DNA from: Candidatus Magasanikiibacteriota bacterium
GTDB taxonomy: Bacteria > Patescibacteriota > Patescibacteriia > Magasanikbacterales > UBA922
NCBI GenBank assembly: GCA_041665025.1
Contig: JBAYJP010000001.1
Location: forward strand, 16,207 to 80,206
Length of the DNA stretch: 64,000 nt
Direction: 5' to 3'
Shown here: piece by piece, positions 1 through 64,000 of the stretch
Layout: the number at the start of each line of letters is the position of its first letter
Numbering within the stretch: position 1 is the first letter of the stretch
Made by a program: the position numbers and the translations under genes
Notes under the pieces: generated by a model
What the model was told of the DNA's origin: nothing
Seen by the model: the letters and a program-made list of their open reading frames with translations, nothing else
Databases searched by the model: none

Positions 1-1
1 G

Positions 2-961
2 GTTAGTATGCCTGCATTTGATAATAATGATTTTTCTGGAGGAATAGATTCGAAAACGTATCAAACATATATTTCTGACCAAAATTTACCTTTGTTTAAT
101 CGTTCGATTGGTGGTACCTATCCATCTGGTTCAGTCATAAAACCTGCAATGGCATCTGCGGCTTTGCAAGAAAAAATTATCACGCCTACGACCTCATTTT
201 TAAGCAATGGCGGATTGAGAATCGGTGCATGGTTTTTTCCTGACTGGCTTGCCGGTGGCCATGGCATGACTAATGTGCGGAAATCGTTGGCATGGTCAGT
301 TAATACTTTTTATTATTATATTGGCGGGGGATACGGAGATTTTGTAGGATTAGGGGTTGAACGTATTGCTGAATATTTAAAGAGATTTGGGTTTTCCGCA
401 AAAACAGGTATTGATATTCCCGGAGAGGTAGAAGGGTTTTTGCCGAGTATGGAGTGGAAAAAGAAGACAAAAGGGGAACAATGGTATGTTGGAGATACAT
501 ATAATTTATCAATTGGACAGGGCGATTTTTTGACGACGCCCTTGCAGATTGCGATGATGACTTCGGTTGTCGCAAATGGTGGCACTTTGTACCAGCCCCG
601 CATGATAAAAGAAATTATAAATCCTGAAACAAATAAAAAGACTGAGGTTGAAACAAAAATTATCCGGTCCGAGGTAGTGGACCCTCTATATTTACAGACA
701 GTACGAGCAGGAATGAATGACTGCGTTATTTTGGGATCTTGTTGGATGCTCCGTAGTTTGCCTTTTTCCTCTGGAGGAAAGACAGGGACAGCCCAGTGGA
801 GCAGTAACAAAGATACCCATGCGTGGTTTACATCTTTTGCCCCTCTTGAGAATGCTCAAATTGTGGTCACTATCCTAGTTGAAGAAGGCGGTGAAGGGAG
901 CCTTACCGCAGAACCCATTGCTGCCGAATTTTATCAATGGTGGTCAACATATAAAAAATAA
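2..961 (+). CDS. Penicillin-binding protein, transpeptidase domain (5' end truncated at window edge)
   Basis: SxxK motif (GSVIKP), KTGTA motif and PBP transpeptidase-like sequence; ORF is open to the window start. Confidence 0.7.
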   Translation, partial: VSMPAFDNNDFSGGIDSKTYQTYISDQNLPLFNRSIGGTYPSGSVIKPAMASAALQEKIITPTTSFLSNGGLRIGAWFFPDWLAGGHGMTNVRKSLAWSVNTFYYYIGGGYGDFVGLGVERIAEYLKRFGFSAKTGIDIPGEVEGFLPSMEWKKKTKGEQWYVGDTYNLSIGQGDFLTTPLQIAMMTSVVANGGTLYQPRMIKEIINPETNKKTEVETKIIRSEVVDPLYLQTVRAGMNDCVILGSCWMLRSLPFSSGGKTGTAQWSSNKDTHAWFTSFAPLENAQIVVTILVEEGGEGSLTAEPIAAEFYQWWSTYKK

Positions 962-1077
962 TGATGGCTGTGGGTATGTGTGGATAAAGCTATTTGACCT
1001 CGCGAGTGCGTGTGTTATACTGTTTTCAACCGCTTCACGCGGGGTTATTTTTTTACTCCAATATAGGATAAAGCACT

Positions 1078-1545
1078 ATGGAAGACGATACACAAATTCA
1101 ATACATGACTCAAGAAAAAATTGACAACCTCAATGAAGAACTTGTTAATTTGAAAAACAATAAGATACCGGCACTTGCAAACAGAATTGATGAAGCCCGG
1201 CAAATGGGTGATTTGTCTGAAAATGCGGAATACCATGCCGCACGCGAAGATATGGCATGGGCGCAAAGCAGAGTTCAGGAAATTCAATATATTCTCGAAA
1301 ATGCTGTGGTTATTACTGACGACCACACGTCTGTGATACAAGTTGGTTCATCTATACGTGTTAGGTCAAATGGTATTGAAAAAGAATATAAAATTGTAGG
1401 TGCACAAGAAGCTGACCCTATTGCGGGAAAGATATCAAACGAGTCACCGCTCGGTAGTTCTTTTTTGGGAAAAAAGAAGGGGGATAAGGTTCAGGTCAAA
1501 TTGCCTTCAGGGATCCAAGAATATAAGATTATTGAAGTAAAATAA
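1078..1545 (+). CDS. greA: Transcription elongation factor GreA
   Basis: N-terminal coiled coil with GDLSENAEY motif, C-terminal FKBP-like domain, ~155 aa. Confidence 0.85.
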   Translation: MEDDTQIQYMTQEKIDNLNEELVNLKNNKIPALANRIDEARQMGDLSENAEYHAAREDMAWAQSRVQEIQYILENAVVITDDHTSVIQVGSSIRVRSNGIEKEYKIVGAQEADPIAGKISNESPLGSSFLGKKKGDKVQVKLPSGIQEYKIIEVK

Positions 1546-1563
1546 GCCAAAATATATTAGACA

Positions 1564-1595
1564 TGCCCCCGTATAGGGGGTATTTGTATTTTTTA
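1564..1595 (+). terminator. Rho-independent terminator after greA
   Basis: CCCCC-gtata-GGGGG hairpin followed by T-run. Confidence 0.6.
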
Positions 1596-1685
1596 CACTA
1601 TTTTGGTACAATAAATAAGCATATTAAGCCATTTTTTGAACATATGTTTTTTTGCTTTATTCTAATTTTTTTATAGAATAAATTT

Positions 1686-3779
1686 ATGGAAAAAGAATCT
1701 ACAAACATCCATGATGAGCGTATTATCCGCATTGAAAAACTCAATGAGCTTAAAGCAATGGATATAAACCCCTATCCAGCACGTTGTAGACGTACACATA
1801 CTCTTGCACAGGCACGGGACATAGGCGAAGGAGAACAGGCTGTGATTGTTGGTCGAATTATGACCAAACGTACCATGGGTAAAATTATTTTCTGTCATCT
1901 CCAAGACGAAAGCGGTCGTCTGCAAGTGGTCATCAAGTCAGATGTCATTGACACAGATAGTTTTACTTTATTTGAAAAAAAAATTGATTCAGCAGATATT
2001 ATTTCAGTTGAAGGAGAACGTTTTACAACTCAAAAAGGTGAGCCATCTATTTTAGCTAAAAAATGGTTTTTGCTCTCCAAGTCTCTCCTTCCATTACCAG
2101 ATAAGTTTCACGGTCTCAGCGACGAAGAAACTCGTTATCGAAAGCGCTATCTTGATTTTTTGGTTAATGTTGAACAGAGAGAAAAAATAGTAGTGAGATC
2201 AAAAATTCTCCGTTTTATACGTACATTTTTGGAAGAAAAGGGATTTGTTGAAGTTGAAACTCCGGTTCTTGAAACTATTGCCTCAGGTGCTATGGCACGC
2301 ACATTTGATACACATCTCAATGCATATGATTTGGATGTCCATTTGCGCATATGCATGGGAGAGCTTTGGCAAAAACGGTTGCTTGTTGGTGGATTTGAAA
2401 AAACATTTGAAATGGGAAGGGCTTTTCGTAACGAGGGTGTAGATCATCAGCACAATCCTGAATTCACTATGCTTGAATATTATTGGGCGTATGCTGATTA
2501 TGAAGATAACATGAAACTACATGAAGAAATGATTCCTTATATTATTGATAAAGCAATTGGAAAATTAGAAGTTGAAGTTGATGGACATCTCATTAATTTT
2601 AAGCCACCTTATCCGCGTGTGACATTTCATGACGCGGTGCTTGAACATTCAGGAATTGATATTGATGCTTATGAAGATCCAAAAGAATTGAGAGAAGTAA
2701 TGGTAAAAAAAGGATATGATCCTGAAAATATTACTGAACGAGGAAAATTATTAGATAATTTATATAAGCAATCAGCTCGTCCAAAGATTATACAACCTAC
2801 ATTTGTTTTGAATTATCCTGTTGAATTAAAACCTCTCGCAAAACTTTCTTTAAATCCGCACTACACGGAGATGTTTCAACTAATTGTGAATGGTTTTGAA
2901 TTGAGTAATTCATATACTGAATTAAATGATCCTCTCGATCAACGTAAGCGTTTTGAAGGCCAGACAAAAAATAAACAGCAAGGTGATGAAGAGGCAATGG
3001 AGAATGACTGGGATTATGTCGAGGCGCTTGAACATGGAATGCCACCGGCAACAGGAACAGGAATTGGTATTGATCGTTTTGCTGCACTCATCACAGGATC
3101 ACATACCTTGCGCGAAGTTACCGCTTTTCCCATCATGAAGCCGGCACCTCAAGAAATAAACAGTAATGAAACAAAACAAGTCAAAAATGATGTCAATGAA
3201 GAGCTTCCTGTGACACGAGACGAAGCATTGAGTCTCATAAAAAAATATACGAAAAAAGAAGCTAATTTAAATCATTACCTTGAATCTGAAGCAGTTATGA
3301 GAGCGTTGGCTCGGCATCTTGGGCGTAATGAAGACTATTGGGGCATGCTCGGGCTTTTGCATGATATCGATTGGGAAATTACTGAACACGACTCAACCCA
3401 ACACCTTACTAAGGCTCCTGATTTATTGCGTGAAATGAAATTTGACGAAGATTTTATTAATATCATTTTGTCGCATGGGTATGGCTTTGAATGTGCAGGC
3501 TTAAAAGATAAAAAAAGGACACAAGAACTAGAACATGCTCTTGCGTGTAGTGAGACAGTGACGGGCCTTATTTATGCGACCGCCCTTATGCGTCCGGAAA
3601 AAATAAATGGTCTTGAAGTTTCTTCGGTAAAGAAAAAATTTAAAGATAAAAAATTTGCAGCCAATGTTTCTCGGGAAGTAATTCTTGAATGTGAAAAAAT
3701 TGGGTTAACACTCGATAATTTTTTACAGATAGCGATCGACGCCATGAAAAAAATTGCTCCAAAAATAGGTTTAATTTAA
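1686..3779 (+). CDS. lysS: Lysyl-tRNA synthetase (class II) fused to a C-terminal HD-domain (YqeK-like) hydrolase module
   Basis: Class II aaRS motifs (FEMGRAFRNEGVDHQHNPEFTMLEYY, GIGIDR). About 190 extra C-terminal residues carry H...LLHDIDW...H...D HD-domain signatures. Confidence 0.85.
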   Translation: MEKESTNIHDERIIRIEKLNELKAMDINPYPARCRRTHTLAQARDIGEGEQAVIVGRIMTKRTMGKIIFCHLQDESGRLQVVIKSDVIDTDSFTLFEKKIDSADIISVEGERFTTQKGEPSILAKKWFLLSKSLLPLPDKFHGLSDEETRYRKRYLDFLVNVEQREKIVVRSKILRFIRTFLEEKGFVEVETPVLETIASGAMARTFDTHLNAYDLDVHLRICMGELWQKRLLVGGFEKTFEMGRAFRNEGVDHQHNPEFTMLEYYWAYADYEDNMKLHEEMIPYIIDKAIGKLEVEVDGHLINFKPPYPRVTFHDAVLEHSGIDIDAYEDPKELREVMVKKGYDPENITERGKLLDNLYKQSARPKIIQPTFVLNYPVELKPLAKLSLNPHYTEMFQLIVNGFELSNSYTELNDPLDQRKRFEGQTKNKQQGDEEAMENDWDYVEALEHGMPPATGTGIGIDRFAALITGSHTLREVTAFPIMKPAPQEINSNETKQVKNDVNEELPVTRDEALSLIKKYTKKEANLNHYLESEAVMRALARHLGRNEDYWGMLGLLHDIDWEITEHDSTQHLTKAPDLLREMKFDEDFINIILSHGYGFECAGLKDKKRTQELEHALACSETVTGLIYATALMRPEKINGLEVSSVKKKFKDKKFAANVSREVILECEKIGLTLDNFLQIAIDAMKKIAPKIGLI

Positions 3780-3863
3780 ATAATTTAATTATTGTTGTAG
3801 CGCACATGTGTGGTAGAAAAAATTTTTCGCCGTCTCATCTGCGTCTCGGATTGCAAAAGACAT

Positions 3864-4283
3864 ATGAAAAAAGTAATGTTATTCGGCACGTTTGATATTG
3901 TACATGCGGGACATATTCATATGTTCAGACAAGCGCGAGAGTATGGTGACTACTTAGTTGTGTCTGTTGCACGCGACATAAATGCAGAAAAAGTAAAAGG
4001 GGAAGCTCCTTTGCATAATGAACAAGAACGTTTGGAGTTTTTAAAACATATTGATTTGATTGACGAGGTAGTTTTGGGGGCTATCGAAGATCCTTATCAT
4101 CATATTAGTATCGTGCGTCCTCATGTCATTGCACTGGGGTATGACCAAAAGACGTATGTAGATAATCTTGCAAATGCATTGACTCAGTATGGTATTGAAG
4201 CTGAAATTGTGAGGCTTCGCCCGTATGAAGAACAGAGGTTTAAAAGTAGCAAATTAAAAAAATACATGGAACGAATCGTCTAA
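3864..4283 (+). CDS. Cytidylyltransferase-family protein (TagD glycerol-3-phosphate cytidylyltransferase / RibL-like)
   Basis: MKKVMLFGTFDIVHAGH nucleotidyltransferase HxGH motif, closely patterned on TagD; an internal ATG is taken as the start. Confidence 0.65.
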   Translation: MKKVMLFGTFDIVHAGHIHMFRQAREYGDYLVVSVARDINAEKVKGEAPLHNEQERLEFLKHIDLIDEVVLGAIEDPYHHISIVRPHVIALGYDQKTYVDNLANALTQYGIEAEIVRLRPYEEQRFKSSKLKKYMERIV

Positions 4284-4284
4284 T

Positions 4285-5319
4285 ATGAAAAAGACTAAAC
4301 TGCTTATTGCAACAACTAATCAGCATAAATTTAAAGAGTTTTCCTACGTGCTTGGTTCATTTCCTTTTGTACAGCTCGTTGGACTAAAAGACTTAAAAAA
4401 GAAGATGATCGAACCAGAAGAGACAGGCAAAACGTTAAGTGAAAATGCATTTATTAAAGCGGAGTACTATGCACAAAAAACCGGTTTAATTACGTTAGCA
4501 GACGATACGGGCATATTTATTGATACACTAGGAGGATGGCCGGGTGTTACCAGTGCTCGGATAGGGTCAACTGATGAAGAACGCCGCGGTATCGTTCTTG
4601 GCAGAATGAAAGGAAAGAAAAATAGAAAAGCTCATTTTAGATGTACTCTGGTATTGTATGATCCTCAATCAGGTACTTCTTTTATCGCACATGGTGAAAA
4701 AGAGGGGAGAGTCACTGAAAAACCTGTAGGAAATAAGTTTACTTTTGATTCAATATTTTTTATACCTGAAAAAAGAAAAACATACGCAGAAATGAATCTG
4801 GATGAAAAAAATGCAATTAGTCATAGAGGCAAAGCATTAACAAAAGTTAAATATTATTTACAGAATCAATATGGTACAAAACATATTGTCGTCCCGTTTG
4901 GCTTGGTGATAAAAAATGGAAAAATTTTACTTCTAAAAAGAAATGATCCTCATCGTCCTGCGTATCATGGTAAGTGGGAATTTCCTGGCGGTAGCGTTGA
5001 GTACGGCGAGGCAATACATGACAACGTAGTGCGTGAAGTTCATGAAGAAACGGGATACAAAGTTCAGGTAGTCAAAATGCTTCAGCATATCGCGACCGAC
5101 AAACAATCATATCCCACATACAAATATCAAGTCTATCTAATTCCACATGTGTGCAAAATTGTTGGGGGAAAAGGTAACCCATCAGATTCCGAAAATCTTG
5201 GTCAAAAATTTGTCGATTTGGATAAAGTATCGACATATGATTTGATTGGGAATGACAAAAAAATGTTTAAAAAGTTTTTGCCGGAGTTGAAAAAGATTGT
5301 CAATTTAAATAAAAAATGA
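4285..5319 (+). CDS. Non-canonical purine NTP pyrophosphatase (Ham1/RdgB) fused to a NUDIX hydrolase domain
   Basis: N-terminal Ham1 pattern (LLIATTNQHKFKEF...). C-terminal Nudix box GGSVEYGEAIHDNVVREVHEETGY. Confidence 0.75.
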   Translation: MKKTKLLIATTNQHKFKEFSYVLGSFPFVQLVGLKDLKKKMIEPEETGKTLSENAFIKAEYYAQKTGLITLADDTGIFIDTLGGWPGVTSARIGSTDEERRGIVLGRMKGKKNRKAHFRCTLVLYDPQSGTSFIAHGEKEGRVTEKPVGNKFTFDSIFFIPEKRKTYAEMNLDEKNAISHRGKALTKVKYYLQNQYGTKHIVVPFGLVIKNGKILLLKRNDPHRPAYHGKWEFPGGSVEYGEAIHDNVVREVHEETGYKVQVVKMLQHIATDKQSYPTYKYQVYLIPHVCKIVGGKGNPSDSENLGQKFVDLDKVSTYDLIGNDKKMFKKFLPELKKIVNLNKK

Positions 5320-5323
5320 GGAT

Positions 5324-5725
5324 ATGAAAAATATAATTTATAAAAAAATTCAAAACTTTCTTTTATGGTTATTAGGATTAATTGATATCGGGAGCCTAAT
5401 AGTATTTATCGATTCACAAAAATTTATAGACAAAACAGAAGTGAAAGAAGTCTGGTTATTATATTTATTAGTATTTGGTGTTCTAATTCCATTTTTGGGT
5501 ATTTGTTTAATAGCTTCATATTTTTTACTGAGAAGTAAACAAAACACAAGGCAAAAATTAGGAAAAAATATCGGGGTGGTAGTTTCTGGCATATATATTG
5601 TTTTTTTAATTTTTGCAATGATTTATTATGAATTAATTGGTTTAACTGTTATTTTGCAAATTTTTGCTTATACAACTCTAATTGTGTTGCTGCTAAAAAA
5701 TAAATTTACTGTTATTAAAAATTAA
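5324..5725 (+). CDS. Hypothetical small polytopic membrane protein
   Basis: Hydrophobic helices, no recognisable motif. Confidence 0.4.
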   Translation: MKNIIYKKIQNFLLWLLGLIDIGSLIVFIDSQKFIDKTEVKEVWLLYLLVFGVLIPFLGICLIASYFLLRSKQNTRQKLGKNIGVVVSGIYIVFLIFAMIYYELIGLTVILQIFAYTTLIVLLLKNKFTVIKN

Positions 5726-5733
5726 TTCTTTAT

Positions 5734-6969
5734 ATGCTTGACATCAAACTTATCCGTGAAAATACAGATGAAGTTAAACAAAATTGTATAAATAGGAATG
5801 TAAAAGTCAATATTGACCAATTGTTACAATTGGACGAAGAGCGTAGAGATTTTCGTCAACAGGTCGATGATTTACGTGCAGAACGAAATAGAAAATCAAA
5901 AGGTAAACCGACAGAAGACGAAATAGTTCGTATGCGCGAAGTGGGGGATAAGATTAAACAACTAGAAGATCGTTTGCTTGAAATTGAAGACGCACACAGC
6001 GCATTACTTTTGCAGGTACCAAATATGACGCACGGGGAATCTCCTATTGGTGGTGAAGAAGATTTTAAAGTGGTAGAAGAGTGCGGGAACATACCTCAAT
6101 TTGATTTTGAGCCTAAGGACCACGAGGAACTCATGCTCGAACATGATTTAATTGATTTTGAAAGAGGCGCGAAGGTGACAGGAAGCAAATTTTATTTTGT
6201 AAAAAATGACATGGTAAGAATGAACCAGGCGCTAATCAACTACGGGCTTGACGTGGTCACTGCACATGGATTTACTATGGTTGAAACACCGGATCTTGCA
6301 AAACATGAAATCCTTCTTGGCGCAGGATTTAATCCGCGAGGAACAGAAAAACAGATTTATAACATTGTTGAGGAAGAATTGAGCTTGGTTGGTACTGCGG
6401 AAATCACCATGCTCGGCTACCACGCAAATGAGGTTTTGGATTTTAGTAATGGATCAAAAAAATATGTTGCCTTGTCACATTGTTTCCGAACCGAAGCGGG
6501 TTCATATGGCCGGACAAGCAAAGGATTGTATCGTGTTCATCAATTTACCAAATTGGAAATGTTTATCTTTTGTAAGCCCGAAGATAGTGAAAAACATCAT
6601 CAAGAACTATTATCCATTGAAAAAGAAATTTGTGACGGGCTTGAACTACCCTATCGTGTCATCGATATTGCGTCGGGTGATTTAGGCGGACCCGCGTATC
6701 GAAAATACGATATCGAAGCTTGGATGGTCATGAACCAAGGATATGGTGAGATTACGAGTACGAGCAACTGCACAGATTATCAGGCACGACGTCTAAATAT
6801 TAGATATAAGAAAGAGGATGGAACTTTGGACTTTGTTCATACACTCAATGGTACTGCGGTAGTACTCAGTCGTTTTCCTATTGCGATTATTGAAAATTAT
6901 CAGCAGAAAGATGGAAGTATAAAAGTACCAGAGGTATTGAAGAAATGGTTGGGAAAAGAAAAAATTTAG
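5734..6969 (+). CDS. serS: Seryl-tRNA synthetase
   Basis: N-terminal coiled-coil arm, class II core motifs, ~410 aa. Confidence 0.9.
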   Translation: MLDIKLIRENTDEVKQNCINRNVKVNIDQLLQLDEERRDFRQQVDDLRAERNRKSKGKPTEDEIVRMREVGDKIKQLEDRLLEIEDAHSALLLQVPNMTHGESPIGGEEDFKVVEECGNIPQFDFEPKDHEELMLEHDLIDFERGAKVTGSKFYFVKNDMVRMNQALINYGLDVVTAHGFTMVETPDLAKHEILLGAGFNPRGTEKQIYNIVEEELSLVGTAEITMLGYHANEVLDFSNGSKKYVALSHCFRTEAGSYGRTSKGLYRVHQFTKLEMFIFCKPEDSEKHHQELLSIEKEICDGLELPYRVIDIASGDLGGPAYRKYDIEAWMVMNQGYGEITSTSNCTDYQARRLNIRYKKEDGTLDFVHTLNGTAVVLSRFPIAIIENYQQKDGSIKVPEVLKKWLGKEKI

Positions 6970-6970
6970 T

Positions 6971-7687
6971 ATGAAAGAAAGCCTGATTATCCTCCCCGGT
7001 TGGGGAGGGACAAAAGAAACATGGCAAAAATTTGTTGATATTGCACAACAAGATTTTGATGTACATGTAATTAATTTACCATGTTTTGGCGACGAACCAT
7101 GCCCAGAGGAAGTGTGGGGAGTAGAGCAATATGCTGACTTTGTAAAAAACAAACTCTCCGAACTCCGAACTCCGAACTCCGAACTAATACTGTTAGGCCA
7201 TAGTTTTGGCGGGGCTGTCGCTCTACAGTGTGCAGTTTCAAATCCAGACATGTTTTCAAAATTGATTCTAAGCGGAGCAGCTATATTTAGACCAGAACGA
7301 ACGATACGTAAAATTTTTTTTAAATCGATCGCTCGAGCAGGTATGTATCTATTCAAACTTCCTTTTCTAGAAAAATTTGATTCATTTGCAAAAAAGTTAT
7401 TATACACAGTTGCACATTCTGATTACAATGAAACATCTGGCATAAAGAGAGACATTTTTAAAAAAATTATTGAACAAGATAGGGGAGAGCTTTTACCTCA
7501 AGTCAACATACCTACTCTCCTTGTCCATGGGACGCTTGATACGTATGTCCCTGTGGCGTATGCACGTAGAGCTACAAAATTAATTCCCGACGCAAAATTA
7601 GAAATAATTGACAGGGGAAAACATGGTTTGCATATCCAACAACCTGAACATTTTTATACAGTTATTAAACAATTTGCTGAAAGTTAG
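6971..7687 (+). CDS. Alpha/beta-fold hydrolase (esterase/lipase family)
   Basis: GHSFGG nucleophile elbow, C-terminal D/H. Contains an in-frame (CTCCGAA)x4 heptamer repeat at 7156-7183. Confidence 0.7.
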   Translation: MKESLIILPGWGGTKETWQKFVDIAQQDFDVHVINLPCFGDEPCPEEVWGVEQYADFVKNKLSELRTPNSELILLGHSFGGAVALQCAVSNPDMFSKLILSGAAIFRPERTIRKIFFKSIARAGMYLFKLPFLEKFDSFAKKLLYTVAHSDYNETSGIKRDIFKKIIEQDRGELLPQVNIPTLLVHGTLDTYVPVAYARRATKLIPDAKLEIIDRGKHGLHIQQPEHFYTVIKQFAES

Positions 7688-7690
7688 TAT

Positions 7691-9292
7691 ATGGTTTCAT
7701 CTCTAAACATCACCATTGCTTTTTTTTGGGTCTTAAGCGCTTTTATAGACTACAGCAATCTTTGTTATGTCTGGCAATTGAAATGGTATCGCGTAGATCG
7801 ATTCAAAGATTTTCTTTCGACGGAACAAGGAAAAAGATTTGCCTTTAGCTATACTATTTTTTGGAGATCAGTAGCAATATTTTTTTTCTTCCTTCTACCT
7901 TTTGACAGCGTTCCCACATTTAAGTGGATACTCCTGTTTTTTTATATCATTGATTTTATCCATACATGTCTTGGTCTGTATAGGAGAAAGATAAAACATC
8001 CTACATTTAGCCTGAAGGCAATACTTATTGTCGCGGTTTCCATGATTGTCGAAGCATCCTGGCTCTTATATTCACGTGATTGGTACGTTTTACTTTTTGC
8101 TTTGATATTACGTTTTTTCATCATAGCTATTGTCGTCTTTGTCTTAAATACACTTACTAACCTTATTAAAAAATATTTCTTTTACAGAGCAGAAAAAAAA
8201 TTAAGACACTTCCCAGGTTTGACTGTTATTGGAATTACCGGGAGCTACGGGAAAACGACCGTAAAAGAATTCTTATATCAGATACTTTCGACAAAATTTA
8301 AGGTAGTACGAACTCCAAAAAACGTAAATAGTGATATTGGTATTAGCCGTTTTATTTTATCTACAGATTTTGAAGGTGTTGATGTTTTTATTGTCGAGAT
8401 AGGTGCGTATGCTCGCGGTGACGTACAGCTTGTGTGCGATATTATTCATCCAAAAATCGGCATCCTTACCGCAATCAATGCTCAGCATCTAAGCTTATTT
8501 GGGTCCCTCAAAAATATTCAGGATACAAAATATGAACTTTTACGATCACTGCCAAGAGACGGTTTAGCCATCACCAATTCGGATAATCCATATTGCATAG
8601 AATATATTCATGAGTTGGATTGCAGAGTTGAAACGTTTGGTACAGAAGAAGAAAACAACCCGACCTGTCTTATTACAGACATTCATACAGGACCGCAAGG
8701 CGTGGGAGGTACCGTAAGGTTTAGAAAAGGTAGCGAAATTATAGAAGGGTCAGTTGAAACACATCTTGTTGGTGAACATAATGCGTTAAATGTTGCACCG
8801 TGTTTGTTAGTTGCATCTTTTTTAGGCATGCATCGTAAAGAAAATATGGAAGCTGTCAGAAATCTTAAAAATCCAGAAAATATGCTCCGTATCTATTCAT
8901 ATGGTAGTACGACGATAATTGATGACAGTTACAATTCAAATCCAGATGGTTTCCGCGCGGCATTATTTATACTTTCAAAATATCCCTCACATCGCCGTAG
9001 AATAGTTGTTACTCGAGGAATGCTTGAACTTGGAGATTTAAGCAATGAACTGCATAGACAAATAGGAGGAGAAATCGCATTTATTGGTGATGAATTAGTT
9101 ATTATTACGCCTGACTTCATAGAGCCATTAACGCAAGGTGTTGGTACAAAATACAATACAGAGATTACCATAAAAACAAATCCTGAAAAGCTTGTTGAAT
9201 ACATGAAGAAGTTTAAATCTACAGATAGTGTAATCTTGTTGGAAAATAGAATTCCTGCTGTGTTTAAAAAAGAGTTAGACCAAAAAATGTAA
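7691..9292 (+). CDS. Mur ligase family protein (MurF-like D-Ala-D-Ala adding enzyme) with N-terminal polytopic membrane domain
   Basis: GITGSYGKTT P-loop and IDDSYNSNP C-terminal Mur ligase motif. The first ~170 aa are TM-rich and replace the usual MurF N-domain. Confidence 0.65.
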   Translation: MVSSLNITIAFFWVLSAFIDYSNLCYVWQLKWYRVDRFKDFLSTEQGKRFAFSYTIFWRSVAIFFFFLLPFDSVPTFKWILLFFYIIDFIHTCLGLYRRKIKHPTFSLKAILIVAVSMIVEASWLLYSRDWYVLLFALILRFFIIAIVVFVLNTLTNLIKKYFFYRAEKKLRHFPGLTVIGITGSYGKTTVKEFLYQILSTKFKVVRTPKNVNSDIGISRFILSTDFEGVDVFIVEIGAYARGDVQLVCDIIHPKIGILTAINAQHLSLFGSLKNIQDTKYELLRSLPRDGLAITNSDNPYCIEYIHELDCRVETFGTEEENNPTCLITDIHTGPQGVGGTVRFRKGSEIIEGSVETHLVGEHNALNVAPCLLVASFLGMHRKENMEAVRNLKNPENMLRIYSYGSTTIIDDSYNSNPDGFRAALFILSKYPSHRRRIVVTRGMLELGDLSNELHRQIGGEIAFIGDELVIITPDFIEPLTQGVGTKYNTEITIKTNPEKLVEYMKKFKSTDSVILLENRIPAVFKKELDQKM

Positions 9293-9322
9293 TCCTGTAA
9301 TTTATCAAGTATAACTAATCCC

Positions 9323-10552
9323 ATGATTTTTACCGGTTTTCAACCTAACGCGACCAAAAAGGATCTGAGTATTGCCCTCTCCTTTTTATTATTACCGTGG
9401 AAATGGTTTCTTTTACGCAAAGGCATAGCTACTTTACAGGTAGAGGAATGGCTACAAAAATATTTTTTAGTTCCGTATGCAGTAACATTTGATAGCGGAC
9501 GCACCGCACTTCAAAAATCTCTTGAGGCGTTAGAGATAGAAAAAGGAGATGAGGTCCTGGTACAGGCTTATACGTGTATGGTAGTAAGTAATGCCATACA
9601 TTTTGCCATGGGCACCCCCGTATATGTAGATATATTGCATGACTATACAATGGATCCAGAAGATTTAAAAAATAAAATTACCTCAAAAAGTAAAGTACTT
9701 ATTATTCAACATACTTTTGGCCAGGCGGCCCATGTAGACAAATTAGTTGCCATTGCACAGGAGCACGGACTCAAGATAATTGAGGATTGTGCTCATTCGT
9801 TGGGAGCTACCTATAAAGGAAAACTTACGGGGACTTTTGGTGATATTGGCATGTTTAGTTTTGGTAGTGATAAAGTGATTTCATGTATACGCGGTGGCGC
9901 TACAATAACATCTGACTCCTCATTGGGTGAAAAATTACAAAAGCTTTCTGACGGGCTTCCTCTGACAAGACGTTTGAAAGTTATCCAGTATTTGATTACT
10001 ATTCCATTTTTCGCCGCTGGGAAGCCTCTATATAAATTTGGCGGAAAGATTTTTCTTGCTGTATGCAAGTATTTAAATGTCACGGGACGCATCATGTACG
10101 AAAAAGAGAAGAGGGGAGAGAGTGTAAAAGGTTATCCCTCAAAATTGCCTCAGGCACTTGCTGTCTTGCTTTTATCTCAATTGGATAGTTTAAAATCTTT
10201 CAATGAACATAGGAAAAGTATTGCGCATATCTTTTTTTCGCATGTTATGCATAAAAAAGTTCTTCCTGAGGATTATCCTGAACATATATTTTTACGGTTT
10301 CCTTTACAAGTTTCTAACATCAAAGAGTTGCACCGTGAGTCAAAAAGACGAGGAATTTTGCTCGGCAATTGGTATGATACCGTGATTGCACCAAAAGATT
10401 GCGATATTTCAAAGTCTGGTTATATTTTGGGGTCATGCCCGAGAGCTGAAAAGATGTCCTCAAATTCAATTAATTTGCCCACAGATATCCACATAACAGA
10501 AAAAGATGCTCTATATATCTCAAATTTTATAAATACGTATGCCCGTTTTTGA
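9323..10552 (+). CDS. DegT/DnrJ/EryC1/StrS-family PLP-dependent sugar aminotransferase
   Basis: FDSGRTAL...GDEV...YTC...VDI pattern typical of the DegT family; start uncertain. Confidence 0.75.
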   Translation: MIFTGFQPNATKKDLSIALSFLLLPWKWFLLRKGIATLQVEEWLQKYFLVPYAVTFDSGRTALQKSLEALEIEKGDEVLVQAYTCMVVSNAIHFAMGTPVYVDILHDYTMDPEDLKNKITSKSKVLIIQHTFGQAAHVDKLVAIAQEHGLKIIEDCAHSLGATYKGKLTGTFGDIGMFSFGSDKVISCIRGGATITSDSSLGEKLQKLSDGLPLTRRLKVIQYLITIPFFAAGKPLYKFGGKIFLAVCKYLNVTGRIMYEKEKRGESVKGYPSKLPQALAVLLLSQLDSLKSFNEHRKSIAHIFFSHVMHKKVLPEDYPEHIFLRFPLQVSNIKELHRESKRRGILLGNWYDTVIAPKDCDISKSGYILGSCPRAEKMSSNSINLPTDIHITEKDALYISNFINTYARF

Positions 10553-11531
10553 AATTAAAAAACAAGATGAATGGCCAGAGCAAGAAGAGTTTCTTCAATC
10601 ATACACCTATGGTGAATTTTTAATTTCCCTTAGTAAAAAAGTTTTGAGATTGTGCATACAAGTGGGCGAGGAGAAGATATATGTACAAGCAGTTGAACAT
10701 ATTATGTTTCGTTTCATTACATTTTTGTATATACCGCGCATGTATATCGCGCCTATTTTTTTTGAGAAACTTGTACAATATGCAAAAAAAAAGAATTATA
10801 CATTTATTAGGTTAGAGCCTTCCCAACAAATGAATCTTTCTTCAGTAAAATTACAAGAAGTAAAAAATAGACAGCCTCAATACACATGGATTTTAGATAT
10901 TAATAAGACTACTGAACAGTTATTGCAAGAAATGCATTCTAAAACAAGATATAATATTCGCGTGGCAGAAAAAAAAGAAGTATACATCGACCACGTCAAA
11001 AATTTAGATGTATTTTTAAAACTCAATGAGACAACCACAGAACGGAATAAATTTATAAGCCATCCTAGGCAGTATATTGAAAAATTGCTCTCCCTCTCAG
11101 ACGTATTTCAATTTAATGCATACATTGATAAGACTCCCGTAGCATCTGCAATAATTTTGCGTCATCAAAAATCATTTATATATCTGCTTGGTGCTTCATC
11201 AAATGAATATAGAAATGCCATGTCCCCTTATCTATTGCATTGGGATATTATTAATACAGGCAAAAAAGAGGGAATTGATACCTATGATTTTTGGGGTATT
11301 GCTCCTCCTGCAAAAAAGGAAAATGTAGGCACTGTTTGCTTTCACACCTATTGTTTTGAGGACATACACCCACTATCTGGTGTTTCACGTTTTAAAGCAG
11401 GTTGGGGAGGAGCAGTGAAATCTTATCCTCAAGCCTATGAAATTATAATTAATCCGCTGACATATATAATCGTCAAATTTATATATGCACTTCGTGGAAG
11501 AAATAGGATAGTAGGACATCCTGATAATTAG
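10539..11531 (+). CDS. FemAB-family peptidoglycan peptidyltransferase (paralog 1)
   Basis: FemABX-like motifs (YDFWGIAPP, FKAGWGG). Confidence 0.7.
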   Translation: MPVFEIKKQDEWPEQEEFLQSYTYGEFLISLSKKVLRLCIQVGEEKIYVQAVEHIMFRFITFLYIPRMYIAPIFFEKLVQYAKKKNYTFIRLEPSQQMNLSSVKLQEVKNRQPQYTWILDINKTTEQLLQEMHSKTRYNIRVAEKKEVYIDHVKNLDVFLKLNETTTERNKFISHPRQYIEKLLSLSDVFQFNAYIDKTPVASAIILRHQKSFIYLLGASSNEYRNAMSPYLLHWDIINTGKKEGIDTYDFWGIAPPAKKENVGTVCFHTYCFEDIHPLSGVSRFKAGWGGAVKSYPQAYEIIINPLTYIIVKFIYALRGRNRIVGHPDN

Positions 11532-11539
11532 TTTGGAGT

Positions 11540-12580
11540 ATGAATACATCGTCATATAGTTTAAAGCAGATTATAGACCCTCACGAATGGCAGACTTTTT
11601 TGTTGAAACAAGAATACATGCTCATGACCCAATCATGGAATTATTTTAATTTTTATAAATTGATGGATGAAGAAGCTTGGATTTTTGGGGTATATAGTGG
11701 CGATACACTTGTGGGCGGGGCATTTGTAACAACCGTGCATGCGAAGCGAGGTAATTTTTTATATATTCCATACGGTCCTATTGCCGAAGATAACCACAAA
11801 GTACATGTACTATCTTTATTAACTCAACAGCTTAAAAAAATAGGAAAAGAACATAACTATGTTTGCATTCGCATAAGCCCATTTTGGGATAATAATACTG
11901 ACAATAAAAAATTGTTTGAGGAATTACATTTTCAAAATGCACCCATGCATACGCTTGCCGAGACTACTTGGATCCTTGGTTTGTCTGATGATAGTGAGAC
12001 GCTTCTCAAAAATATGGAGAAAAATCACCGAAATTTGATAAAACGCTGTGAAAAAGAAGGTGTTACCATACAGGTCTCAGATGACATAGGAGAACTTCAA
12101 ACATTCCAGAAACTTCATGATGAGACTGCAAAAAGACATAATTTTGTTCGTTTTCCAAATGAATATATTGAGAAAGAATTCTCATCTTTCAATCCCAATC
12201 ACGAAGTCCTAGTACTATCTGCCTATTTGCCGGACGGTAGGCTTGATTCCTCTGCTGTTGTGTATTTTTATGGCACTATGGCCGCTTATCGTCATGGTGC
12301 ATCGCTTATGCAAGATAAGCGTCTTCCCACGTCGTATGCACTGCAATGGTGTGCAATTAACGAAGCAAAGAAGCGCGGACTTAAGTATTACAATTTTTGG
12401 GGTATTGCCCCTCAGGGTGCTCCTAAAAATCATCCATTCACCGGTATAACACATTTCAAAAAAGGATTTGGAGGTTTTGAAAAAGATCTCTTACCCTGTC
12501 AAGATTTAGGACTCTCATGGAAATACTATCCCATGCAACTATTAGAAAAATTCCGCAAACTCAAACGAGGCTTTTCCTAA
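11540..12580 (+). CDS. FemAB-family peptidoglycan peptidyltransferase (paralog 2)
   Basis: YNFWGIAPQG, FKKGFGG motifs; tandem with paralog 1. Confidence 0.7.
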   Translation: MNTSSYSLKQIIDPHEWQTFLLKQEYMLMTQSWNYFNFYKLMDEEAWIFGVYSGDTLVGGAFVTTVHAKRGNFLYIPYGPIAEDNHKVHVLSLLTQQLKKIGKEHNYVCIRISPFWDNNTDNKKLFEELHFQNAPMHTLAETTWILGLSDDSETLLKNMEKNHRNLIKRCEKEGVTIQVSDDIGELQTFQKLHDETAKRHNFVRFPNEYIEKEFSSFNPNHEVLVLSAYLPDGRLDSSAVVYFYGTMAAYRHGASLMQDKRLPTSYALQWCAINEAKKRGLKYYNFWGIAPQGAPKNHPFTGITHFKKGFGGFEKDLLPCQDLGLSWKYYPMQLLEKFRKLKRGFS

Positions 12581-12595
12581 AGTCTAACCTATAAC

Positions 12596-13624
12596 ATGTC
12601 TGTCCTTCGCAAAGTCTTCAACCATCATAAAATGAAGCGCCAACTCGGTTGGCAGTTTAAGCGTTCCCGATCAAAGGTAAAATCTATAATGGGAACAGAC
12701 AGACATGCTAAGGATTTTTCTTGGCATGGAACAAACGCAAATCCATATCTCGTTCATGACAAAGAGGACAAGAGAATTTTTTTGTATGTAGTAATACTTT
12801 GTGTATCAATTTTAGGTATATTTATTTTCGCAGTATATAGTTCAGCCTTTACTATCAATCGTATTACGATCGGCGGCCTCGAACGTATCTCTGATAATGA
12901 AATGAGAAATGCAGTGCATGGTATTCTTGATTTTGAAATTCTTGGCATACTGCCCAAGCGAGGATATTTCCTTGCAGATGCTGAGGAAATTAAGAATATT
13001 TTAATGAATCGTTTTCCTATTGAACACGTGGTGGTTCAAAAACGTTTTCCTGATAAATTGAATATATTGGTGCAAGAAAAAATATCCCAGGTCATTTATG
13101 ATAACGGAAAGACATATTGTTATATGGACGTGGAAGGAAAGGTCGTTGAAATTATTCGTTCAGTCAGTCAGTATGAATGGGATGAAAAAACCAAAACTAC
13201 AACGAGTACGGATGCACTAGGGAATGAAATAAATACAACTGAAGTTATAGAGAGAAATCACAAACCAGATACTCTTTCAGTAGTTAAAGAGATGGGGAAT
13301 TATCCTGTTATTTATGACAAAAGACATCCTACCATTGAATTGGGGGCTACACCACTCACATCAGATAGGGTAAGAGAGGTCGTTGACTGGTTTAATAATT
13401 TGCGTGATAAAAAATGGTCAACATTGTCATATGTGAGTATTGAAAATGAGGATAATATATACCTACACATGAGACAGGGGAGTTGGTATATCAAAACAAG
13501 ATCCGGGCGTTCTGTAGATCAACAAATTAGCGAAATTGAAACGCTCATTAATCAAAAAATTTTTGATCTTAATTCCTTGGAATATATTGACACAAGATAT
13601 TCAGATAGAATTTATTGGCAATAG
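12596..13624 (+). CDS. Cell division protein FtsQ/DivIB-like (TM anchor + POTRA)
   Basis: Cytoplasmic basic N-terminus, single TM, ITIGGLERISDNE POTRA-like segment; sits in a cell-wall gene context. Confidence 0.5.
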   Translation: MSVLRKVFNHHKMKRQLGWQFKRSRSKVKSIMGTDRHAKDFSWHGTNANPYLVHDKEDKRIFLYVVILCVSILGIFIFAVYSSAFTINRITIGGLERISDNEMRNAVHGILDFEILGILPKRGYFLADAEEIKNILMNRFPIEHVVVQKRFPDKLNILVQEKISQVIYDNGKTYCYMDVEGKVVEIIRSVSQYEWDEKTKTTTSTDALGNEINTTEVIERNHKPDTLSVVKEMGNYPVIYDKRHPTIELGATPLTSDRVREVVDWFNNLRDKKWSTLSYVSIENEDNIYLHMRQGSWYIKTRSGRSVDQQISEIETLINQKIFDLNSLEYIDTRYSDRIYWQ

Positions 13625-13687
13625 CCTATGTAATAAAGATACATAATAGAGGAGAGGATAGGGTTTTTGCTCTGTATATAGTTTGAT

Positions 13688-14141
13688 AGTGTGTCGCACA
13701 ATATATCTTATGCGACACTATATACTATAGAACCCAGTCCACCTGGGTTTCCCTAAGGTGTTGACTCTAGAAATTAACCAATATAGTTGCATAGATTAAA
13801 ACCATACTTCTTATACTAGCTAAGAGAGCCTCTAGCGCAGATGTGTGGAATTATAGTATCTAATTACAAACTCGGGTATATATGATGCCCTGCTAATATT
13901 TTCCGACACAACAAGTTTTTGTTTCAAAAAGGCCAGGTAATCTTGTATGACTTTTTTTAAAAAAAATTACTCCTAAGTTGTGTATTAGCTAGAAAATTTA
14001 AAATATTGTAATAGTATATCTAAAATTAATTTATAAAAAAATATAATAAAATACATGACACACAGACCATGTATTTTTTATAGTATTGTCTCCCCTGTTT
14101 TGACATTTCTAAAAATAGAAGAAATATTGTGCGACACTAGT
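13688..14141. mobile_element. MITE-like non-coding element (~455 bp, AT-rich) with ~18-bp terminal inverted repeats
   Basis: TAGTGTGTCGCACAATAT at 13688-13705 and its reverse complement ATATTGTGCGACACTAG at 14124-14141. Lies between convergent genes and has no ORF >60 aa. Confidence 0.45.
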
Positions 14142-14145
14142 GCTT

Positions 14146-14664
14146 TTATTCATTTATTTTGATAAACGCACTATAGGCCTCACGTAACAGTTTCGCGTCT
14201 TCAAGCGCGTTATGCTGAGTGTAAGATTCTTTATTAATACCAAGTTCTTTAAAAAATGAATCATTACGCATACTCTCAGGATCATACCCTCTTGCAAATA
14301 AAATACTTGCAAAATCAAGCGGGATCCAGAATGCCGGATGTTCCTTTGGATCACCAAAAAATTTATACCAATAGACTGCATCAAACTGATTTACATAGGC
14401 CATAAGATAAGGCTTTTCTTTTCTATCTTTTCCTATAAAATTCCATATTTCCTCTCTTGCAATTTCTTTATCCACTCTCTCCCCCGTCAAAAATGGTAAA
14501 ACTTTTTTTGTAACCCACGGATGAATCTCTAAGCCTTCATATTCTAGTTCGAGGTATAATTCCTCCCCTGTTTGTTTTATAAGCCCAATAGACAAAAGCT
14601 CACCTTTGGTAATATCAAGGTGAGTGAATTCAGTATCGAAAAATATTATTTTAGAAGAAAACAT
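14146..14664 (-). CDS. DEDD-family 3'-5' exonuclease (DnaQ/oligoribonuclease-like)
   Basis: Exo I motif FFDTEFT, Exo III motif HNALEDA. Confidence 0.65.
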   Translation of the reverse strand: MFSSKIIFFDTEFTHLDITKGELLSIGLIKQTGEELYLELEYEGLEIHPWVTKKVLPFLTGERVDKEIAREEIWNFIGKDRKEKPYLMAYVNQFDAVYWYKFFGDPKEHPAFWIPLDFASILFARGYDPESMRNDSFFKELGINKESYTQHNALEDAKLLREAYSAFIKINE

Positions 14665-14668
14665 ATCT

Positions 14669-15919
14669 CTAATAATCCTTAACGAGATAGTTCAATGGAT
14701 TCACTGGAATACCATTTTTACGTATTTCAAAATGTAGATGAGGACCGGTAGTAAAAGGACCTGCTCCCACGGTACCTGGAGTAGCACCCGAATACCCTAT
14801 CAGGTCTCCACGGCTTACATATTGGTCTTCTGACACGGAAATTGAGCTCATATGTCCATACACCGTAGAAAATCCACCAGAGTGTATAATCATGACATAG
14901 GCATAACAAGACGCTGTTGTACACGTACGAGCACGGGCAATATAGCCTGATTTTGTGGCGTGTATTGCCGTCCCATGCGAAGCGCGGATATCTATGGCTG
15001 GGTGCTCAAAGATGTTTCGGTATGGATAGTTCTCATCATGAAAATATGCAGTGACGTATCTGCTCTGCGTTGGCCATGAAAACTGTGTGTCATCTTCGAC
15101 ACCAGAAAATCGCTGCTCTTCTTCTAGTTTGCGTCGAACTTGTTGTTCAATACTTGAAATTTCGGCATCAATCTGCTGATAAATTTTACGCAAATTTGCA
15201 AGCTGAGTTTTGTATTGCAATTCAGAAGATTTGGTTGCAAATAAAAGTTGTTCCTTGTATTCTCCTTGTTCTTCAAGATCTTTTTTTCTATTATCCAATT
15301 TTTGTTTCAATTCTTCGTAACTTAATTTTCGTTCCTCGGTTTGTTGTTTTTTATTTTCCAAATCTTCTTTTGCGAGGCGTATAGTCTTCGTGCTTTCTCC
15401 CATGTCACGTTCAACATTTTTTACATAATGAACACGTCCATAAAAATCTGAAAATGAATCATACGCTGCCAAAATTTCAATATACTTTTTGTTATTCTCG
15501 TAATGCAGTGTGCGTATAAGCTCGGCAAGAATCTTTTTCTGTCGAGTTATAACCTGCTCTTTTTCTGAAATAGAGAGTCCTAAACTTTCTATTTCCAAAG
15601 TTAACGTGCCTAATTTTTCTTCTGTAGCTTCTATATCTAGCTCAATTTGAACGGTATAATTATCTAAAATGGCAATTTGGTTTGAAAGAGATACTGCCTC
15701 ACTTTGTTTTTGCTGAACTTTTTTCTTATATTCTTCAATGCTTTGTTCAAGTTGTCTTACTTTTTCTTTTTTTTCTGCAATTTGTCTATTAAGTTCGTCT
15801 ATTTCTGCCTTGTTTCCTCCAGTATCTTCTGAAAAAACAAAAGCAGGCCTTAATACAAGACCACCCACGATGAAGAGGAAGATACTCACTACAAGAAGTA
15901 GCGTTTGTCTTTTGTTCAC
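14669..15919 (-). CDS. M23 peptidase with long coiled coil (EnvC-like murein hydrolase/activator)
   Basis: C-terminal M23 LytM motifs (HxxxD-like, GPHLHFEIR), N-terminal TM and heptad-rich coiled coil. The ORF track starts at 16108, inside gltX, and is rejected in favour of a GTG at 15919. Confidence 0.7.
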   Translation of the reverse strand: MNKRQTLLLVVSIFLFIVGGLVLRPAFVFSEDTGGNKAEIDELNRQIAEKKEKVRQLEQSIEEYKKKVQQKQSEAVSLSNQIAILDNYTVQIELDIEATEEKLGTLTLEIESLGLSISEKEQVITRQKKILAELIRTLHYENNKKYIEILAAYDSFSDFYGRVHYVKNVERDMGESTKTIRLAKEDLENKKQQTEERKLSYEELKQKLDNRKKDLEEQGEYKEQLLFATKSSELQYKTQLANLRKIYQQIDAEISSIEQQVRRKLEEEQRFSGVEDDTQFSWPTQSRYVTAYFHDENYPYRNIFEHPAIDIRASHGTAIHATKSGYIARARTCTTASCYAYVMIIHSGGFSTVYGHMSSISVSEDQYVSRGDLIGYSGATPGTVGAGPFTTGPHLHFEIRKNGIPVNPLNYLVKDY

Positions 15920-15974
15920 ATGCAGTAAATAAAAACACCAGATAGTTACTCCAGTGTTTAGTATATCATATTTT

Positions 15975-17444
15975 TTATAACATGCTAAGAGCGTTCTTAA
16001 CGCGATCGAGTGTTTTTTCTTTACCAAGTGCCACAGCAATCTCGAGAGGGCCTGGGGAATTCTTTTGTCCTGAGAGTGCGACACGCATAGGCCATAAGAC
16101 ATCCCCATTTCCCCATGCCTTCTCTTTAATCCAGGGCAGGATCTGTTTTTCCAGTGTTTCCTTAGACCACTCCCCCTCTAAACTATTCAAAAATTCAAGC
16201 AATGCGATTAATTTTTCTTTTGTCTGTTCTTTGGTAGATTTTTTCCACACAAGAAGTTCTGCTTCGTAGTCTAGTGTATTGGAAAAAATGAATGTGACAT
16301 TTTCTACCAGTTCGACAAGAGTAGACGCTCTCCCCTGCTCCAGTGCAACTACATCCCGAATCCCGAATCCCGAATCCGGAATCTTAAGACTTTCTTTTTC
16401 AAAAAAAGATTTACATCTTTCCGCTAGCTCTGCAGAATCAAGACTCATAATATACTGCTTATTGTACCAATTCAATTTTTCACGATTAAACACAGCCGCA
16501 GGCTTATGTACTTTACTAAAATCAAATTCCTTTTCAAGTTCTGCCAAACTAAAAATTTCTTTTTCTCCACCAGGGTTCCAACCTAAAAATGCAATAAAAT
16601 TAATGATTGCTTCTGGTAGATAACCTTTCTGTTTAAAATCTTCAACTGATACGTCTCCATGTCGTTTACTTAATTTTTGTTTTTCTTCATTTATAAGCAT
16701 GGAAAGATGGCCGAACTGTGGCAATTCCCAACCAAACATGTTGTATAAGGTAATATGCTTAGGTGTTGAAGGCAACCATTCTTCACCACGGATAACATGG
16801 GTAACTTCCATAAGGTGGTCATCTACAACAACGGCTAAATGATAAGTTGGGAATCCATCAGCCTTAACGAGAACTTGATCATCGGCTAATTCATTCTTAA
16901 ATTCAACTTTCCCTCGTACCATGTCGTCTACGACCGTAACCCCAGTTTTTGGCATTTTCATGCGCATGATACACTTCTCCCCTGCCGTAACGCGTTTTTG
17001 AGCCTCTACAACGTCTAAATCTCGACAATGACCATCATAACCCGTAGGCATTTTATTTAATTCTTGATATTTTCTAACTTCCTCAAGACGTTCTTTACTA
17101 CAAAAACAATAATATGCATGACCTTGCTCAATGAGCTGATTAGCGTATTTTTTGTAAATATCCAAACGCTGTGATTGTATATATGGCCCTTTATCACCTT
17201 TTTGAATAACTTTTCCTTCATCATTTACATCAACGCCTTCATCAATACTAATTCCTGCCCATGTGAGTGAATTAATCATATTTTCAGTGCCACCCTCAAC
17301 AAATCGCTCCTGGTCAGTATCTTCTATACGCATCATAAAGATACCACCATTTTTTTTGGCAAATAAATAAGAATATAGAGCAGTACGAAGACCTCCTACA
17401 TGTAGAAAACCGGTTGGACTTGGGGCAAAACGTGTTTTGATCAT
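15975..17444 (-). CDS. gltX: Glutamyl-tRNA synthetase
   Basis: Class I HIGH-like motif (PSPTGFLHVGG) and KLSKR motif. Contains an in-frame (TCCCGAA)x3-4 heptamer repeat at 16354-16381. Confidence 0.9.
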   Translation of the reverse strand: MIKTRFAPSPTGFLHVGGLRTALYSYLFAKKNGGIFMMRIEDTDQERFVEGGTENMINSLTWAGISIDEGVDVNDEGKVIQKGDKGPYIQSQRLDIYKKYANQLIEQGHAYYCFCSKERLEEVRKYQELNKMPTGYDGHCRDLDVVEAQKRVTAGEKCIMRMKMPKTGVTVVDDMVRGKVEFKNELADDQVLVKADGFPTYHLAVVVDDHLMEVTHVIRGEEWLPSTPKHITLYNMFGWELPQFGHLSMLINEEKQKLSKRHGDVSVEDFKQKGYLPEAIINFIAFLGWNPGGEKEIFSLAELEKEFDFSKVHKPAAVFNREKLNWYNKQYIMSLDSAELAERCKSFFEKESLKIPDSGFGIRDVVALEQGRASTLVELVENVTFIFSNTLDYEAELLVWKKSTKEQTKEKLIALLEFLNSLEGEWSKETLEKQILPWIKEKAWGNGDVLWPMRVALSGQKNSPGPLEIAVALGKEKTLDRVKNALSML

Positions 17445-18199
17445 AAATATGACATTAAAATCCCTGCAGAAACTGCAACATTTAGAGATTCTGCCTCTCC
17501 TCCACCTGGGATAGTATACCGTTCATCAACCAATTCATCAAGCTCTGATCTAATGCCGTGAGATTCGCTTCCAAATAGATAGACCGTCTTCTTCACAGGC
17601 TTAAGCGTATCAATATTTTTTCCCTTTGTATCCAACGCTTTGACCTTGTACCCAAAATCATTTTTTAGCTTTACAATTGAATTAACTAAATGGTCTGACT
17701 CAAAAATATTGAGATGAAAAATAGAACCCATAGTACTGCGAACTACTTTTTCATTATACGGGTCAACAGAATCTTCTGATAAAAGAATATTTTTTACACC
17801 AAACCAGTCTGCTGTGCGTATTATGGTTCCTAAATTACCAGGGTCTTTGACCCCATCGAGACATATAATTGGTCCTTCTACTAGATCTTCTAAATAAAAT
17901 TCTGGTTGTGAAATTACTATCAACATTCCGGGGAATGTATCTGTTGTTTTTATCTCGTCGACTTCTTTTCTACCGCAAAATTCAATTGGAATACTTTTTA
18001 TGTTCAATAGTTTTATTATTTTTTGTATGTCTTCTTCATCCCTACGAATGCCTTCAACAACAGCCAAAATGACTTCTGCGTCTGCAGTAAGTGCTTCTTC
18101 CACACCCTTTATACCTTCCACAACAAACTCTTTAAATTCTCGCCTGTATTTCTTTTGTTGGAGTTGATTAAGATGTTTGATAATTTTGTGTGATAGCAT
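17441..18199 (-). CDS. TrmH/SpoU-family RNA 2'-O-methyltransferase (RlmB-like)
   Basis: SPOUT fold motifs (GNLGTIIRTA, LFGSESHG). Confidence 0.75.
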   Translation of the reverse strand: MLSHKIIKHLNQLQQKKYRREFKEFVVEGIKGVEEALTADAEVILAVVEGIRRDEEDIQKIIKLLNIKSIPIEFCGRKEVDEIKTTDTFPGMLIVISQPEFYLEDLVEGPIICLDGVKDPGNLGTIIRTADWFGVKNILLSEDSVDPYNEKVVRSTMGSIFHLNIFESDHLVNSIVKLKNDFGYKVKALDTKGKNIDTLKPVKKTVYLFGSESHGIRSELDELVDERYTIPGGGEAESLNVAVSAGILMSYL

Positions 18200-18306
18200 A
18201 TATTATGTTGATAATTATTTTCTACTCAGCGCTTGACTTAAAGGTAAGTATAACAAATACTTGTGCCACGAGCGACCCGTCTCGCATAGGTAGTAGGAGG
18301 AAAAAG

Positions 18307-18543
18307 ATGGCCGTCTCAGTGCAAGTGATTCGACAGATGATCGAACAGGCAAAACACTCGCATCGTGTACTCCGTATTGTGCACGCACACAACGGAGACC
18401 CCCGTGAGTGTGTCAACGATGAACTGAATCCCAGACACGCCCAGGTTCGAGGTGAACTCGTAGTGTGTCTCCAGGGTCCTGACATCGCTGTCTCCGCGAT
18501 CGTCTGTGTGGAGCTGGTGTGGAACCAGCCCCTGTGCAGCTGA
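18307..18543 (+). CDS. Small hypothetical protein (78 aa) encoded in a GC-rich foreign-looking island
   Basis: Perfect AGGAGG Shine-Dalgarno 6 nt upstream of the ATG, C/G-ending codon usage unlike neighbours, followed by a strong terminator. Confidence 0.3.
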   Translation: MAVSVQVIRQMIEQAKHSHRVLRIVHAHNGDPRECVNDELNPRHAQVRGELVVCLQGPDIAVSAIVCVELVWNQPLCS

Positions 18544-18568
18544 ACTGTTGTACGTGAACGTGTCGTCG

Positions 18569-18607
18569 CCCCCACCAGTGTTTTCACTTGGTGGGGCTTC
18601 GTTTTTA
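18569..18607 (+). terminator. Rho-independent terminator (plus-strand orientation)
   Basis: CCCCCACCAGTG-tttt-CACTTGGTGGGG hairpin followed by TTCGTTTTT. Confidence 0.6.
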
Positions 18608-19366
18608 AGGAGCTTTTTTAAAAACATTTAAAAATAAAAAAAATAATGTTGCCTTTATTATTCTCCCTATTCGCTTTGGTTCATATAATAACCGAAACAA
18701 CCACTCCAAACCAATTTTTCTCATCCATGCCGGAGCTCGTTTCTTCATGCCTGCAGTATAGTCAAATGCTCCGCCGACACCCATTGCAATTTTTACACTT
18801 GGCAAATCTTTTAGATTCTCATGAATCCATCTTTCTTGCTTCACATGCCCGAATGCGATGAACAATATATCTGGCTGAGCCATGGTTATCTCTGCTATTA
18901 ATTCATCGTTTTTTTCTTTATCATATTTTAATTGGTAATTAGCAACTAGTAATTTATGTCCCCGGTGAAGCCCAGCGATTTTTAAATTTGGGAACTTATT
19001 TTGAATTACTAATTTCAAATTACTAATTACCTCAGAGCTGTCTGACCCAAGAAAATAAACTGAATACTTTTTTTGTTCAGCAAGTTTGCATATATCCAAC
19101 ATAAAATCTACGCCGGGAATTCGCTCTATCTTTTCTCTTGAAACAAGTTGTATACCTCGTCCATCACAAATATTTAGATCACTTGAGTTGAGAATATCCT
19201 TAAATTCTCTATCTTTTTGGGCGTCAACGAGCATTTCAGGATTGGGTGTAAATATCTTATATTGTTTGTTAGATTCTAAAAATTCAGCAACCTTCTGAAG
19301 TGCTTTTGATTTATCTAGTATATCAATACGAACATCTAAAATTTTTATAAAATCCTGGTTCATCAT
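18605..19366 (-). CDS. WecB/TagA/CpsF-family glycosyltransferase (N-acetylmannosaminyltransferase-like)
   Basis: Family pattern throughout (ICDGRGI...AFGHVKQERW...GVGGAFD); an internal Met is taken as the start. Confidence 0.75.
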   Translation of the reverse strand: MMNQDFIKILDVRIDILDKSKALQKVAEFLESNKQYKIFTPNPEMLVDAQKDREFKDILNSSDLNICDGRGIQLVSREKIERIPGVDFMLDICKLAEQKKYSVYFLGSDSSEVISNLKLVIQNKFPNLKIAGLHRGHKLLVANYQLKYDKEKNDELIAEITMAQPDILFIAFGHVKQERWIHENLKDLPSVKIAMGVGGAFDYTAGMKKRAPAWMRKIGLEWLFRLLYEPKRIGRIIKATLFFLFLNVFKKAP

Positions 19367-19427
19367 GGAAATTCTAGTAATCTGTGTTTTGTAAAATTTT
19401 GAACACAGACCACCAAGATCGCCAGGA

Positions 19428-19991
19428 TCAACCATGATTTGTCAATCGATAACTCTCCACTATTGAATAGGATGATCCTTCAATAGTCAGTTTACTCTCC
19501 ATAATCTCTATCGAATCAACCTGCCATGACACATTTTCTAAAACGATATCTTGTAACCCAGCCAATTTGAAACCCATCTTATTTCTTCCAAGCGTTATAT
19601 GTGGCTTCCAAATCTTTAAATCGACACTAATCCCCTTATTAACCAAAGCATCGGTTAATTCTTTCTGTAAACGATTACTGATTCGAGAATGATCAAAAAC
19701 TTTTGCTATAATAACTTTTGGATGTTGTAAATCTGGAAATGCATCAATTTTATCAAGCTCAAATGAGATGGAGTTATATTTTATTGCGAGGTCTCTTACT
19801 TTTTCCCTTACTATATCAAGGATATTATCCTCAATTTCTCCTAAAAATTGTACTGTGATATGAAGTCCATCCAGGTTTGTCCAATTCACGCGGATATGTC
19901 TATTTTTATCTTTAAGGGTGTTCTGTACTATTTCCAGTGCTTCTTTTGCCTTATCGGATATATAAAAAGAGATAAATATCCTTCTTGACAT
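19428..19991 (-). CDS. 2H-family RNA 2',3'-cyclic phosphodiesterase / 2'-5' RNA ligase (LigT/ThpR)
   Basis: Two H-x-T/S-x motifs (LHITVQFLG, PHITLGR). Confidence 0.7.
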   Translation of the reverse strand: MSRRIFISFYISDKAKEALEIVQNTLKDKNRHIRVNWTNLDGLHITVQFLGEIEDNILDIVREKVRDLAIKYNSISFELDKIDAFPDLQHPKVIIAKVFDHSRISNRLQKELTDALVNKGISVDLKIWKPHITLGRNKMGFKLAGLQDIVLENVSWQVDSIEIMESKLTIEGSSYSIVESYRLTNHG

Positions 19992-20030
19992 ACAGAATTT
20001 AGCTTAGTTATGGTATAATACTATCATATC

Positions 20031-20058
20031 TTGACAACATTTTCCAGTATGGTATATT
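20031..20058 (+). promoter_or_regulatory. Sigma-70-type promoter for clpB (TTGACA-N16-TATATT)
   Basis: Canonical -35/-10 hexamers with 16-nt spacing, ~125 nt upstream of the clpB start. Confidence 0.5.
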
Positions 20059-20083
20059 AGCACTCTTACATTAAGAGTGATAA
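20057..20083 (+). promoter_or_regulatory. CIRCE element (HrcA operator) upstream of clpB
   Basis: TTAGCACTC-N9-GAGTGATAA versus consensus TTAGCACTC-N9-GAGTGCTAA (1 mismatch), overlapping the -10. Confidence 0.75.
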
Positions 20084-20183
20084 TACTCCCTAGTCCAGTC
20101 TTGACTTACTGATTACGGATAATACTGATTTACTGATGATAATTTATATCCGTAAATCAGAGTTATCTGTAATCCGTAAACAT

Positions 20184-22829
20184 ATGATACCTCAAAACTT
20201 TACGCACAAATCCCAAGAAGCCATACAGAGCGCACAACAAATTGCACTCGACTATGGTCAACAACAAATTGAACCTCCCCATCTTTTTTTGGCGTTGCTC
20301 GAGCAAGAAGAAGGCGTTGTTGTCTCTATTTTTAAAAAATTAAATGTTAATATCAAGGAACTCACAGACCTTGTGGAACAACTAACCGAAAAAATTCCCA
20401 AACAAACCCATATCCAAGGAGCTGCCATTGGACAGGTTTTACTTGGGCAAGCAATGCTGTATGTCCTTCAACAAGCTAATAATGAAGCAAAAAAAATGAA
20501 AGATGATTTTATCAGTGTAGAACATTTGTTGCTTGCTTTTTTAACTAACAAAAATCCTATTTCAGATGCATTGCAACGTCAAGGCGTCCAGTATCAGGAT
20601 ATTTTGAAAGTACTCGTTTCTATCCGTGGTACCCAACGGGTGGACTCTCCAGAACCTGAGACAAAATATCAAGCTCTTGAGAAATATGGTATGAATTTAA
20701 CTGATCGTGCACGAAAAGAAAAGCTTGATCCAGTCATTGGACGCGATGATGAAATCCGCCGTGTTATGCAAGTACTTTCACGCAGGACGAAAAATAATCC
20801 GGTCCTTATTGGTGAACCTGGAGTAGGTAAAACAGCAGTAGCAGAAGGATTGGCTCAACGTATTGTAAATGGGGACGTGCCAGAAAATTTGCAAGACAAA
20901 GAAATTATCGCGCTTGATATTGGTTCGCTTTTGGCAGGGACCAAATTTCGCGGTGAATTTGAAGAACGTTTCAAAGCAATTATCAAAGAAATTACCGACT
21001 CCAACGGAAAAATTATTTTGTTTATAGACGAATTACACAGTATTGTAGGTGCAGGAAGTTCTGAAGGTGCGGTAGACGCTTCAAACATGCTAAAACCAGG
21101 CCTTGCGCGCGGAGAATTGCATATCATTGGTGCTACCACACTAAAAGAATATCAGAAGCACATTGAAAAAGACGCGGCATTTGAACGCCGTTTTCAACCT
21201 ATTATGGTTGTCGAGCCTTCCCAGGATGATGCAATCGCTATACTCCGTGGTATAAAAGAAAAATATGAGGTACACCACGGCGTGCGCATCACAGACTCCG
21301 CCATTATCTCTGCGGTCTCTTTGTCCCACCGCTATATTACTGATCGTTTTTTGCCAGATAAGGCAATTGATCTGATAGATGAAGCCGCGTCAGCCCTCAA
21401 GATGCAGATAGATTCAATGCCAGACGACCTTGATAAAATGAAGCGCAAGATGATGAAAATCGAGATTGAATTGCGCGCACTCAAAAAAGAACAAAATGAA
21501 GATGTAAAAGCCCGTGAAAAACAACTCAAAGAAGAACTTGCAAATTTGAAAGAACAAAGCAAGGAAATTGAAATGCAGTGGAATAATGAAAAAGAAATTA
21601 TCACAAAAATTCGTGAGAATAAAAAAGAAATTGACAAACTCAAACAACATGCAGATATAGAAGAACGCAAAGGCGACCTACAAAAAGTTGCTGAGATTCG
21701 GTATGGAAAAATTCCTATGATAGAAGAAGCAACCAAAAAATTTGAAATTAAACTTGCTGATCTGCAAAAAAATAATAGTATTCTAAAAGAAGAAGTGACA
21801 GAGGAAGATATTGCCCGTGTTGTCTCACGATGGACAGGCGTACCCATAAACAAAATGTTGCAAGATGAGGTAATTAAACTCGCAAAAATGGAAGACGAAC
21901 TTTCACACCGTGTCATAGGTCAACTTGAAGCAATACGATCAATATCCAATGCAATACGCCGAAGCCGAGCTGGTATTTCTGAAGAAAAGCGACCGATAGG
22001 ATCTTTCATCTTTATGGGTCCTACCGGGGTTGGTAAAACAGAGCTTGCAAAAACACTTGCTGAATTTTTGTTTAATGACGAAAATTCTCTGGTGCGTGTA
22101 GACATGAGCGAATATATGGAAAAGCACGCAGTAAGCAAGATGATTGGCTCCCCTCCTGGCTATGTCGGATTTGATGAGGGCGGACAATTGACTGAAATTA
22201 TCAGAAGAAAACCTTATTCTGTCATTTTGTTTGATGAGATAGAAAAGGCTCATCCTGATGTATTTAATATCATGCTTCAAATTCTGGAAGATGGGCAATT
22301 GACTAATTCAAAAGGACGACGGGTTAATTTCAAAAATACGGTCATTATTATGACGAGCAATATTGCAAGCGACATTATTATGCAAATGGGACGAACCGGA
22401 GACTTTGGTTTTGAGGAAAAACATAATGTAAAAGGTACATCTAAACAAAAAGAAGAAAAAATAAATGAACGTGTTATGGAAGCTCTTCGCGAGCACTTCA
22501 AACCAGAATTTTTGAATCGAGTTGATGAAATTATTATTTTTCATACCCTCCAGACAGGACATATTCGTACTATTGTTGATTTGCAACTCAAACATATTGC
22601 GCAGAGGCTTGAAAAACAGAAAATAAAGTTAGATATTACAGACAAAGCAAAAGACTGGCTCGCCAAAAAAGGTTATGATGAAAATTTGGGTGCTCGTCCT
22701 CTCAGGCGCGTCATCCAGACAGACTTGCTTGATGAGCTTGCCATGCAGATTATTGAAAAAAAAATCAGCGAAGGCGACGAAGCAAAAGTTGATATTTCAA
22801 AGAACAAGATTGAAATAAAGAAAAAATAA
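20184..22829 (+). CDS. clpB: ATP-dependent chaperone ClpB
   Basis: Two AAA+ modules ([16 protein letters not shown] Walker A), long coiled-coil middle domain, Clp N-domain. Confidence 0.9.
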
Positions 22830-22840
22830 TTATCAAAAAC

Positions 22841-22870
22841 AAAAACACCCCGCTAAGTGGGTGTTTTTCA
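22841..22870. terminator. Bidirectional rho-independent terminator
   Basis: AAAACACCC-gctaagt-GGGTGTTTTT with A/T runs on both sides, between convergent clpB and the ferredoxin gene. Confidence 0.7.
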
Positions 22871-22877
22871 ATATTAC

Positions 22878-23120
22878 TTATTGTTCAGGAAATATTTGTT
22901 TGCCTTCCTCATCATACAAGAGTATTGCAAGTACTGGACAGGACTGTGCCGCAAGCAAAATCATATCCTCCTGCGTACCATCAGGGTCTACCACGTATGC
23001 GAGGTTATTTTCATCCATCTGAAAGACTCCGGGTGCTACTACGACACATGATTGTGCGCCTATACATTTTTGCTTATCCACGACGATTCGTCTCATCTTT
23101 CCTCCATTTCGTATTTTCAT
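22878..23120 (-). CDS. Single-cluster [4Fe-4S]/[3Fe-4S] ferredoxin
   Basis: MKI..V..D.C..CG.C..V.P..F...D....AYV...G......LAAQSCP..AI pattern. Confidence 0.6.
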   Translation of the reverse strand: MKIRNGGKMRRIVVDKQKCIGAQSCVVVAPGVFQMDENNLAYVVDPDGTQEDMILLAAQSCPVLAILLYDEEGKQIFPEQ

Positions 23121-23174
23121 TGATATATCTTCGGGCAAATTATCTGGCAATCTTGGTTCTGGCATATGGCATAT

Positions 23175-23465
23175 TTATAAATCTCCTAAAAAATTTTCAG
23201 AGGCAAAAAGTTCTTCTTCACTCAGTCTTTTGAATGGATCTCCACGTTGCTTTTGTACATGTTCTTCAATAGTGTCAGGATTACTATAATGAAAAATCTG
23301 TGTTCCGTCAACAAGAACATTAGGTCCTCTTTGGCAATGTCCGAGACAACTGCAGTAATTCACTTGTCTGTCTTTGCTTTCTTTAGATGAAGATAAAAGA
23401 TTATAAATTTTTTGTGATCCTCTCTTTGAGCACATCTCTCCAGAACATACTTCTATACCTTGCAT
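23175..23465 (-). CDS. Thioredoxin-like [2Fe-2S] ferredoxin (NuoE-like)
   Basis: Cys pattern VCSGEMCS ... YCSCLGHCQRGPNV. Confidence 0.5.
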   Translation of the reverse strand: MQGIEVCSGEMCSKRGSQKIYNLLSSSKESKDRQVNYCSCLGHCQRGPNVLVDGTQIFHYSNPDTIEEHVQKQRGDPFKRLSEEELFASENFLGDL

Positions 23466-23483
23466 AGCTCTGATTATTTTATT

Positions 23484-23768
23484 TTAAACACCCATCATAT
23501 TGCGAACTTTTTCTGGTAATTTCCATGGCGGATCAAATGTTATCCGGACAAAAACAGTACCAAACCCCAGTTCTCGTACCGCATTTTCCACTTCTTCTTT
23601 CAAGAATGATTGAAGATGGCACAGAGGGGTTGTGAGCGTCATAACAATTTCCGCATCATTTTCTTTAATATTTATTTCATAAATAAAACCAAGAGTCCAC
23701 ACATCAATCCCAATGTCTGGATCTAGAACTGTCTTGAGTTTTTCTATAACTTCTTCACGTGTAATCAT
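23484..23768 (-). CDS. DUF59/MIP18-family Fe-S cluster assembly protein (SufT-like)
   Basis: VLDPDIGIDVWTLGFIY...TLTTPLCHL hallmark. Confidence 0.7.
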   Translation of the reverse strand: MITREEVIEKLKTVLDPDIGIDVWTLGFIYEINIKENDAEIVMTLTTPLCHLQSFLKEEVENAVRELGFGTVFVRITFDPPWKLPEKVRNMMGV

Positions 23769-23780
23769 AAGATAAAAAAA

Positions 23781-24443
23781 TTAATCAGCTCCGTAATACT
23801 TCTCACTATAAAATCGAATGAGCTGTTCAATTTCTGGAATCGCTTCCGGGCTTGCTGCGCCAACTTTAAGTTTATGCTGCACTTCTTCAAGAGTTTTTGC
23901 ACCCTCAAGTACTGCCTCTTCTATATCATGATCAGTGATATTAAGTTCTTTATCAATAATTTTTGCACCAGACGTGATTATTCTGCTATGCTGGCCCATT
24001 CTTCGAAACCAGTCATTCACTGCGGATTGTAATGCTTTGTCGCCGAGTACTGAACAGTGAATTTTACGTGCGGGAAGTCCCCCAAGCCTCGTCATAATGT
24101 CTTGAGGCCTAACCTTAAGAGCCTCTTCAATCGTCATCCCACCATTTTCAGTAAGCATCACAGATAGCATTGAGGTTGAGGCAATTGCGCTCCCACAACC
24201 AAATGTTTGCCACTTGCAGTCAATTATTTTTTCAGTTTTTGGATCAATACTAATCCACATAACCATTTCATCCCCACAAGCAGGTGAACCTACTCGACCA
24301 ATCGCATAGTCACTATATTTATCTTCCTCGCCATGGAACAAAATATTTTGAGGATTAAAAAAATGCTCTTTGACAATATCTGAGTACAGCCAAGAACCAC
24401 CTTGTTTATCTCTAATTTTTGCACCTGCATGCTGTTCTTCCAT
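23781..24443 (-). CDS. nifU: NifU-type Fe-S scaffold (IscU-like N-domain + BFD-like middle domain)
   Basis: GSPACGD and GCGSAIAS scaffold cysteines, C-terminal extension. Confidence 0.75.
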   Translation of the reverse strand: MEEQHAGAKIRDKQGGSWLYSDIVKEHFFNPQNILFHGEEDKYSDYAIGRVGSPACGDEMVMWISIDPKTEKIIDCKWQTFGCGSAIASTSMLSVMLTENGGMTIEEALKVRPQDIMTRLGGLPARKIHCSVLGDKALQSAVNDWFRRMGQHSRIITSGAKIIDKELNITDHDIEEAVLEGAKTLEEVQHKLKVGAASPEAIPEIEQLIRFYSEKYYGAD

Positions 24444-24458
24444 ACTATATATAAAATA

Positions 24459-25745
24459 TTATCGCTGATGATACTGTGCGTGTATATTTTCTTTTGGATT
24501 CTGTTTCAAATCTACCGGACTGATCTGTCTAAGCGTCTCGACAATACCTGGTAAATATTTCATCACATATTCAATTTCTTCTTTGGTATTCCGTTTCCCT
24601 AAGCTGAATCGTAAACTGCCATGTGCATATTCATAAGGCAACCCAAGTGCAAGCAATACATGCGAAGGATCAAGTGAATCTGACGTGCAAGCTGAACCAG
24701 TAGAACACATAATTCCATATTCATCCAAATACAGCAATAATGCTTCACCTTCAATATCTAATATAGAAATATTCAAATTATTTGGTAAACGTTTTAATTC
24801 GCCTTCTGCACTTTTTTTTGAATCTAAATCCGGTCCATTAAGCCTTATTTTAGGGATTTTTTTTTGTAGTAATTCCCAAAAATAATTTCTTAACTCAATA
24901 AGACGTCTATTTTCTTCTTCCCTATTTTTCTGAGCAAGTTCAAATGCTTTTGCAAAACCAACTATACCGGGAATATTTTCCGTACCAGCCCGTAGACGCA
25001 TTTCCTGGCTACCCCCGACAACAAGTGGTTCTATGGAGACATTCCGTCGCCTATAGAGTAATCCAACACCTTTTGGACCATATATTTTGCTTGCATTTAT
25101 CGTCATGCAATCAACATGCAATTTTTCTACATCTAACTCAAACACACCCGCAGCCTGGCATGCGTCTGAATGAAAGTAAGGATAGCTGGTTGCATTCTCT
25201 TTTCTCCACTTCAGAATTTCTCGTCCAATATCTGCAATCGGTTCTACACTCCCTATTTCATTATTTGCGTACATGATGGTGACGAGAATAGTATCCTCAC
25301 GAAGAGCCTTCTTTACTTGTTTTGCCGTCACAAAACCATAGACGTCCACGTCCAAATACGTGATTTCAAAACCCTCTTTTTCCAGTTTTTGACACGCATG
25401 CAAAACCGCATGATGTTCAATTTTGGTTGTAATAATGTGTTTGCCTTTGTCTTTGTATTTTCGTGCAATACCCAAAATAGCCAAATTATCTGACTCAGTT
25501 CCCCCTCCGGTAAATAGTATAGTATCAGGTAATGTATGGAGTAATTGAGCAATACTACGCCGAGCATCATTAAGTGCACCATTAACCTCGCGTGCAGAGG
25601 TATACAAAGCAGAAGGATTTTCAAAATGATCTGTCCAATATGGTTCCATTATATGCAAGACTTGTGGATCAAGATATGTTGTTGCTGCGTGATCAAGATA
25701 TACTAGTTTTTTTTCATGGGGTATTTTCAGAGAATGTGAGACCAT
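24459..25745 (-). CDS. nifS: Cysteine desulfurase (NifS/IscS, class V aminotransferase)
   Basis: YLDHAATT N-terminus, PLP lysine region, active-site loop with Cys (STGSACTS). Confidence 0.85.
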   Translation of the reverse strand: MVSHSLKIPHEKKLVYLDHAATTYLDPQVLHIMEPYWTDHFENPSALYTSAREVNGALNDARRSIAQLLHTLPDTILFTGGGTESDNLAILGIARKYKDKGKHIITTKIEHHAVLHACQKLEKEGFEITYLDVDVYGFVTAKQVKKALREDTILVTIMYANNEIGSVEPIADIGREILKWRKENATSYPYFHSDACQAAGVFELDVEKLHVDCMTINASKIYGPKGVGLLYRRRNVSIEPLVVGGSQEMRLRAGTENIPGIVGFAKAFELAQKNREEENRRLIELRNYFWELLQKKIPKIRLNGPDLDSKKSAEGELKRLPNNLNISILDIEGEALLLYLDEYGIMCSTGSACTSDSLDPSHVLLALGLPYEYAHGSLRFSLGKRNTKEEIEYVMKYLPGIVETLRQISPVDLKQNPKENIHAQYHQR

Positions 25746-25751
25746 AAAATA

Positions 25752-26159
25752 TTATACCCGATCAAGAATGCGAGTTTGATTCAATACCTGTTCAATATGT
25801 TTATTTATTTTTGAAAATAGATCGCATGCCGTACATGTCTTTTTACGCGGGCAATCCATTCCTTTGGTACAATCGGTAATGCCAAATGGGCCATCTACAG
25901 CGGTCATCAGTTCTTTTAACGTAATATGTTTAGGATTGATCAAACAATAATAACCTCCCCGCACGCCACGTGCTGCGTCTATAAAATTAGCTTTTTTTAA
26001 TGAACGAGCAATACGTTGTAAAAAAAGAAACGAAATTTTGCTATCAACAGCAAATTTTCTTAAACTCAAATATTCATCTTTTTTAAGTTTTGACAATGCA
26101 TACATAAGCTGCAATGCATAGTCAACTTGTTTACTCATGTGGATCATATGGCTATTCAA
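25752..26159 (-). CDS. iscR: Rrf2-family transcriptional regulator (IscR-like, Fe-S binding)
   Basis: N-terminal wHTH (YALQLM...LS...FA) and C-terminal CTKGMDCPRKKTC cysteine triad. Confidence 0.7.
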   Translation of the reverse strand: MNSHMIHMSKQVDYALQLMYALSKLKKDEYLSLRKFAVDSKISFLFLQRIARSLKKANFIDAARGVRGGYYCLINPKHITLKELMTAVDGPFGITDCTKGMDCPRKKTCTACDLFSKINKHIEQVLNQTRILDRV

Positions 26160-26258
26160 TTAAAAAAATAATACTTTGAGAGTATGATATACAAAACACC
26201 ATGAATTGTCAACAGAAGAAAAAGGAGAGGGATGTGAATAACTCACTGGTTTCTTCGA

Positions 26259-26843
26259 TTAGAAGGGAAGCGTTAGATTAATGCCCTTTCCAGAGCTTGA
26301 TTCTTGGTTAAAGGAGTTTTCAATAACATCAAAATTAACTGCAAAAGGCTGTATTTCGCCTGTCAGCGTCGGAAAATACAGCATGCGATTTTTCTTTCCA
26401 TATTCATACAACTCCTTTGTTACTTTTACATCTTGCTCGCAATATTTCTTTATTTCATCCATTTTCCCCTCCTCATACCATGTCTGTGCTTGCAGACCAT
26501 CGGCGCTTTTACTTATTTGCAATGTTGCCTGGGCAATATCATTCAATCTATATCTCTTGCCTGTTGATTCTTTGATGATTTTCAAAATATCAAGATTTTG
26601 AAAACGAAGTAAGTCTCCTGTATAGTATTTATTGAGAATGGGGAGATCAAAGTGCTCGCTATTATAGCCAATGATACACTGTGCCTTTTCAAGAATGGGC
26701 CACAGCTGCTTTAGCTCTGACTCTTCAAATGAAGTATATGTGCTAGTTTCGTATTGATAGATAGAAACAACGGTAACCTTGACGGTATCCATATTTTTTA
26801 GGTCACCATATGTTTCGATGTCTAATACTACTTCACGAGACAT
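26259..26843 (-). CDS. DEDD-family 3'-5' exonuclease-like protein
   Basis: LDIETYG, YNSEHFDLPIL, YCEQDVKVT motifs. Confidence 0.5.
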   Translation of the reverse strand: MSREVVLDIETYGDLKNMDTVKVTVVSIYQYETSTYTSFEESELKQLWPILEKAQCIIGYNSEHFDLPILNKYYTGDLLRFQNLDILKIIKESTGKRYRLNDIAQATLQISKSADGLQAQTWYEEGKMDEIKKYCEQDVKVTKELYEYGKKNRMLYFPTLTGEIQPFAVNFDVIENSFNQESSSGKGINLTLPF

Positions 26844-26891
26844 AACAAAATAAAAAGATTAAAAGATTTCAAAACTAGAAGATTACCGGAT

Positions 26892-27245
26892 TTATTTGAC
26901 TTTTTTAAACTTAACAGAAAAAATGGGTTCGTAATTATTGTTGTCTGCGTCAGTAATCTCAACAATCTCCCCTTTTGTTACTTTTGACAATGCAATATCT
27001 GATAATAATTCCATATCAGAATCAATATCAATTTTTATATCTTCGAGTTCTGTCATCTCTTTTGAAAATTGTTCACGTATTGAAATTTCAATTCGTTTCA
27101 TCGTCTCACGCACACTTTTTCTTTTCTCCACGAGATCCTGATATTCTGTGTTACCTACCAGCGCATCTTTGTACATTGAGCGCAAGTCTTTTTGTTTGCG
27201 CTTTGCTTCTTGCACCCGATTAAAAACTGATTGAATGTCTTGCAT
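26892..27245 (-). CDS. Hypothetical coiled-coil protein
   Basis: ORF only; charged heptad-like sequence. Confidence 0.3.
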   Translation of the reverse strand: MQDIQSVFNRVQEAKRKQKDLRSMYKDALVGNTEYQDLVEKRKSVRETMKRIEISIREQFSKEMTELEDIKIDIDSDMELLSDIALSKVTKGEIVEITDADNNNYEPIFSVKFKKVK

Positions 27246-27287
27246 AAAAATATAAGGTTATGAGCTTGCATATTTTATCATATAAAA

Positions 27288-27318
27288 AGAAAAACTCCAA
27301 GTGTGGAGTTTTATCTTG
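27288..27318 (-). terminator. Rho-independent terminator (minus-strand orientation) downstream of the glutaredoxin gene
   Basis: AACTCCA-agtg-TGGAGTT hairpin flanked by A/T runs. Confidence 0.5.
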
Positions 27319-27333
27319 TTATGTATAGTAGAT

Positions 27334-27570
27334 TTATCCTTGAATCCCAAGCGCCATATTTATTCTCATCTTATCAAAACCGATAATAATAGTGCCATTC
27401 ACATCAAGCACTGGGACGCCCATTTGTCCTGACTTTTCTATCATTTCCCGCGCCTTGTCTTGATCATGCGCGACGTTATAATCCACAAACTCAATGCTAC
27501 GTTCTTGCAAATACTGTTTAGCCAAAACACAATATGGGCATGTGGGTGTTGAGTAGACTGCTACTGACAT
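27334..27570 (-). CDS. Glutaredoxin-like protein (NrdH/Grx)
   Basis: CPYC active site, thioredoxin fold length; an internal Met is taken as the start. Confidence 0.65.
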   Translation of the reverse strand: MSVAVYSTPTCPYCVLAKQYLQERSIEFVDYNVAHDQDKAREMIEKSGQMGVPVLDVNGTIIIGFDKMRINMALGIQG

Positions 27571-27686
27571 AGATATATTAATTAATGATAACAATATACA
27601 GAATGCCAATAATGCGTGCTCAGGTCAACTGTGGATAACTGCTAAAACAAAAAACCAGGGCTATACCTGGTTTTTAACATATCTAT

Positions 27687-29474
27687 TTATTTCTTTCGTG
27701 CTGCTTTAACTCGTTCGACATCTTTCAAAATTTGCTTACGCAGACGGATGCTCTTTGGTGTTACTTCAAGAAATTCATCTTCTGCCATCACTTCCAAACC
27801 TCGTTCGAGGGTCAATTCCATTGGTGGCACCAATTGTATTGCCATGTCAGCGTTTGATGAACGCATATTGGTAAGATGTTTGCCTTTGATAGGATTTACC
27901 GTCATATCCTGTCCTTTGGATGTATTGCCAATGACCTGGCCATCGTAGACATCCACATTTGGTGCGACAAATAATGTACCACGATCTTGCAAGTTTGCGA
28001 GTGAGTATGCAAGTACTTTTCCTGTTTCCCCAGAAATCATAGATCCGACATCGCGCTTATCAATTTCACCTGCGTGGGGCTTAAATCCCAATACTTCACT
28101 ACACAAAATACCTTCTCCACGTGTATCAACAATAAACTCACTGCGATAACCCAAAAGTCCACGCGTGGGAATTTCGTAAATCAAGCGCGTATGATTTTGT
28201 TCTGGACGCATTTCTTTCATCACGCCTTTTCGTTTTGACATTTTTTCTATCACGGTCCCACAACATTCCTGTGGAATATCTATCGTGACTTCTTCAAATG
28301 GTTCACATGTTACCCCATCAATTTCTTTGATAATAACCTGGGGCTGAGATACCTGCAATTCGAATCCTTCACGGCGCATATTTTCTAGTAAAATAGCCAC
28401 GTGCAATTCCCCTCTTCCAAATACTTTGTAATAATCTACTGCGGAAAAGTCTATTTTCAAACCAACATTAACTTCCAATTCTTTTTCCAAACGTTCTTTG
28501 ATTTGTCTATTCGTAACAAATTTTCCTTCTTTGCCTGCAAACGGAGAATTATTCACCAAAAAATTAAGTGAAATCGTTGGTTCATCAATTTTGATAGCAG
28601 GCAAGAGCTCCGCGTCACGGCTCGCGCACACAGTATCGCCAATATAAATGTCTGGCAATCCTGCAATCATCACAATATCTCCCGCAACAACCTCAGAAAC
28701 TTCTTTCCGGGTAATACCTTCAAACGTAAACATCTTCGTAATGCCCCCTGAAATGATTTGACCGTCATGCTTTTTCAAAAATACTTTATCAGTCATTTTC
28801 AAAACACCCTGGTACATGCGGCCGATACCCATGCGGCCAAGATAGTTGTCATATGCCAGATTGAATGGTTGGAATGTGAAAGGCAATGTAGTATCTACTT
28901 TTACCGCAGAAACTTTTTCCAAAATAGTATCCAAAAGCGGAGTAAGATCATTTGATTCATCTGTTAATTTCATTTTTGCAATTCCTAATTTTGCAATGGC
29001 GTACACCGTAGTAAAATCAAGTTGTTCATCATTGGCACCAAGATCCATAAATAATTCCAAAACTTTTTCTTGGGTCCATTCTGGCCGAGCGGCTGGCTTG
29101 TCAATTTTATTTATAACTACAATAGGCTTAAGTCCAAGTTCGAGTGATTTTTTCAAAACAAATTTTGTCTGTGGCATGGGGCCTTCTTGCGCATCTACCA
29201 CAAGTAAGACTGAATCAATGGATCTAAGCACGCGTTCAACCTCTGAACCAAAATCCGCATGACCTGGAGTGTCTACAATATTTATTTTTGTATCCTTATA
29301 GAAAACAGATGTATTTTTTGAATAAATCGTAATACCGCGCTCTTTTTCAAGCGCGTTGCTGTCCATACTCACACTGTCATCTGTCACCATGCCGGTCTGC
29401 TTCATAAGAGCATCGGTGAGACGAGTTTTGCCATGGTCTACATGGGCGATGATTGCAATATTTCTGATTTCCAT
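27687..29474 (-). CDS. typA: Translational GTPase TypA/BipA
   Basis: AHVDHGKT G1, DTPGHADF G3, EF-G-like domain order. Confidence 0.9.
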   Translation of the reverse strand: MEIRNIAIIAHVDHGKTRLTDALMKQTGMVTDDSVSMDSNALEKERGITIYSKNTSVFYKDTKINIVDTPGHADFGSEVERVLRSIDSVLLVVDAQEGPMPQTKFVLKKSLELGLKPIVVINKIDKPAARPEWTQEKVLELFMDLGANDEQLDFTTVYAIAKLGIAKMKLTDESNDLTPLLDTILEKVSAVKVDTTLPFTFQPFNLAYDNYLGRMGIGRMYQGVLKMTDKVFLKKHDGQIISGGITKMFTFEGITRKEVSEVVAGDIVMIAGLPDIYIGDTVCASRDAELLPAIKIDEPTISLNFLVNNSPFAGKEGKFVTNRQIKERLEKELEVNVGLKIDFSAVDYYKVFGRGELHVAILLENMRREGFELQVSQPQVIIKEIDGVTCEPFEEVTIDIPQECCGTVIEKMSKRKGVMKEMRPEQNHTRLIYEIPTRGLLGYRSEFIVDTRGEGILCSEVLGFKPHAGEIDKRDVGSMISGETGKVLAYSLANLQDRGTLFVAPNVDVYDGQVIGNTSKGQDMTVNPIKGKHLTNMRSSNADMAIQLVPPMELTLERGLEVMAEDEFLEVTPKSIRLRKQILKDVERVKAARKK

Positions 29475-29502
29475 ACGTATATCAATCTAATACTTTATTT
29501 TT

Positions 29503-29516
29503 AGGCTAAATTTAGC
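29503..29516. promoter_or_regulatory. Perfect 14-bp palindrome GGCTAAATTTAGCC in the divergent typA/DUF1059 promoter region
   Basis: Seen directly; candidate operator. Confidence 0.3.
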
Positions 29517-29680
29517 CGAATTATATATGAATATATTTAAAATGTCAAGCCTTAGGCACTAATCCTCATAATTTAAATAATAACTTCCCCTAACATCTAT
29601 GAAATATTGGCTTATTTGACTTAACGTAAATTAAACTGATATGCTAAAAATATCCAATTAATTCATTTAATTAATTCTAT

Positions 29681-29875
29681 ATGAAAACATTATCTTGCAA
29701 AAGTATGGGTATCGATTGTGATTTTGTGGCAGAAGCAGAAACTGACGAAGAGGTGATAAAAAAAGGTCTAGAACATGCCGATGACGAACATACGGAATAC
29801 ATGGAAAAAATGAGAACGACCATGTCTGAACAGCAGATTATGGATGCGGCTAAGATGAAAATCAAAACCGTCTAG
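29681..29875 (+). CDS. DUF1059-family small protein
   Basis: MKxxxCKxxGxDCDFVAxAETxEEV..K..EHA pattern. Confidence 0.5.
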   Translation: MKTLSCKSMGIDCDFVAEAETDEEVIKKGLEHADDEHTEYMEKMRTTMSEQQIMDAAKMKIKTV

Positions 29876-29884
29876 CTCACACAA

Positions 29885-29914
29885 AAAACTGCTCAAATAG
29901 TCGGGCAGTTTTTT
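29885..29914. terminator. Bidirectional rho-independent terminator
   Basis: AAAACTGC-tcaaatagtcgg-GCAGTTTTTT. Confidence 0.65.
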
Positions 29915-29934
29915 GTAATTATATTTTCTTTATT

Positions 29935-30387
29935 TTATTCATTAACTTTCTGGAGTTGTACGCTACCAGGTTGAGGCATCTCTGGTCTCATCTGTACTGT
30001 TTGCGCGGTAATACTTCCATCTTGGTTTGTTTTTCCATTTATCATAAGATTTTGACCCACGTTTAAATCATCCGTCGTTCCTTCGGATGATTTCATAACT
30101 TGTGTCGATGATGAAAAATAAATAAGTTTTGAACCGCCATCTTGCAACTTCAATGTCATGCTCGTTGCATCTTTTGAGAGCAATTCACCTGTTGCGAACC
30201 CTTGACCATTCTGAACATTTCCACCACCCTGACGCATAGCAGCACCTTGCCCCATAAAATTTCCTCTGCCAGCAAAATTAGGGAGATTTGTTTGTTGCTT
30301 TGATTGCTCATACTTCATACCACCAAAAAAACTTCCTAGACCAACGACGATTGCTGTGATTGCCACAATGAGAATTGTTTTTTTCAT
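29935..30387 (-). CDS. Hypothetical secreted/membrane-anchored G/Q-rich protein
   Basis: N-terminal TM/signal sequence, low-complexity region. Confidence 0.35.
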   Translation of the reverse strand: MKKTILIVAITAIVVGLGSFFGGMKYEQSKQQTNLPNFAGRGNFMGQGAAMRQGGGNVQNGQGFATGELLSKDATSMTLKLQDGGSKLIYFSSSTQVMKSSEGTTDDLNVGQNLMINGKTNQDGSITAQTVQMRPEMPQPGSVQLQKVNE

Positions 30388-30425
30388 ATAGAAAAATAAA
30401 TAAATTTTTAATTAAAATTTTAAAC

Positions 30426-31652
30426 TTACTGATAACGTAATGCTTCTATAGGATTAAGCCGTGCTGCTCGTTTTGCTGGATAATATCCAAATAAAATTCC
30501 TACTAATGCAGAAATGCCAAACGACATAATAATTGAAGAGCTATTGACCACTGTAGTTGTTCCACTTAGTTTATAAATAACCCATGCAGCAAACCATCCC
30601 ACTACAATGCCAATAACTCCCCCGATAAAAGTAAGGGCAACCGACTCTGCCAAGAATTGGGCACTGATATCTTTATTTGTTGCTCCGAGTGATTTACGCA
30701 AACCTATTTCTCGCGTTCTTTCGGTAACCGTGGTCAACATCATATTCATAATTCCAATTCCTCCAACAAAAAGTGAAATTCCACCAATTGCGCCAAGTAA
30801 GAGAGTGAGTGTTCCTGATACTTCCGACGCAGCACCCAATATATCTGCCTGGTTTAAAATACTAAAATCAGCGCTCAGAGCGTCAGTAATGTGATGACGT
30901 TGTAACAACAGACTCTGCACTTCTGCTTGAACCTGGCTCATGCTATCGGCAGACGTAGCTTGGATATTGATATTACTTACGGATTCGTTTCCCGTAAGAT
31001 ACTGTTGTGCGGTAGTAATGGGAATATAAATAAGATCATCAGAACTTCCCAACCCTGTTCCACCTTTTGCCTGAGTAACACCAATTACCGAATATTGCTG
31101 ACCGTCAATGCGTATTTTTTGCCCAATTGGATTGACACCTGCTCCAAACAAATCATCACGTGTGGTAGGTCCAAGTACTGCCACCCGCGCATGTGAGTTT
31201 ATTTGATTTTCACTTATAGCAACACCCAGATCAATTGCGACTGTTTTAATAGTAAAATAATGTGTATCAATTCCATAAATACTGGTGTTCGTATTCTGCC
31301 CTTTTACAATCACCTGTTTACGCGAACTGACGGTTGGCGCGATTGCTTCAATATTTTCTATTTTTTCGTTTATTGCTTCACTATCACCAATGGTCAATGT
31401 TTGTGAAGAACCTGCACCACCCCTTACAATATTACCACCAGACTGTCTCTGGCTTCCCGGCGTGACTACGAGTAAATTTGTCCCCAACGATTCTATTCTA
31501 CTCGATATATCCTGGGTTGCACCCTGGCCAACAGATATCATGGCAATAACTGACGCGATACCAATAACAATACCCAAAATAGTCAAGGCAGAGCGAGACT
31601 TATTTGAAGATAATGAAAAATATGTTTCTTCAAAGAGGTCTGAAAATATCAT
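30426..31652 (-). CDS. ABC transporter permease (MacB/FtsX family)
   Basis: TM1, large periplasmic MacB-like core domain, C-terminal FtsX 3-TM bundle. The 5' extension of the tracked ORF is rejected because it is translated from a dispersed repeat. Confidence 0.75.
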   Translation of the reverse strand: MIFSDLFEETYFSLSSNKSRSALTILGIVIGIASVIAMISVGQGATQDISSRIESLGTNLLVVTPGSQRQSGGNIVRGGAGSSQTLTIGDSEAINEKIENIEAIAPTVSSRKQVIVKGQNTNTSIYGIDTHYFTIKTVAIDLGVAISENQINSHARVAVLGPTTRDDLFGAGVNPIGQKIRIDGQQYSVIGVTQAKGGTGLGSSDDLIYIPITTAQQYLTGNESVSNINIQATSADSMSQVQAEVQSLLLQRHHITDALSADFSILNQADILGAASEVSGTLTLLLGAIGGISLFVGGIGIMNMMLTTVTERTREIGLRKSLGATNKDISAQFLAESVALTFIGGVIGIVVGWFAAWVIYKLSGTTTVVNSSSIIMSFGISALVGILFGYYPAKRAARLNPIEALRYQ

Positions 31653-31664
31653 ACATGGTATATT

Positions 31665-31775
31665 ATTTACGACGCAGGTGAACGAAATGGCAGCCCAAGC
31701 TGACATTTCCGAGCCGAGGAGTAACTACAGGATCAATACCTCGTGAGCTTGCTCCGAGGATCCTTTATTGATTCG
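31665..31775. repeat. Dispersed ~110-bp repeat element, copy A
   Basis: ~82 nt nearly identical (1 mismatch) to the reverse complement of 39343-39425; inserted between the ABC ATPase stop and the permease start. Confidence 0.55.
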
Positions 31776-32493
31776 GGTTTGAATTTTTCGTTTTAGTGTC
31801 ACTTAAAATTCTTCCGTCTTTAATTTCAATCACTCGATTTGCGTAAGCTGCTACATTTTTATCGTGGGTAATAAGGATAATGGTGTGTCCATGTTCTCTA
31901 TTTAAATTCTGGAATGTATGCAAGACTACCTCCCCTGTTTTTGAGTCTAAATTTCCTGTAGGTTCATCTGCCAAAATAATATCTGGATTATTTACCAATG
32001 CTCGCGCGATAGCAACGCGTTGCATCTGTCCACCAGAAAGTTCATTTGAAAGATGTTTCCATCTATCTTCATCTAATCCTACAGCACGCAGAGCCACTTC
32101 AGCTTTTTCCTTTCTTTTTGACCTTTCAAGTGTTGTATCATATATGAACGGAAGTGAGACATTGCGCATCACTGTGGAACGTGCAAGTAAATTAAATGAT
32201 TGAAAAACAAATCCAATTTTTTGCGAACGAATATGAGCTACGTCGTCATCAGCAAGAGAAAAAACATCTTGCCCATCCAAAAAAAAATTTCCATCAGTAG
32301 GTCTGTCAAGCGCACCTAAGATATTCATGAGTGTTGATTTTCCAGAACCTGAAGGACCAATGATTGCGACAAATTCGCCTTTTTCAATAGAAAAACTCAC
32401 ATCACTCAGTACGGTAAGATAGTCTTCTCCTATTTTGTAGGTCTTTGTGAGATGTTTGCACTGAATCATATTATAGAATACCACCTGGGCCAC
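31765..32493 (-). CDS. ABC transporter ATP-binding protein (MacB/LolD-like)
   Basis: Walker A GPSGSGKST, signature LSGGQMQRVAIARAL, Walker B ILADEPT. Confidence 0.85.
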   Translation of the reverse strand: MAQVVFYNMIQCKHLTKTYKIGEDYLTVLSDVSFSIEKGEFVAIIGPSGSGKSTLMNILGALDRPTDGNFFLDGQDVFSLADDDVAHIRSQKIGFVFQSFNLLARSTVMRNVSLPFIYDTTLERSKRKEKAEVALRAVGLDEDRWKHLSNELSGGQMQRVAIARALVNNPDIILADEPTGNLDSKTGEVVLHTFQNLNREHGHTIILITHDKNVAAYANRVIEIKDGRILSDTKTKNSNPNQ

Positions 32494-34369
32494 CTACTGG
32501 AAAATTTCCGTTTCCTCCTTGGCGTGATGGATTATTTTGCTGTGTAGAATTTGTTGTGTTGGTACTATTGACACGCACTGTTTGAGTAATGATAGTCTCG
32601 CCTTCAGACAAACCCTGTATAATTTCTGTCATGGTATCGTTGGTTAAACCAGTGGTAACATATTTTTTTTCTATCTTTCCATTATTTTGTTCTTCGACAT
32701 AATTTCCTTGGACGTCAGATTTAATTGCAGAACTTTCAACCATAAGTATATCATTTTTGCTATTGGTTATAATTTCCGCGCTTACACTCATATTTGGCTT
32801 TATGCGCTCGTCTTGTACATCAAAAGCTATTTTCACTGTATAACTCACAACGCCCTGACTTACAGTGCCTAAGTTATCAATTTCAACTACTTTTCCGGTT
32901 ATTTCCAAATCTTCAACAGCATCAAATGTAAGATTTACTTTTTGTTCTAACTTAACTTTTGCAATATCTACCTCGTTAAGTGTTATTTCTGCAATTTTTT
33001 GAGAAGTAATAATAGACGCTATAGTAGAGCCAGAACTAATACTATCTCCACGACTTATCGGTACGTCCACAATAACTCCTTCAAATGGCGCTTTTACATA
33101 ATGATTTGATAAACTCTGTTGTGCAGACCACAAATCATTTCTACGCTGTTCAACGGTGAGTTTTTGGTTTTGTATATCAAGTTCATCGTTGCCATCTTTC
33201 AAGTCATCATATTTAACTTCTAATTCTTTTATATTGCGCTCCGCCTGTACGATAGCAATAGGATTGTTAACTTCCATTTCTTTCAAACTTCTTTCCGCGT
33301 TGACAATACTTTCTTCACTATCTTCAACAGTCCGATCATTACTAAGTAAGCTCGATACATGTGAATTATTTTGAGACGTATATGAAGCCAATTCAGTTTC
33401 ATATTCTGATACCTTATCAAAAACTTCCAAATCTCGAGATTCTCGATATTCAGACCAAAAATCGACAACATTAGCCGTCTCTTTTACAGCATCTGCAACC
33501 TGTTTGCTTGTTTCGAGTGTGTCAACCAAAAGCTGCATAATAGTATCTTTATCTGAATATCTTGTGGTATTTTTGAAAGATACAACTACAGCATCATATG
33601 ATTTTTTTGCTATATTATACGCAACTTTCGCATCAGTGACATAATCACTCATTTTTTCCCGATTATCTGAGTCAGAATATAAAATTGAATTAACAAATGA
33701 ACCATCATTAAAGCCATACCCACCCAAGGTCGGTTCAGATTTAGATAAATCAGAACTCAATAATACACTATATATACCACCCATAATATCTGGCAAGTCT
33801 AAAAAAGTGCTTGCTACAGTATTGTAGGCATCTTCATATGATTTCTCTAATGTATCTTCTGCTTTTTGTTTTGTTTCCACGGTTTGTTCATATTCAGTTT
33901 CTTGACTAACCTTTAATTTAGTTAGATCCTCTTGGGCTTTGAGCAGAGAATTTTCAGCCGTAAGCAATGTTGCGTCAGACGCTGGGGACAATAATTCGTT
34001 CAATTGCAACTGTGCGAGATCCAAATTTATTTTTGCCTGATTTACACTTAACGCTGAATCTCGCGAATCTGTCTGGGCTAATACATCACCTTCTTTTACC
34101 GTTTGTCCGTTTTTAATATTGAGTGTAACAACATCGCCAGATGCTTCTGACTTTATGTCAACTTGACTAACTGGCGATACTTGCCCCGTACCGCTTATGG
34201 TCGTCGAGAGTAAACCGCGTTCAACAGTCCCCGTAACGTATGTTACTTGTTCTGTTTTGGAAAATATTTTTTGCCAACCCATGTAGCCCCCTACACCAAA
34301 TACCGCAAGTGCTATAATCACGCGCCATTTTTTATTTTTTATAAAATTAAGTATCTTATTCATATGCAA
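32471..34369 (-). CDS. Periplasmic adaptor / membrane fusion protein (HlyD/MacA-like) with extended coiled coil
   Basis: N-terminal TM, biotinyl-lipoyl-like segments flanking a long coiled coil, C-terminal beta-barrel region; operonic with the ABC genes. Confidence 0.65.
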   Translation of the reverse strand: MHMNKILNFIKNKKWRVIIALAVFGVGGYMGWQKIFSKTEQVTYVTGTVERGLLSTTISGTGQVSPVSQVDIKSEASGDVVTLNIKNGQTVKEGDVLAQTDSRDSALSVNQAKINLDLAQLQLNELLSPASDATLLTAENSLLKAQEDLTKLKVSQETEYEQTVETKQKAEDTLEKSYEDAYNTVASTFLDLPDIMGGIYSVLLSSDLSKSEPTLGGYGFNDGSFVNSILYSDSDNREKMSDYVTDAKVAYNIAKKSYDAVVVSFKNTTRYSDKDTIMQLLVDTLETSKQVADAVKETANVVDFWSEYRESRDLEVFDKVSEYETELASYTSQNNSHVSSLLSNDRTVEDSEESIVNAERSLKEMEVNNPIAIVQAERNIKELEVKYDDLKDGNDELDIQNQKLTVEQRRNDLWSAQQSLSNHYVKAPFEGVIVDVPISRGDSISSGSTIASIITSQKIAEITLNEVDIAKVKLEQKVNLTFDAVEDLEITGKVVEIDNLGTVSQGVVSYTVKIAFDVQDERIKPNMSVSAEIITNSKNDILMVESSAIKSDVQGNYVEEQNNGKIEKKYVTTGLTNDTMTEIIQGLSEGETIITQTVRVNSTNTTNSTQQNNPSRQGGNGNFPVGGPGGIL

Positions 34370-34426
34370 AAAAATTTAGAAACCCGCTCCATACGGAATG
34401 AAACGGGCCAACTAAATCTTTGTGTA

Positions 34427-34906
34427 TTAGTTGTTTTGTGTGTTTGTATTATTTGTATTTTGTTGCATCATCTTGCCCATGCCACGGCGTCCACCTTTCA
34501 TATTTTCTCCCATATTGCCTTTATGTTCAGACATATACGTCAGACGCTGATCTGCTTGAGCTTGAGTGATAATGCCTTGGCTTACAAGCGTGGAAAACCA
34601 TTGTTTCATTTCCTCTTGACGCAAAGCTTGCATTTTTGTCTTCAAATCTTCGTCACTTATTCCTTTTTCTTTGGCTAGGTCATGAATATTTTTTCCCTGT
34701 GCCCAAGCACCTTTCATCTCATCTGCAGTAATACCGAGTATTTGAGCTCCTTCATCCATTTTTGTTTGAAATTGCTCTGCTGCTTTTGCAGGATCTATTT
34801 TTGATATCATACCCATACCAAAACCTCCAAATGCCTTTGCCGTACCGCCGAGTGCCAAAAGAGCGATAGCTACTGCTGGCACAATAATTACATATTTATT
34901 TTTCAT
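34427..34906 (-). CDS. Hypothetical secreted protein
   Basis: Signal peptide, no motif recognised. Confidence 0.35.
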   Translation of the reverse strand: MKNKYVIIVPAVAIALLALGGTAKAFGGFGMGMISKIDPAKAAEQFQTKMDEGAQILGITADEMKGAWAQGKNIHDLAKEKGISDEDLKTKMQALRQEEMKQWFSTLVSQGIITQAQADQRLTYMSEHKGNMGENMKGGRRGMGKMMQQNTNNTNTQNN

Positions 34907-35035
34907 AGATTGTAGAAGTTAAAAGTTAGTTTGTTGGCTAGCCATTTCTATATAGTATTACAATATACAAGACTATATTATTTCAAACCAAAAAGCGCGT
35001 ATAGAAGCGCTTTCTTTCTTAAAATGACCACCTAC

Positions 35036-35944
35036 TTACTCTATAGGCAGATATTTTTCTAAACACTCCCCAAAGCAGATCTCGGGAGTATTGTGATTTT
35101 GAGCACAGCCCTTAACGCACACGCGCGCTTCTGAATTCATCAACATTTTGATGCGCGGTGGACCAAAACGACGTTCAATGCCTCTATCAATCATAGGCAT
35201 TTTTCCTTCAGGGATAACTTTAATCTCAAATGCCTTAAATACATCCTTCGTCCTTTCTCCTACAGCCGCGACAAATAGTCCTTGTTCAAGTTGAGGGATA
35301 TTTTTTTTATTCAAATTTTCTATATCTATGACTATAATTTCTTGGGGGGTTTGGATGGTTGCAGAATTTTTATCGAGAGCAATGACACGTCCTGCAATAC
35401 CCCACATACGTTTACCCATTCCTTGTCCAAAAAAAGGACGAAGTATCATGCCATGAGGTTTTCCACCAAATGCCTGGCGTTCAATAATTTCGGCAACATG
35501 TACAAATGTAAACACCGTACCGAGAGCCATAATGCTTAGAACTAACACAAGGGATACATAACTAAATGGCTTAGCGTACAATGCACCTGTCTTTTTCAAA
35601 ATAAATCCTGCGATAAAAATAAGGGCAATAAAAACTACAACAAGCGTATATGGAAATGACTCAAGAAATGCAAACACTCCTCTACTTCCAAAGCTTAAAT
35701 ACCACAAATTATCTGTTTCACGTAGATAAAATAATAACAAACAAAAGAGAAGAACGGCACCGAGGATGGTAAGGGCTAATGCACTCCCCATACCCCATTT
35801 TTCGACCCAAAAAATATACTTAGACCGGAGCTTCACGTTGCCGCTCTTGATCTCAGACATTATTTTGTCTTCTATATTTTGTGTACTATGTTTGTCTTCC
35901 ATATAATGTTTTACCCAAAGATTCTTTGATAATTTTTTTTCCAC
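35036..35944 (-). CDS. Membrane protein, candidate anti-sigma factor
   Basis: Immediately downstream of and overlapping the ECF sigma gene; TM segments and a C-terminal Cys-rich tail. Confidence 0.4.
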   Translation of the reverse strand: MEKKLSKNLWVKHYMEDKHSTQNIEDKIMSEIKSGNVKLRSKYIFWVEKWGMGSALALTILGAVLLFCLLLFYLRETDNLWYLSFGSRGVFAFLESFPYTLVVVFIALIFIAGFILKKTGALYAKPFSYVSLVLVLSIMALGTVFTFVHVAEIIERQAFGGKPHGMILRPFFGQGMGKRMWGIAGRVIALDKNSATIQTPQEIIVIDIENLNKKNIPQLEQGLFVAAVGERTKDVFKAFEIKVIPEGKMPMIDRGIERRFGPPRIKMLMNSEARVCVKGCAQNHNTPEICFGECLEKYLPIE

Positions 35945-36470
35945 GCATAATCAGGGTACCTACCGTATTGCGCGGAATACGCAGGATATCACTTATTTCT
36001 TCGTAGCTCTTTTGTTCAAAAAAGTACAAGATAATTGGCTCACGATATTTATCTTTCATAGCAGTCAACGCCTGTTCGACAACTGTCTTAGTAAGCGATG
36101 CATCGACTGATTTGCCCAAATCAATATTTTGATCAATAATTTCCCATTCACTTTCATCGATAGAAACTACTTCTTTGCGATATTTTTTTATCATGTTCAA
36201 AGCTTCGTTGTGTGCAATGCGGTATATCCACGGAGAAAATCTTTTATGAACATTAAAATCATTGAGATTCCTATATGCTTTAATAAAAACATCTTGAAGT
36301 ACATCTTCAAGTTCATCGTCCCTACGAATAAATTTTCTCAAATAATGGGAGAGTTTTGTCTGATAGCGCCTGATAATCTCGCTGTATAATTCTTTATCGT
36401 TTTGTCGAATTATGGCTATCAGCTCTTCGTCGGTCAAATTTTCTTGAGACGGCATATATACAGTATACAA
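35886..36470 (-). CDS. RNA polymerase sigma-70 factor, ECF subfamily
   Basis: Region 2 (FSPWIYRIAHNEALN) and region 4 HTH (SYEEISDILRIPRNTVGTLIMRGKK). Confidence 0.8.
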   Translation of the reverse strand: MYTVYMPSQENLTDEELIAIIRQNDKELYSEIIRRYQTKLSHYLRKFIRRDDELEDVLQDVFIKAYRNLNDFNVHKRFSPWIYRIAHNEALNMIKKYRKEVVSIDESEWEIIDQNIDLGKSVDASLTKTVVEQALTAMKDKYREPIILYFFEQKSYEEISDILRIPRNTVGTLIMRGKKIIKESLGKTLYGRQT

Positions 36471-36536
36471 CTGCGACCTTAAAAATATTTCAAACTACCT
36501 CTTAGTTTAGACTAAAATACAAAAATAATAAAGGAT

Positions 36537-36785
36537 CTATTCCAAATCTTCTCCTATATCTCTTTTTTCTTGATAGTACCTATATACTCCTATAAGAAGT
36601 ATCACTATACCTCCAACAAGGACAAACCATCCTATATATATTATGAGCCTTGTTTCAAAGAATTTAAAAAGAGCTACGGCTAAGACAAGAACAGACATAC
36701 TGGTCCGTACATAGGATAAAAACGTCCTTTCATTTGAATGAAGTGAGCGCTTTTTTTCCAATTTTAAACTTGGTTGTTTGTCCAT
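36537..36785 (-). CDS. DUF202 (YidH-like) small membrane protein
   Basis: NERTFLSYVRTSMS motif and two TM helices. Confidence 0.5.
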   Translation of the reverse strand: MDKQPSLKLEKKRSLHSNERTFLSYVRTSMSVLVLAVALFKFFETRLIIYIGWFVLVGGIVILLIGVYRYYQEKRDIGEDLE

Positions 36786-36795
36786 AATTTTAATT

Positions 36796-38010
36796 TTATT
36801 GAATAAGTTTATTTCTTTTTATCATCTTCACTAGCGCAATATATATAATAAAAATCATGAGAACAGCAAACATATAGGCCTGGTAGGCATATCGGGTAAT
36901 TCCTTCTTCTATCGTGGGGTCAAAAAAAACAAAAGAAATATATCCAGCTATAATAAACAATAGTACCACGACTGCAGCCATTTTATACGATAAAAGGTTT
37001 ATTATTTTGGCTTTTAATTCCACAAAAAAACTATGTATGATGTAACCGAGTATTGGCCATACAAATATCAGAGGCAAAGCAAAAATTCGTGCTTCCTGCG
37101 AACGCGCGGTATATAGGGTAAGAGGTGTATTAATACCTACCGTCAGGATGGAAGCCCAGAGAAAAAATTTTATATGTACATCACGTTTTGATTTTAATCG
37201 AACGTACTCAAAAAGAATAATTATCCAAGGAAACAACACAAGGAAAGGCATAATAATACTTTCTTTTGTGTATTGTATGCTTTGGAAATTGTAATGCCAC
37301 TCAAAAAAACGTTCTTCTTGTAAATAGTCCACGCTACCACCAATACCATTAATTAAACTGCCATAGCCTATATAATATGCACCATACAGCATACTAGCTA
37401 TGGTTATACTGACAAGTACGGGACGAAGCGCAAGGTCGCGAGAAGTATACGCTAAAAAACATAAACCAGGTATGAGAATCAGACTCGTTTCTCGCGCAAC
37501 TGCGGATAAAAATAAACTAAGAGAAAACAACCTATATCTTTTTTGAAATAAAAAAATAAGAGTGGTAAACAAAAGTGCATATTGTACTGGTTCATCGTAG
37601 GTATGCATGTTGGTTGCAAATGCAAACACGATACTAAACGTAAGATAAAATAACAACAAACTCCATATACCAGCACCATGCGAAAAACGAAGTACACGAA
37701 CTAATATATATAATAGAAGGCCATCTGCCATTAAAAAAAATGCGTGAACAATAATGATCGCGCTTCCTATAGGAATGTCAAATAAGACGTGAAAACCGTA
37801 GACAAAATTGTTTGTCAAAGGTCTCATGGCAAACACAGGGTGGGTGGTGTGCAGGGTGTACCCACTTTCTATATGTTCCCAGTTTATTTTTTTATTCTCA
37901 ACAGCATAGCCATTATAGGTACTTTCAATTAACCATATGTGCATACATACCATACATAGTGTGGAACATACCGCTACCACCGTGGCAAAAAACAAATTTT
38001 TCCTTTCCAT
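36796..38010 (-). CDS. Polytopic integral membrane protein (possibly a glycosyltransferase/polymerase-like envelope enzyme)
   Basis: 10 or more predicted TM helices. The start is set at MERKNLFF, just downstream of a minus-strand hairpin/T-run. Confidence 0.4.
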   Translation of the reverse strand: MERKNLFFATVVAVCSTLCMVCMHIWLIESTYNGYAVENKKINWEHIESGYTLHTTHPVFAMRPLTNNFVYGFHVLFDIPIGSAIIIVHAFFLMADGLLLYILVRVLRFSHGAGIWSLLLFYLTFSIVFAFATNMHTYDEPVQYALLFTTLIFLFQKRYRLFSLSLFLSAVARETSLILIPGLCFLAYTSRDLALRPVLVSITIASMLYGAYYIGYGSLINGIGGSVDYLQEERFFEWHYNFQSIQYTKESIIMPFLVLFPWIIILFEYVRLKSKRDVHIKFFLWASILTVGINTPLTLYTARSQEARIFALPLIFVWPILGYIIHSFFVELKAKIINLLSYKMAAVVVLLFIIAGYISFVFFDPTIEEGITRYAYQAYMFAVLMIFIIYIALVKMIKRNKLIQ

Positions 38011-38024
38011 ACAGAAATATATAA

Positions 38025-38050
38025 AAACTCCCTTTTGGGAGTTTAAAATG
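38025..38050 (-). terminator. Hairpin + T-run (minus orientation) between arfB and the membrane protein gene
   Basis: AACTCCC-aaaa-GGGAGTT followed by TTTTTATAT on the minus strand. Confidence 0.45.
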
Positions 38051-38333
38051 ATTTTTTGTCGGATCAACAAAATCAGCACAATTAAACACAAATATCCTCC
38101 CGCGTATGCTTACGCTATGAGCGTGCAAACAAACGTTGTGTGCATATAGTTTTATCGTATAACGCGACACCTTTTGCCGTCAACCCCTGTGGACAGATTA
38201 CATGTGCCAAATATCCTTGACAAAAATGTACGAATGAATCAAAAACTATATATACGACACAAATTAAAATTGACGTGGGGGTATATGCTCACCGTATATA
38301 AAAAAGTAACTTCACTCAGTGAAGTTACTTTTT

Positions 38334-38750
38334 CTATTCATCAAAATTTTTTTTACGGTATTTTTTGACATCTGAACGTATTTTTTTAGTCGTAAGTCTT
38401 TTTAATTTAGAAGCATAGGTAGGCCGTGTTGGCTTGCGCTTTTTTGGTATATACAGCGCTTCATTCACCAACTTTTGCAAACGCACGGTAGCTATTTCCC
38501 GATTTTGAATCTGGGATCGTTCTTCTTCTGACATGACCACAATCTCATCTTCACTGTTCAATCTATTACGCAATACAACTCGTATACGTTGTCTTTGTTC
38601 ATCAAGCAACACGGCAGACGCGCCCACATTCCAATGAATAATAACTTTCGTGGAAGTCTTATTTACATTCTGTCCTCCAGCGCCAGAAGATCGCGCAAAC
38701 GTGATGCGCAGTTCTGATTCGGGGATATATAACCTTTTTTTTCTATCCAT
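38334..38750 (-). CDS. arfB: Alternative ribosome-rescue factor ArfB (peptidyl-tRNA hydrolase, RF-1 domain)
   Basis: GGQ motif in RSSGAGGQNVNKT, basic C-terminal tail. Confidence 0.75.
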   Translation of the reverse strand: MDRKKRLYIPESELRITFARSSGAGGQNVNKTSTKVIIHWNVGASAVLLDEQRQRIRVVLRNRLNSEDEIVVMSEEERSQIQNREIATVRLQKLVNEALYIPKKRKPTRPTYASKLKRLTTKKIRSDVKKYRKKNFDE

Positions 38751-38870
38751 ATGGCCATAAGTGTAACATTGCGGGCCTTTTTTTTCAATAAAAAACATGC
38801 TACTATAATGCATATGCAATTACCCTACAGAAAACCAGGAAAATTTAGCCAGATGAAGCAAGACAACCTC

Positions 38871-39317
38871 ATGACACAAAAAAAATTTGATGAAATTGAA
38901 AAAAAACTTGCTCATTTGAAAAAAATACTTCGGCCACAAGCAGCAGAAGAGGTTGCCCGTTTGGCTGAAACAGGAGATTTCTCAGAAAATGCAGGGTATC
39001 AAAATGCCAAAGCTCGACTGAGAACTATTAACCACACGATTCTTTTTCTGGAAAACAAGACGACTAACGCAAGCATCATTCCTGCACACAAAAGTACCAC
39101 TACCGTCGAAATAGGGACAGAAGTAACGGTACTTTGTGATGATAACAAAACAAAAAAATTCCTTATACTCGGATCTTCTGAGACAAATCCAGGCAAGGGC
39201 GTTATTTCTCACAATTCACCCATGGGTTCCTCACTGATAGGACATCGTGTGGGTGATGTGGTATCAGTAAAATTAAAAACTTCTACAATAGACTACAAAA
39301 TTTTACAAATCCAATAA
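38871..39317 (+). CDS. GreA/GreB-family transcription factor (second paralog)
   Basis: GDFSENAGY motif, C-terminal FKBP-like domain. A downstream ATG is chosen because the tracked ORF start overlaps arfB. Confidence 0.65.
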   Translation: MTQKKFDEIEKKLAHLKKILRPQAAEEVARLAETGDFSENAGYQNAKARLRTINHTILFLENKTTNASIIPAHKSTTTVEIGTEVTVLCDDNKTKKFLILGSSETNPGKGVISHNSPMGSSLIGHRVGDVVSVKLKTSTIDYKILQIQ

Positions 39318-39430
39318 AGGATCCTCGAATCAACCTGCCTGCCGGCAGGCAGGGCTATGAGGTATTGATCCTGTAGTTACTCCTCGGCTCGGAAATGTCA
39401 GCTTGGGCTGCCATTTCGCTCACCTGCGTC
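39318..39430. repeat. Dispersed ~110-bp repeat element, copy B (inverted relative to copy A)
   Basis: Contains a perfect palindrome CCTGCCTGCCGGCAGGCAGG and an ~82-nt near-identity to the reverse complement of copy A. Confidence 0.55.
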
Positions 39431-39454
39431 GTAAATAAAACTCCGATATTAAAA

Positions 39455-39478
39455 AAATAGGCATGCTGCCTATTTTTT
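39455..39478. terminator. Bidirectional terminator between the convergent Gre paralog and zupT genes
   Basis: AAATAGGCAgcaTGCCTATTTTTT. Confidence 0.65.
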
Positions 39479-39488
39479 GAATATAAAA

Positions 39489-40250
39489 TTAATGGGTATC
39501 TCCTATTTTTAGAACAAACATAAGAGCCACTCCTACAAAAAAACAGATAAACGCAATGAGTGACTTGCCAAATTTGGATTCTTTGTGGAGTTCAGGGATG
39601 AGATCAGACGCCGATACGTAGATAAATCCTCCAGCAGTCAATGCAACCAAAAATGGCATAAATCCATGAGTCATCTGGCCAAGTGCCACGCCAGCTAACG
39701 CCCCCAAAATTGCAAGCGTTGCTGAGAAAAAATTATAAACCAGCGCCTTTAATTTGCTAAATCCACCATAAATAAGAACGCCGAAATCAGATATTTCTTG
39801 TGGAATCTCATGAATGATGACGCCGATAGTGGTGGCTATGCCAAGCGTGGTACTAAGTGAAAAAGCGGCTGCGATGACCATGCCATCTATAAAGTTATGA
39901 AAACCATCACCAATGATATTGAGATACGTAAATGGGTGTACACTACATTCCCCACCATGTTTGTGACAATGATGCCAGTGCAATACACGCTCCAAAATAA
40001 AAAATAATGCAAACCCAAAGAGTACTGCAACAAATATTACGTCACTGTTGGCTCCTCCTTCAACACTTTCAACTGCTTCGGGAATGAGATGCAAAAATGC
40101 ACTGCCCATAAGAGAACCGGCCGAAATCGCCACAAGATAAAAAACAATTTTGTGCAGTATCTCATGTTTTATGGCTAGTGTAATAACACCAATAAATGAA
40201 ATTGCGCTGACGGCAAGTGTGGCAATGATAGAATTAATTAGAATATCCAT
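39489..40250 (-). CDS. zupT: ZIP-family zinc transporter (ZupT-like)
   Basis: HEIPQEISDFGVL signature, His-rich loop, 8 TM. Confidence 0.8.
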   Translation of the reverse strand: MDILINSIIATLAVSAISFIGVITLAIKHEILHKIVFYLVAISAGSLMGSAFLHLIPEAVESVEGGANSDVIFVAVLFGFALFFILERVLHWHHCHKHGGECSVHPFTYLNIIGDGFHNFIDGMVIAAAFSLSTTLGIATTIGVIIHEIPQEISDFGVLIYGGFSKLKALVYNFFSATLAILGALAGVALGQMTHGFMPFLVALTAGGFIYVSASDLIPELHKESKFGKSLIAFICFFVGVALMFVLKIGDTH

Positions 40251-40264
40251 ATATGTAATAATAA

Positions 40265-40642
40265 TTATGAGTTGCACTGATTACAAACTCCGGTTAATGT
40301 TAGTTGATGATACACATGTTTAAAATGTTTAACATTTTTAAATGAATGAGTACATTTAATTTTTTCCATATATCCACATTTTTTGCATATAATATGATGG
40401 TGAGGTTCATCTGCGAGACAATATTTTTTTTCTTTTCCAAACAACTCTACATGTACCATATGTAATTCTTCAAATACATTGAGTGTTCGATACACAGACG
40501 CCTGATCAACTCCTTTTATATTCTTGTGCATGTCCTGCGCTGACAACGATGTATGGTGGTTGGATAAAAACTGAAGTATAGCACTGCGTGGCTTCGTCAT
40601 TTTGTATCCTGCGTGTTCTAATATATTTGCAAAATCTTTCAT
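40265..40642 (-). CDS. zur: Fur-family metalloregulator (Zur-like)
   Basis: Fur fold with HHH..CxxC ... CxxC; operonic with zupT. Confidence 0.75.
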   Translation of the reverse strand: MKDFANILEHAGYKMTKPRSAILQFLSNHHTSLSAQDMHKNIKGVDQASVYRTLNVFEELHMVHVELFGKEKKYCLADEPHHHIICKKCGYMEKIKCTHSFKNVKHFKHVYHQLTLTGVCNQCNS

Positions 40643-40660
40643 ATATGTACACCTTAACAC

Positions 40661-40681
40661 AATTGCGAATCATTTGCAATT
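40661..40681. promoter_or_regulatory. Candidate Zur/Fur box
   Basis: Near-palindrome AATTGCGAATCATTTGCAATT ~20 nt upstream of the zur start. Confidence 0.4.
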
Positions 40682-40756
40682 ATAGATGTGGATAAAAAAA
40701 CTACCCTATACGGCAGTTTTTTCTTTGGAATACACATTTTTGTTGGCCCTACCTAC

Positions 40757-41797
40757 CTACTCATTACTGTGCTTAAATTCCCCAACAATTTCTTCTAAAA
40801 TATCATGAAAACTAATAATACCTACCACGTTAGCTGTTGTTTTATCAGTAATGAGCACGATACTGATTGACGACCTTTTGAGACGTTCTATAGCTACAAG
40901 TGATGGCACATCTGCATGAATACGCATAACTGGCTGTATCAGGGATTTTAAATCCATATGTTCCAAACCCTTGTCAAACAAGTGACTTAGAACATCCTTC
41001 GCTTCAATCGCCCCAATATTGTTGTCTATATCTCCATCACAAACAGGAAAAACAGACCGATCACTGCCAATAATTTTTTTTCTCACGACGTCAATTGGAT
41101 CGTGTATATCCAGCCACACGACCTCTTTGCTTGGTGTCATAAAATCCTTTATGGGCCGATTTCCTAAATGGAATATGCTCTCCACCATTTTTTGTTCCGA
41201 TCGTTCAAATATACCACTCTCCGCGCCTTCCGCTATGAGCAGTTTTATTTCCTCTTCAGTAACCATTTGTTCAGAAGTAGGAGTGATGCGAAATACTTTA
41301 AGTAATCCATTCGTTGATACGCTAAGCAATTTTACTAGAGGAGTAAAAATGTTCATTACTATTTTTATGGTGCCAGCAACTTTTAAAGACCTTTTTTCTG
41401 GATTTGATAACGCCATTTGTTTTGGTACCAGTTCACCAATTACTAATGACAAGTAGGTAATTATAATGACCACGATAGTTACGCTGATTGCGCCGCTATA
41501 TGGAGAAACAAAGGGAAATCGCATTAAGTATGTCTCTACATGCTCGGCAACAGTTGCCCCGCCAAATGCACCTGCCAAAATACCGATCGTGGTAATACCA
41601 ATTTGTATTGCTGAAAGCATTTCCGAAGATTTCCGGGTTAAAAAAAGAGCATTTTGCGCCTTTTTGTTTCCTTGTTTTGAGAGAAGTTTAAGTCTACTTT
41701 TTTTGACACTAAGCAATGCTATTTCGGACATAGAAAAATAGCCATTCAAGATAATGAGAGCAATTATAAGAAAGATTTCGATACTAATATTAGACAT
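40757..41797 (-). CDS. CNNM/TlyC-family transporter (DUF21 + CBS pair + CorC_HlyC)
   Basis: Four N-terminal TM helices, tandem CBS region, C-terminal transporter-associated domain. Confidence 0.75.
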   Translation of the reverse strand: MSNISIEIFLIIALIILNGYFSMSEIALLSVKKSRLKLLSKQGNKKAQNALFLTRKSSEMLSAIQIGITTIGILAGAFGGATVAEHVETYLMRFPFVSPYSGAISVTIVVIIITYLSLVIGELVPKQMALSNPEKRSLKVAGTIKIVMNIFTPLVKLLSVSTNGLLKVFRITPTSEQMVTEEEIKLLIAEGAESGIFERSEQKMVESIFHLGNRPIKDFMTPSKEVVWLDIHDPIDVVRKKIIGSDRSVFPVCDGDIDNNIGAIEAKDVLSHLFDKGLEHMDLKSLIQPVMRIHADVPSLVAIERLKRSSISIVLITDKTTANVVGIISFHDILEEIVGEFKHSNE

Positions 41798-41879
41798 ACT
41801 GACTTTATAATTTTATTTTACCACATATTGAGCCTCTTTTATACACCATTTATGTAAAAAATCGTCTATTCGACGATTT

Positions 41880-43331
41880 TTATAACCGACTTAAATCCAA
41901 CTGTTCATCAAATCTAATTTGTTTTACAAAGTCGGGCATATGGCTAATAAGAATTATTGCACCCTCATACTTATTTATTGCCTGCGCGATAATGGGTATA
42001 TGGCGAAAATTAATGTGGTTAGTTGGTTCGTCAAACACGAGAAGTCCTGGTCTCATAAGCACGAGCCGCGCAAAAGAGAGTAGACCTTTTTGGCCTTCGG
42101 ACAAATGAGAAATTGTAAGACCCATATATTCACCGGTGAGCAAAAAACCTGCGGCAACGGCACGCATTTCTTGGATATCTATCCCTTCTGCTAATACGCT
42201 TTTCAATGAATCAAATACTGTTTGGCTATAATCCAATGTGGCAAAATCCTGGCTATAATACCCCACCCGCGTATCTTTCAAAATCAGTGCCCCTTCAGCG
42301 TTTCCCTGTACCAACGAACGCAACAACGTGCTCTTGCCGATACCATTTGGTCCGGAAATCAAAAGTCTATCTCGCTGACGCAATACGATATCAACTTCTT
42401 TGAGTATTGGTTCGTGATCTTTGATTATTTTTACTGATGAGATAGTTACGACATTGCCAATAATACCCTGAGCAGGGATGGTGAATTCTCTAATCGTTTT
42501 ATCTTCACGTCTGACATCTACTTTATTTTCCTCAAGCTCTTCAATCTCTTCTTTTAGTTTACTTGCGAGTCTGCGCATCTTACCACCTTTGTTAGAAAAA
42601 AAATTGACCTTGTCCTTGTTATCCTGTATTTCTTTTTTCAATTGAGCATTTTTCTTTATTTCTCGCTCTATTCTCGTTGAGATTTCTTCCACTACTGAAT
42701 AATAATCGCCTACGTATGTTTCAATTTTTTTGGTAAATACGTCAAGATAAATAACCCCCTCGGTAAAACAATTCAAAAAATCCGCATCATGAGAAATGAC
42801 AATTACCGTCTTTTCATACATGACGAGAAATTGTATCAGATGGTCAATGCCATCTTTATCCAAATTATTTGTTGGTTCATCCAACAGTAAGATGTCAGGA
42901 TTTTGTATCAACGCAAAAGCCAACAAAATTCTGGCTTGCTGACCGCCGGATAAATCCCCTACTTTTCTATCAAGTGGGACAGCCACATTTACTGCTTCCA
43001 TTACTTTACTTATCTGACTTTTGATATTACCCGGAACACTCTCAAATGCTTTTTCAAAATATTCTTCGACCGTTAGCGCCATATCTTCCTTGGCAATCAC
43101 CTGCTTGGCTGTGGCGATAGTCGCATTGTTTGAAACATATACATTACCTTGCGTAGGTTTTAGATCACCTTTTGTCAATTTGAATATTGTACTTTTTCCT
43201 GCACCATTTTGCCCCATCAAGGTTATCTTTGCTCCGGTACGTATACTAAAACAAACCTCGTCTAAAACTGGTTTTTTATCAGCATATTCAAATGTGACAT
43301 TATCAAATCTCAAAATCACTTCTTCATTCAT
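41880..43331 (-). CDS. ABC-F family ATPase (tandem ABC domains, no TMD)
   Basis: Two Walker A motifs (GQNGAGKST, GPNGIGKST), two LSGGQ-like signatures, linker between them. Confidence 0.8.
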   Translation of the reverse strand: MNEEVILRFDNVTFEYADKKPVLDEVCFSIRTGAKITLMGQNGAGKSTIFKLTKGDLKPTQGNVYVSNNATIATAKQVIAKEDMALTVEEYFEKAFESVPGNIKSQISKVMEAVNVAVPLDRKVGDLSGGQQARILLAFALIQNPDILLLDEPTNNLDKDGIDHLIQFLVMYEKTVIVISHDADFLNCFTEGVIYLDVFTKKIETYVGDYYSVVEEISTRIEREIKKNAQLKKEIQDNKDKVNFFSNKGGKMRRLASKLKEEIEELEENKVDVRREDKTIREFTIPAQGIIGNVVTISSVKIIKDHEPILKEVDIVLRQRDRLLISGPNGIGKSTLLRSLVQGNAEGALILKDTRVGYYSQDFATLDYSQTVFDSLKSVLAEGIDIQEMRAVAAGFLLTGEYMGLTISHLSEGQKGLLSFARLVLMRPGLLVFDEPTNHINFRHIPIIAQAINKYEGAIILISHMPDFVKQIRFDEQLDLSRL

Positions 43332-43480
43332 ATAATATAAAATAATTTGAGTACAAATAATCTCATAAACCAAACTCATTGTCAAAGAAAATTCTGTTTT
43401 TGTTCATGAAAACAAAAAACCTTTATAAAGGTTTTTTGCGAGCTCGTCGGGCCGGATTCGAACCGGCGACCAATTGGTTA

Positions 43481-44038
43481 CACTTATCTACTGCTTACGC
43501 AATAGCGTGGACTATCTCATTCACCTTTCCTAGGTGATAGGGCGCTTGTGTTGGATTATTGCTGGGACTCACCAACTAGTCTCTGCACCTGCCTTCGCTA
43601 AAACTACACATATGTAGCATCCCAGCGAAGGATTGGCTCAGGATTACCCCGCCATGACGGGGCTCCCCTGAATTCACCCTATTTTTCAATCCCAATTTCT
43701 TGGGAAAGCTGCACTATACCTGCATGAACCTCACGGTGACAATTAGCACAAAGCATTACGCATTTGTCTAACTCTTTTACTACTCTTGACCAAGCCCTAG
43801 TCAATCCATCTTTGGATATGCCAAACTCTTTTTGCTTAGCGTCAAGATGATGGAAATCAAATGCTTCTAGGCATTTATGATAACCACATATCATGCATTT
43901 GCCGCCTTTGTACTCAACAGCCATTGCTCGGATTTTTCTTCTCCGTTTATCAACAGCTTGAATGAGATACTTGGCACGGACACGGTATATTCTTTTGTCT
44001 TTTACCATAATAACATATTATAGCAAAGACTGTGTTCT
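43481..44038 (-). ncRNA. Group I self-splicing intron (within the tRNA-Asn gene) carrying a homing endonuclease ORF
   Basis: Q-like GUAAUCCUGAGCC, R-like GUGCAGAGACUAGU and S-like GAGAUAGUCCAC core elements are visible. Intron ends in G and the 5' exon ends in U. Confidence 0.6.
43679..44008 (-). CDS. HNH homing endonuclease (intron-encoded)
   Basis: CxxC...HH...N...CxxCH HNH/zinc-finger pattern (CMICGYHKCLEAFDFHHLD...CANCHREVH); located inside the intron. Confidence 0.7.
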   Translation of the reverse strand: MVKDKRIYRVRAKYLIQAVDKRRRKIRAMAVEYKGGKCMICGYHKCLEAFDFHHLDAKQKEFGISKDGLTRAWSRVVKELDKCVMLCANCHREVHAGIVQLSQEIGIEK

Positions 44039-44183
44039 ACAGCCAACTGCTCTACCGCTGAGCTACCGACGAATATAACAGCAAATAGTATACAAACTAT
44101 ACCGATTTATGTCAATACAGTGCATATAACTTGAAAAATTGCCTATATACAGGTATACTTGTGGAGTTATTAAAATAAATTTC

Positions 44184-45035
44184 ATGAAAACTAGAATTAT
44201 TGATGGAAAGGCAATTGCGGAAAAAATCCTCAAAAAACTTTCCCGCCACGTTGCACAGCTCAAAAAACAAGGCATACAACCAAAGCTTGCGGTTGTTTTT
44301 GTGGGAAAAAATAAACCTTCAAAAACATATATTAGACGCAAACGGGAGGCGGCCGAAAAAGTCGGCATTGATTTTGCCTTGCACCATTTTCCTGCAGACA
44401 TTTCCAAAGATGTATTAATTAAGAATATTGTAAACATCCAAAAAGATAAAAAACTCAATGGGCTTATTGTCCAACTGCCTCTTCCTGAACCGCTCTACAC
44501 AACTGGTGTATTAAACGCAATTAAGCCAGAGCTTGATGTTGACTGCCTTACTGACGCACAATTGGGAAAATTAGTCATGAATACTTCTTATATCACTCCC
44601 CCAACCCCCACAGCGGTCTGTGCTATTTTGGATGAACTTCACATTGATCCAAAAGGAAAAAATATTACTATCATTGGCGCTGGTGCACTTGTGGGCAAAC
44701 CTTTATCTATTATGCTATCCAATATGCAAGCCACGGTAACGCTCTGCAATAAATGTACCAAAAATATCAAAGAAAAATGTTTGCATGCAGACATTATAGT
44801 AACTGCAGTTGGGAAAAAAGATTTGCTCACGGCTGATATGGTAAAAAAAGATGCAATTGTCATTGACACTGGCATTGTATTTGAAAAAGGAAAGATGTAT
44901 GGTGATGTAGACTTTAAAAATGTTTCAAAAAAGGCTTCAGCCATAACACCTACCCCGGGTGGTGTGGGTCCCATCACGGTCGCACTTTTGCTACAGAATG
45001 TCATCACTATTGCAAAACAAAAGATGATGTTATGA
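44184..45035 (+). CDS. folD: Bifunctional methylene-THF dehydrogenase/methenyl-THF cyclohydrolase
   Basis: FolD family pattern (IIDGKAIA...YIRRK...GAGALVGKP...PGGVGP). Confidence 0.9.
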   Translation: MKTRIIDGKAIAEKILKKLSRHVAQLKKQGIQPKLAVVFVGKNKPSKTYIRRKREAAEKVGIDFALHHFPADISKDVLIKNIVNIQKDKKLNGLIVQLPLPEPLYTTGVLNAIKPELDVDCLTDAQLGKLVMNTSYITPPTPTAVCAILDELHIDPKGKNITIIGAGALVGKPLSIMLSNMQATVTLCNKCTKNIKEKCLHADIIVTAVGKKDLLTADMVKKDAIVIDTGIVFEKGKMYGDVDFKNVSKKASAITPTPGGVGPITVALLLQNVITIAKQKMML

Positions 45036-45745
45036 AAATAGTTATCGTCATCCCCACATACAACGAAAAAGAAAATATTGAAAAATTAATCAAAAAAATT
45101 TTTGATTTAAAAATTGATGGACTGGAACTCTTAGTCGTTGATGATAATTCTCCTGACGGCACAGCCCAAGTGATATATAATCTTCAATCTTCAATCTTCA
45201 ATCTTCACATATTAAGACGCAAAGGAAAACTGGGTTTGGGGTCCGCGTATATTGCTGGTTTTAAAAAGGCGTTAGAGCTCGGGGCTGACTATATTTTTGA
45301 AATGGATGCGGACTTTTCACACGACCCTCTTGATATCCCGCGTATGCTCAGAGCAGTTCAAGACGCAGATTTGGTCATTGGCTCGCGTAAGGTTGAGGGA
45401 GGAAAAATCACTGGCTGGGGTTGGTTTCGTACTTTTGAGAGCAATGGAGCTATGTGGTTCTCGCGGTTTTTACTTGGACTCAAGGTGCGAGACGTGACTG
45501 CTGGATTTCGCTGTTTCAAGCGTGATGTCTTGCTTTCGATTGGTCTAGATTCAATAAAAAGTAATGGCTATGCCTTTCAAGAAGAACTTTTATATCTTAC
45601 CCAAAAAGCCGGCTTTACCATCACTGAAATCCCTGTTATATTTAGAGATAGAAGGGAAGGAAAATCCAAATTAAGTAAAAAAGATATAATTGAATTTTTT
45701 ATAAGAATAATTAAACTTCGATTTTATGGTAGAGACGAGCGGTAA
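45032..45745 (+). CDS. GT2 polyprenol-phosphate mannosyl/glycosyltransferase (Dpm1-like)
   Basis: VIVIPTYNE, DDNSPDGT, DADFSHDP motifs. Contains an in-frame (AATCTTC)x4 heptamer repeat at 45179-45206. Confidence 0.8.
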   Translation: MKIVIVIPTYNEKENIEKLIKKIFDLKIDGLELLVVDDNSPDGTAQVIYNLQSSIFNLHILRRKGKLGLGSAYIAGFKKALELGADYIFEMDADFSHDPLDIPRMLRAVQDADLVIGSRKVEGGKITGWGWFRTFESNGAMWFSRFLLGLKVRDVTAGFRCFKRDVLLSIGLDSIKSNGYAFQEELLYLTQKAGFTITEIPVIFRDRREGKSKLSKKDIIEFFIRIIKLRFYGRDER

Positions 45746-46142
45746 TGCAACAGTAGATGCCTTGTTATCATTCAGGGATAGTTTGGGACGTGTAAGAAAT
45801 GAACAACGCCTTAGACTTTTATTTCCCGATAGAAATCAATCACAAATAGCGGAACTTGCAAAACTATTTTCTTTTGAAAATTCAAAGACTTTTCAATTTC
45901 CTACGAAGACAGAATTTAATGGCGAACCGGGAGTTTTTAGCAAGGACCATACACAAGTACGCTATTATCATTCGCTGTCATCGGATGACTGGGAACAAAA
46001 AGGTGGTCCGATTTTAATTGAATTTGAAGATGGAAATGTATGGTATTGCCCCAACGCTAGACTTGAAGAAAAATCTACGATATTCAAACTTGAACCTGGT
46101 GACATAGAGAAGATAAAAAAACAACTTACTCCCCTATTATAA
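45726..46142 (+). CDS. Hypothetical protein
   Basis: ORF only. Confidence 0.3.
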   Translation: MVETSGNATVDALLSFRDSLGRVRNEQRLRLLFPDRNQSQIAELAKLFSFENSKTFQFPTKTEFNGEPGVFSKDHTQVRYYHSLSSDDWEQKGGPILIEFEDGNVWYCPNARLEEKSTIFKLEPGDIEKIKKQLTPLL

Positions 46143-46143
46143 A

Positions 46144-46178
46144 AATCCACCCCACATGAGGTGGATTTTAAATTTTTT
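46144..46178. terminator. Bidirectional rho-independent terminator
   Basis: ATCCACC-ccacatga-GGTGGAT followed by TTTAAATTTTTT. Confidence 0.6.
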
Positions 46179-46197
46179 ATCAATTTCCTTTTAATTT

Positions 46198-47217
46198 CTA
46201 TATTTCTTCCACTATTTCTTCTATTTCTTCAATTGTATTCACTCGTACCAATTTACTCCGAATCTCTTTCATTCCTTCCAACCCTTTAAAATAAAAAGCT
46301 AAATGTTTCCGCAGTCCTACTATTCCCCTTTCCCCATAGTGCTGAATTTGAAGTTGAGCATGACGTAATATCACATCTTTTCTTTCTTGCAACGAAATTA
46401 GTGATCGATGATTAGCAATCGACGATAACAACCAGGGGTTCCCCAAGGCTCCTCGTCCAATCATTACTCCATCTGCTCCGGTCGTCTCTAAACATCGCTC
46501 AATATCTTCAGGCGAAGTAATATCTCCATTCGCTATCACGGGTATTTTAACACACTTCTTCGCCTCCCCTATCATCTCCCAGTTTGCCTTTCCACTATAG
46601 CCCTGGACTTTTGTCCTTCCGTGGATCGAAAGAGCATCAACACCAGCCTGTTCTAGCTTTTGCGCAAATTCCAGTATTTCACCTTCTTTAGACCATCCAA
46701 GACGGGTTTTAACACTTATAGGAACCCCCAAATTGGCGTTTTTGAGGGCTTTTACTATCTCTACCGCCCTATTGTGGTCTTTCATAAGCGCAGCGCCAGA
46801 ATCAGCCTTTCCAGCTATTTTCGGAACAGGGCAACCCATATTGATGTCTACCCCAAATTCATCCCGAGCGGAGCGGAGCGGAGAGAAGGGTCTTTCGAAG
46901 GATTCCATTTTTGGATTAAAAAATTTCTCTGTAATAATACGAGCCGCTTCTACAATCACCTCCGGCTTACTTCCAAACAACTGTAACACAATCGACCTCT
47001 CAATTTCTTCAAACTTGCACATGTTTAATGTCTTTTCATTGCCACGCACAATCGCCTCTGCACTAACCATTTCTCTAAAAATTATAAATTCTTTATGTAT
47101 TCCTTTTTCCTTTTTCCTTAATTCTTGTACCTCTCTACATAATATCGAAAACGGCTGATCTGTATAGTCAGCCATAGGCGCGAGAGCAATGATTGGTTTG
47201 TTTTCAATCCATGTCAT
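46198..47217 (-). CDS. tRNA-dihydrouridine synthase (DusB-like)
   Basis: FMN-binding TIM barrel (LAPMADYTD, NMGCP, catalytic Cys region). Contains (GAGCG)x3 at 46866-46880. Confidence 0.8.
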   Translation of the reverse strand: MTWIENKPIIALAPMADYTDQPFSILCREVQELRKKEKGIHKEFIIFREMVSAEAIVRGNEKTLNMCKFEEIERSIVLQLFGSKPEVIVEAARIITEKFFNPKMESFERPFSPLRSARDEFGVDINMGCPVPKIAGKADSGAALMKDHNRAVEIVKALKNANLGVPISVKTRLGWSKEGEILEFAQKLEQAGVDALSIHGRTKVQGYSGKANWEMIGEAKKCVKIPVIANGDITSPEDIERCLETTGADGVMIGRGALGNPWLLSSIANHRSLISLQERKDVILRHAQLQIQHYGERGIVGLRKHLAFYFKGLEGMKEIRSKLVRVNTIEEIEEIVEEI

Positions 47218-48035
47218 ATATCAAGCGGACTTTTTATTTCTGCTAAATTATTCCTCGCCACATGCGTATAAATCTGTGTCGTTTGCAACTTCGCATGACC
47301 CAATAGTTCTTGAATATACCTGATATCTGTCCCGTTTTCAAGCAAATGAGTAGCAAAACTATGGCGCAAAGTGTGGGGAGAGACTTTTTTTCTCAAACCA
47401 GCTTTTTGCGCCGCCTGCGAGACAATTTTTTGTATTGTCGCCTCAGTCAGCCTTTCTCCTCTTCCATTGGTAAAAAGAAAGTCATCTTTATTTTTCAACC
47501 CAGCTTGGACTTCCAAAATAGATAACAATTTTCTAGGCAATACAACCAGCCTATCTTTCTTACCCTTACCTTGAAACACCCTCAACATTTTTCTATCTAT
47601 ATCAATATCACACATCTTGATATGTGTCAGTTCACTTACGCGCACTCCGGTACCATACAATAAACTGATGATACAATTATGTTTGGGGTTGGTAGTCACC
47701 TCTATCATTTTATTCACTTCTTCTTTTGATAAAACAACGGGTAAATACTTATTTTTCTTAGGTTGCTTGATATGTAAAAAAAAATTTCTTTTCCAAATCT
47801 GGCCATAATAAAAATGAAGAGCGTTGTAAGCTACTGCAACGGTACTAGAAGAAACTTTTTGTCCCAAATAATCTAAATAATTTTTAATGTCCTCGGTATT
47901 AGCTTCTCGCGGATCTTTCTGGCAAAACCGCAACAACTCTTCATTATAATGAACATAAGAATCAATAGTGCTTCGACTATAGTTACGGATCCTCAATTCT
48001 CTTTCTAAATTGGAAAAAGTATTGTTTTCCAACAT
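47214..48035 (-). CDS. Tyrosine site-specific recombinase (XerC/D / integrase family)
   Basis: R...HxLRHSFATHLL...LLGHAKLQTTQIYTHV catalytic R-H-R-Y constellation. ATGA overlap with dusB; divergent from the downstream array. Confidence 0.8.
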   Translation of the reverse strand: MLENNTFSNLERELRIRNYSRSTIDSYVHYNEELLRFCQKDPREANTEDIKNYLDYLGQKVSSSTVAVAYNALHFYYGQIWKRNFFLHIKQPKKNKYLPVVLSKEEVNKMIEVTTNPKHNCIISLLYGTGVRVSELTHIKMCDIDIDRKMLRVFQGKGKKDRLVVLPRKLLSILEVQAGLKNKDDFLFTNGRGERLTEATIQKIVSQAAQKAGLRKKVSPHTLRHSFATHLLENGTDIRYIQELLGHAKLQTTQIYTHVARNNLAEIKSPLDI

Positions 48036-48302
48036 ACTTAGTGATAAAATATCATCAACCTATACCCTACTGGGGTATAAGCAAAAATTCACAAAAATTA
48101 TAGCATAACTAAGCCTTTTATGCCAAAAGTTGGCATAAAGGTAGTTAGGCGAAATATTCCTTTTCTTTTTTGGGCTATCGCCCAATTGTTTTAAAAAATT
48201 TTAAAATTTCTTTTTCATTAATTAAAGAGGGGAAAAAGGTGTTTTCTCCGCTCCGCTACGAAAACGATTTATTTATAAGGGGAAAACTAATACAATAACC
48301 AC

Positions 48303-49964
48303 ATGAACAAAAAAATCATAAAATTATCAGTGTTTCTGCTTATCGGTCATTTTTTTATTTTCCCCGAAGCCGCCCATGCAGTAATTCCGCCGGATTTTAT
48401 TTTTAATATCGGAACACAGATAGCTCAATTCTTTTCGATAATTGCAATATTTTTTACTGCCATTCTTGGAACATTTTTTCAGTTTTTCAAGACAAGATAT
48501 TATGCACTTAAACATAAAAAAATAATTCTAAGCCTAACTATCATTGGAATTATAGCAGTATCTCTTACCTCATCTTATTTTTACGCAACATACAAACAAA
48601 AAGCTGAATATCAAAAGTGGCTCAAAGAAAGCCAACAATATAGTACAAACCAAAATACTCAAAATGCCAATTTAGATTATGATAATGACGGATTAACCGA
48701 TCTTGAAGAAACAAATTTCGGCACTGATCTTAATAATCCTGATACAGACGGCGATGGATATTCCGACGGCGAAGAAGTTAAAAATGGATATAATCCAAAC
48801 GGTCCTGGGAAATTTGGAGAAGAAGGCATAAACGAAGACGCAAATGACCAATTAAATATCGGCACTGAAAGTAACAAGAACATCGATACATCTGCTAAAA
48901 AATTTATCTCCAGTGTAAATGTAACTGATAACGCCGCAAGATTTATTAGTGAATACTACGGAAATATCGCTAACGGCAATTTAGAGCAAGCCTATGAGAT
49001 GTCTAAAAAAACTGTTAGCTTTGAGACCTTTAAGGGTTGGTATCTAAAAACATCTAAAATAACATTAGATAAATTGGTTCGAATTGATGAAAAAAAATCA
49101 TCCATAGAATTAACTTTATACGAGGACGGCACATTCACAAGATATGGCGTTTTGATGACCTTAACTTTACAAAGTGAAATACCAGTAAGAGTTGAGAAAT
49201 CGGAAGTTAAAATTTTGGCTCAAGGGTTGATTAATAATCAAAATATTTCTGTTGATGAAAATAAAACTGCCCAAGAGTATGATTTTTTTACGAAAAATGA
49301 AAACACAAACATACTTGTTACAAATCAAGATTTTAAAAATATCACAGACAGCCAGCAAAGTGATTATATTGTTTTAGACGCAAGAGAAGATATTGAATAC
49401 GAAAATGGCTATTTCCCCGGAAGTTTACATATTCGCTTTGCGGACTTAAAAGCAGGTCGTTGGATCGAATTACCAAAAGATAAGCCTGTTTATGTAATTT
49501 GTTGGTCTGGAATTCGAGGCAAAGAAGTAGCCGAATTTTTGAGAACCAAAAAAATTGTGTCTTCTTATTTGGAGAATGGCGCTAACGGCTGGGTTGAATT
49601 TGGCGGAAAATGGATCGGAGAAATCAAATTCGGGGAAAAATATACAGATCCAAAATATCAAATCGTTTTTAGTACGGATGATGTTAAAAAGAAAGTAACA
49701 GAGGGTGTGGTTCTTGTTGATACGAGAGAACCGTATAAATTCAATCAGTCAAATATAGCAGGAAGCGTCAATATTCCAATTATGTACACTCCAACTATCA
49801 ATCTTGAAAAGACATTTAGCCAAGTTCCAGTGAATAGCAAGGTTATTACAGTATGCGACGGATACGTTAATTGTTTTGATGCTAAAATTACGGGTGTTGA
49901 ACTGGAAAGACGTGGACATCAATTTTTAGGCAGATATAACAAACCTTGGGAATATGAAAAATAA
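48303..49964 (+). CDS. Secreted protein with Ca-binding D-x-D-x-DG repeats and two C-terminal rhodanese domains
   Basis: N-terminal TM/signal, DYDNDGLTDLEE...DTDGDGYSDGEE, rhodanese active-site loops CWSGIRG and CDGYVNC. Confidence 0.6.
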   Translation: MNKKIIKLSVFLLIGHFFIFPEAAHAVIPPDFIFNIGTQIAQFFSIIAIFFTAILGTFFQFFKTRYYALKHKKIILSLTIIGIIAVSLTSSYFYATYKQKAEYQKWLKESQQYSTNQNTQNANLDYDNDGLTDLEETNFGTDLNNPDTDGDGYSDGEEVKNGYNPNGPGKFGEEGINEDANDQLNIGTESNKNIDTSAKKFISSVNVTDNAARFISEYYGNIANGNLEQAYEMSKKTVSFETFKGWYLKTSKITLDKLVRIDEKKSSIELTLYEDGTFTRYGVLMTLTLQSEIPVRVEKSEVKILAQGLINNQNISVDENKTAQEYDFFTKNENTNILVTNQDFKNITDSQQSDYIVLDAREDIEYENGYFPGSLHIRFADLKAGRWIELPKDKPVYVICWSGIRGKEVAEFLRTKKIVSSYLENGANGWVEFGGKWIGEIKFGEKYTDPKYQIVFSTDDVKKKVTEGVVLVDTREPYKFNQSNIAGSVNIPIMYTPTINLEKTFSQVPVNSKVITVCDGYVNCFDAKITGVELERRGHQFLGRYNKPWEYEK

Positions 49965-51996
49965 CGTCATTCAATCTCAAGAGATTGACCAAAATAAAAA
50001 ATATTTAGGTAATAAGACGCTTAATCTACAAAAGCTCGTAGATTGGGGTTTCCATGTTCCAAAATTTATTGCAATACCTTCGCACATCTCTAGCAATTTA
50101 TACTCAGATGAAAATCTGAAAAAAGAAATAGCCCAAGAAGCAATAAGAATTTTGCAATGCAAAAAATATGCAGTGAGATCAAGCGCTTTAATTGAAGACG
50201 GTGAGAACAGGTCATTCGCCGGCCAATTCAACACTAAACTAAACTTATCCAGCAACGAGCTAATTGGAGGAATAGGCGAGGTGTTAAAGCAGGCAAACGA
50301 TTTTCTTCACGATGAACTTGATAAATTTTCAATAATTATTCAGGAATATATTGCACCCGATATTTCGGGAGTTACTTTTACGCGAAATCCACATGGTAGT
50401 AGAGAAATGATAATTGAATACGGATTTTGCGAAGGAGAAAAAATAGTAAGCGGAGAAATAAAACCAGAAAAAACCTCTTTTTATTGGAACGAACAAGACA
50501 TTAAATTGCCCAAACAATTTTTAACAAACCGAGTAATTAAAAAATTCAAAGAAATCGAAAACAAAAGTAAATTTCCGCAAGACATTGAGTGGTGTATTAA
50601 AGACAACAAATTTTATTTGCTACAAACAAGGCCAATAACAACAATTACCAGCAAACAATACGAGCAAATAAATTTTTTAGAAAAACAATTATCGGAAAGA
50701 GAAGAATATTTTTTTGAAAAAACAGAAATTTCAGAAATTGCACCACGACCGACAGAATTTACTCTAAGTCTTTTGAAGACTATTTACTCTCAAAATGGAC
50801 CAGTAAGCAGGGTTTATAAAAAGTACGGCGTTAATTTTACCGATACAAACTTTTTGAAAATTATAGGAAATGAGCTTTTCGTAGATAAAGAAAGAGAAAT
50901 CCAAGGATTGCTTCCATGTTATAGTTATTTGCAAAATCAAAATTTTGTTCCCAAATTCAGCTACTATTCCCAAATGATTCCAACGATAAAAAATCTTTTC
51001 TTTCTAAATAAAATTAGAACGAATGGCTACGAGAAAATATTTCAAGATTTAAAAACAAGAATTGAAACAACTAATCAAGGCAAAAATTATCAAACAGCGT
51101 TAAAAGTTTTTTTAGAGGATTATAAATTAATTTTTGAAACCAACCTCTTATCAGGCTTAGCTATAAAAAAACTAAATTCTCTGCTTAAAAATGAAGTCGT
51201 AAAATTACCAGATATTTTAAATGAAAGCAGTGTTTTTATTGATTTAAATAAATATAAAGTCTCATCACCTCAAAATTTAAAGGGTAATTCTTTAGAAATT
51301 GCTGATGAATCAAATTTTTCAGCTACTGAAAAAACTGAGAGGCAATCAAGCGACAAAGTATCGCAATGGTGGAAAAAAATATCCGATTTCAAGAAAAAAA
51401 TACTTCAAGACAAAATTAAGGAAGCTATAATCTATAATCGTTTAAGAGAATTAGGGAGGTGTTTGACGATCAAAAACATAAACGCAATAAGGAACTTTTT
51501 ATTAAGTTATGCGAAAAATCAAGGATTTAACGACTTACAGAATATTTATTTTACCAGTATCAATGAAGTTATTAATGATCGGGCTGATAAAATAGTTTGT
51601 AAAAAAAGAAAAAATATTTACGACCAATACAATGATTATAAGCTGCCAAACTCAATTACTTCATCATTTATCCAAAAGAGAACAGGAATTTTAGGCGTTT
51701 CCGCAGGATTAACGCAAGGTATTTTGCAAAATCACGAATACCTAGATTCGGAAAAATCAGATGACTCAAAAATTATTTTGTATACTGAAATATTATCGCC
51801 GAACTTAACAAAATATTTTGACAGGATTTCAGGAATTGTTTCAGAAAATGGAGGTTTATTATCGCATTTAGCAATCGTAGCTCGTGAAAATAACATCCCA
51901 GTTATAACTGGATTTTCATTATCAAATAGTATTTTAAAATTAGGCAATTCCGTGCAAATCGACGGTAGTAATGGTAAAATAGAAAAAATACAATAA
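49954..51996 (+). CDS. PEP-utilising-enzyme family phosphotransferase (PpsA-type ATP-grasp N-domain + C-terminal phosphohistidine swivel domain; rifampin-phosphotransferase-like architecture)
   Basis: SSALIEDGENRSFAGQFNT near the N-terminus and GGLLSHLAIVARENNIPVITG at the C-terminus; no TIM-barrel PEP domain. Confidence 0.6.
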   Translation: MKNNVIQSQEIDQNKKYLGNKTLNLQKLVDWGFHVPKFIAIPSHISSNLYSDENLKKEIAQEAIRILQCKKYAVRSSALIEDGENRSFAGQFNTKLNLSSNELIGGIGEVLKQANDFLHDELDKFSIIIQEYIAPDISGVTFTRNPHGSREMIIEYGFCEGEKIVSGEIKPEKTSFYWNEQDIKLPKQFLTNRVIKKFKEIENKSKFPQDIEWCIKDNKFYLLQTRPITTITSKQYEQINFLEKQLSEREEYFFEKTEISEIAPRPTEFTLSLLKTIYSQNGPVSRVYKKYGVNFTDTNFLKIIGNELFVDKEREIQGLLPCYSYLQNQNFVPKFSYYSQMIPTIKNLFFLNKIRTNGYEKIFQDLKTRIETTNQGKNYQTALKVFLEDYKLIFETNLLSGLAIKKLNSLLKNEVVKLPDILNESSVFIDLNKYKVSSPQNLKGNSLEIADESNFSATEKTERQSSDKVSQWWKKISDFKKKILQDKIKEAIIYNRLRELGRCLTIKNINAIRNFLLSYAKNQGFNDLQNIYFTSINEVINDRADKIVCKKRKNIYDQYNDYKLPNSITSSFIQKRTGILGVSAGLTQGILQNHEYLDSEKSDDSKIILYTEILSPNLTKYFDRISGIVSENGGLLSHLAIVARENNIPVITGFSLSNSILKLGNSVQIDGSNGKIEKIQ

Positions 51997-52119
51997 GGTG
52001 TTTTGGGCTACGGGCATTCACCCCTTTAATTCCCCTCTGCCCTTCGCCCAAAACGGAAAAAGAAATTTGAAAATTTTTTAAAACAACCAACTATCATCGG
52101 AAAAGAAAAGGAATACATC

Positions 52120-52221
52120 AGCTAACACGGCATATCTGGTTACGGCTTTTATACAAAAGCCTCCATCCATATTTGCCTTCGCTACGCTACGGCAAACATC
52201 AGATATGCCGATACGTTAGAC
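52120..52221 (+). repeat. attC-like imperfect palindromic intergenic repeat (site 1)
   Basis: 5' AGCTAAC-a-CGGCATATCTG ... CAGATATGCCG-atac-GTTAGAC 3'. The GTTAGAC end matches GTTRRRY, with bulged bases and internal hairpins. Confidence 0.35.
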
Positions 52222-52284
52222 GAAATAAATTATTTTTTCCTGTCCGATTTTTCAATTTTAATGGAAGGGGGTGAATTTTTGTGA

Positions 52285-53355
52285 TTGTTGACGAGGGGTA
52301 ATAATGGTATAAATAAACTTATGACAGAAAATAACTTTTCTCGGCCTACATTTTTAAAACCTGAGATAAAACTTGAAGCTGGTTACACCGATCCGGAAAA
52401 TGATGAAAAACATTTTTACCATGGAAATTTTGTAGTTGTGGCAGATCTAAAAAATATACCAAAAGAAATACGTGAAAAAATTCCTGGCGGATATATCTTA
52501 AAACAATATCAATCTGAAGAATACTCACCCAATTGGAATGAACTATTTGAAGCGGACAAAGAAGTAAATACAAATACAGCAGAAAAAAAAGGAACATGGG
52601 TGATTATCGACGCATTTGAAGACGCCTTTAACAAATTTGGTAGACGGCCGACTGTCAATGAAGTTCTTACTCTAATTTCAGACGACAAAAAAAGCGAAAT
52701 GGCTATCGATGAAAATTTTATCGTTCAAACACTAAAAAAATACTCTTTGGAAACAAAGGCTCGAAAACTTAAAAAACGCTATGAAGAAATAAAAAACGTT
52801 TTTTCAGATGAATTACCAAATATAATATTACCAACGCAATTTATTATTGGTGCTGAAGAAAACCGACAACACCCGGATCGCGATGGAGCAAAACGACTTT
52901 ACGAATTACAACCAAAAATCAATGCTTTAAAGTTACGCGGTACAAGGCCGGTACATGAATATCTCCATACTGGAGGCAATCCTGGAAAAAATTTTCTATA
53001 CGATAGCCCTCACGTACCAATACCAGAAAACATTATTAACATCGTAAAAATGTGGGCAAAACAGATAAAAGAAACCTTTCCAAAACAATGTGCGCAAATA
53101 AAAGAGGAACTTGAAAAATTTATTGAACTGGCACGTCCAATCCCAGAAAAAATGAATGAGATACCACACGATATGGTTCATCCTGTGAATGTTGGATTTA
53201 CAGCTGATGGCATTAGAATATTTGATATAAATTTAGTATTACCTAATTTGGATAAAGACGATAAACGGCGTAAAACTCTTTTTAATCCGGACATTTGGCT
53301 TGCTCGGTATAATCGCTTGTTAGATATTTGGAAAATAGTTTACGACGAATTGTAA
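52285..53355 (+). CDS. Hypothetical protein with kinase-like (APH/choline-kinase) catalytic-loop signature
   Basis: HDMVHPVNVGFTADGIRIFDINLV resembles the HGDxHPGN...IDxE Brenner/DFG-like region. Confidence 0.35.
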   Translation: MLTRGNNGINKLMTENNFSRPTFLKPEIKLEAGYTDPENDEKHFYHGNFVVVADLKNIPKEIREKIPGGYILKQYQSEEYSPNWNELFEADKEVNTNTAEKKGTWVIIDAFEDAFNKFGRRPTVNEVLTLISDDKKSEMAIDENFIVQTLKKYSLETKARKLKKRYEEIKNVFSDELPNIILPTQFIIGAEENRQHPDRDGAKRLYELQPKINALKLRGTRPVHEYLHTGGNPGKNFLYDSPHVPIPENIINIVKMWAKQIKETFPKQCAQIKEELEKFIELARPIPEKMNEIPHDMVHPVNVGFTADGIRIFDINLVLPNLDKDDKRRKTLFNPDIWLARYNRLLDIWKIVYDEL

Positions 53356-53460
53356 ACCACGGAGTAGGCGCAATTCACCCCTGCCCCTCTTGCTCCCCAC
53401 CAACGAAAAAATTCCCCCCCTACATTTGATAAAATCGGACAGAAAAAAATAATTTACATC

Positions 53461-53540
53461 GTACAACACCGAGTATCTGGTTTCGCTTCGCTTCACCCAT
53501 ATTGCTATCGCAACATCAGATACTCGGATATTGTGCTTAT
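53461..53540 (+). repeat. attC-like imperfect palindromic intergenic repeat (site 2)
   Basis: GTACAAC-ACCGAGTATCTGG ... CAGATACTCGG-atatt-GTGC; shares a central TTCGCTTCGCTTCACCCATATTGCTATCGCAACATC with site 4. Confidence 0.35.
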
Positions 53541-53560
53541 TTATCTTTTAAAATATTCTT

Positions 53561-54073
53561 ATGAAAACATTACTAATATCGATGATGGTCATCTCAGTAT
53601 TGATTCTAAACGGATGTACTAAAGAACGGCCTCAACCAAATTCTCTCAACGAAAAATCGACAATTAACGAAGTATCACCCACTCCAAATATTACTCAAGA
53701 AAAGAAGATGGCTGATTTTACGACAAGCTATATCCCGGACAGCTGGGTTATCGAAGAAAATTTTTTCTACAGTCCTGAAATGTATAATGCGCGAGAAGGT
53801 GGTCCCTATAGTTTGAACATTAATATAAACGAAAAATTTTCTTCTATAGACAATTATCTTAAAGATAAGAGCAATTGCGTTACAGATAAGACAGAATTTA
53901 AAATAAACAATTACCCAGCCGTCCGGTTTACGGATTCTTGCGCCTATGGGAAGCCTAAAATGACTCTTATGCAAATAAACGAGAATTTGGTTGAGGCTTT
54001 TAGCTATTCTTTTTCTGATGAATCAAAAGCAATAGTCAAAATATTGGAAACATTGGATATAAAAAATAAATAA
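53561..54073 (+). CDS. Hypothetical lipoprotein
   Basis: Signal peptide with lipobox (LNGC). Confidence 0.4.
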   Translation: MKTLLISMMVISVLILNGCTKERPQPNSLNEKSTINEVSPTPNITQEKKMADFTTSYIPDSWVIEENFFYSPEMYNAREGGPYSLNININEKFSSIDNYLKDKSNCVTDKTEFKINNYPAVRFTDSCAYGKPKMTLMQINENLVEAFSYSFSDESKAIVKILETLDIKNK

Positions 54074-54154
54074 GCACAACAGCGTATAACACGCTATATC
54101 CAAAATTTACTACGCTACGCTTTAGTAAACTTCGGATATAGCGATACGTTATGT
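54074..54154 (+). repeat. attC-like imperfect palindromic intergenic repeat (site 3)
   Basis: GCACAAC-ag-CGTAT-aacac-GCTATATCC ... GGATATAGC-g-ATACG-TTATGT. Confidence 0.35.
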
Positions 54155-54246
54155 GCCATAATAAAAAACCATTTATGTTTGACTTCTTAAAATTATTGTG
54201 GTAATTTCTATCTAAGATACTTTTATTTATTTTTAACATAAAATCT

Positions 54247-54504
54247 ATGGGCGAATTCAATTTAGAGGCAGAAGCTGCCGCTGCAGCAGCACGCACAGAT
54301 AGAGGAGTGCAAGAAAATGTATTTCGAGGATTACCGGAAGTACAACTTTCTTCTTTTACTCCCGAAATGGCTGCTGCATTAAGAAGCATGGATACCGAGA
54401 ATCCCGTACTAGAAAATGCAGAATTACAAGCTTATGTTGATACGCTTACTAAAGCCCAGCGCGACCAGCTCCAATCACAGGCTAGCAATGTAGACCCAGA
54501 ATAA
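54247..54504 (+). CDS. Small acidic Ala-rich hypothetical protein
   Basis: ORF with a hairpin terminator downstream (54568-54606). Confidence 0.3.
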   Translation: MGEFNLEAEAAAAAARTDRGVQENVFRGLPEVQLSSFTPEMAAALRSMDTENPVLENAELQAYVDTLTKAQRDQLQSQASNVDPE

Positions 54505-54752
54505 ATTACCACAACAATTTTAAGTAATGGTTTTTTATTACGTCACATAACAACCGATATCAGGTTCAAAAAATAGTGCTTTTCAATTTTAGTGGAAGCA
54601 CTATTTTTTTCTCCCATATGCCGGTACTTGAATTGTAAGTCTAAAGCGTTTACAATGAATGGTAGTGAAGTCAAAGAGTGTGCTAAAACAATGGCGCCAC
54701 TTCTGATATCGGCGAACATTGCACAAAATAAAAATTTAATTATTTTGCTACC

Positions 54753-55490
54753 ATGAAATTCAAAGAAGGATACAAATATACAAACCTCACCGGATACATA
54801 AATATTTTTTCCAACCCTCAATGGTATTTGGATACACAATCTGAACTCAAGGAATTTTTTTATGATTACGATGGTAATAAGGAAAACAAATCGCAAGAAT
54901 GGCTCGAGAAAAGAAACGAATTTGTAAAAATGGTTTGTGAACTTTTAGAAGCAGACCAAATTGCTCTTGGTGATTCTGGAATAAACTGGGATAAGGATCG
55001 TTCGCCAATAGATACAATTGTTATACACCATACCAGTACGCCATCAGACATCCCCATTGCAGCAATTAATGCACTAGGATTGATTCGTTTGTATGCACCA
55101 AATTACAGCAAAAAAGATGAAGAGCAATTTGGTCAACCAATTTGGTCAAACCATTTTTACAAAAACAGACAAACATTCATTGCTTATCATTACATAATCA
55201 GACAGGACGGGTCTTTTGAACATATACTACAAGATAACCAAACAGGTTGGCATTGTGGAAATTGGGATTATAACTGCCGAAGTATTGCGATTTGTTTTCT
55301 TGATGATCTAAAAGAAAAAAGACCGACTGAAAAAGCACTTCGAACAGCAAATGAAATCATAAAAAAATATCCAAATTGTAATATCCTAGGTCATAGAGAA
55401 ATTAAACCCACAACGACTTGCCCAGGTAATCTGTTTCTAGAGAAAGATGGTTGGAAAAACGACGTATTTCTGAAACCGCAAAATAATTAA
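54753..55490 (+). CDS. N-acetylmuramoyl-L-alanine amidase (amidase_2 / PGRP fold)
   Basis: IVIHHTS, AYHYII, GWHCGNW, ILGHREI...TCPG zinc-amidase motifs. Confidence 0.7.
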   Translation: MKFKEGYKYTNLTGYINIFSNPQWYLDTQSELKEFFYDYDGNKENKSQEWLEKRNEFVKMVCELLEADQIALGDSGINWDKDRSPIDTIVIHHTSTPSDIPIAAINALGLIRLYAPNYSKKDEEQFGQPIWSNHFYKNRQTFIAYHYIIRQDGSFEHILQDNQTGWHCGNWDYNCRSIAICFLDDLKEKRPTEKALRTANEIIKKYPNCNILGHREIKPTTTCPGNLFLEKDGWKNDVFLKPQNN

Positions 55491-55500
55491 ATTTTTACAT

Positions 55501-55579
55501 CGCACAACAGCGTGTATGCGGTTCCGCTTCGCTCCACCCATATTGCTAACGCAACATCGTATATACGCGGACGTTATAC
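55501..55579 (+). repeat. attC-like imperfect palindromic intergenic repeat (site 4)
   Basis: CGCACAAC-ag-CGTGTAT ... ATATACG-cggac-GTTATAC; the central part is ~85% identical to site 2. Confidence 0.35.
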
Positions 55580-55663
55580 GAAATAAATTTTTTCTTTTTA
55601 TTTTTCTCAAATGACTTACAATAGACATTATGGAAATAATGTTGATAAGACTAAACGATTAAA

Positions 55664-55909
55664 ATGCCAAATAACAAAAATACAAACTTTAGAAAGCTAT
55701 ACTCACATTTAGAATCAACTATAATAATATTTTTGTGGATTTCTATTTTCTTTTGGATCTTTTATGAAGGTTCGATTAATGCGGGTATTTGGGGAAAATG
55801 GAAAGGCTTAGAGATCATATTTCCACTCATCATTTCTTTCTTCATCTCATCAATTATAATATTGCCTCTGTATTTAATAAAAATATTTTTCAAAAGCAAG
55901 AAAAAATAA
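55664..55909 (+). CDS. Small membrane protein
   Basis: Two TM helices. Confidence 0.3.
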   Translation: MPNNKNTNFRKLYSHLESTIIIFLWISIFFWIFYEGSINAGIWGKWKGLEIIFPLIISFFISSIIILPLYLIKIFFKSKKK

Positions 55910-55996
55910 CAAGCTTTCAAAGGGGAATAAATTTGATTTATTTAAAAAGAAAAAACTTATATAATACCTACACCTTTTAGTTAATAAGAGATCAAT

Positions 55997-56281
55997 ATGA
56001 AAACGAAAAAAATAAAAATCACTACGGGTGTGGTTCATAAAGTTCCCAAGGATTTAGAGAAGGTTTTAAGCTCCAATCCTGATTTGCTTACCAAATGGAA
56101 TGGCCTAACCCCTCTATCTCGCAATGAGTGGATTTGTTGGGTCACTATTGTGAAAAAGCCAGAAACTCGTAATAAGCATATTGAACGCTTATCTGAAGAA
56201 CTCCTTGAGGGGGCAAAAAGACCTTGTTGTTGGCCAGGTTGTCCTCATCGCAGACCAAATGCGAAAAAATGGTTTAAGTAA
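55997..56281 (+). CDS. YdeI/OmpD-associated (DUF1905-like) family small protein
   Basis: WICWVTIVKKPETRNKHIERL resembles the AKKPETR hallmark. Confidence 0.45.
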   Translation: MKTKKIKITTGVVHKVPKDLEKVLSSNPDLLTKWNGLTPLSRNEWICWVTIVKKPETRNKHIERLSEELLEGAKRPCCWPGCPHRRPNAKKWFK

Positions 56282-56382
56282 CACACTTTTTTTCTTTCCC
56301 TTCGTTCCAAAAAAACTTGGTATATTTCTAATGTTAAAATGTATATAATTCTAAATAATATATAAGGTTTTTAAAATTCTTA

Positions 56383-56868
56383 ATGAGATATCATAATATG
56401 TCTAACATGTTCAAGCCCATCAAGGCAAAAAATGTAAAAGAATACTTAGCATCTATACCAGAAGAACGTAAAGAGACAATTTTGTTTCTGCACGATTTTA
56501 TTCAGAAAGTCTCACCAAAACTAAAAAGCCATTTTGCATATAATATGCTTGGGTATGGCTCGTTTGCCTATAAAAATTATAAAAGAGATGTGATCGAGTG
56601 GCCCATAGTGGCACTTGCCAGCCAGAAAAATTATATGAGTGTGTATGTATGTGCCGTGGAAGATGGTGAGTATCTGGCAGAAAAGTACAAGGATAAACTA
56701 GGCAAGGTAAGCGTGGGCAAGAGTTGTATTCGTTTCAAAAAACTGGATGACTTACATTTAGGGGCGTTAAAAAAAATTTTACAAAAATCAGCGAAACATC
56801 CAGGTCTTGTTGGTGCTGAGAAATATCGGAAAACCTCTGTAAAAAAACAATTGCATATAAAATCGTAA
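56383..56868 (+). CDS. DUF1801 (YdhG-like) family protein
   Basis: VKEYLASIPEERKETILFLHDFI...YGSF pattern. Confidence 0.4.
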   Translation: MRYHNMSNMFKPIKAKNVKEYLASIPEERKETILFLHDFIQKVSPKLKSHFAYNMLGYGSFAYKNYKRDVIEWPIVALASQKNYMSVYVCAVEDGEYLAEKYKDKLGKVSVGKSCIRFKKLDDLHLGALKKILQKSAKHPGLVGAEKYRKTSVKKQLHIKS

Positions 56869-56880
56869 CCTTTTGTAGGT

Positions 56881-57555
56881 ATGCCAACAAAAATTTTAAC
56901 TCATGTACTTCTTGATGCCCTAACTATCGTGTACATATTTTTTGGGTTGGAATACTTTACTCATTTTACACAAAATAATCTGGTACTTGTATTTTATATT
57001 GTTGCTTTATTGCATTTGATTGCGCTTGGAAGCGGACTTTATTCAAAAGTTCGCACATACGGCTCAGGAGGTTTACTTGGCGAACAAAAAAATAACTGGA
57101 CACATACTCTTCAATCTCTTGTCACTATCTTGGCATTTGCCAGTTCTTTGTGGCTCATATTTCCCGGTGTAGCAATTACCAAAATAATCAGTCACAACAT
57201 GCCTGGACTCGGCATACTTATTGTTTTATTTCTGTTATTCCCCTGGGTTTTGCTTGCGATTGGTATGTCACATGAACAAAAAAAATGGAAAACGCCTGCA
57301 CGTGAATATATGGTGACACAACTTCTGCCTTCATGTGCTACGTTGCTATTTTTCGCAACAAGCGAAACACTCATAAAAGCCACGGCACAAAATAATGCGA
57401 CCTCGCTCGATGATGTCGGTTTTGGAATTATTATGCTTGCTATTACCTACTTACCACTTCGATTATTACTTATGCTCAAACAGCCTATCAAAAAAATAGA
57501 TTTTGTTTCAGCGATTATCACATTTGGTTTGCTTGCCTACGCCATGGTTGCCTGA
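56881..57555 (+). CDS. Hypothetical polytopic membrane protein
   Basis: Six or more TM helices. Confidence 0.4.
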   Translation: MPTKILTHVLLDALTIVYIFFGLEYFTHFTQNNLVLVFYIVALLHLIALGSGLYSKVRTYGSGGLLGEQKNNWTHTLQSLVTILAFASSLWLIFPGVAITKIISHNMPGLGILIVLFLLFPWVLLAIGMSHEQKKWKTPAREYMVTQLLPSCATLLFFATSETLIKATAQNNATSLDDVGFGIIMLAITYLPLRLLLMLKQPIKKIDFVSAIITFGLLAYAMVA

Positions 57556-57589
57556 CATCTGTGGAAAACTTAATTTGACGATCTTGGGT

Positions 57590-57795
57590 ATTTACTGATA
57601 CACTCCATCTAGTTACAACTCACCACTATATCTGCTGGAAGAGGGTGCAAGTCCCTCACTGTGCCGCAACGGTATTCTCCGATTTAAATTCGGGGTCAGT
57701 CCGATCTTCAGATATGGTTTATTGCGTGGTTGCCAAAGGCAACGTCACGCAGTAATCCCGAGCAGGAACTTGTATTTTTTGAAACGTACATCAAA
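57590..57795 (+). ncRNA. Candidate cobalamin (B12) riboswitch
   Basis: GGAAGAGGGUGCAAGUCCCUCACUGU core resembles the conserved GGUGnnAnUCC...CCACUGU cobalamin-aptamer elements, and a degenerate AGUCCGA..CAGA B12-box-like stretch follows. Positioned in the 5' leader of DUF4430 genes. Confidence 0.4.
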
Positions 57796-57828
57796 AATCT
57801 TCCTATTCGGGGAGATTTTTTATTTTAT
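57796..57828 (+). terminator. Rho-independent terminator/attenuator at the 3' end of the riboswitch leader
   Basis: TCTTCC-tattcg-GGGAGA followed by TTTTTTATTTT, 9 nt before the downstream ATG. Confidence 0.5.
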
Positions 57829-57836
57829 TACTCACT

Positions 57837-58343
57837 ATGAAAAAACTACTCCTATTGTTTTCATTACTGGTCTTATTGAGTGGATGTTCTTTGCAAAAGA
57901 CTATAACACAACCATCAGTGAACAACGAGCAACAAGCAACTAGAACAAACAACAACCAACCGTCGAACGCTGATAATCGATCGTCAATTACCTCTAATTA
58001 TGAGTTACCCGTTACGAGTACACAAAAAACCATAGATACTCCAACACAAATAATCATCCCCGAGACACAACTCAAAATCAACAGCATCATCTATCCCCTC
58101 ACCCCAGGCAAAAACGTCTATGATGCGATGGCAGAACTTTCCCAAGTTTCATCACAACCCTTTATATTTTCTACCAAAAATTATCCAGGCATGGGACAAT
58201 TTGTAGAAGAAATAAATGGGATTAAAAATGATTTCAAGCAAAACAAATACTGGATTTATTACATCAACAACAAATCAGCCATCGCGGGCATTTCACAATA
58301 TATTATTCAGCAGGGGGACATAATCGAATGGAAGTATGAATAA
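57837..58343 (+). CDS. DUF4430-domain lipoprotein (transcobalamin beta-domain-like B12-binding module)
   Basis: Lipobox LSGCS. C-terminal pattern GQFVEEINGI...KYWIYYINN...GDIIEWKYE typical of DUF4430. Confidence 0.55.
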   Translation: MKKLLLLFSLLVLLSGCSLQKTITQPSVNNEQQATRTNNNQPSNADNRSSITSNYELPVTSTQKTIDTPTQIIIPETQLKINSIIYPLTPGKNVYDAMAELSQVSSQPFIFSTKNYPGMGQFVEEINGIKNDFKQNKYWIYYINNKSAIAGISQYIIQQGDIIEWKYE

Positions 58344-60045
58344 TAAATGCAAAATGAAAAATGCAAAATGCAAAATTTTCCTTATATTATTAATTACTTT
58401 GGCTGCTATATCTACACCGGTGTATGCCGAAGATGTTACAGAAGAAAATTTAGATGAACAAATTGATGAAACTCCAATAATATTAGAAGAAACACCATCT
58501 ACTCTGCCAGAAGAAGAACAGCCGACTGAAATACCTGAACCAACACTTGATCCGGAACCAAATCTAGAGCCAGAAGTAGAAGAAACGCTAGAACTCACTC
58601 CACCGGTTGAGGAAACTCCTCAAATAATCATGGAGACTATAAGCCAAAGCCAGATACAGAAAGCCGTAGATAAACTTTTAACATATCTAGAATCAGAGCA
58701 ATCCGAAGATGGAAAAATAATGGATGGTACCATTACTGATTGGTCAATACTTTCTTTTGGCGCCAATGAACAATACGCAGATGACATAAAAAATGGCACG
58801 TCCTCTCTTTTGGATTACGAAAAAAAATATAATTTGGATGATCCAAGCGATTTAAATTCATGTGCAACCTATCCGCGCCATATCCTTGCATTACTTGCTG
58901 CAGGTGTAGAGCAGACAGATTTCGCGATTATAGGCCTCAAAGAAAAAATGAATACCGTTTGTTATGCACATGGCATGTATGGATTACATGGGATTAATGA
59001 TGATGTATTTGCTTTACTTGCACTTTCTGCGCTTGATACAAGCCAGTCAGAGCCAATTATACAAGATATTGTCTCTACCACGCTGTCATGGCAAATAGAC
59101 AACGGTGCTTTTTCCTGGCCCGACTGGATGGACCCAAATCAGAAAGTCGCTGGGGATGATATTACTGGTGCGACCATAAATGCATTGACATATGCGAAGT
59201 CAAAAGGAGCTGTAATTTCTGATGACGTATTTTCCCAAGCAAAAAACTATTTGAAGACAACTCAACAAATGGACGGCGGATGGGGCTATGGATCGTCTGA
59301 TATTATGACTACAAGCTGGGTGCTTATGGGTATCAACTCGATGCAAGAAACTCAGCAAGATTGGTTTGTGACGTCTACAGGTAAAAACCCATGGCATCCA
59401 TTAGTAAATAATGTAAAAACAGATGGATTTTATGAATCTGCCTGGACGCCTGGTACGGTAGATTGGTTTGCCATGAAACACGCGGTTCCGGCACTGCTTC
59501 AAAAATCTTGGCCAATCATTTTGACTCCAAAAATAACTGACTTTTCTAAAGACACGACATTTACGTATGGTGGCGGAGGAGGTATTTCTCCAACTCCAAC
59601 TTCAGTGCCTACCACAACTATTGATATAGCTACAACAACCCTGCAAATTCTAGAAATAATCATACCCACCTCTACTCCAACATCAACAGTGAAAATTATA
59701 GAAACTCCGACAAGTACACCAACCACGACAATTGAAATACTGACAGAGCACACTGAAAAAATATCCAAAGAAATTGTGGTCCCCAACATAGAGCCTAAAA
59801 TCAAACCCGCATCAGTTCTTGGAACACGTGTTGTGGAACCAAAGAAGGATGAGCTAGCGCAAATTGACAAGGAAAAAAATACCAATACACCAGTAATTGA
59901 TGAAAATATTTTGGATGAAAAAATCCAGGCTGAAAATACCAGCCAAAGCCCTTTTTCAAACAAAAAAATGATACTTGGAGCTGGCATACCGCTCGGTGGG
60001 CTCTTGGTATATCTTGGTTTGAAATTCTCAAAGATAATGGTATAA
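58336..60045 (+). CDS. Surface-anchored protein with prenyltransferase/terpene-cyclase-like alpha-alpha toroid repeats, acidic and T/P-rich linkers, C-terminal TM anchor
   Basis: Signal peptide, QMDGGWGYGSSD-type repeats, TPTSTPTTT linkers, C-terminal hydrophobic helix. The first ~40 nt are an ATGCAAA-type heptamer repeat with ATGs in several frames, and the likely start is 58354 (MKNAKCKIFL...). Confidence 0.55.
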   Translation: MNNKCKMKNAKCKIFLILLITLAAISTPVYAEDVTEENLDEQIDETPIILEETPSTLPEEEQPTEIPEPTLDPEPNLEPEVEETLELTPPVEETPQIIMETISQSQIQKAVDKLLTYLESEQSEDGKIMDGTITDWSILSFGANEQYADDIKNGTSSLLDYEKKYNLDDPSDLNSCATYPRHILALLAAGVEQTDFAIIGLKEKMNTVCYAHGMYGLHGINDDVFALLALSALDTSQSEPIIQDIVSTTLSWQIDNGAFSWPDWMDPNQKVAGDDITGATINALTYAKSKGAVISDDVFSQAKNYLKTTQQMDGGWGYGSSDIMTTSWVLMGINSMQETQQDWFVTSTGKNPWHPLVNNVKTDGFYESAWTPGTVDWFAMKHAVPALLQKSWPIILTPKITDFSKDTTFTYGGGGGISPTPTSVPTTTIDIATTTLQILEIIIPTSTPTSTVKIIETPTSTPTTTIEILTEHTEKISKEIVVPNIEPKIKPASVLGTRVVEPKKDELAQIDKEKNTNTPVIDENILDEKIQAENTSQSPFSNKKMILGAGIPLGGLLVYLGLKFSKIMV

Positions 60046-60169
60046 TGAAGTTGTAAAGTTCAAAGTTATAACGTTATAAAGTTTTGGAAAACCAATGCCA
60101 ACTCCAAAATTATTAACTTATAGCTCTATAACTTTACAACTTGGAACATTATAACTTTCAACTAAAACT

Positions 60170-60562
60170 ATGCTTAAACATAAAATTTCATCTCTAAGTT
60201 TAATCATTATAGCGGTTAGTTTATTTATCACCGGTTGTGGCAATAGTCTTGTCAAAGGTGACAAAGAATACACCTACACACTCAATGTAAAAAAATCACC
60301 AACAAATGTCACTGCCATGGAATTAACCTCAACCGCAAAGGAGATGTCGCTTGGGTCAGCCATAACTGAATTAAAAAACTCAGGACAGCAGATCGCCTTG
60401 GCTGATGAAACAACCGAATACATGCGCGTGACAGAGATGCTCGGGGTCATCAATACCCAAGGCAAGCAATGGCATGCATATGTGAATAATACTAAAATTG
60501 AAGATACTAATTTGGGAGTTGCTATTAAACCAGACGATAATATTGAATGGAAATATGAGTAA
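60170..60562 (+). CDS. DUF4430-domain lipoprotein, paralog 2
   Basis: Lipobox ITGCG, same C-terminal ...NIEWKYE ending and pattern as 57837-58343. Confidence 0.55.
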   Translation: MLKHKISSLSLIIIAVSLFITGCGNSLVKGDKEYTYTLNVKKSPTNVTAMELTSTAKEMSLGSAITELKNSGQQIALADETTEYMRVTEMLGVINTQGKQWHAYVNNTKIEDTNLGVAIKPDDNIEWKYE

Positions 60563-61118
60563 ATCATCACGTATCACATATCACGTAACACATAACAAAC
60601 ATACATTATTTATTTTGATGTTAATTGTTGTTGGAATAAGTGCACGACTTTTGCCACATCCAGCGAATTTTAGCCCCGTGGCAGCTTTAGCGATATTTGG
60701 GTCATTGTACTTGCCACGAAAATGGGCGCTTGTACTGCCTTTGTCTACCATGTTTTTGAGTGATAGTATTATTGGATTTTACTCATGGCAAATCATGGCA
60801 AGTGTATACGCATCTTTTATTGCTACAGGCCTCCTCGCACTCTGGGCACGAAAACACAAGACATTTAGAACAGTCTTAGGTACAACGATTTTTGGATCAA
60901 TTATATTTTTTCTCGCCACAAATGCGGCAGTATGGGCATTTGGAACTATGTACGTACAGAATTTCTCCGGACTTTTACAAAGCTATTACATGGCACTCCC
61001 CTTTTTCCGCAACAGTTTATTAGGCGATTTATTTTTTGTGGGTATGTTGGTTGGTTTGGCTGAATTTATTTTACAAAAATCTAAAACCTACTCACTAACT
61101 AAACTATATGAGCGATAA
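60555..61118 (+). CDS. Small polytopic membrane protein, candidate ECF-type substrate-capture (S) component
   Basis: ~170 aa, 5-6 TM. Start overlaps the DUF4430 stop (ATGAGTAA), suggesting translational coupling. Confidence 0.35.
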   Translation: MSKSSRITYHVTHNKHTLFILMLIVVGISARLLPHPANFSPVAALAIFGSLYLPRKWALVLPLSTMFLSDSIIGFYSWQIMASVYASFIATGLLALWARKHKTFRTVLGTTIFGSIIFFLATNAAVWAFGTMYVQNFSGLLQSYYMALPFFRNSLLGDLFFVGMLVGLAEFILQKSKTYSLTKLYER

Positions 61119-61305
61119 AATGTATACAGCTGATTCTCTTCCTGCTCACATTATTGATGATATGCAAAGAAGACAAAAAGAAAGATGGGACAGACACCGA
61201 CAACAGCCATCTGTTGATGATGCCCCTCCACCTGGTTACGAACCTGAGGAGGAAAGAAGAGATGGAGGACAACCACGTGGACCAACAGAAATAGACATGA
61301 CCTAA
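61108..61305 (+). CDS. Small charged Pro-rich hypothetical protein
   Basis: ORF between genes, followed by the terminator at 61317-61345. Confidence 0.25.
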   Translation: MSDKMYTADSLPAHIIDDMQRRQKERWDRHRQQPSVDDAPPPGYEPEEERRDGGQPRGPTEIDMT

Positions 61306-61316
61306 AAAATTATAAT

Positions 61317-61345
61317 AAAACCACCCTATCAAGGTGGTTTTTACT
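61317..61345. terminator. Bidirectional rho-independent terminator
   Basis: AAACCACC-ctatcaa-GGTGGTTTTT. Confidence 0.6.
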
Positions 61346-61356
61346 ATGAACTCAAA

Positions 61357-62781
61357 TTATCCAAACTTCTCAAACTCAATCTCCTCGCCTGTATCAGTCT
61401 TAAACTTCGGCGCTGTATCCACTTCTTCAGTTGGTGCAAAAGTAGGTGCATCATATATAGCTTCCACAGGCAATCCCGCAGGGGGTTCGGCAGATTTGAC
61501 TGCAGCTTTTTGGATCATAGGCGTCTTCACATGAGACATGGGGAAATGCCAAATAGTTGCAAGCTCTTCAATATTCAAGACATATGGATTTGCGCCAATT
61601 TTGATCTTGCGTTTTTTGTATGCTTTCATAAGTACACTCTTTCTTCTGTTTGCTTTCACCACATTGCGGAGCCCTGTATGCACTTTCTTTACAATTGAAT
61701 TTGCGCTTGGAATATTGAACTGATTAATAGCACCAATAAGCGCATTTACACCGCGGGTCGGACTGAACACTTCCTTTCTTCCAATATATATACCACGAAT
61801 TTTTGTTTTAAATCCAATTTTTGCCATTTTTTCTTCCATAAGTTCAACCACTTTTACCTGGCCGGGCGTCATATATCTCAGTTTGTTTGGATCTTTTTTT
61901 ACCTCATGAGCTTCTTCTGCTTCAAAATTACCCCCACTCAGTATCTGAGCATTGACTTCACTCAGACCCTTTTTAAGCTCATTCATAAGTGGGTTATCCA
62001 AAATATGACCCATAATACCCTTTCCGTGTTTTTCTTCTTCTCCTATTAGTTCTTTCACTTGTTTAATTGCCTTTTCTTTCCAATGATTGTTTACCGGTTC
62101 AACAATAATTTGAAGCCACATCTGTTCTCCATGCCCAATGCGCGTGAAACTTTCTAGTAGCGTCCCCATTGGATCTTTCAAGACCGTATCCTTTGAAATA
62201 TTATGCTCAAATTCACGGTATGAACGTATAGGAAATGCATCATTCTCTGCCAAAGCAAAATCCGCTGCCCAGATATCATAATCATCATTCGGAAATGAGT
62301 CTGGCACAGTAGAGACATAATCTTCTATTTCTACTATTTCGGCTTCTGGGTACTGTGCATAAATAGTTGTCTCAATAAGATCACGGAATGCTACCTCTGT
62401 CCACACAATAAATTGTATATACCCGCCAATGCTTACAATCTCAAAACTAAAACAACGCTGTTTGAATCCATCTCTAAATTTCTCACGCAAATCAGGATTA
62501 TTGAGAGACCCTGCCAAATGCGCAAACATTTGTTCAACTGCTTTAGGCGTTTGCACATTGAGTTGGGGAATATCTATCGCAAGCACGACATATTTCCAAT
62601 CATGCATAAATTTATTTTCCCGTAATTTCGCATACAGATTAATCCCTGCGTAAAACAACAGATAAACCAAAACAAGCCACCCGCCAATAGCAAATACTCG
62701 AATAACAATCTCAAACGCTGTTGACTGCTCAAGAAATGCGATAATAAGTGCCACGTCAATTGTGAATGCGCCAAACTGCAT
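61357..62781 (-). CDS. Hypothetical membrane-anchored protein (474 aa)
   Basis: Two N-terminal TM helices, large soluble domain with no recognised motif. Confidence 0.5.
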   Translation of the reverse strand: MQFGAFTIDVALIIAFLEQSTAFEIVIRVFAIGGWLVLVYLLFYAGINLYAKLRENKFMHDWKYVVLAIDIPQLNVQTPKAVEQMFAHLAGSLNNPDLREKFRDGFKQRCFSFEIVSIGGYIQFIVWTEVAFRDLIETTIYAQYPEAEIVEIEDYVSTVPDSFPNDDYDIWAADFALAENDAFPIRSYREFEHNISKDTVLKDPMGTLLESFTRIGHGEQMWLQIIVEPVNNHWKEKAIKQVKELIGEEEKHGKGIMGHILDNPLMNELKKGLSEVNAQILSGGNFEAEEAHEVKKDPNKLRYMTPGQVKVVELMEEKMAKIGFKTKIRGIYIGRKEVFSPTRGVNALIGAINQFNIPSANSIVKKVHTGLRNVVKANRRKSVLMKAYKKRKIKIGANPYVLNIEELATIWHFPMSHVKTPMIQKAAVKSAEPPAGLPVEAIYDAPTFAPTEEVDTAPKFKTDTGEEIEFEKFG

Positions 62782-63198
62782 ATATAGTAGTCAATTTGAA
62801 AGACAAAAATTTTTTATAATGTACGAAATACGAAAGCTACGAAATATACAAAACTTCATTAAATTATTTCGAATTTTCGAAGTTTTCGTATTTCGTATAT
62901 GCTCTTTAGACATCGACCAATTTGAAAATAATCGGGTACAGCACAAGCACGCCCAAAAATGTCCACCACCAGCCAATAGTTCCTGAAACAAAACCTGCAA
63001 AATAAACAACAGCCAAAATAAGTACCGCAATGACGGTAACTAAATGGCGAATGACGGAATCGCTCATAAAATTAGTTCTTAGTTCTTAGTTCACAGCCAA
63101 TAGGTCATATTTTCTATTGGCTAAGAACTATTGGCTATGAACTTAATTATAGCACAAAACAAAAAAGCCCCCAAGGGGGCATATGATGTATAAGAGGA

Positions 63199-64000
63199 TT
63201 AATGGCGAGATGTGATTTTCTGCCATGTAACCAGAAATGGACTCGCCACAAATATAGAAGAATATGCGCCAAGGAAAATACCAATCCACAACGCGAGAGA
63301 AAAATATTTGATTGTCTCCCCACCCAAAAAGAATAGTGTCGCAAGTGGGAAAAGAGTGGTCAATGTCGTATTCAATGAGCGTGCCATAGTTTCGTTAACC
63401 GCGTAATTAACCGTTTCATCAAAATGTTCTGTACTTCTACGGATAAGATTTTCTCTAACACGATCAAATACAACAATAGTATCATTGACTGAATAACCAA
63501 GAATAGTAAGCAACGCAACCACAAACGCTACATCGACTTCTACACCCATAAATTTTCCCAGAAAGGCAAAAACACCGGCGGTAATAGTGACATCATGCAT
63601 AAGAGCAACAACGGCAACCACGCCGTACTTCCACGAAGCAACCGGTTTTGATACTTTCCTAAATGCATAAGCTATAAACAATATGATTGCCACACAGACC
63701 ACAATAATAGCGGTGACTGAACGTTGTTTTAGTTCTGCACTAACCGAAGGACCAATAGTTTCAAATCTTTGTTCAAGAACTTTTTGATCACCTTTTTCAT
63801 AACTCGTACGCAATAGATCAAGTAAATTTTGGTGTTCATCCTCAGTCAAAAAACGAGTTTTGACAATCATGTTGGTGTCTCCCGATGTCTGTACTACTGC
63901 ATTACCAAATGCAGACTCTACAGAACCACGAACTTCAGGAACTGCAGGACGCTCAGTAGTAAAAGAAACTTCCAAAACTGAACCTCCAGTAAAATCCATG
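63199..64000 (-). CDS. secF: Protein-export membrane protein SecF (or SecDF C-terminal half); 5' end beyond window
   Basis: TIVVFDRVRENL and SecD/F 6-TM pattern; ORF is open at the window end. Confidence 0.8.
   Translation of the reverse strand, partial: MDFTGGSVLEVSFTTERPAVPEVRGSVESAFGNAVVQTSGDTNMIVKTRFLTEDEHQNLLDLLRTSYEKGDQKVLEQRFETIGPSVSAELKQRSVTAIIVVCVAIILFIAYAFRKVSKPVASWKYGVVAVVALMHDVTITAGVFAFLGKFMGVEVDVAFVVALLTILGYSVNDTIVVFDRVRENLIRRSTEHFDETVNYAVNETMARSLNTTLTTLFPLATLFFLGGETIKYFSLALWIGIFLGAYSSIFVASPFLVTWQKITSRH

Follow-up and report, generated by a model that had tools for sequence, protein, structure and literature searches.

Two tracts on the minus strand of the DNA analyzed here, a 64-kb stretch referred to below as the window, resemble the two halves of an asparagine tRNA and are separated by 558 nt of other sequence. 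The locus raises the question of whether these halves belong to one working gene and, if they do, what kind of element divides them. An initial annotation had proposed that they form a tRNA-Asn(GUU) gene interrupted by a group I intron encoding an HNH homing endonuclease. Our analysis leads us to regard it as very likely that the locus is a functional tRNA-Asn(GUU) gene into which a mobile self-splicing group I intron has been inserted between U35 and U36. The element belongs to a class of introns that Nakagawa, Amikura, Omae and Suzuki described in 2025-2026 together with a demonstration of splicing (mSystems 2026, PMC13011429; preprint July 2025, 10.1101/2025.07.03.662931; hereafter Nakagawa et al., 2026). 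The anatomy of the intron, its conservation, and its covariation are documented below, and the coordinates of all features are given in Table 1.

Table 1. Features of the split tRNA-Asn(GUU) locus in order of transcription, numbered by window position
Feature	Position	Strand	Details
Sigma-70-type promoter-like site, tRNA precursor	44087..44115	-	TTGACA, 17 nt, TATACT; consensus match only
tRNA-Asn(GUU) 5' exon	44039..44072	-	Acceptor 5' strand, D arm, anticodon stem 5' strand, C32 U33 G34 U35
Group I intron, 558 nt, between anticodon positions 35 and 36	43481..44038	-	ARAGORN -i, RF00028, covariation
Extended -10 promoter-like element TGCTATAAT	44017..44025	-	8 nt upstream of HNH ATG
Predicted HNH homing-endonuclease ORF, 109 aa, P1 loop	43679..44008	-	Same strand as tRNA, within intron 44038-43481
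P1 3' strand (internal guide sequence U-GCAGC-U)	43707..43713	-	Partners: intron +1, exon C32-U35 (and G31)
P2 hairpin (UCCCAA-GAAA-UUGGGA)	43690..43705	-	98% of cells paired; all 6 pairs changed on both sides
P3 5' strand	43675..43682	-	Partner 43544-43537; 89% paired; 3 pairs with compensatory changes
P4-P5 domain	43638..43671	-	P4 43671-43666 with 43643-43638; P5 hairpin 43662-43647
P6, P6a, P6b extension	43587..43637	-	P6a 90% paired, all 8 pairs covary
P7 5' strand (G-A-GACUA)	43577..43583	-	Partner 43514-43509; pseudoknot with P3; guanosine-binding helix
P7.1 hairpin (GUUGG, 17-nt loop, CCAAC)	43550..43576	-	Between P7 and P3 3' strand
P3 3' strand	43537..43544	-	Same helix evidence as P3 5' strand
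P8 hairpin	43522..43536	-	91% paired; all 5 pairs covary
P7 3' strand (UAGUCC)	43509..43514	-	Helix alignment
P9 hairpin, GUAA loop	43488..43505	-	Then AUAAGUG to terminal G 43481; 89% paired; 6/7 pairs covary
tRNA-Asn 3' exon	43443..43480	-	U36 A37 A38, anticodon stem 3' strand, variable loop, T arm, acceptor 3' strand, G73
Palindrome AAAAAACCUUUAUAAAGGUUUUUU then GUUUU	43410..43437	-	Putative intrinsic terminator of precursor, read from sequence

Identification of the split tRNA-Asn(GUU) gene

The ligated exons form a 72-nt cloverleaf that was called as tRNA-Asn(GTT) by ARAGORN, which bears out both the extent first proposed for the gene (43443-44072, minus strand) and its division in the anticodon loop. 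The letters of the 5' exon (44072-44039) are UCGUCGG-UA-GCUC-AGCGGUA-GAGC-A-GUUGG-CUGU, and those of the 3' exon (43480-43443) are UAA-CCAAU-UGGUC-GCCGG-UUCGAAU-CCGGC-CCGACGA-G. The discriminator is G73, and CCA is not encoded in the 3' exon. When introns were allowed (ARAGORN -i), the same gene was found directly in the window as c[43442,44072] with a 558-nt intron, the extra base 43442 being merely the first base past the discriminator. ARAGORN at default settings reported zero tRNAs in the whole 64-kb window; this false negative is in line with the remark of the initial annotation that gene finders usually miss such genes. No second tRNA gene was detected within the 64-kb window by ARAGORN, whether run by default or with introns allowed. 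For the genome as a whole, the view of the initial annotation that failure to splice would deprive the cell of this tRNA-Asn is an inference.

The exon/intron borders obey the U(-1)/terminal-G rule, as had been pointed out for this junction: U closes the 5' exon, and G (43481) closes the intron. At least 120 metagenome contigs contain, uninterrupted, the 26-nt sequence created by ligation at this junction. Among the intron-less tRNA-Asn genes, the best were identical to the ligated exons at 68 of 72 positions and shared the exact junction, the U1-A72 pair, and G73. Judged by sequence comparison, this agreement between the ligated exons and intron-less tRNA-Asn genes is well beyond chance.

Putative transcription signals flank the gene on both sides. 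The TTGACA/TATACT site, which ends 14 nt upstream of tRNA position 1 and has 11 of 12 consensus matches, may act as the promoter of the precursor. Past the 3' exon, the palindrome AAAAAACCUUUAUAAAGGUUUUUU together with GUUUU is likely to function as an intrinsic terminator. This palindrome was not flagged by the terminator scan because its stem has only two G-C pairs.

Detection and fold of the group I intron

The Rfam group I intron model (RF00028) matched positions 43736-43488 of the minus strand when laxer filters were used, with a score of 65.6 bits (gathering score, 50) and E values of 3e-16 for the region and 2e-14 for the whole window. This match upheld the group I assignment made in the initial annotation. 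A default Rfam scan of the whole window at the gathering threshold gave no match, a false negative caused by the speed filters of the scan. The Q-, R-, and S-like elements recognized earlier in the intron correspond to the P4 3' strand, to J6/7 with the P7 5' strand, and to the P7 3' strand, respectively.

The fold was tested on a MAFFT alignment of 57 ribozyme cores, with slid partners and shuffles serving as controls. Counted over these relatives, whose phylogenetic non-independence inflates the figures, 87.7% of the cells pair in the proposed structure compared with 33-44% when the partners are slid, and the covariation score is 0.489, whereas slid partners reach no more than 0.111 and shuffles 0.154. 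Compensatory changes were found in 40 pairs, and P2, P3, P4, P6a, P8, and P9 covary across the same 57 non-independent cores. P4 was 99% paired in the 57 relatives with compensatory changes in three pairs, and six of the six P7 pairs were invariant in 57/57 sequences. The G preceding the 3' exon (43481) was also invariant in the alignment. Among the relatives, the base of the P5 stem is conserved and its distal part is of variable length, and P6b is limited to the window copy and a few relatives. Each core helix pairs perfectly in the window copy.

The region between P7 and the P3 3' strand contains one hairpin in the window (43576-43550), whereas most relatives have two (P7.1 and P7.2), as is typical of subgroup IA. 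The pairing of P7.1 reached only 57% because this region occurs in two structural variants. The hairpin or hairpins of the window copy and its relatives at this place are compatible with subgroup IA, the subgroup to which the class was assigned by Nakagawa et al. (2026). Subgroup IC3, which was considered for a resemblance to the Azoarcus intron, was dropped because of the P7-P3' hairpin(s) and the published IA assignment.

The P1 helix and its guide sequence

P1 is a long-range pairing in which exon C32-U35 and intron A1 are matched with U-GCAG at 43713-43709, approximately 325 nt downstream. The exon CUGU pairs with GCAG, and a U35.G wobble is thereby formed at the 5' splice site. The guide GCAGC was invariant in 78 relatives. 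Intron +1 and the base 5' of GCAGC covaried, with alternation between G:C and A:U; they formed a standard pair in 72 of these 78 (G:C in 46, A:U in 23, and G:U in 3), and the remaining 6 had a mismatch. No covariation of exon positions 30-31 with the guide was detected among the relatives, in which the guide is fixed as GCAGC(U/C) and position 31 is G, A, or C. As far as can be judged from these comparisons, P1 is supported, with backing limited to the anticodon-loop pairs and the intron +1 pair. The invariance of GCAGC has two possible causes, because GCAGC also codes for a conserved Gln-Leu of the HNH protein.

Two further pairings were considered around the splice sites. A local hairpin of exon GGCUGU with intron ACAGUC (44044-44028), which had been flagged by the terminator scan, was rejected as P1 because it places U-A, not U.G, at the splice site and is missing from the relatives. 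A P10 pairing of the 3' exon with the guide flank was weak and out of register in the window and is not claimed.

In HNH-less phage introns, GCAGC lies 7-9 nt past the 5' splice site. Since this short distance is found in the ORF-less introns of two viral contigs (L132 and L082, described below), the ORF of the window intron is an insertion in L1.

The HNH open reading frame and its product

The initial annotation had also placed a 109-aa HNH ORF within the intron in the same orientation, and this ORF is present at 44008-43679 on the minus strand. At its 3' end the ORF runs through the guide sequence and P2 into the P3 5' strand, where it is closed by the stop codon UAG. Its final ~35 nt thus double as ribozyme structure.

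The protein encoded in the window scored 17.5 bits with the Pfam HNH model (PF01844), which is under the cut-off of 21.4. The same model matched 23 of 34 close relatives at E <= 0.01 (best, 7e-07), and the window protein matched PHROG 2255, annotated as 'HNH endonuclease', with an E value of 1e-27. Residues C38, C41, H53, H54, C87, N89, C90, H91, and H95 were invariant in 34 sequences including the window protein; this set covers two CxxC pairs, an HH pair, Asn89, and the final His95. When the family profile was compared with solved structures, only distant HNH domains were retrieved (a group II maturase, E = 0.002, and McrA). The number of HNH homologues found was 785, and an identical protein is on record from a 282,871-bp contig of a Candidatus Magasanikbacteria MAG. 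The protein is most likely a homing endonuclease, and its predicted activity would be directed at intron-less tRNA-Asn genes, which it would cut near the anticodon.

A promoter-like element inside the intron

For the extended -10 element TGCTATAAT, a possible -35 partner lies in the 5' exon, where TTGGCT occupies 44046-44041. The two are spaced by 18 nt and agree with the consensus at 10 of 12 positions; TG precedes the -10. Of 78 homologous introns, 29 carry the motif TGnTAnnnT ahead of the HNH start codon, compared with 4.6 ± 2.1 in shuffles, the relatives in this count not being independent of one another. In 26 of the 29 motif-bearing introns, 6-9 nt separate the motif from the start codon. 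These results suggest that the extended -10 may be an internal promoter that would give a separate, nearly leaderless HNH mRNA. The exon-derived -35 is claimed for the window and a subset of relatives only, because the spacing fits only those relatives with the -10 at intron positions 13-14. As a general feature it was rejected, the spacing being unsuitable outside the relatives whose -10 starts at these positions.

Distribution among cellular genomes and phages

A survey of cellular genomes, with one genome per species, identified at least 565 loci encoding an HNH relative, and the best 80 were examined. Of these 80, 78 have the HNH gene within a tRNA-Asn gene that is interrupted at 35/36, and all 78 loci read CTGT before the intron, G at the end of the intron, and TAA after it. 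The HNH-carrying 35/36 intron is present in at least 78 species genomes. Hosts with labels outside Patescibacteria, by genome label only, include Blastocatellia/Pyrinomonadaceae (Acidobacteriota), Elusimicrobia, Aerophobetes, and a delta proteobacterium. The labels Thr, Tyr, His, and Ser that ARAGORN gave to related loci proved to be boundary artefacts once the exon borders were read.

HNH relatives were also encoded at no fewer than 541 loci of viral contigs, where they are free-standing genes in tRNA arrays. These viral relatives share 43-67% identity and are devoid of the N-terminal ~15 residues and of the ribozyme-overlapping tail. The tRNA nearest to the viral HNH gene was an intact tRNA-Asn in 39 of 71 loci, and Asn accounted for 63 of the 444 tRNAs there. 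For example, Cronobacter phage CR3 carries a free-standing HNH relative in a tRNA array with a tRNA-Asn gene 18 nt upstream, and the free-standing relative of Bacillus phage Bastille is located between two tRNA-Asn genes.

Viral contigs L132 and L082 combine both elements. Each has a free-standing HNH gene upstream of a split tRNA-Asn, at a distance of 20 nt in L132 and 256 nt in L082. The introns of these tRNA-Asn genes are ~200 nt long, ORF-less, inserted at the same 35/36 site, and equipped with the same GCAGC guide, and that of L132 scored 67.4 bits with RF00028. To judge from the gene order, this arrangement matches the proposed route by which free-standing endonucleases would invade introns. 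Taken together, the observations can tentatively be read, at slightly less than even confidence, as the traces of a tRNA-Asn-targeting HNH lineage that moves between phage tRNA arrays, where it is free-standing beside an intact or intron-split tRNA-Asn, and cellular tRNA-Asn introns of Patescibacteria and of genomes labelled Acidobacteriota and Elusimicrobia, where it resides in the P1 loop. L132 and L082 would then be living intermediates, and the cellular HNH would be expressed leaderless from an intron promoter, with the anticodon arm serving as the -35 in the window.

Proposed mechanism and alternative explanations

A precursor of ~660-700 nt would probably be transcribed from the TTGACA/TATACT promoter. 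In this precursor, the U35.G wobble would mark the 5' splice site, and an external guanosine would attack after U35. The terminal G (43481) would then enter the P7 site, and exon ligation would restore the GUU anticodon. RNase P and CCA addition, the latter invoked because CCA is not encoded, would complete the tRNA. The HNH protein would cut intron-less tRNA-Asn genes near the anticodon, and the intron would be copied in; its nearly leaderless mRNA would probably start from the extended -10 promoter within the intron. Splicing of the window copy is predicted from conservation. Guanosine-dependent splicing in vitro was demonstrated for one tRNA-Asn and one tRNA-Asp intron of the class (Nakagawa et al., 2026). 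The tRNA-Asn of a relative (GCA_016700035.1) was spliced at 35/36 with the product sequenced, and a terminal G-to-C change abolished splicing (Nakagawa et al., 2026).

A shift of both splice sites by 2 nt, to 33/34, would make the product tRNA-Thr(UGU). Of the 80 related loci, 37 were named Thr(tgt) or Thr(cgt) by ARAGORN, which put the intron at its own position 33 or 34, and in the window the rule of a U before the intron and a terminal G is still obeyed at the shifted borders. However, the guide GCAG gives the U.G wobble with U35, whereas U33 would form a Watson-Crick U-A pair. Identity of the ligated exons to intron-less tRNA-Asn(GUU) genes reaches 94%, with U1-A72 and G73, and the CTGT and TAA borders with the intron-closing G recur in all 78 loci. 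Moreover, the sequenced product of the relative corresponds to 35/36, and the artefact of the tool has been documented (Nakagawa et al., 2026). The 33/34 boundary was therefore rejected on the strength of the U.G wobble at U35, the Asn-type tRNA body, and the published product of the relative, and we regard a tRNA-Thr(UGU) product as very improbable. Decay of the locus, with an intron that no longer splices or a dead HNH gene and a cell that uses another tRNA-Asn gene, is also unlikely, if somewhat less remote. It could be argued from the window HNH protein, which is under the Pfam cut-off, and from the single P7.1 hairpin that stands in place of the two seen in most relatives. Against this, the perfect pairing extends to all core helices of the window copy, every ribozyme and protein position that is invariant in the family is kept, the ORF has its full length of 109 aa, and a strong promoter-like site is retained. 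A single-hairpin P7.1 with the conserved loop is, moreover, common to several relatives (L001, L006, and L034) and is thus a variant, not damage.

The initial annotation had itself raised the prospect that the two halves are remnants of att-site duplication left by an integrative element in a tRNA-Asn gene. tRNA genes often serve as integration sites, and a tyrosine recombinase gene is located 3 kb off, at 47214-48035. The halves are nevertheless complementary, with no duplication or overlap, and can be joined precisely to give a single tRNA. They are separated by 558 nt that comprise a complete group I ribozyme and the HNH gene, with no integrase between the halves, and the same arrangement recurs in 78 genomes. 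This anatomy rules out an origin as att remnants.

Significance and comparison with known systems

Because the default tRNA and Rfam scans miss the gene, the MAG would be scored as being without tRNA-Asn. Misses of tRNA-Asn affect completeness estimates of Patescibacteria, as was already argued by Nakagawa et al. (2026). The present locus adds a well-resolved bacterial tRNA intron that carries an endonuclease gene, with the ORF in the P1 loop overlapping the guide, P2, and P3. The side observations suggest how introns may gain endonucleases and cross phyla, and the family is suited to testing the origin of mobile introns. Current understanding is not overturned by the findings on the window intron or its relatives.

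Among 95 complete Patescibacteria genomes, Nakagawa et al. (2026) found group I introns at 35/36 in 15 tRNA-Asn(GUU) and 3 tRNA-Asp genes and reported that standard tools miss or mislabel the genes split at this site. The introns were placed in subgroup IA, and HNH endonucleases were present in 4 of the 15 tRNA-Asn introns. Among complete genomes, HNH-carrying 35/36 introns occurred in Patescibacteria only (Nakagawa et al., 2026). The initial annotation had considered intron-containing tRNA genes with homing endonucleases uncommon in bacteria; this still holds, with the qualification that the class is now published. The window intron resembles that class in host phylum, tRNA, 35/36 site, U/G borders, failure of default tools, and possession of an HNH gene, but the window copy comes from a Magasanikbacteria MAG, which is outside the 95 complete genomes. 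The position of the ORF in L1 and its overlap with the guide, P2, and P3 are described here and not in the earlier paper, the text of which mentions no promoters (except T7), phage relatives, or free-standing genes. Beyond that work, the present analysis contributes the wider host labels, the free-standing HNH relatives in phages, and the extended -10 element, for which the functional reading is a suggestion.

The tRNA-fMet(CAU) gene of Synechocystis PCC 6803 contains a group I intron encoding I-Ssp6803I. It is like the window locus in that a group I intron with a homing endonuclease gene interrupts the anticodon loop of a bacterial tRNA gene. It differs in the tRNA (tRNA-fMet), the insertion site (33/34), the endonuclease family (PD-(D/E)XK, not HNH), and the intron subgroup. 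The cyanobacterial tRNA-fMet intron class is also listed by Nakagawa et al. (2026).

The pairing of a free-standing HNH gene with an ORF-less intron in L132 and L082 has counterparts in other phages. A cyanophage psbA intron that is endonuclease-less was reported by Zeng, Bonocora and Shub in 2009 to lie beside the free-standing F-CphI gene. In phage T4, trans homing of mobE / I-TevIII likewise involves a free-standing endonuclease beside an endonuclease-less intron (PMC2790892). L132 and L082 are like F-CphI/psbA and mobE/I-TevIII in presenting the intermediate proposed to precede introns that carry an endonuclease gene. By comparison with the F-CphI/mobE type, the window element represents the fused end state, in which the intron of a cellular genome itself harbors the endonuclease gene.

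The F-Tfl HNH nickases of phage T5 are homing endonucleases of a phage tRNA gene cluster. Similarly, SegB of phage T4 is a homing endonuclease located in the tRNA gene cluster of its phage (PMC13096335). The phage relatives of the window HNH are like SegB and F-Tfl in being free-standing within tRNA arrays. SegB is, however, a GIY-YIG enzyme, unlike the HNH protein of the window, and the SegB and F-Tfl genes are situated outside introns.

Relationship of the intron endonuclease to phage HNH proteins

Phage tRNA gene arrays hold free-standing relatives of the intron HNH protein with 43–67% identity, both in viral contigs of IMG/VR (L081–L160) and in two cultured phages, Cronobacter phage CR3 and Bacillus phage Bastille. 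In 39 of 71 loci, the tRNA gene closest to the free-standing HNH gene was an intact tRNA-Asn(GTT), mostly at a distance of 3–180 nt on the same strand. This proximity suggests that the tRNA-Asn gene is the target of the HNH family.

Two of the viral contigs, L132 and L082, carry a tRNA-Asn gene split at 35/36 by an intron without an ORF (206 and 194 nt, respectively), and a free-standing HNH relative is located just upstream. GCAGC, the guide of the window intron, is also present in both ORF-less introns. The L132 intron scored 67.4 bits with the Rfam group I intron model (RF00028), and the L082 intron gave no match to this model at E ≤ 0.001. This layout looks like an intermediate in the passage from a free-standing to an intron-borne endonuclease.

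In viral contigs L128 and L134, a tRNA labeled Ile(tat) by ARAGORN is interrupted by 512 nt, and the HNH relative is enclosed in this insert. The exon ends differ from CTGT/TAA, and at E ≤ 0.001 Rfam yielded no group I match.

Features of the 5′ splice site and the surrounding window

The internal promoter-like site consists of TTGGCT, which belongs to the anticodon arm encoded by the 5′ exon, and, after an 18-nt spacer, a TG-extended TATAAT, with the ATG of the HNH gene 8 nt further on. The extended −10 element was found in 29 of 78 relatives, in 26 of them 6–9 nt from the start codon. At the splice site, exon GGCUGU and intron ACAGUC can form a local hairpin followed by UUUGCUAU, terminator-like according to the scan. 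This hairpin, which is not conserved among the relatives, would be in competition with P1.

A gene for a XerC/D-like tyrosine recombinase is located 3 kb away from the tRNA gene; no link to the intron was seen. Elsewhere in the window, a match to RF01482, the aptamer of the AdoCbl (cobalamin) riboswitch, reaches 43.5 bits (E = 1e-4) and so stays under the gathering score of 50.

Features of the window and of phage and viral loci
Feature	Sequence	Coordinates	Strand	Remark
Promoter-like site	window	44017–44046	minus	consensus pattern
Exon–intron hairpin	window	44028–44044	minus	6 bp, 5-nt loop
Tyrosine recombinase	window	47214–48035	minus	Phage_integrase and N-terminal SAM-like domains
AdoCbl aptamer	window	57612–57754	plus	
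HNH	L132	565–849		
Split tRNA-Asn	L132	869–1149		
HNH	L082	1501–1743		
Split tRNA-Asn	L082	1999–2267		
Interrupted tRNA with HNH	L128	110–695		
Interrupted tRNA with HNH	L134	1260–1845		
Locus with free-standing HNH	L161, phage CR3, NC_017974.1	145846–146292		
Locus with free-standing HNH	L163, phage Bastille, NC_018856.1	5857–6685		

Detection and host range of the intron

In the gathering-threshold Rfam scan of the full window (1–64000), the speed filters caused the RF00028 match of 65.6 bits to be missed, and the match was recovered in the laxer ‘evalue’ mode. Similar false negatives may occur in other windows. Among the best 80 genomic loci of at least 565 found, ARAGORN -i mislabeled the tRNA-Asn 35/36 architecture in 43 of 78 as Thr(tgt/cgt), Tyr(gta), His(gtg), or Ser(gga) because the intron boundary was shifted. 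These identities were ruled out by the junctions, since in all loci the 5′ exon ends in CTGT, the intron in G, and the 3′ exon begins with TAA.

The HNH-carrying 35/36 intron was also present in genomes labeled as non-Patescibacteria, some on megabase contigs. By record titles as given, these are Blastocatellia/Pyrinomonadaceae/Acidobacteriota (L015, L037, L052, L054, L078, and L080), Elusimicrobia (L043, L048, L057, L077, and L079), Aerophobetes (L029), and a ‘delta proteobacterium’ (L032). By these labels, the spread of this intron is wider than in the published survey of complete genomes.

Follow-up and report, generated by a model that had tools for sequence, protein, structure and literature searches.

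A probable integron-like gene-capture platform with an adjacent Xer-type recombinase in the chromosome of Candidatus Magasanikbacteria

Integron recombination is currently defined by an IntI-specific domain that reads extrahelical bases on folded attC sites; in characterized integrons, attC recombination depends on this additional domain, which makes contact with the extrahelical bases. CTX-phi (an IMEX) integrates as a folded single strand, and an Xer enzyme can use such a site. Most archaeal 'integrons', those of Nanoarchaeota included, are CALINs (attC clusters without an integron integrase), with only 6 IntI in 75 genomes (PMC9668308), and the Xer-like recombinases of candidate phyla have been taken as presumptive Xer substitutes (Smyshlyaev 2021, PMC8138268). 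Here we analyze a locus in 64 kb of DNA (the window, part of a 283-kb contig) from Candidatus Magasanikbacteria (CPR), which an earlier note, drawn from the bare sequence, had called integron-like. The description holds for layout and function (attI, cassette ends, turnover, and sharing of cassettes), but not in the sense of a canonical integron, from which the locus departs in the IntI domain, the TIGR02249 score, the extrahelical bases, and the cassette count. We conclude, with a probability of roughly 80%, that the window holds a chromosomal gene-capture platform that is active and integron-like without being a canonical integron. No description of such a platform was found in the searchable literature.

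The array spans positions 47214-55968 with the recombinase included (cassettes, 48145-55968) and consists of six same-strand cassettes with seven ORFs, five attC-like hairpin sites, and one decayed end (Table 1). The minus-strand recombinase, the 267-bp intergenic region, and the same-strand ORFs that follow were all found as the earlier note had them, and its related imperfect palindromes at 52.1, 53.5, 54.1, and 55.5 kb, running from ..AAC to GTT.., are sites S1, S2, S3, and S5. To these can be added a fifth, long site (S4), an attI-like site (S0), and the decayed end near 55956-55968, where the recognizable array stops. The count of about ten cassettes proved too high, as only six units are bounded by sites; after cassette 6 no further site was found, and the last three ORFs (55997-57555; YdeI/OmdA-like, DUF1801, and a membrane protein) are siteless. 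Cassette 6 has kept its 3' inverted repeat (55931-55960) and lost its R'' box and hairpin, and with S4 and S5 partly degenerate, part of the array may be frozen. Over 250 nt with the arms counted in, S1 has ~84% identity to a site that stands at the end of a different cassette in a related locus (L003).

Table 1. Features of the recombinase-array locus and the dif candidate (positions in the window)
Feature	Position	Strand	Remarks
dif candidate	13691-13718		GTGTCGCACAA-TATATC-TTATGCGACAC, near-perfect palindrome; at cumulative GC-skew maximum
Tyrosine recombinase	47214..48035	-	273 aa, Xer/XerA-type; no IntI-specific insertion
Palindrome	48061..48080	.	TATACCCTACTGGGGTATAA; between recombinase start and promoter; conserved in Magasanikbacteria loci
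Promoter-like site	48097..48126	-	TTGGCA-18-TGnTATAAT, directed at recombinase; 11/12 matches, extended -10
attI-like core S0	48130..48153	+	TTGGCATAA-AGGTAG-TTAGGCGAA; conserved up to GGTA|GTT in all relatives, variable beyond
Cassette 1 (two genes)	48145..52215	+	Terminal inverted repeats ~70 nt or more
Cassette 1 gene	48303-49964	+	Rhodanese/TSP3 protein
Cassette 1 gene	49954-51996	+	PPDK_N/PEP-utilizer (RPH-like) protein
attC-like S1	52120..52221	+	R'' AGCTAAC, L stem CGGCATATCTG/CAGATATGCCG, R' GTTAGAC; covariance model 62 bits
Cassette 2	52216..53530	+	ORF 52285-53355 (356 aa), Pfam search without match; terminal inverted repeats 37-80 nt; complementarity score 29
attC-like S2	53461..53536	+	R'' GTACAAC, 11-bp perfect stem, R' ATTGTGC; 41 bits (outside the covariance model's training set)
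Cassette 3	53531..54148	+	Lipoprotein-like ORF 53561-54073; complementarity score 18
attC-like S3	54074..54154	+	Outer R'' GCACAAC matches cassette start; inner GTATAAC at canonical 1-nt distance from stem
Cassette 4	54149..54718	+	85-aa ORF 54247-54504; 26-nt and 22-nt terminal inverted repeats; score 22
attC-like S4	54545..54724	+	Long (180 nt), large variable loop; stem 10/11, R' degenerate ATTGCAC; terminator-like hairpin in loop
Cassette 5	54719..55573	+	Amidase_2 (N-acetylmuramoyl-L-alanine amidase) ORF 54753-55490; 20-nt inverted repeat at 100%; score 21
attC-like S5	55502..55579	+	R'' GCACAAC, stem 9/11, R' GTTATAC; 59 bits
Cassette 6	55574..55968	+	81-aa membrane ORF 55664-55909; complementarity score 18

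The attI-like core lies ~108 bp upstream of the recombinase and has a dif-like build, with two 9-bp inverted arms (7/9 match) around a 6-bp spacer. The window shares the sequence up to ...AAGTTGGCATAAAGGTA|GTT with those related Magasanikbacteria loci whose DNA extends to the junction, and divergence sets in after GTT. As in integrons, an attI-like site stands beside the recombinase gene with insertion at G|TT (junction ...GGTA|GTTRRRY); the crossover position is fixed to within ~3 nt, and exchange probably occurs between G48144 and T48145. Eighteen metagenome contigs with the attI motif show at least 13 different continuations, and in some contigs attI and an array are present but no recombinase adjoins them. 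The promoter-like site sits inside the conserved left part of attI and is also kept in relatives, and the nearby palindrome is possibly an operator.

Comparison of close relatives shows that what follows this junction is replaced. In other Magasanikbacteria the recombinase and left attI are conserved and everything past ...GGTA|GTT differs; even where the recombinase and the attI-left DNA are identical, there are at least three different first cassettes, with the split after GGTAGTTA. Assemblies break at the attI/array junction, and among the contigs listed (10 of 24 with an identical recombinase), all 10 end 49-820 bp into the array side. Loci L107 and L110 have diverged attI flanks, yet have 1123 nt (100%) and 1560 nt (99.9%) of cassettes in common at different offsets. 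Arrays vary between close relatives and cassettes are shared between platforms, as expected of mobile integron cassettes. The cargo is unrelated between genomes and accessory in type (restriction-modification, Fic/DOC, glyoxalase, HD, NUDIX, amidase, and rhodanese). None of the window's cassette genes was found in the related loci searched, and viral relatives were limited to three distant partial matches. None of the outcomes that the earlier note had set against its own reading was obtained: relatives differ in gene content, and the repeats are not fixed regulatory elements.

The cassette ends carry a signature as well. Reading outward from GTT/AAC, the beginning of every cassette is the reverse complement of that cassette's 3' end, which is what cassettes inserted at G|TT would leave. 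In all six pairs of neighboring sites (n and n+1), it is the right flank of site n that best matches, as reverse complement, the left flank of site n+1, with scores of 18-29 against a background mean of 7 and 99th percentile of 12, and the alignments begin at GTT/AAC. The signature recurs at loci L003, L005, L007, and L012, and in DPANN arrays the match is perfect (9/9) in six of seven loci. As in integrons, then, the cassette start is complementary to the cassette's own R'', and R' is completed by the next cassette. When circular and array junctions were folded, stabilities were -75.9 versus -38.6 kcal/mol for cassette 1, -59.5 versus -22.7 for cassette 2, and -62.7 versus -39.0 for cassette 4; the gain from circularity is large for these three, modest for cassette 3, and absent for cassette 5. 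Long terminal inverted repeats such as those of the CPR cassettes (20-80 nt) are foreign to classical cassettes. Related arrays also include palindromic 'empty cassettes' that have no gene, as well as different genes enclosed by identical palindrome arms; both bear on how cassettes are made.

The sites conform to the consensus ACATC-RYYYAAC (R''), A, an 11-nt L'' arm, a variable loop, an 11-nt L' arm, RWAC, and GTTRRRY-GAAAT (R'), with AAC/GTT near-invariant (the first GTT position can be A or G), 98% L pairing, and lengths of 54 to 196 nt that vary mostly in the loop. This is the integron order R''(..AAC)-L''...L'-R'(GTT..), with an unpaired central spacer and a variable terminal loop. On folding, as advised by the earlier note, the bottom strand is the more stable one in 26 of 27 sites, with 63 bottom-strand and 21 top-strand G.T wobbles. 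The note's picture of attC sites with bulges is right for the AAC/GTT boxes and the paired arms, but not for the stem: all 27 aligned sites have inner L stems of 11 bp without interruption, pairing is perfect or nearly so, and no extrahelical bases occur in the L box of the folded bottom strand of these sites. The asymmetry resides in the spacer between the two boxes, which is 1 nt on one side and 2-4 nt on the other. Nine of the 11 L-stem pairs are changed on both sides, although this covariation is partly built in by a selection rule that demanded >=10/11 stem pairs. Sites were aligned without gaps as trimmed arms, a whole-site MAFFT alignment being unusable with variable loop lengths.

With a strict geometric rule, a scan of 1.17 Mb (the window and 80 loci) found 26 hits, compared with 1-4 in shuffles. 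Nearly all hits are upstream of a recombinase and in one orientation, and the three in the window are all in the array; a looser rule (9/11 stem pairs) had done no better than shuffles and was tightened. A covariance model built from 20 sites likewise matches the window in the array only, with default filters missing sites with very long loops and unfiltered searches truncating them. No Rfam family was found for the sites at the gathering and E-value thresholds.

The recombinase ORF is intact, with complete catalytic motifs (R..K..HxxR..H..Y). Comparison with Xer and IntI profiles, as earlier suggested, showed that the protein exceeds the cut-off of the XerA equivalog model NF040815 (259 bits; NCBIfam cut-off, 220) and misses that of the integron-integrase model TIGR02249 (234, in two stretches; cut-off, 265). 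It has two Pfam domains, Phage_int_SAM_4 and Phage_integrase, with no insertion. The suspicion that it had no obvious IntI-specific insertion was borne out: the match to VchIntIA (2a3v) is split, with VchIntIA residues 185-238 skipped, and an insertion of ~45 aa that is present in true IntIs (L072, L077, and L078) is absent from the window protein in the same alignment. This is a plain Xer-type recombinase without the IntI additional domain (near patch III), although its match to VchIntIA is as good as that to XerA (6.5e-51 versus 9e-51). It is 80% identical to its counterpart in a related locus (L001), compared with 57-70% for dusB and adjacent genes. The linkage to dusB noted earlier exists only here and in L001; other lineages have different downstream genes. 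No recombinase paralogue was found in the 64-kb window. From adjacency alone, we infer that this enzyme catalyzes cassette movement.

The same architecture is found upstream of a clade of recombinases in DPANN archaea. By neighbor joining, the array-associated DPANN recombinases form one clade (100% bootstrap) and the dif-adjacent XerA proteins a separate one (69% bootstrap), and array-type sites were absent from all 20 XerA loci next to a canonical dif. The division between the array-associated groups together with IntI and the dif-associated groups has a bootstrap of only 45%. In the window, the dif candidate is at the switch to convergent genes and 34 kb from the array site; its arms resemble the attC R box and flank (ACATCGCACAA) and the cassette starts (TTAGGCGAAAT), 8/11 each. 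Unlike an IMEX in a chromosomal dif, the array occupies a dedicated site.

By analogy with integrons, a plausible mechanism can be outlined. The bottom strand of each palindrome would fold to a hairpin that mimics a two-arm core, with R box and L box parted by the asymmetric bubble, and the recombinase would swap one strand between this hairpin and a partner, either double-stranded attI or a second hairpin; the point of exchange would be AA|C in the bottom strand, equivalent to G|TT in the top strand. Replication would resolve the strand-exchange intermediate. Once a cassette is inserted, the bases that lie right of each G|TT would come from the next cassette, and because they belong to that cassette, each cassette would start with the reverse complement of its own 3' end. 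Since the IntI additional domain is absent, the mechanism cannot be identical to that of characterized integrons.

Other readings share parts of this account. A housekeeping Xer could be doing double duty, as sole dimer resolvase at a terminus dif and, through an attI that is a dif-derived decoy, as collector of IMEX-like or dif-module-like units; this would differ from the platform reading in the identity of the enzyme, not in cassette movement. Much is consistent with it, including the XerA model match and missing IntI domain, conservation above that of the neighbors (80% against 57-70% to L001), a dif candidate at the GC-skew maximum with arms like the attC R box and cassette starts, the dif architecture of the attI core, the lack of a paralogue in the 64-kb window, and the view of such enzymes as presumptive Xer substitutes (PMC8138268). 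However, the separation of array-associated from dif-adjacent DPANN enzymes into two clades argues for a dedicated enzyme, and the cassettes are integrated at a dedicated site that lies 34 kb away from dif; we regard this reading as credible if unlikely. Distinctly less probable is that cassettes move as duplex circles by two-strand exchange at cores of L' arm, spacer, and R' arm, with no hairpin. Duplex sites are the usual substrate of Xer-type enzymes, the attI core has the form of an ordinary duplex core, extrahelical bases and the IntI domain are both absent, and even IntI keeps double-strand activity (Escudero 2016, PMC4792948). Against this, L'' and L' covary while their sequence differs between sites, which points to pairing rather than sequence recognition; the 6 nt before G|TT differ between attI (AGGTAG) and attC sites (e.g., GATACG), and there is therefore no spacer homology for two-strand exchange; and the G.T wobbles and stability consistently favor one strand.

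A canonical integron, with an IntI integrase and classical attC sites, would fit the layout, the conserved AAC/GTT in the R''/R' boxes, and a match to VchIntIA as good as that to XerA, but it fails on its defining domain, on TIGR02249 (234 against 265), and on an L box without extrahelical bases, and we hold it to be very improbable. Static intergenic palindromes (terminators, REP-like, or regulatory elements) would account for sites 3' of ORFs and for terminator-like hairpins in some loops (S4), and deserve practically no credence: cassette content varies at a fixed junction next to an identical recombinase, identical cassettes occur in diverged contexts, the complementarity spans each unit and not a gap, and the sites are tied to one recombinase family in one orientation. 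The cassette-end, turnover, and sharing data already contradict this reading. An invertible-segment (shufflon-like) system was also considered and rejected, the population variants being replacements and not inversions, as were MITE or transposon units, there being no transposase and insertion always being at one site beside the recombinase.

CPR bacteria and DPANN archaea have small genomes in which conjugation and other classical means of gene transfer are considered scarce, and the platform, if our reading is correct, would be a gene-exchange route for both. The IntI domain would then be no prerequisite for cassette capture, given an apparently active platform with a plain Xer-type enzyme and sites without extrahelical bases, and the locus would provide a concrete intermediate for the Xer-to-IntI transition discussed by Escudero et al. 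2016 (PMC4792948). More tentatively, a clade of domain-less Xer-like integrases, widespread in CPR, DPANN, and some Bacteroidota, may run hairpin-cassette platforms with no need of the IntI domain or extrahelical bases. Such systems could be what integrons descended from (a 'proto-integron') or could have been invented independently, and their recombinases could be the missing integrase of many CALINs in archaea and bacteria. Detection tools that depend on the IntI domain would overlook the integrase and class platform arrays as orphan.

Among known systems, the pdif/dif modules of Acinetobacter plasmids are likewise small gene modules bounded by Xer-type sites and presumed to be moved by host Xer (PMC7399989). 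Unlike the platform's cassettes, these plasmid modules are flanked by full 28-bp duplex XerC/XerD sites that alternate in orientation, and they are not known to have hairpin sites, a recombinase-adjacent attI, or an ordered same-strand array. The platform resembles single-recombinase Xer/dif systems (archaeal XerA, XerH/difH, and XerS/difSL) in its Xer-type enzyme, which passes the NCBIfam XerA model, and in its attI core, with inverted arms of 9-11 bp and a spacer of 6 bp; its site also adjoins the recombinase gene, as is the case for XerS, XerH, and many XerA loci of DPANN. Unlike in Xer/dif and IMEX, integration is not at the chromosomal dif (candidate, 13691-13718); what is inserted is small gene cassettes in an ordered array, not the phages or islands of IMEX, and in DPANN the array-linked enzymes form a clade apart from the dif-linked XerA. 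Tools requiring the IntI domain would report platform arrays as CALINs, but the array has an adjacent conserved recombinase and attI and is not orphan; a comparison with the supplement on archaeal integrons of PMC9668308 yielded no shared accessions. The likeness is broadest with integrons, including sedentary chromosomal and archaeal ones (Ghaly et al. 2022, PMC9668308): a divergent tyrosine recombinase adjoining attI, crossover at G|TT, same-strand cassettes ending in an R''/L''/L'/R' palindrome with unpaired spacer and variable loop, a favored bottom strand, similar sites within one array, accessory cargo, and turnover. The platform differs from them in a recombinase that lacks the IntI additional domain and fails the integron-integrase model, in L stems that are perfect 11-bp helices without extrahelical bases and with a fixed spacer bubble of 1 nt against 3-4 nt, in an R box that runs into conserved ACATC/GAAAT flanks resembling dif arms, in the 20-80-nt terminal inverted repeats of its CPR cassettes, and in its hosts, CPR bacteria and DPANN archaea.

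The attC-like hairpin sites of the array share a common geometry, in which ACATC-RYYYAAC is followed by a single A, an 11-nt arm, and a variable loop of ~20 to 130 nt, and then by the complementary 11-nt arm, RWAC (2 to 4 nt), and GTTRRRY-GAAAT. The 11-bp L stems are unbroken and the sites lack extrahelical bases; their sole constant asymmetry is the spacer, which is 1 nt on one side and 3 to 4 nt on the other. A strict geometric scan of 1.17 Mb (the window and 80 loci) gave 26 matches, versus 1 to 4 in shuffled sequence, and the three that lie in the window are all within the array. We also trained a covariance model on 20 trimmed sites, S2 being outside the training set, and its matches in the window are confined to the array, with S2 scoring 41 bits and S0, the attI-like site, matching weakly (19 bits). 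The model found no site in the window beyond 55.97 kb, and there are thus six array units and not the approximately ten cassettes proposed earlier. The related palindromes that the earlier note described in the gaps at 52.1, 53.5, 54.1, and 55.5 kb are confirmed, although its count fell short by S4, S0, and a decayed array end. We conclude that the platform is real and non-random.

Coordinates (window positions) of the recombinase, its sites, the cargo ORFs, and the dif candidate
Feature	Position	Strand	Description
dif candidate	13691-13718		GTGTCGCACAA-TATATC-TTATGCGACAC; near-perfect palindrome
Tyrosine recombinase	47214-48035	-	273 aa; Phage_int_SAM_4 and Phage_integrase domains
S0	48095-48158		Short palindromic site
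attI-like core	48130-48153		TTGGCATAA-AGGTAG-TTAGGCGAA; two inverted 9-bp arms (7/9), 6-bp spacer
attC-like S1	52120-52221		Imperfect palindrome
attC-like S2	53461-53536		Imperfect palindrome
attC-like S3	54074-54154		Imperfect palindrome
attC-like S4	54545-54724		Imperfect palindrome; overlooked in the earlier note
attC-like S5	55502-55579		Imperfect palindrome
Decayed array end	near 55956-55968		
Rhodanese/TSP3 protein			Same-strand ORF right of recombinase
PPDK_N/PEP-utilizer (RPH-like) protein			Same-strand ORF right of recombinase
356-aa protein			Same-strand ORF right of recombinase; no family match
Lipoprotein			Same-strand ORF right of recombinase
85-aa protein			Same-strand ORF right of recombinase
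Amidase_2			Same-strand ORF right of recombinase
81-aa membrane protein			Same-strand ORF right of recombinase
OmdA/YdeI-like, DUF1801, and membrane proteins			Same-strand ORFs right of recombinase

The ORFs to the right of the recombinase have functions unrelated to one another, and domain matches bear out the earlier description of a function-diverse, same-strand series. To look for a cassette signature, we took the 45 nt rightward of every GTT and matched them against the reverse-complemented 45 nt leftward of every ..AAC. The best partner of each site is the next site in all six consecutive pairs (scores of 18, 29, 18, 22, 21, and 18; the background has a mean of 7 and a 99th percentile of 12), with the alignments starting at GTT/AAC; each unit therefore opens with a reverse-complemented copy of its own end, which is what insertion of circular cassettes by crossover at G/TT would leave. 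Circularization is predicted to give a more stable bottom-strand hairpin than the array junction for c1 (-75.9 versus -38.6 kcal/mol), c2 (-59.5 versus -22.7), c4 (-62.7 versus -39.0), and c3 (-41.1 versus -34.9), and for c5 the array junction is the more stable (-33.8 circularized, -36.0 in the array). The complementarity of the cassette ends reaches 20 to 80 nt past the R box, and is far shorter in classical integron cassettes. We note three AT-rich segments, related to one another and containing -35/-10-like hexamers (TTGATT...TATAAT; 48257-48296, 55926-55965, and 56310-56349), which stand upstream of cassette 1 and of the two ORFs just past the array and may be internal promoters. An AdoCbl (cobalamin) riboswitch-like element (57612-57754; 43.5 bits, E 1.9e-5, under the Rfam gathering score of 50) lies upstream of lipoprotein and 569-aa genes.

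A segment situated ~108 bp upstream from the start of the recombinase is conserved between the window and those Magasanikbacteria loci that reach the junction (recombinases 49 to 80% identical). It terminates in ...AAGTTGGCATAAAGGTA/GTTRRRY, beyond which the sequences are unrelated. The attI-like core occurs once in the window, and we infer that crossover is at the boundary of its spacer and right arm. A strong promoter-like site pointing at the recombinase lies within the conserved left part of attI; between it and the start codon is a palindrome, TATACCC-N4-GGGTATA (48061-48080, and at the same position in related loci L001-L009), which may serve as an operator controlling the recombinase gene. 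On its other side the window recombinase adjoins dusB, which is not so in the lineage carrying P0015, one orthologous recombinase sequence (L081-L090), where a 23S rRNA intervening-sequence protein, YebC/TACO1, and the Holliday-junction resolvase RuvC follow. The attI motif, promoter region, and array are also present without an adjoining recombinase gene in metagenome contigs L095, L097/L100/L107, and L101.

In most related MAGs the contig stops on the array side 0 to 650 bp from the recombinase start, in one case exactly at ...AGGTAGTTA. P0015 itself is present in no fewer than 24 contigs drawn from many samples, and the 10 listed all continue over kilobases on the far side, whereas on the array side they end after 49 to 820 bp. 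P0015 contigs with identical attI-left DNA have at least three continuations after GGTAGTTA: GGCGAAATTTG... (a NUDIX cassette), AGTGAAATATG... (another cassette), and T.... Scanning metagenomes for the attI motif yielded 18 contigs, in which no fewer than 13 distinct continuations occur. The attI-left flanks of L107 (without an adjacent recombinase) and L110 are plainly diverged, yet these two loci share cassettes at different distances from attI (1123 nt at 100% and 1560 nt at 99.9% identity). Cargo in other arrays includes an R.Pab1 restriction system and Fic/DOC, glyoxalase/bleomycin-resistance, HD, and NUDIX proteins. The conserved gene order and repeats across relatives that the earlier note had set against its own proposal are not what we observe, as the window cassette genes were found in none of the related loci. 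Junction variation, shared cassettes, and cargo differences together rule out static regulatory repeats, and these comparisons among loci show that cassettes are gained, lost, and exchanged site-specifically by a platform that is evidently active.

Some units carry no gene. These 'empty cassettes' are GC-rich, ~100 nt long, and have cassette-like ends (e.g., GTTGTGCAAAATCGCTCGCGCGA...TCGCGCGAGCGACATCGCACAAC); they occur just after attI and between cassettes in L001, L004, L006, L013, L015, L016, L106, and L109-L111, and one ~105-nt unit is the difference between L109 and L110, whose recombinase sides are identical. The long palindrome arms and the leader of cassette 1 recur in further genomes at 84 to 91% identity around different genes (window 51992-52236 versus L003:4669-4912; window 48094-48286 versus L011:97-289), those in L003 being a restriction-modification pair, which suggests that genes may be swapped inside a reusable palindromic frame.

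The L arms vary in sequence among sites while complementarity is kept, with 9 of 11 pairs changed on both sides, a covariation that is partly circular because the site selection rule demands pairing. Pairing within a site is poorer at the outer R-box positions, as the integron model predicts, since there the next cassette supplies the bases. The bottom strand exceeds the top strand in stability at 26 of 27 sites, and accommodates 63 mismatches as G.T wobbles versus 21 for the top strand. The 6 nt preceding G/TT in attI are unlike those of the attC-like sites, which counts against ordinary two-strand duplex exchange. By analogy with integrons, and with this indirect evidence, we propose that the bottom strand of a site would fold, that the recombinase would exchange single strands, and that the exchange would be resolved by replication.

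The earlier picture of a divergent recombinase followed by same-strand small ORFs holds for coordinates and domains. Among NCBIfam models the enzyme passes NF040815 (XerA; 259 bits, cut-off 220), and fails TIGR02249 (integron integrase; 234 bits, cut-off 265, with the match split in two stretches), XerD (218 bits, cut-off ~330), and XerC (214 bits, cut-off ~335). Structure comparison gives equal matches to VchIntIA (6.5e-51) and Thermoplasma XerA (9e-51), with VchIntIA residues 185-238 skipped. In alignments, the ~45-aa IntI insertion is seen in the true IntIs from the same scan (L072, L077, and L078), and is missing from the window protein, all Magasanikbacteria orthologues, the DPANN array-linked proteins, and two Flavobacteriales proteins. 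Judged by these comparisons, the window recombinase is not an IntI, and its lack of the insertion is consistent with sites that lack extrahelical bases.

Sites of the same geometry and orientation lie upstream of the recombinase in DPANN archaeal loci (L033, L035, L044, L048, L054, L057, L060, L061, and L065), whose recombinases are 39 to 44% identical to that of the window. These loci have a dif-like attI (...CGCNTTAA-TAGKTG/TTRRRYG), and the first-cassette start matches R'' of the first site at 9 of 9 positions in six of seven loci. The Flavobacteriales locus L052 (Parvicellaceae) has four 70-nt model matches (12950-15422), co-oriented with and downstream of a domain-less recombinase (10001-10771), a layout inverted relative to that of arrays from CPR and DPANN. 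Many DPANN archaea carry a canonical 11-6-11 dif palindrome ~30 to 300 bp upstream of xerA (L017, L024, L025, L029, L034, L036, L037, and L049; by eye L018, L020, L023, L026, and L027), an arrangement like that of bacterial XerS and XerH.

Is the window recombinase simply a housekeeping Xer on double duty? A dif candidate in the window lies in an intergenic gap where genes turn convergent and cumulative GC skew peaks, and this region is probably the replication terminus; a lone half-site (TTGTGCGACAC, 14127-14137) is nearby. The arms of the candidate resemble the attC R box and its flank, and also cassette starts, such that one enzyme could plausibly bind both kinds of site, and there is no second recombinase within the 64-kb window. 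The DPANN enzymes split into dif-linked and array-linked clades, which argues for a dedicated enzyme, and we consider double duty possible, though less likely than not. In a neighbor-joining tree of 79 recombinases, bootstrap values are 100% for the DPANN array-linked recombinases, 69% for DPANN XerAs encoded directly beside canonical dif palindromes (e.g., AGTTCGCATAA-TGTATA-TTAGGCGAACT), 64% for the Magasanikbacteria recombinases, and 88% for true IntIs; array-linked groups plus IntI separate from dif-linked groups at 45%, with no resolved deeper order. None of 20 dif-adjacent loci has attC-like sites.

Clusters of attC have been reported in 75 archaeal genomes with only six IntIs, all with the additional domain, most archaeal arrays being CALINs (Ghaly et al. 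2022, PMC9668308). Candidate-phyla Xer-like recombinases have been classed as presumptive Xer substitutes (Smyshlyaev et al. 2021, PMC8138268), and IntI has been discussed as a Xer-type enzyme bearing a domain specialized for the single-strand pathway (Escudero et al. 2016, PMC4792948). In full-text searches that covered few subscription journals, we found no description of CPR or DPANN arrays with attC-like sites tied to a domain-less Xer-type recombinase. The platform resembles integrons in having attI beside the recombinase, hairpin-ended same-strand cassettes, G/TT crossover, and turnover, but lacks two of their defining features, the IntI domain and extrahelical bases, and its recombinase fits the XerA protein model. 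It is an integron functionally, outside the integron family as currently defined.

Follow-up and report, generated by a model that had tools for sequence, protein, structure and literature searches.

Rifampin phosphotransferase from Listeria (RPH-Lm; PDB 5FBS/5HV1; EC 2.7.9.6) is built, in this order, from an ATP-grasp domain, a helical acceptor-binding domain and a C-terminal swivel domain with the catalytic His; RPH phosphorylates the C21-OH of rifamycins, which are thereby inactivated, and occurs as a sporadic resistance gene. HpeHI, CreHI and the phenylphosphate synthase PpsAB convert ATP to AMP and Pi via a swivel His and phosphorylate a hydroxyl acceptor; they consist of two polypeptides and are encoded in aromatic-catabolism clusters. 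PEP synthase and PPDK have homologous ATP-grasp and swivel-His domains, but in addition a PEP/pyruvate TIM barrel, and their His domain is central. Sedentary chromosomal integrons comprise a divergent IntI-related recombinase and promoterless-looking cassettes on one strand, with G/TT junctions and attC sites that form R''-L''...L'-R' hairpins on the bottom strand; attC sequences within an array are related and the same cassettes are found in different arrays. Classical attC sites lack long cassette-specific inverted repeats, and two integron censuses do not mention Patescibacteria.

Here, we analysed a window of 64,000 nt (contig JBAYJP010000001.1, positions 16,207-80,206, forward strand) from a Candidatus Magasanikbacteria (Patescibacteria) genome. 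The original prediction for this DNA had described two adjacent genes, ORF1 and ORF2, as RPH-like and APH-like kinases carried together as resistance or detoxification cargo. Both reading frames (49954-51996 and 52285-53355) exist and the peptides quoted from them, ALIEDGENRSFAGQFNT, GGLLSHLAIVARENNIPVITG and HDMVHPVNVGFTADGIRIFDINLV, are present in the translations, but the span omitted the gene at 48303-49964, which truly belongs with ORF1. We consider it about 70% probable that the region is made up of two gene cassettes, each mobile on its own, from an integron-like array and is not a two-kinase system, with ORF1 encoding an RPH-type dikinase with a membrane partner and ORF2 being unrelated to it. 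The GC content of the window has its minimum (0.305) at 50-52 kb, and no tRNA gene that could serve as integration target is present in the window. The features of the region are the following (positions in the window, strand):

47214-48035, minus: tyrosine recombinase, IntI-related, divergent from the cassette array (Pfam, NCBIfam, BLASTP)
48144-48216, plus: 5' boundary of cassette 1 with a GTTAGGCGAAAT core (attI-like junction) and the left inverted-repeat arm
48145-52215, plus: cassette 1 with partner gene and ORF1 (inverted repeats, GTT cores, comparison with contig L003)
48303-49964, plus: rhodanese membrane protein, predicted to be exported, conserved partner of ORF1 (Pfam, conservation map of 61 orthologs, locus survey)
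49954-51996, plus: ORF1, RPH-type His-swivel dikinase (Pfam, profile, AF2 model, Foldseek)
52056-52126, plus: right inverted-repeat arm of cassette 1, ending in an R''-like GCTAAC; this arm has an identical counterpart in L003 (AAAAGAAAAGGAATACATCAGCTAAC)
52120-52221, plus: attC-like site A between cassettes 1 and 2 (R'' GCTAAC, L'' GGCATATCTG, L' CAGATATGCC, R' G/TTAGAC)
52215-52251, plus: left arm of the inverted repeat I1 that bounds the ORF2 cassette (37 nt, 86% complementary, pairing with 53431-53467)
52216-53530, plus: cassette 2 with ORF2 (own inverted repeats, recurrence in contig L001)
52321-53355, plus: ORF2, from an orphan family whose putative fold is protein-kinase-like and divergent (AF2, Foldseek, conservation in 33 members)
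53431-53536, plus: right inverted-repeat arm of the ORF2 cassette and attC-like site B (R'' GTACAAC, L'' CCGAGTATCTG, L' CAGATACTCGG, R' a/TTGTGC)
53531-55960, plus: further cassettes of the array (inverted repeats I12, I4, I9 and I5), namely
53531-54148, plus: cassette with a lipoprotein-like ORF of 170 aa
54149 to ~54718, plus: cassette with an ORF of 85 aa and a long attC-like site (54545-54726)
~54719-55574, plus: cassette with an Amidase_2 protein (Pfam 3.4e-19)
55575 to ~55960, plus: cassette with a TM protein of 81 aa

ORF1 encodes 680 aa from an ATG start. Pfam identified PPDK_N (4.7e-30) and, covering residues 606-674, the PEP-utilizers mobile domain (2.5e-16), but PEP-utilizers_C, the TIM barrel, was not matched. 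The AF2 model (pLDDT 89.2, pTM 0.82) matched full-length RPH (5HV1) in Foldseek with an E value of 1.1e-29, PPDK lying behind at 3.7e-12, and the best PDB sequence match was RPH-Lm as well (1.6e-27 with the single sequence and 1e-51 with the family profile). The N-terminus was also matched by the ATP-grasp domain of HpeI (9GOJ). The protein is divided into an ATP-grasp domain (residues ~1-235), a helical central acceptor domain (~236-575) containing R498-E499-x-x-R502, and a swivel domain (~576-680) containing S630-xxGGxxx-H638, which corresponds to the T/SxxGGxxxH swivel motif of such dikinases (PMC12167813). All catalytic residues of RPH, whose roles in the ATP site, the dyad and as catalytic His have been described (PMC4844700), are found in ORF1: K21, R75, T94, E212 and H638 correspond to K22, R117, T136, E297 and H825 of RPH, and R498-E499-x-x-R502 corresponds to R666-E667-x-x-K670, which includes the R-E dyad of the second phosphotransfer. 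These residues are invariant or nearly so in 35 homologs. We are confident that ORF1 has the three-domain architecture of an RPH-type His-swivel dikinase. In this respect the original prediction was right: a PpsA-type ATP-grasp N-terminus, a C-terminal phosphohistidine domain with its catalytic His in place and the lack of a TIM barrel are borne out by Pfam, the AF2 model and Foldseek. PEP synthase or PPDK was rejected as an identity of ORF1, since there is no TIM barrel, the His domain is C-terminal and the scores with all PEPS/PPDK models were far below cutoff.

The assignment of ORF1 as an RPH, and with it as an antibiotic kinase, did not hold. ORF1 is ~185 aa shorter than RPH-Lm and shares 18% overall identity with it. 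The NCBIfam RPH models NF041857 and NF000283 gave 114.4 bits (cutoff 999) and 79.8 bits (cutoff 1700), respectively, and RPH residues 317-618, which include the rifampin contacts, found no alignable counterpart in ORF1, even with the family profile. The rifampin pocket of RPH is formed in this region (Q336, Q337, Y351, V368, L478, F479, T523), and the central domain of ORF1 is much shorter. Since the rifampin-contact region is unaligned and the RPH models stay far below cutoff, ORF1 is, judged by its sequence, not an RPH, although it shares the catalytic machinery. A PigC/RedH-like ligase was considered too and reached similar NCBIfam scores, but no pigment or biosynthetic cluster is nearby.

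The conserved residues suggest how ORF1 could work. The ATP-grasp domain would bind ATP via K21, R75, T94 and E212, the beta-phosphate would be transferred to His638 on the swivel domain with release of AMP and Pi, after which the swivel domain would hand the phosphate over to an acceptor bound by the helical central domain, with the help of the R498-E499(-R502) dyad. Such a scheme is like that of HpeHI, CreHI and PpsAB, but ORF1 is a single chain and has no catabolic context. The acceptor, which would not be rifampin, is most likely a small hydroxyl-bearing metabolite that could be trapped or activated by phosphorylation, and the reaction would be functionally tied to the membrane partner.

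This partner has an N-terminus with a signal-peptide-like sequence (AxA/V), a PPDFIF motif and two TM helices, and contains TSP3 Ca-binding repeats (TSP3_bac, 2.5e-8) and two rhodanese domains (Pfam Rhodanese, 3.2e-20, two stretches) with the Cys loops C400-WSGIRG and C518-DxYVNC524. Across 61 partner orthologs both Cys loops are conserved, as is the N-terminal membrane module. The stop codon of the partner gene overlaps the start of ORF1 by 11 nt. From 80 species-level genomes, 77 ORF1 loci could be evaluated, and an ortholog of the partner was found directly upstream of the ORF1 homolog in 73 of them, usually with an overlap of 4-7 nt; in family loci devoid of cassette repeats the membrane partner was present in 57 of 58 cases. 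The ORF1 family occurs in at least 122 species, mostly Patescibacteria; in its coupling to a partner and its spread across this lineage it is unlike a sporadic resistance gene. As part of the reading favoured above, partner and ORF1 probably make up an operon with translational coupling whose home is in Patescibacteria, the partner being an exported, membrane-anchored tandem-rhodanese protein. By inspection, the rhodanese domains are predicted to lie outside the cell and ORF1 has no signal peptide, and therefore a direct biochemical hand-off between the two is hard to picture. Some ~11 distant loci lack the rhodanese domains and retain just the ~100-aa membrane module of the partner; the rhodanese chemistry may thus be accessory. 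A selenophosphate- or thiophosphate-synthetase-like enzyme fed by the rhodanese was set aside because these domains are apparently extracytoplasmic and missing in some lineages.

That the membrane module is the only portion of the partner kept in all lineages, together with the stop/start overlap, which suggests stoichiometric co-production, would also fit a macromolecular or membrane-associated acceptor of ORF1, such as the partner's loop on the cytoplasmic side, a precursor that is lipid-linked or destined for the envelope, or a step resembling group translocation that is coupled to the two-TM module. Other kinase roles have evolved from PPDK, for example VadK (PMC13400623), and polymer dikinases like GWD exist (PMC13553574). 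However, all characterised RPH-type enzymes with the central helical domain and an R-E dyad (RPH, HpeHI, CreHI, PpsAB) use small molecules, and the loop predicted for the partner in the cytoplasm has just ~11 residues. We regard a macromolecular acceptor as unlikely and prefer the small metabolite.

The partner-ORF1 unit and ORF2 are separate, independently mobile cassettes that are bounded at core sites. The arms of cassette 1 are formed by the inverted repeats I2 (31 nt, 97%) and I6 (26 nt, 85%), which pair 48144-48216 with 52056-52126. The similarity between the window and L003 begins exactly with the GTTAG core and stops shortly after the following core, and the flanking cassettes differ; the unit of partner and ORF1 has the same ends but different neighbours there. 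In L003, conservation of site A continues for ~17 nt beyond the GTT core, after which the sequences diverge. The ORF2 homolog in L001 is flanked by the same arms and has a different upstream neighbour. Each cassette of the array carries its own terminal inverted repeats, and attC-like sites were read at ~52120-52221, 53461-53536, 54073-54154, 54545-54726 and 55497-55580, judged from the sequence and hairpin z values. The bottom strand of site A folds as ssDNA into a hairpin of -25.5 kcal/mol (z = -5.5), and 0 of 200 shuffled sequences folded as well. The z values of sites B and C were -3.5 and -6.5, respectively; the fourth site folds weakly (z = -1.3). Site B is 78% identical over 91 nt to a site at 55473-55563 (D1). 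The GTTNNNNGAAAT core was not enriched window-wide (5 found, 5.85 expected) and was therefore not used as evidence. The inverted repeats, the attC-like sites and the recurrence elsewhere with other neighbours agree with the earlier description of the genes as cargo.

The recombinase (273 aa) matched Phage_integrase (2.8e-45) and Phage_int_SAM_4 in Pfam. It reached 259 bits with NF040815, 'XerA/integron integrase' (cutoff 220), but only 234 bits, split in two stretches, with the IntI model TIGR02249 (cutoff 265), and it also scored well with XerC/XerD models. BLASTP against IntI1 gave 32% identity (E 4e-51), and ~42 residues are gapped exactly at the IntI-specific additional domain around patch III (~190-250 of IntI1), a domain described as defining for integron integrases (PMC9668308). 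The shortness of the enzyme, its missing additional domain and its XerC/XerD scores, as well as the unenriched core and the weak fourth hairpin, would be expected if the palindromes were ordinary terminators or REP/MITE-like repeats beside a chromosomal XerC/D. This is improbable: other contigs contain the same units beside different genes, with boundaries exactly at GTT cores, the repeats are cassette-specific and not copies of one element, and the R''-L''...L'-R' organisation, the gene orientation and the divergent recombinase match an integron array. The cassettes of the integron-like array look promoterless and lie on one strand, and its attC-like sequences are in part related, as in sedentary chromosomal integrons. 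The array differs from these in the recombinase without additional domain and in terminal repeats of 20-70 nt that extend beyond the R boxes.

ORF2 is listed from a TTG at 52285 (plus strand, 356 aa), but its start is most likely the ATG at 52321 (344 aa), which agrees with the NCBI call and all homologs; the TTG is unlikely. The family is small and has no Pfam match, with 49 cluster representatives among 1.84e9 proteins, and a further search with the ORF2 profile added just one protein. Conserved residues are G35, K61, E195, Q197, D284, N290, R299, D302 and N304. The putative catalytic positions are 88-97% conserved (K61, N290 and D302 in 32 of 33 members, N304 in 30, D284 in 29, or 32 if a shift is allowed), which suggests an active enzyme. 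The motif that had earlier been likened to a catalytic loop and Mg-binding region is thus real and conserved, but its spacing is D284-x5-N290; the HxDxxxxN motif (Asp-x4-Asn) of APH and protein kinases is not present in the family. The AF2 model (pLDDT 90.1, pTM 0.88) shows strands beta1-3 with K61 in strand 58-63, a long helix, beta4-5, helices, the D284..N290 loop, beta7-8 (hairpin 291-300) followed by D302, and a terminal helix. With its Lys, Asp-Asn and Asp-x-Asn set, this order would be that of a minimal protein-kinase-like fold, as known from RIO, eukaryote-like Ser/Thr and APH-choline kinases, including the Lys in the third strand and the Asp after the beta7-beta8 hairpin. The top Foldseek hits in PDB and BFVD were almost all protein kinases, yet no match reached significance (lowest E values 0.023 for PDB and 0.003 for BFVD; TM <=0.33, rmsd >9 A); of the kinase fold predicted before, a generic resemblance to protein kinases is what remains. 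ORF2 also differs from these kinases by a helical N-lobe insert of ~50 residues, a very short C-lobe and the lack of a conserved alpha-C Glu, no acidic residue being conserved in helix 143-161 of the family consensus. The family profile found nothing significant among PDB sequences; a weak StkP match aligned the motif on HRDLKPxN...DFG.

ORF2 is probably an ATP-dependent phosphotransferase that is functionally unrelated to ORF1. The insignificant fold matches, the non-canonical D-x5-N and a permissive Pfam scan of 33 relatives, in which kinase families were not enriched (a single RIO1 match, E 0.01), could alternatively indicate that ORF2 is a nucleotide-dependent ligase, ATP-grasp-like or of another kind, or that it has no catalytic activity and uses the motif for another role. 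The motif DG-x4-D-x-N-x3-P also resembles the Mg-binding E-x-N motif of ATP-grasp enzymes. We consider this doubtful, but a serious second choice, because two independent libraries returned almost exclusively protein kinases and no ATP-grasp proteins, the secondary-structure order matches a kinase fold and the StkP alignment spans catalytic loop and DFG.

Similarity of ORF2 to APH in particular was not found: APH (PF01636) was not matched by ORF2 or any of 33 relatives at E values up to 10, and hhalign of the family against APH(3')-IIa/IIIa gave a probability of 0.09%. A resistance or detoxification pair of two xenobiotic or antibiotic kinases could draw on RPH being the closest solved relative of ORF1, on the location of both genes in mobile cassettes and on the kinases retrieved with the ORF2 model, among them APH(3')-Ia at rank 32. 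But an ORF2 relative was found within ~6 kb in 0 of 84 ORF1-family loci, which largely refutes the pairing; ORF2 homologs adjoin dCMP deaminase or AMMECR1 genes, and a recombination site between ORF1 and ORF2 lets them move independently. Taken with the RPH scores, the unaligned rifampin contacts, the lineage-wide chromosomal operon with its membrane partner and the absent APH homology, this makes the proposed pair very improbable. PADLOC found no defence system among 10 cassette proteins, and PHROGs yielded only the ATP-grasp domain of ORF1 again, as 'kinase'. Nothing points to a role of either gene in antibiotic resistance.

A wider proposal combines two parts and is tentative, being possible but not the expected outcome. 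The dikinase and the membrane module, whether or not the latter carries tandem rhodanese domains, would form an undescribed, Patescibacteria-wide two-component system at the membrane, for example for phosphorylative capture of a scavenged metabolite or with an acceptor in the envelope or on the partner protein, and extracellular sulfur chemistry might be involved; and this system would have been mobilised by a distinct integron-like platform, in which the IntI-related recombinase, devoid of the canonical additional domain, would act on cassettes whose terminal inverted repeats are unusually long.

The genomes of Patescibacteria are tiny, and few enzymes can be recognised in them. Since a dikinase of 680 aa that consumes ATP is kept in such genomes, in at least 122 species, beside a nearly constant exported partner, its function is likely relevant to their lifestyle, for example in capturing nutrients, in envelope chemistry or in the handling of sulfur. 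The operon is present in the cultured Minisyncoccus archaeiphilus, and thus its function is now testable. RPH-like proteins from metagenomes should not be annotated as rifamycin-resistance genes; one source labels an ORF1 homolog 'rifampicin phosphotransferase'. In addition, the array suggests that CPR bacteria capture genes in the manner of integrons, but by means of a simpler recombinase. A distinct integron-like platform, if true, would add CPR bacteria to the hosts of integron-type gene capture and, if confirmed, such capture would bear on how reduced genomes acquire genes.

Both reading frames of the original prediction were present in the window and contained all three peptides quoted for them. 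ORF1 encodes 680 amino acids and ORF2 356 if counted from a TTG; the real start of ORF2 is almost certainly the ATG at 52321, giving 344 amino acids, since the public annotation and every homolog open with MTE..F.RP. The two genes and their surroundings comprise the following features:

47214-55960: integron-like array, at least six same-strand cassettes with attC-like hairpin sites between them
47214-48035, minus strand: tyrosine recombinase, divergent from the run of same-strand genes
48144-48216 with 52056-52126: terminal inverted repeats around partner gene and ORF1 (cassette 1)
48303-49964, plus strand: partner gene, membrane/tandem-rhodanese protein
49954-51996, plus strand: ORF1, dikinase related to rifampin phosphotransferase (RPH)
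52215-52251 with 53431-53467: terminal inverted repeats around ORF2 (cassette 2)
52285-53355, plus strand: ORF2, orphan protein
54753-55490: N-acetylmuramoyl-L-alanine amidase cassette gene (Amidase_2, 3.4e-19)

Each array gene has 3' of it a site built as ...AAC / L'' / variable / L' / GTT.... At three of the sites, the bottom strand folded into a hairpin much more stably than shuffled sequences did (z = -5.5, -3.5 and -6.5); a fourth site was weak. Two attC-like sites (53432-53522 and 55473-55563) are 78% identical over 91 nt with the common centre GGTTyCGCTTCGCTyCACCCATATTGCTAwCGCAACATC, and a CGCTnCGCT-related motif occurs at other attC-like sites and in the cassette 1 leader (48250-48262). 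The four small cassettes next in the array have their own terminal inverted repeats of the same build; unlike classical attC sites, the array cassettes carry unusual repeats of 20-70 nt that reach past the R boxes. Besides the amidase, the small cassettes encode products of 170, 85 and 81 amino acids without family match, and no cassette protein matched a known defence system. The GC minimum of the window (50001-52000; 0.305 vs about 0.37 on average) coincides with ORF1 within cassette 1.

The claim that these genes are mobile cargo was borne out in a more specific form, as the two cassettes recur elsewhere with changed neighbours. In L003, a locus from a different metagenome (proteins 84% identical), resemblance to the window sets in precisely at the GTTAG core that precedes the partner, spans partner, ORF1 and attC-like site and ends about 17 nt past the GTTAGACGAAAT core that follows; the cassettes on either side differ from those of the window. 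The ORF2 homolog of locus L001 is bounded by the same terminal repeats as ORF2 itself, yet is preceded by a dCMP deaminase gene. These two comparisons are the decisive evidence for mobile cargo. That the repeats are something other than recombination sites would sit with the weak fourth site, but is improbable beside the sharp borders in L003. Terminal repeats around partner and ORF1 were found in L003 alone among 58 evaluable species-level loci; therefore, the operon is normally chromosomal and was taken up as a cassette in near relatives of the window. The recombinase (273 amino acids) passed the NCBIfam "XerA/integron integrase" model, failed the classical IntI model and was 32% identical to IntI1, with about 42 residues gapped exactly at the IntI-specific additional domain. 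Since this domain is treated as defining in the integron literature (PMC9668308), we call the array integron-like and not an integron proper. Patescibacteria are not mentioned in the integron census literature examined.

ORF1 had been described as an ATP-grasp domain plus a C-terminal phosphohistidine swivel domain without TIM barrel, as in RPH, and Pfam and fold comparison agreed: Pfam assigned a PPDK_N ATP-grasp at 4.7e-30 and, over residues 606-674, a PEP-utilizers mobile domain at 2.5e-16, and revealed no TIM barrel. The closest solved structure by sequence was Listeria RPH (5FBS/5HV1), with 1.6e-27 for ORF1 alone and 1e-51 for a profile of 35 family sequences. An AlphaFold model (pLDDT 89.2, pTM 0.82) had full-length RPH as top PDB fold match (E 1.1e-29, about 890 aligned columns, 18% identity), followed by PPDK (3.7e-12) and the HpeI ATP-grasp (1e-8). 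In RPH, K22, R117 and T136 position ATP, E297 binds Mg, the central-domain dyad R666-E667(-K670) drives the second transfer and H825 carries the phosphate (PMC4844700). Their counterparts in the ORF1 alignment, K21, R75, T94, E212, R498-E499-x-x-R502 and H638, are invariant or nearly so in 35 homologs down to 41% identity; the catalytic histidine is thus in place. The swivel signature T/S-xx-GG-xxx-H (PMC12167813) reads S630-ENGGLLS-H638. From these conserved residues and the signature, we predict an RPH-type dikinase capable of both half-reactions: ATP would be converted to His~P, AMP and Pi, and the phosphate of His~P would then be handed to an acceptor. RPH residues 317-618, which contact rifampin, did not align to ORF1 even with the family profile, and the central domain of ORF1 is much shorter. 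Since the catalytic set is kept but the acceptor pocket is not, ORF1 would share the mode of action of RPH, yet is no RPH. The NCBIfam PEP-synthase, RPH and PigC/RedH models gave fragmentary matches to ORF1, all far under cutoff (RPH: 114 bits, cutoff 999), and by such membership tests a resistance-gene label on ORF1 homologs is unjustified. Their public names disagree ("Sulfurtransferase, partial", "rifampicin phosphotransferase", "pyruvate, water dikinase", "PEP/pyruvate-binding domain-containing protein"), as seen with P0019 from locus L013 (Candidatus Uhrbacteria GW2011_GWF2_39_13) and P0050.

The homologs of this length (about 680 amino acids) number more than 400. In a separate scan with one genome per species, 122 carriers were found, nearly all Patescibacteria: Falkow-, Uhr-, Moranii-, Komeili-, Doudna-, Peregrini/Peri- and Gracilibacteria, Paceibacterota and Saccharibacteria-labelled MAGs. 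Another carrier is a 3.26-Mb Bdellovibrionota contig, so that the family is not wholly confined to Patescibacteria. The partner-dikinase operon is also present, with 44% identity, in Minisyncoccus archaeiphilus PMX.108 (L023, NZ_AP038758.1:220942-234945), a cultured organism with a complete genome which gives experimental access to it.

ORF2 had no Pfam, NCBIfam or PDB sequence match. An indexed search found five homologs, and an exhaustive profile search through 1.84 billion proteins yielded 49 cluster representatives; the family is a rare orphan. No Pfam domain was found in 33 relatives, and with E up to 10 a single weak RIO1 match appeared. Conserved residues are G35, K61 (32/33), Y194-E195-x-Q197, D284 (29/33), N290 (32/33), T294, G297, R299, D302 (32/33) and N304 (30/33), so that candidate catalytic aspartates are kept. 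The AlphaFold model (pLDDT 90.1, pTM 0.88) opens at its N-terminus with three strands, the last of which contains K61; a helical insert and a long helix lead to two strands that end in YEIQP. Helices come next, and after them the loop that runs from D284 to N290, a beta hairpin with D302 behind it and a final helix. We take this order of elements to be that of a minimal protein-kinase-like fold. Foldseek gave nothing significant (PDB best E 0.023, TM about 0.3; BFVD best E 0.003), but both lists consisted nearly entirely of protein kinases (PKR, JAK2, Rio1/2, ROP5, PINK1, MaK, giant-virus Ser/Thr kinases), and in a sub-threshold match to StkP the family motif falls on HRDLKPxN...DFG. Unlike in kinases, the Asp-Asn spacing is D-x5-N and not D-x4-N, and no conserved alpha-C Glu was seen in the family. 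In our reading, ORF2 is probably a very divergent kinase-like phosphotransferase; that it has another fold, as these deviations would allow, is unlikely, though not negligible. The proposed resemblance to aminoglycoside phosphotransferases (APH) did not survive: hhalign against an APH(3') profile gave a probability of 0.09%, and APH(3')-Ia ranked no higher than 32 in the Foldseek list, so with the Pfam result ORF2 is APH-like in no testable sense. One homolog, P0005 (308 amino acids, 1141-bp contig), carries at its N-terminus about 100 unrelated amino acids with a weak HlyD-like Pfam match; its gene is possibly chimeric or mis-assembled.

The gene that travels with ORF1 is the partner. In all four Pfam-annotated neighbourhoods, a TSP3/rhodanese protein is located immediately 5', its stop overlapping the ORF1 start. 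Six-frame HMM searches over all fetched ORF1 loci found the ortholog of 48303-49964 as the next gene 5' of ORF1, in the same orientation, in 73/77 evaluable loci, with an overlap of mostly 4-7 nt, and downstream in one further locus. An ORF2-family gene was present in 0/84 ORF1 loci, and the two ORF2 homologs whose flanking sequence was usable adjoin dCMP deaminase or AMMECR1 genes and no dikinase. Therefore, the true unit is partner plus ORF1, and the adjacency of ORF1 and ORF2, read before as a functional pair, is accidental.

Features conserved among 61 partner orthologs are an N-terminus that resembles a signal peptide and ends AxA|V, the motif PPDFIF..IG.Q, a pair of TM helices joined by a short basic loop and both rhodanese active-site loops (C400-WSGIRG and C518-D.YVNC-FDAK); the TSP3 region is variable. 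From the positive-inside rule and the Ca-binding TSP3 repeats, we infer that the rhodanese domains would be extracellular. In about 11 distant loci, one of them on the 3.26-Mb Bdellovibrionota contig, only the membrane module of roughly 100 amino acids is left, either by itself or joined to another domain of ~300 amino acids without Pfam match, which in L005 is a separate ORF between partner and dikinase:

L071:5693-6019, L031:4658-5119, L049:4716-5045, L070:5354-5947: module alone (signal peptide, PPDF motif, two TM helices)
L005:5100-6014, L025:3781-4989, and in L058, L060, L067, L068, L072, L085: ~300-residue third component upstream of the ORF1 homolog

The fused form, replacing the rhodanese domains, and the separate form match by BLASTP (E 2e-8) and have the motifs FYSD, HYY, GDFxxKNxPEYT, LWDxxGxFY and SHxW. 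Since these loci keep the module without rhodanese, what invariably accompanies the dikinase is the membrane module; the rhodanese chemistry may be accessory. No description of such a pairing was found in the literature searched.

We therefore favour, at a probability of about 0.7, two independent cassettes: a lineage-typical operon of partner and RPH-type dikinase, and an unrelated, probably kinase-like orphan. In cassette 1, an exported tandem-rhodanese membrane protein would accompany a cytoplasmic dikinase that phosphorylates a non-rifampin acceptor via His638. This acceptor may belong to the small hydroxylated molecules, as characterised relatives with the same central domain use such compounds. 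A membrane, partner-protein or envelope acceptor would suit the membrane companion and is a minor alternative beside the precedent of these relatives. An antibiotic-kinase pair, as originally predicted, is very improbable: architecture and mobility stood, but pairing and APH likeness fell, and no evidence was found for a resistance role, which we judge wrong. HpeHI has been proposed to trap scavenged compounds by phosphorylating them (PMC12167813), which would suit a scavenging symbiont. The stretch thus holds a new partner-coupled subfamily of RPH-type dikinases kept across Patescibacteria, a probable orphan kinase-like family and, in a Patescibacteria genome, an integron-like array with a reduced recombinase.
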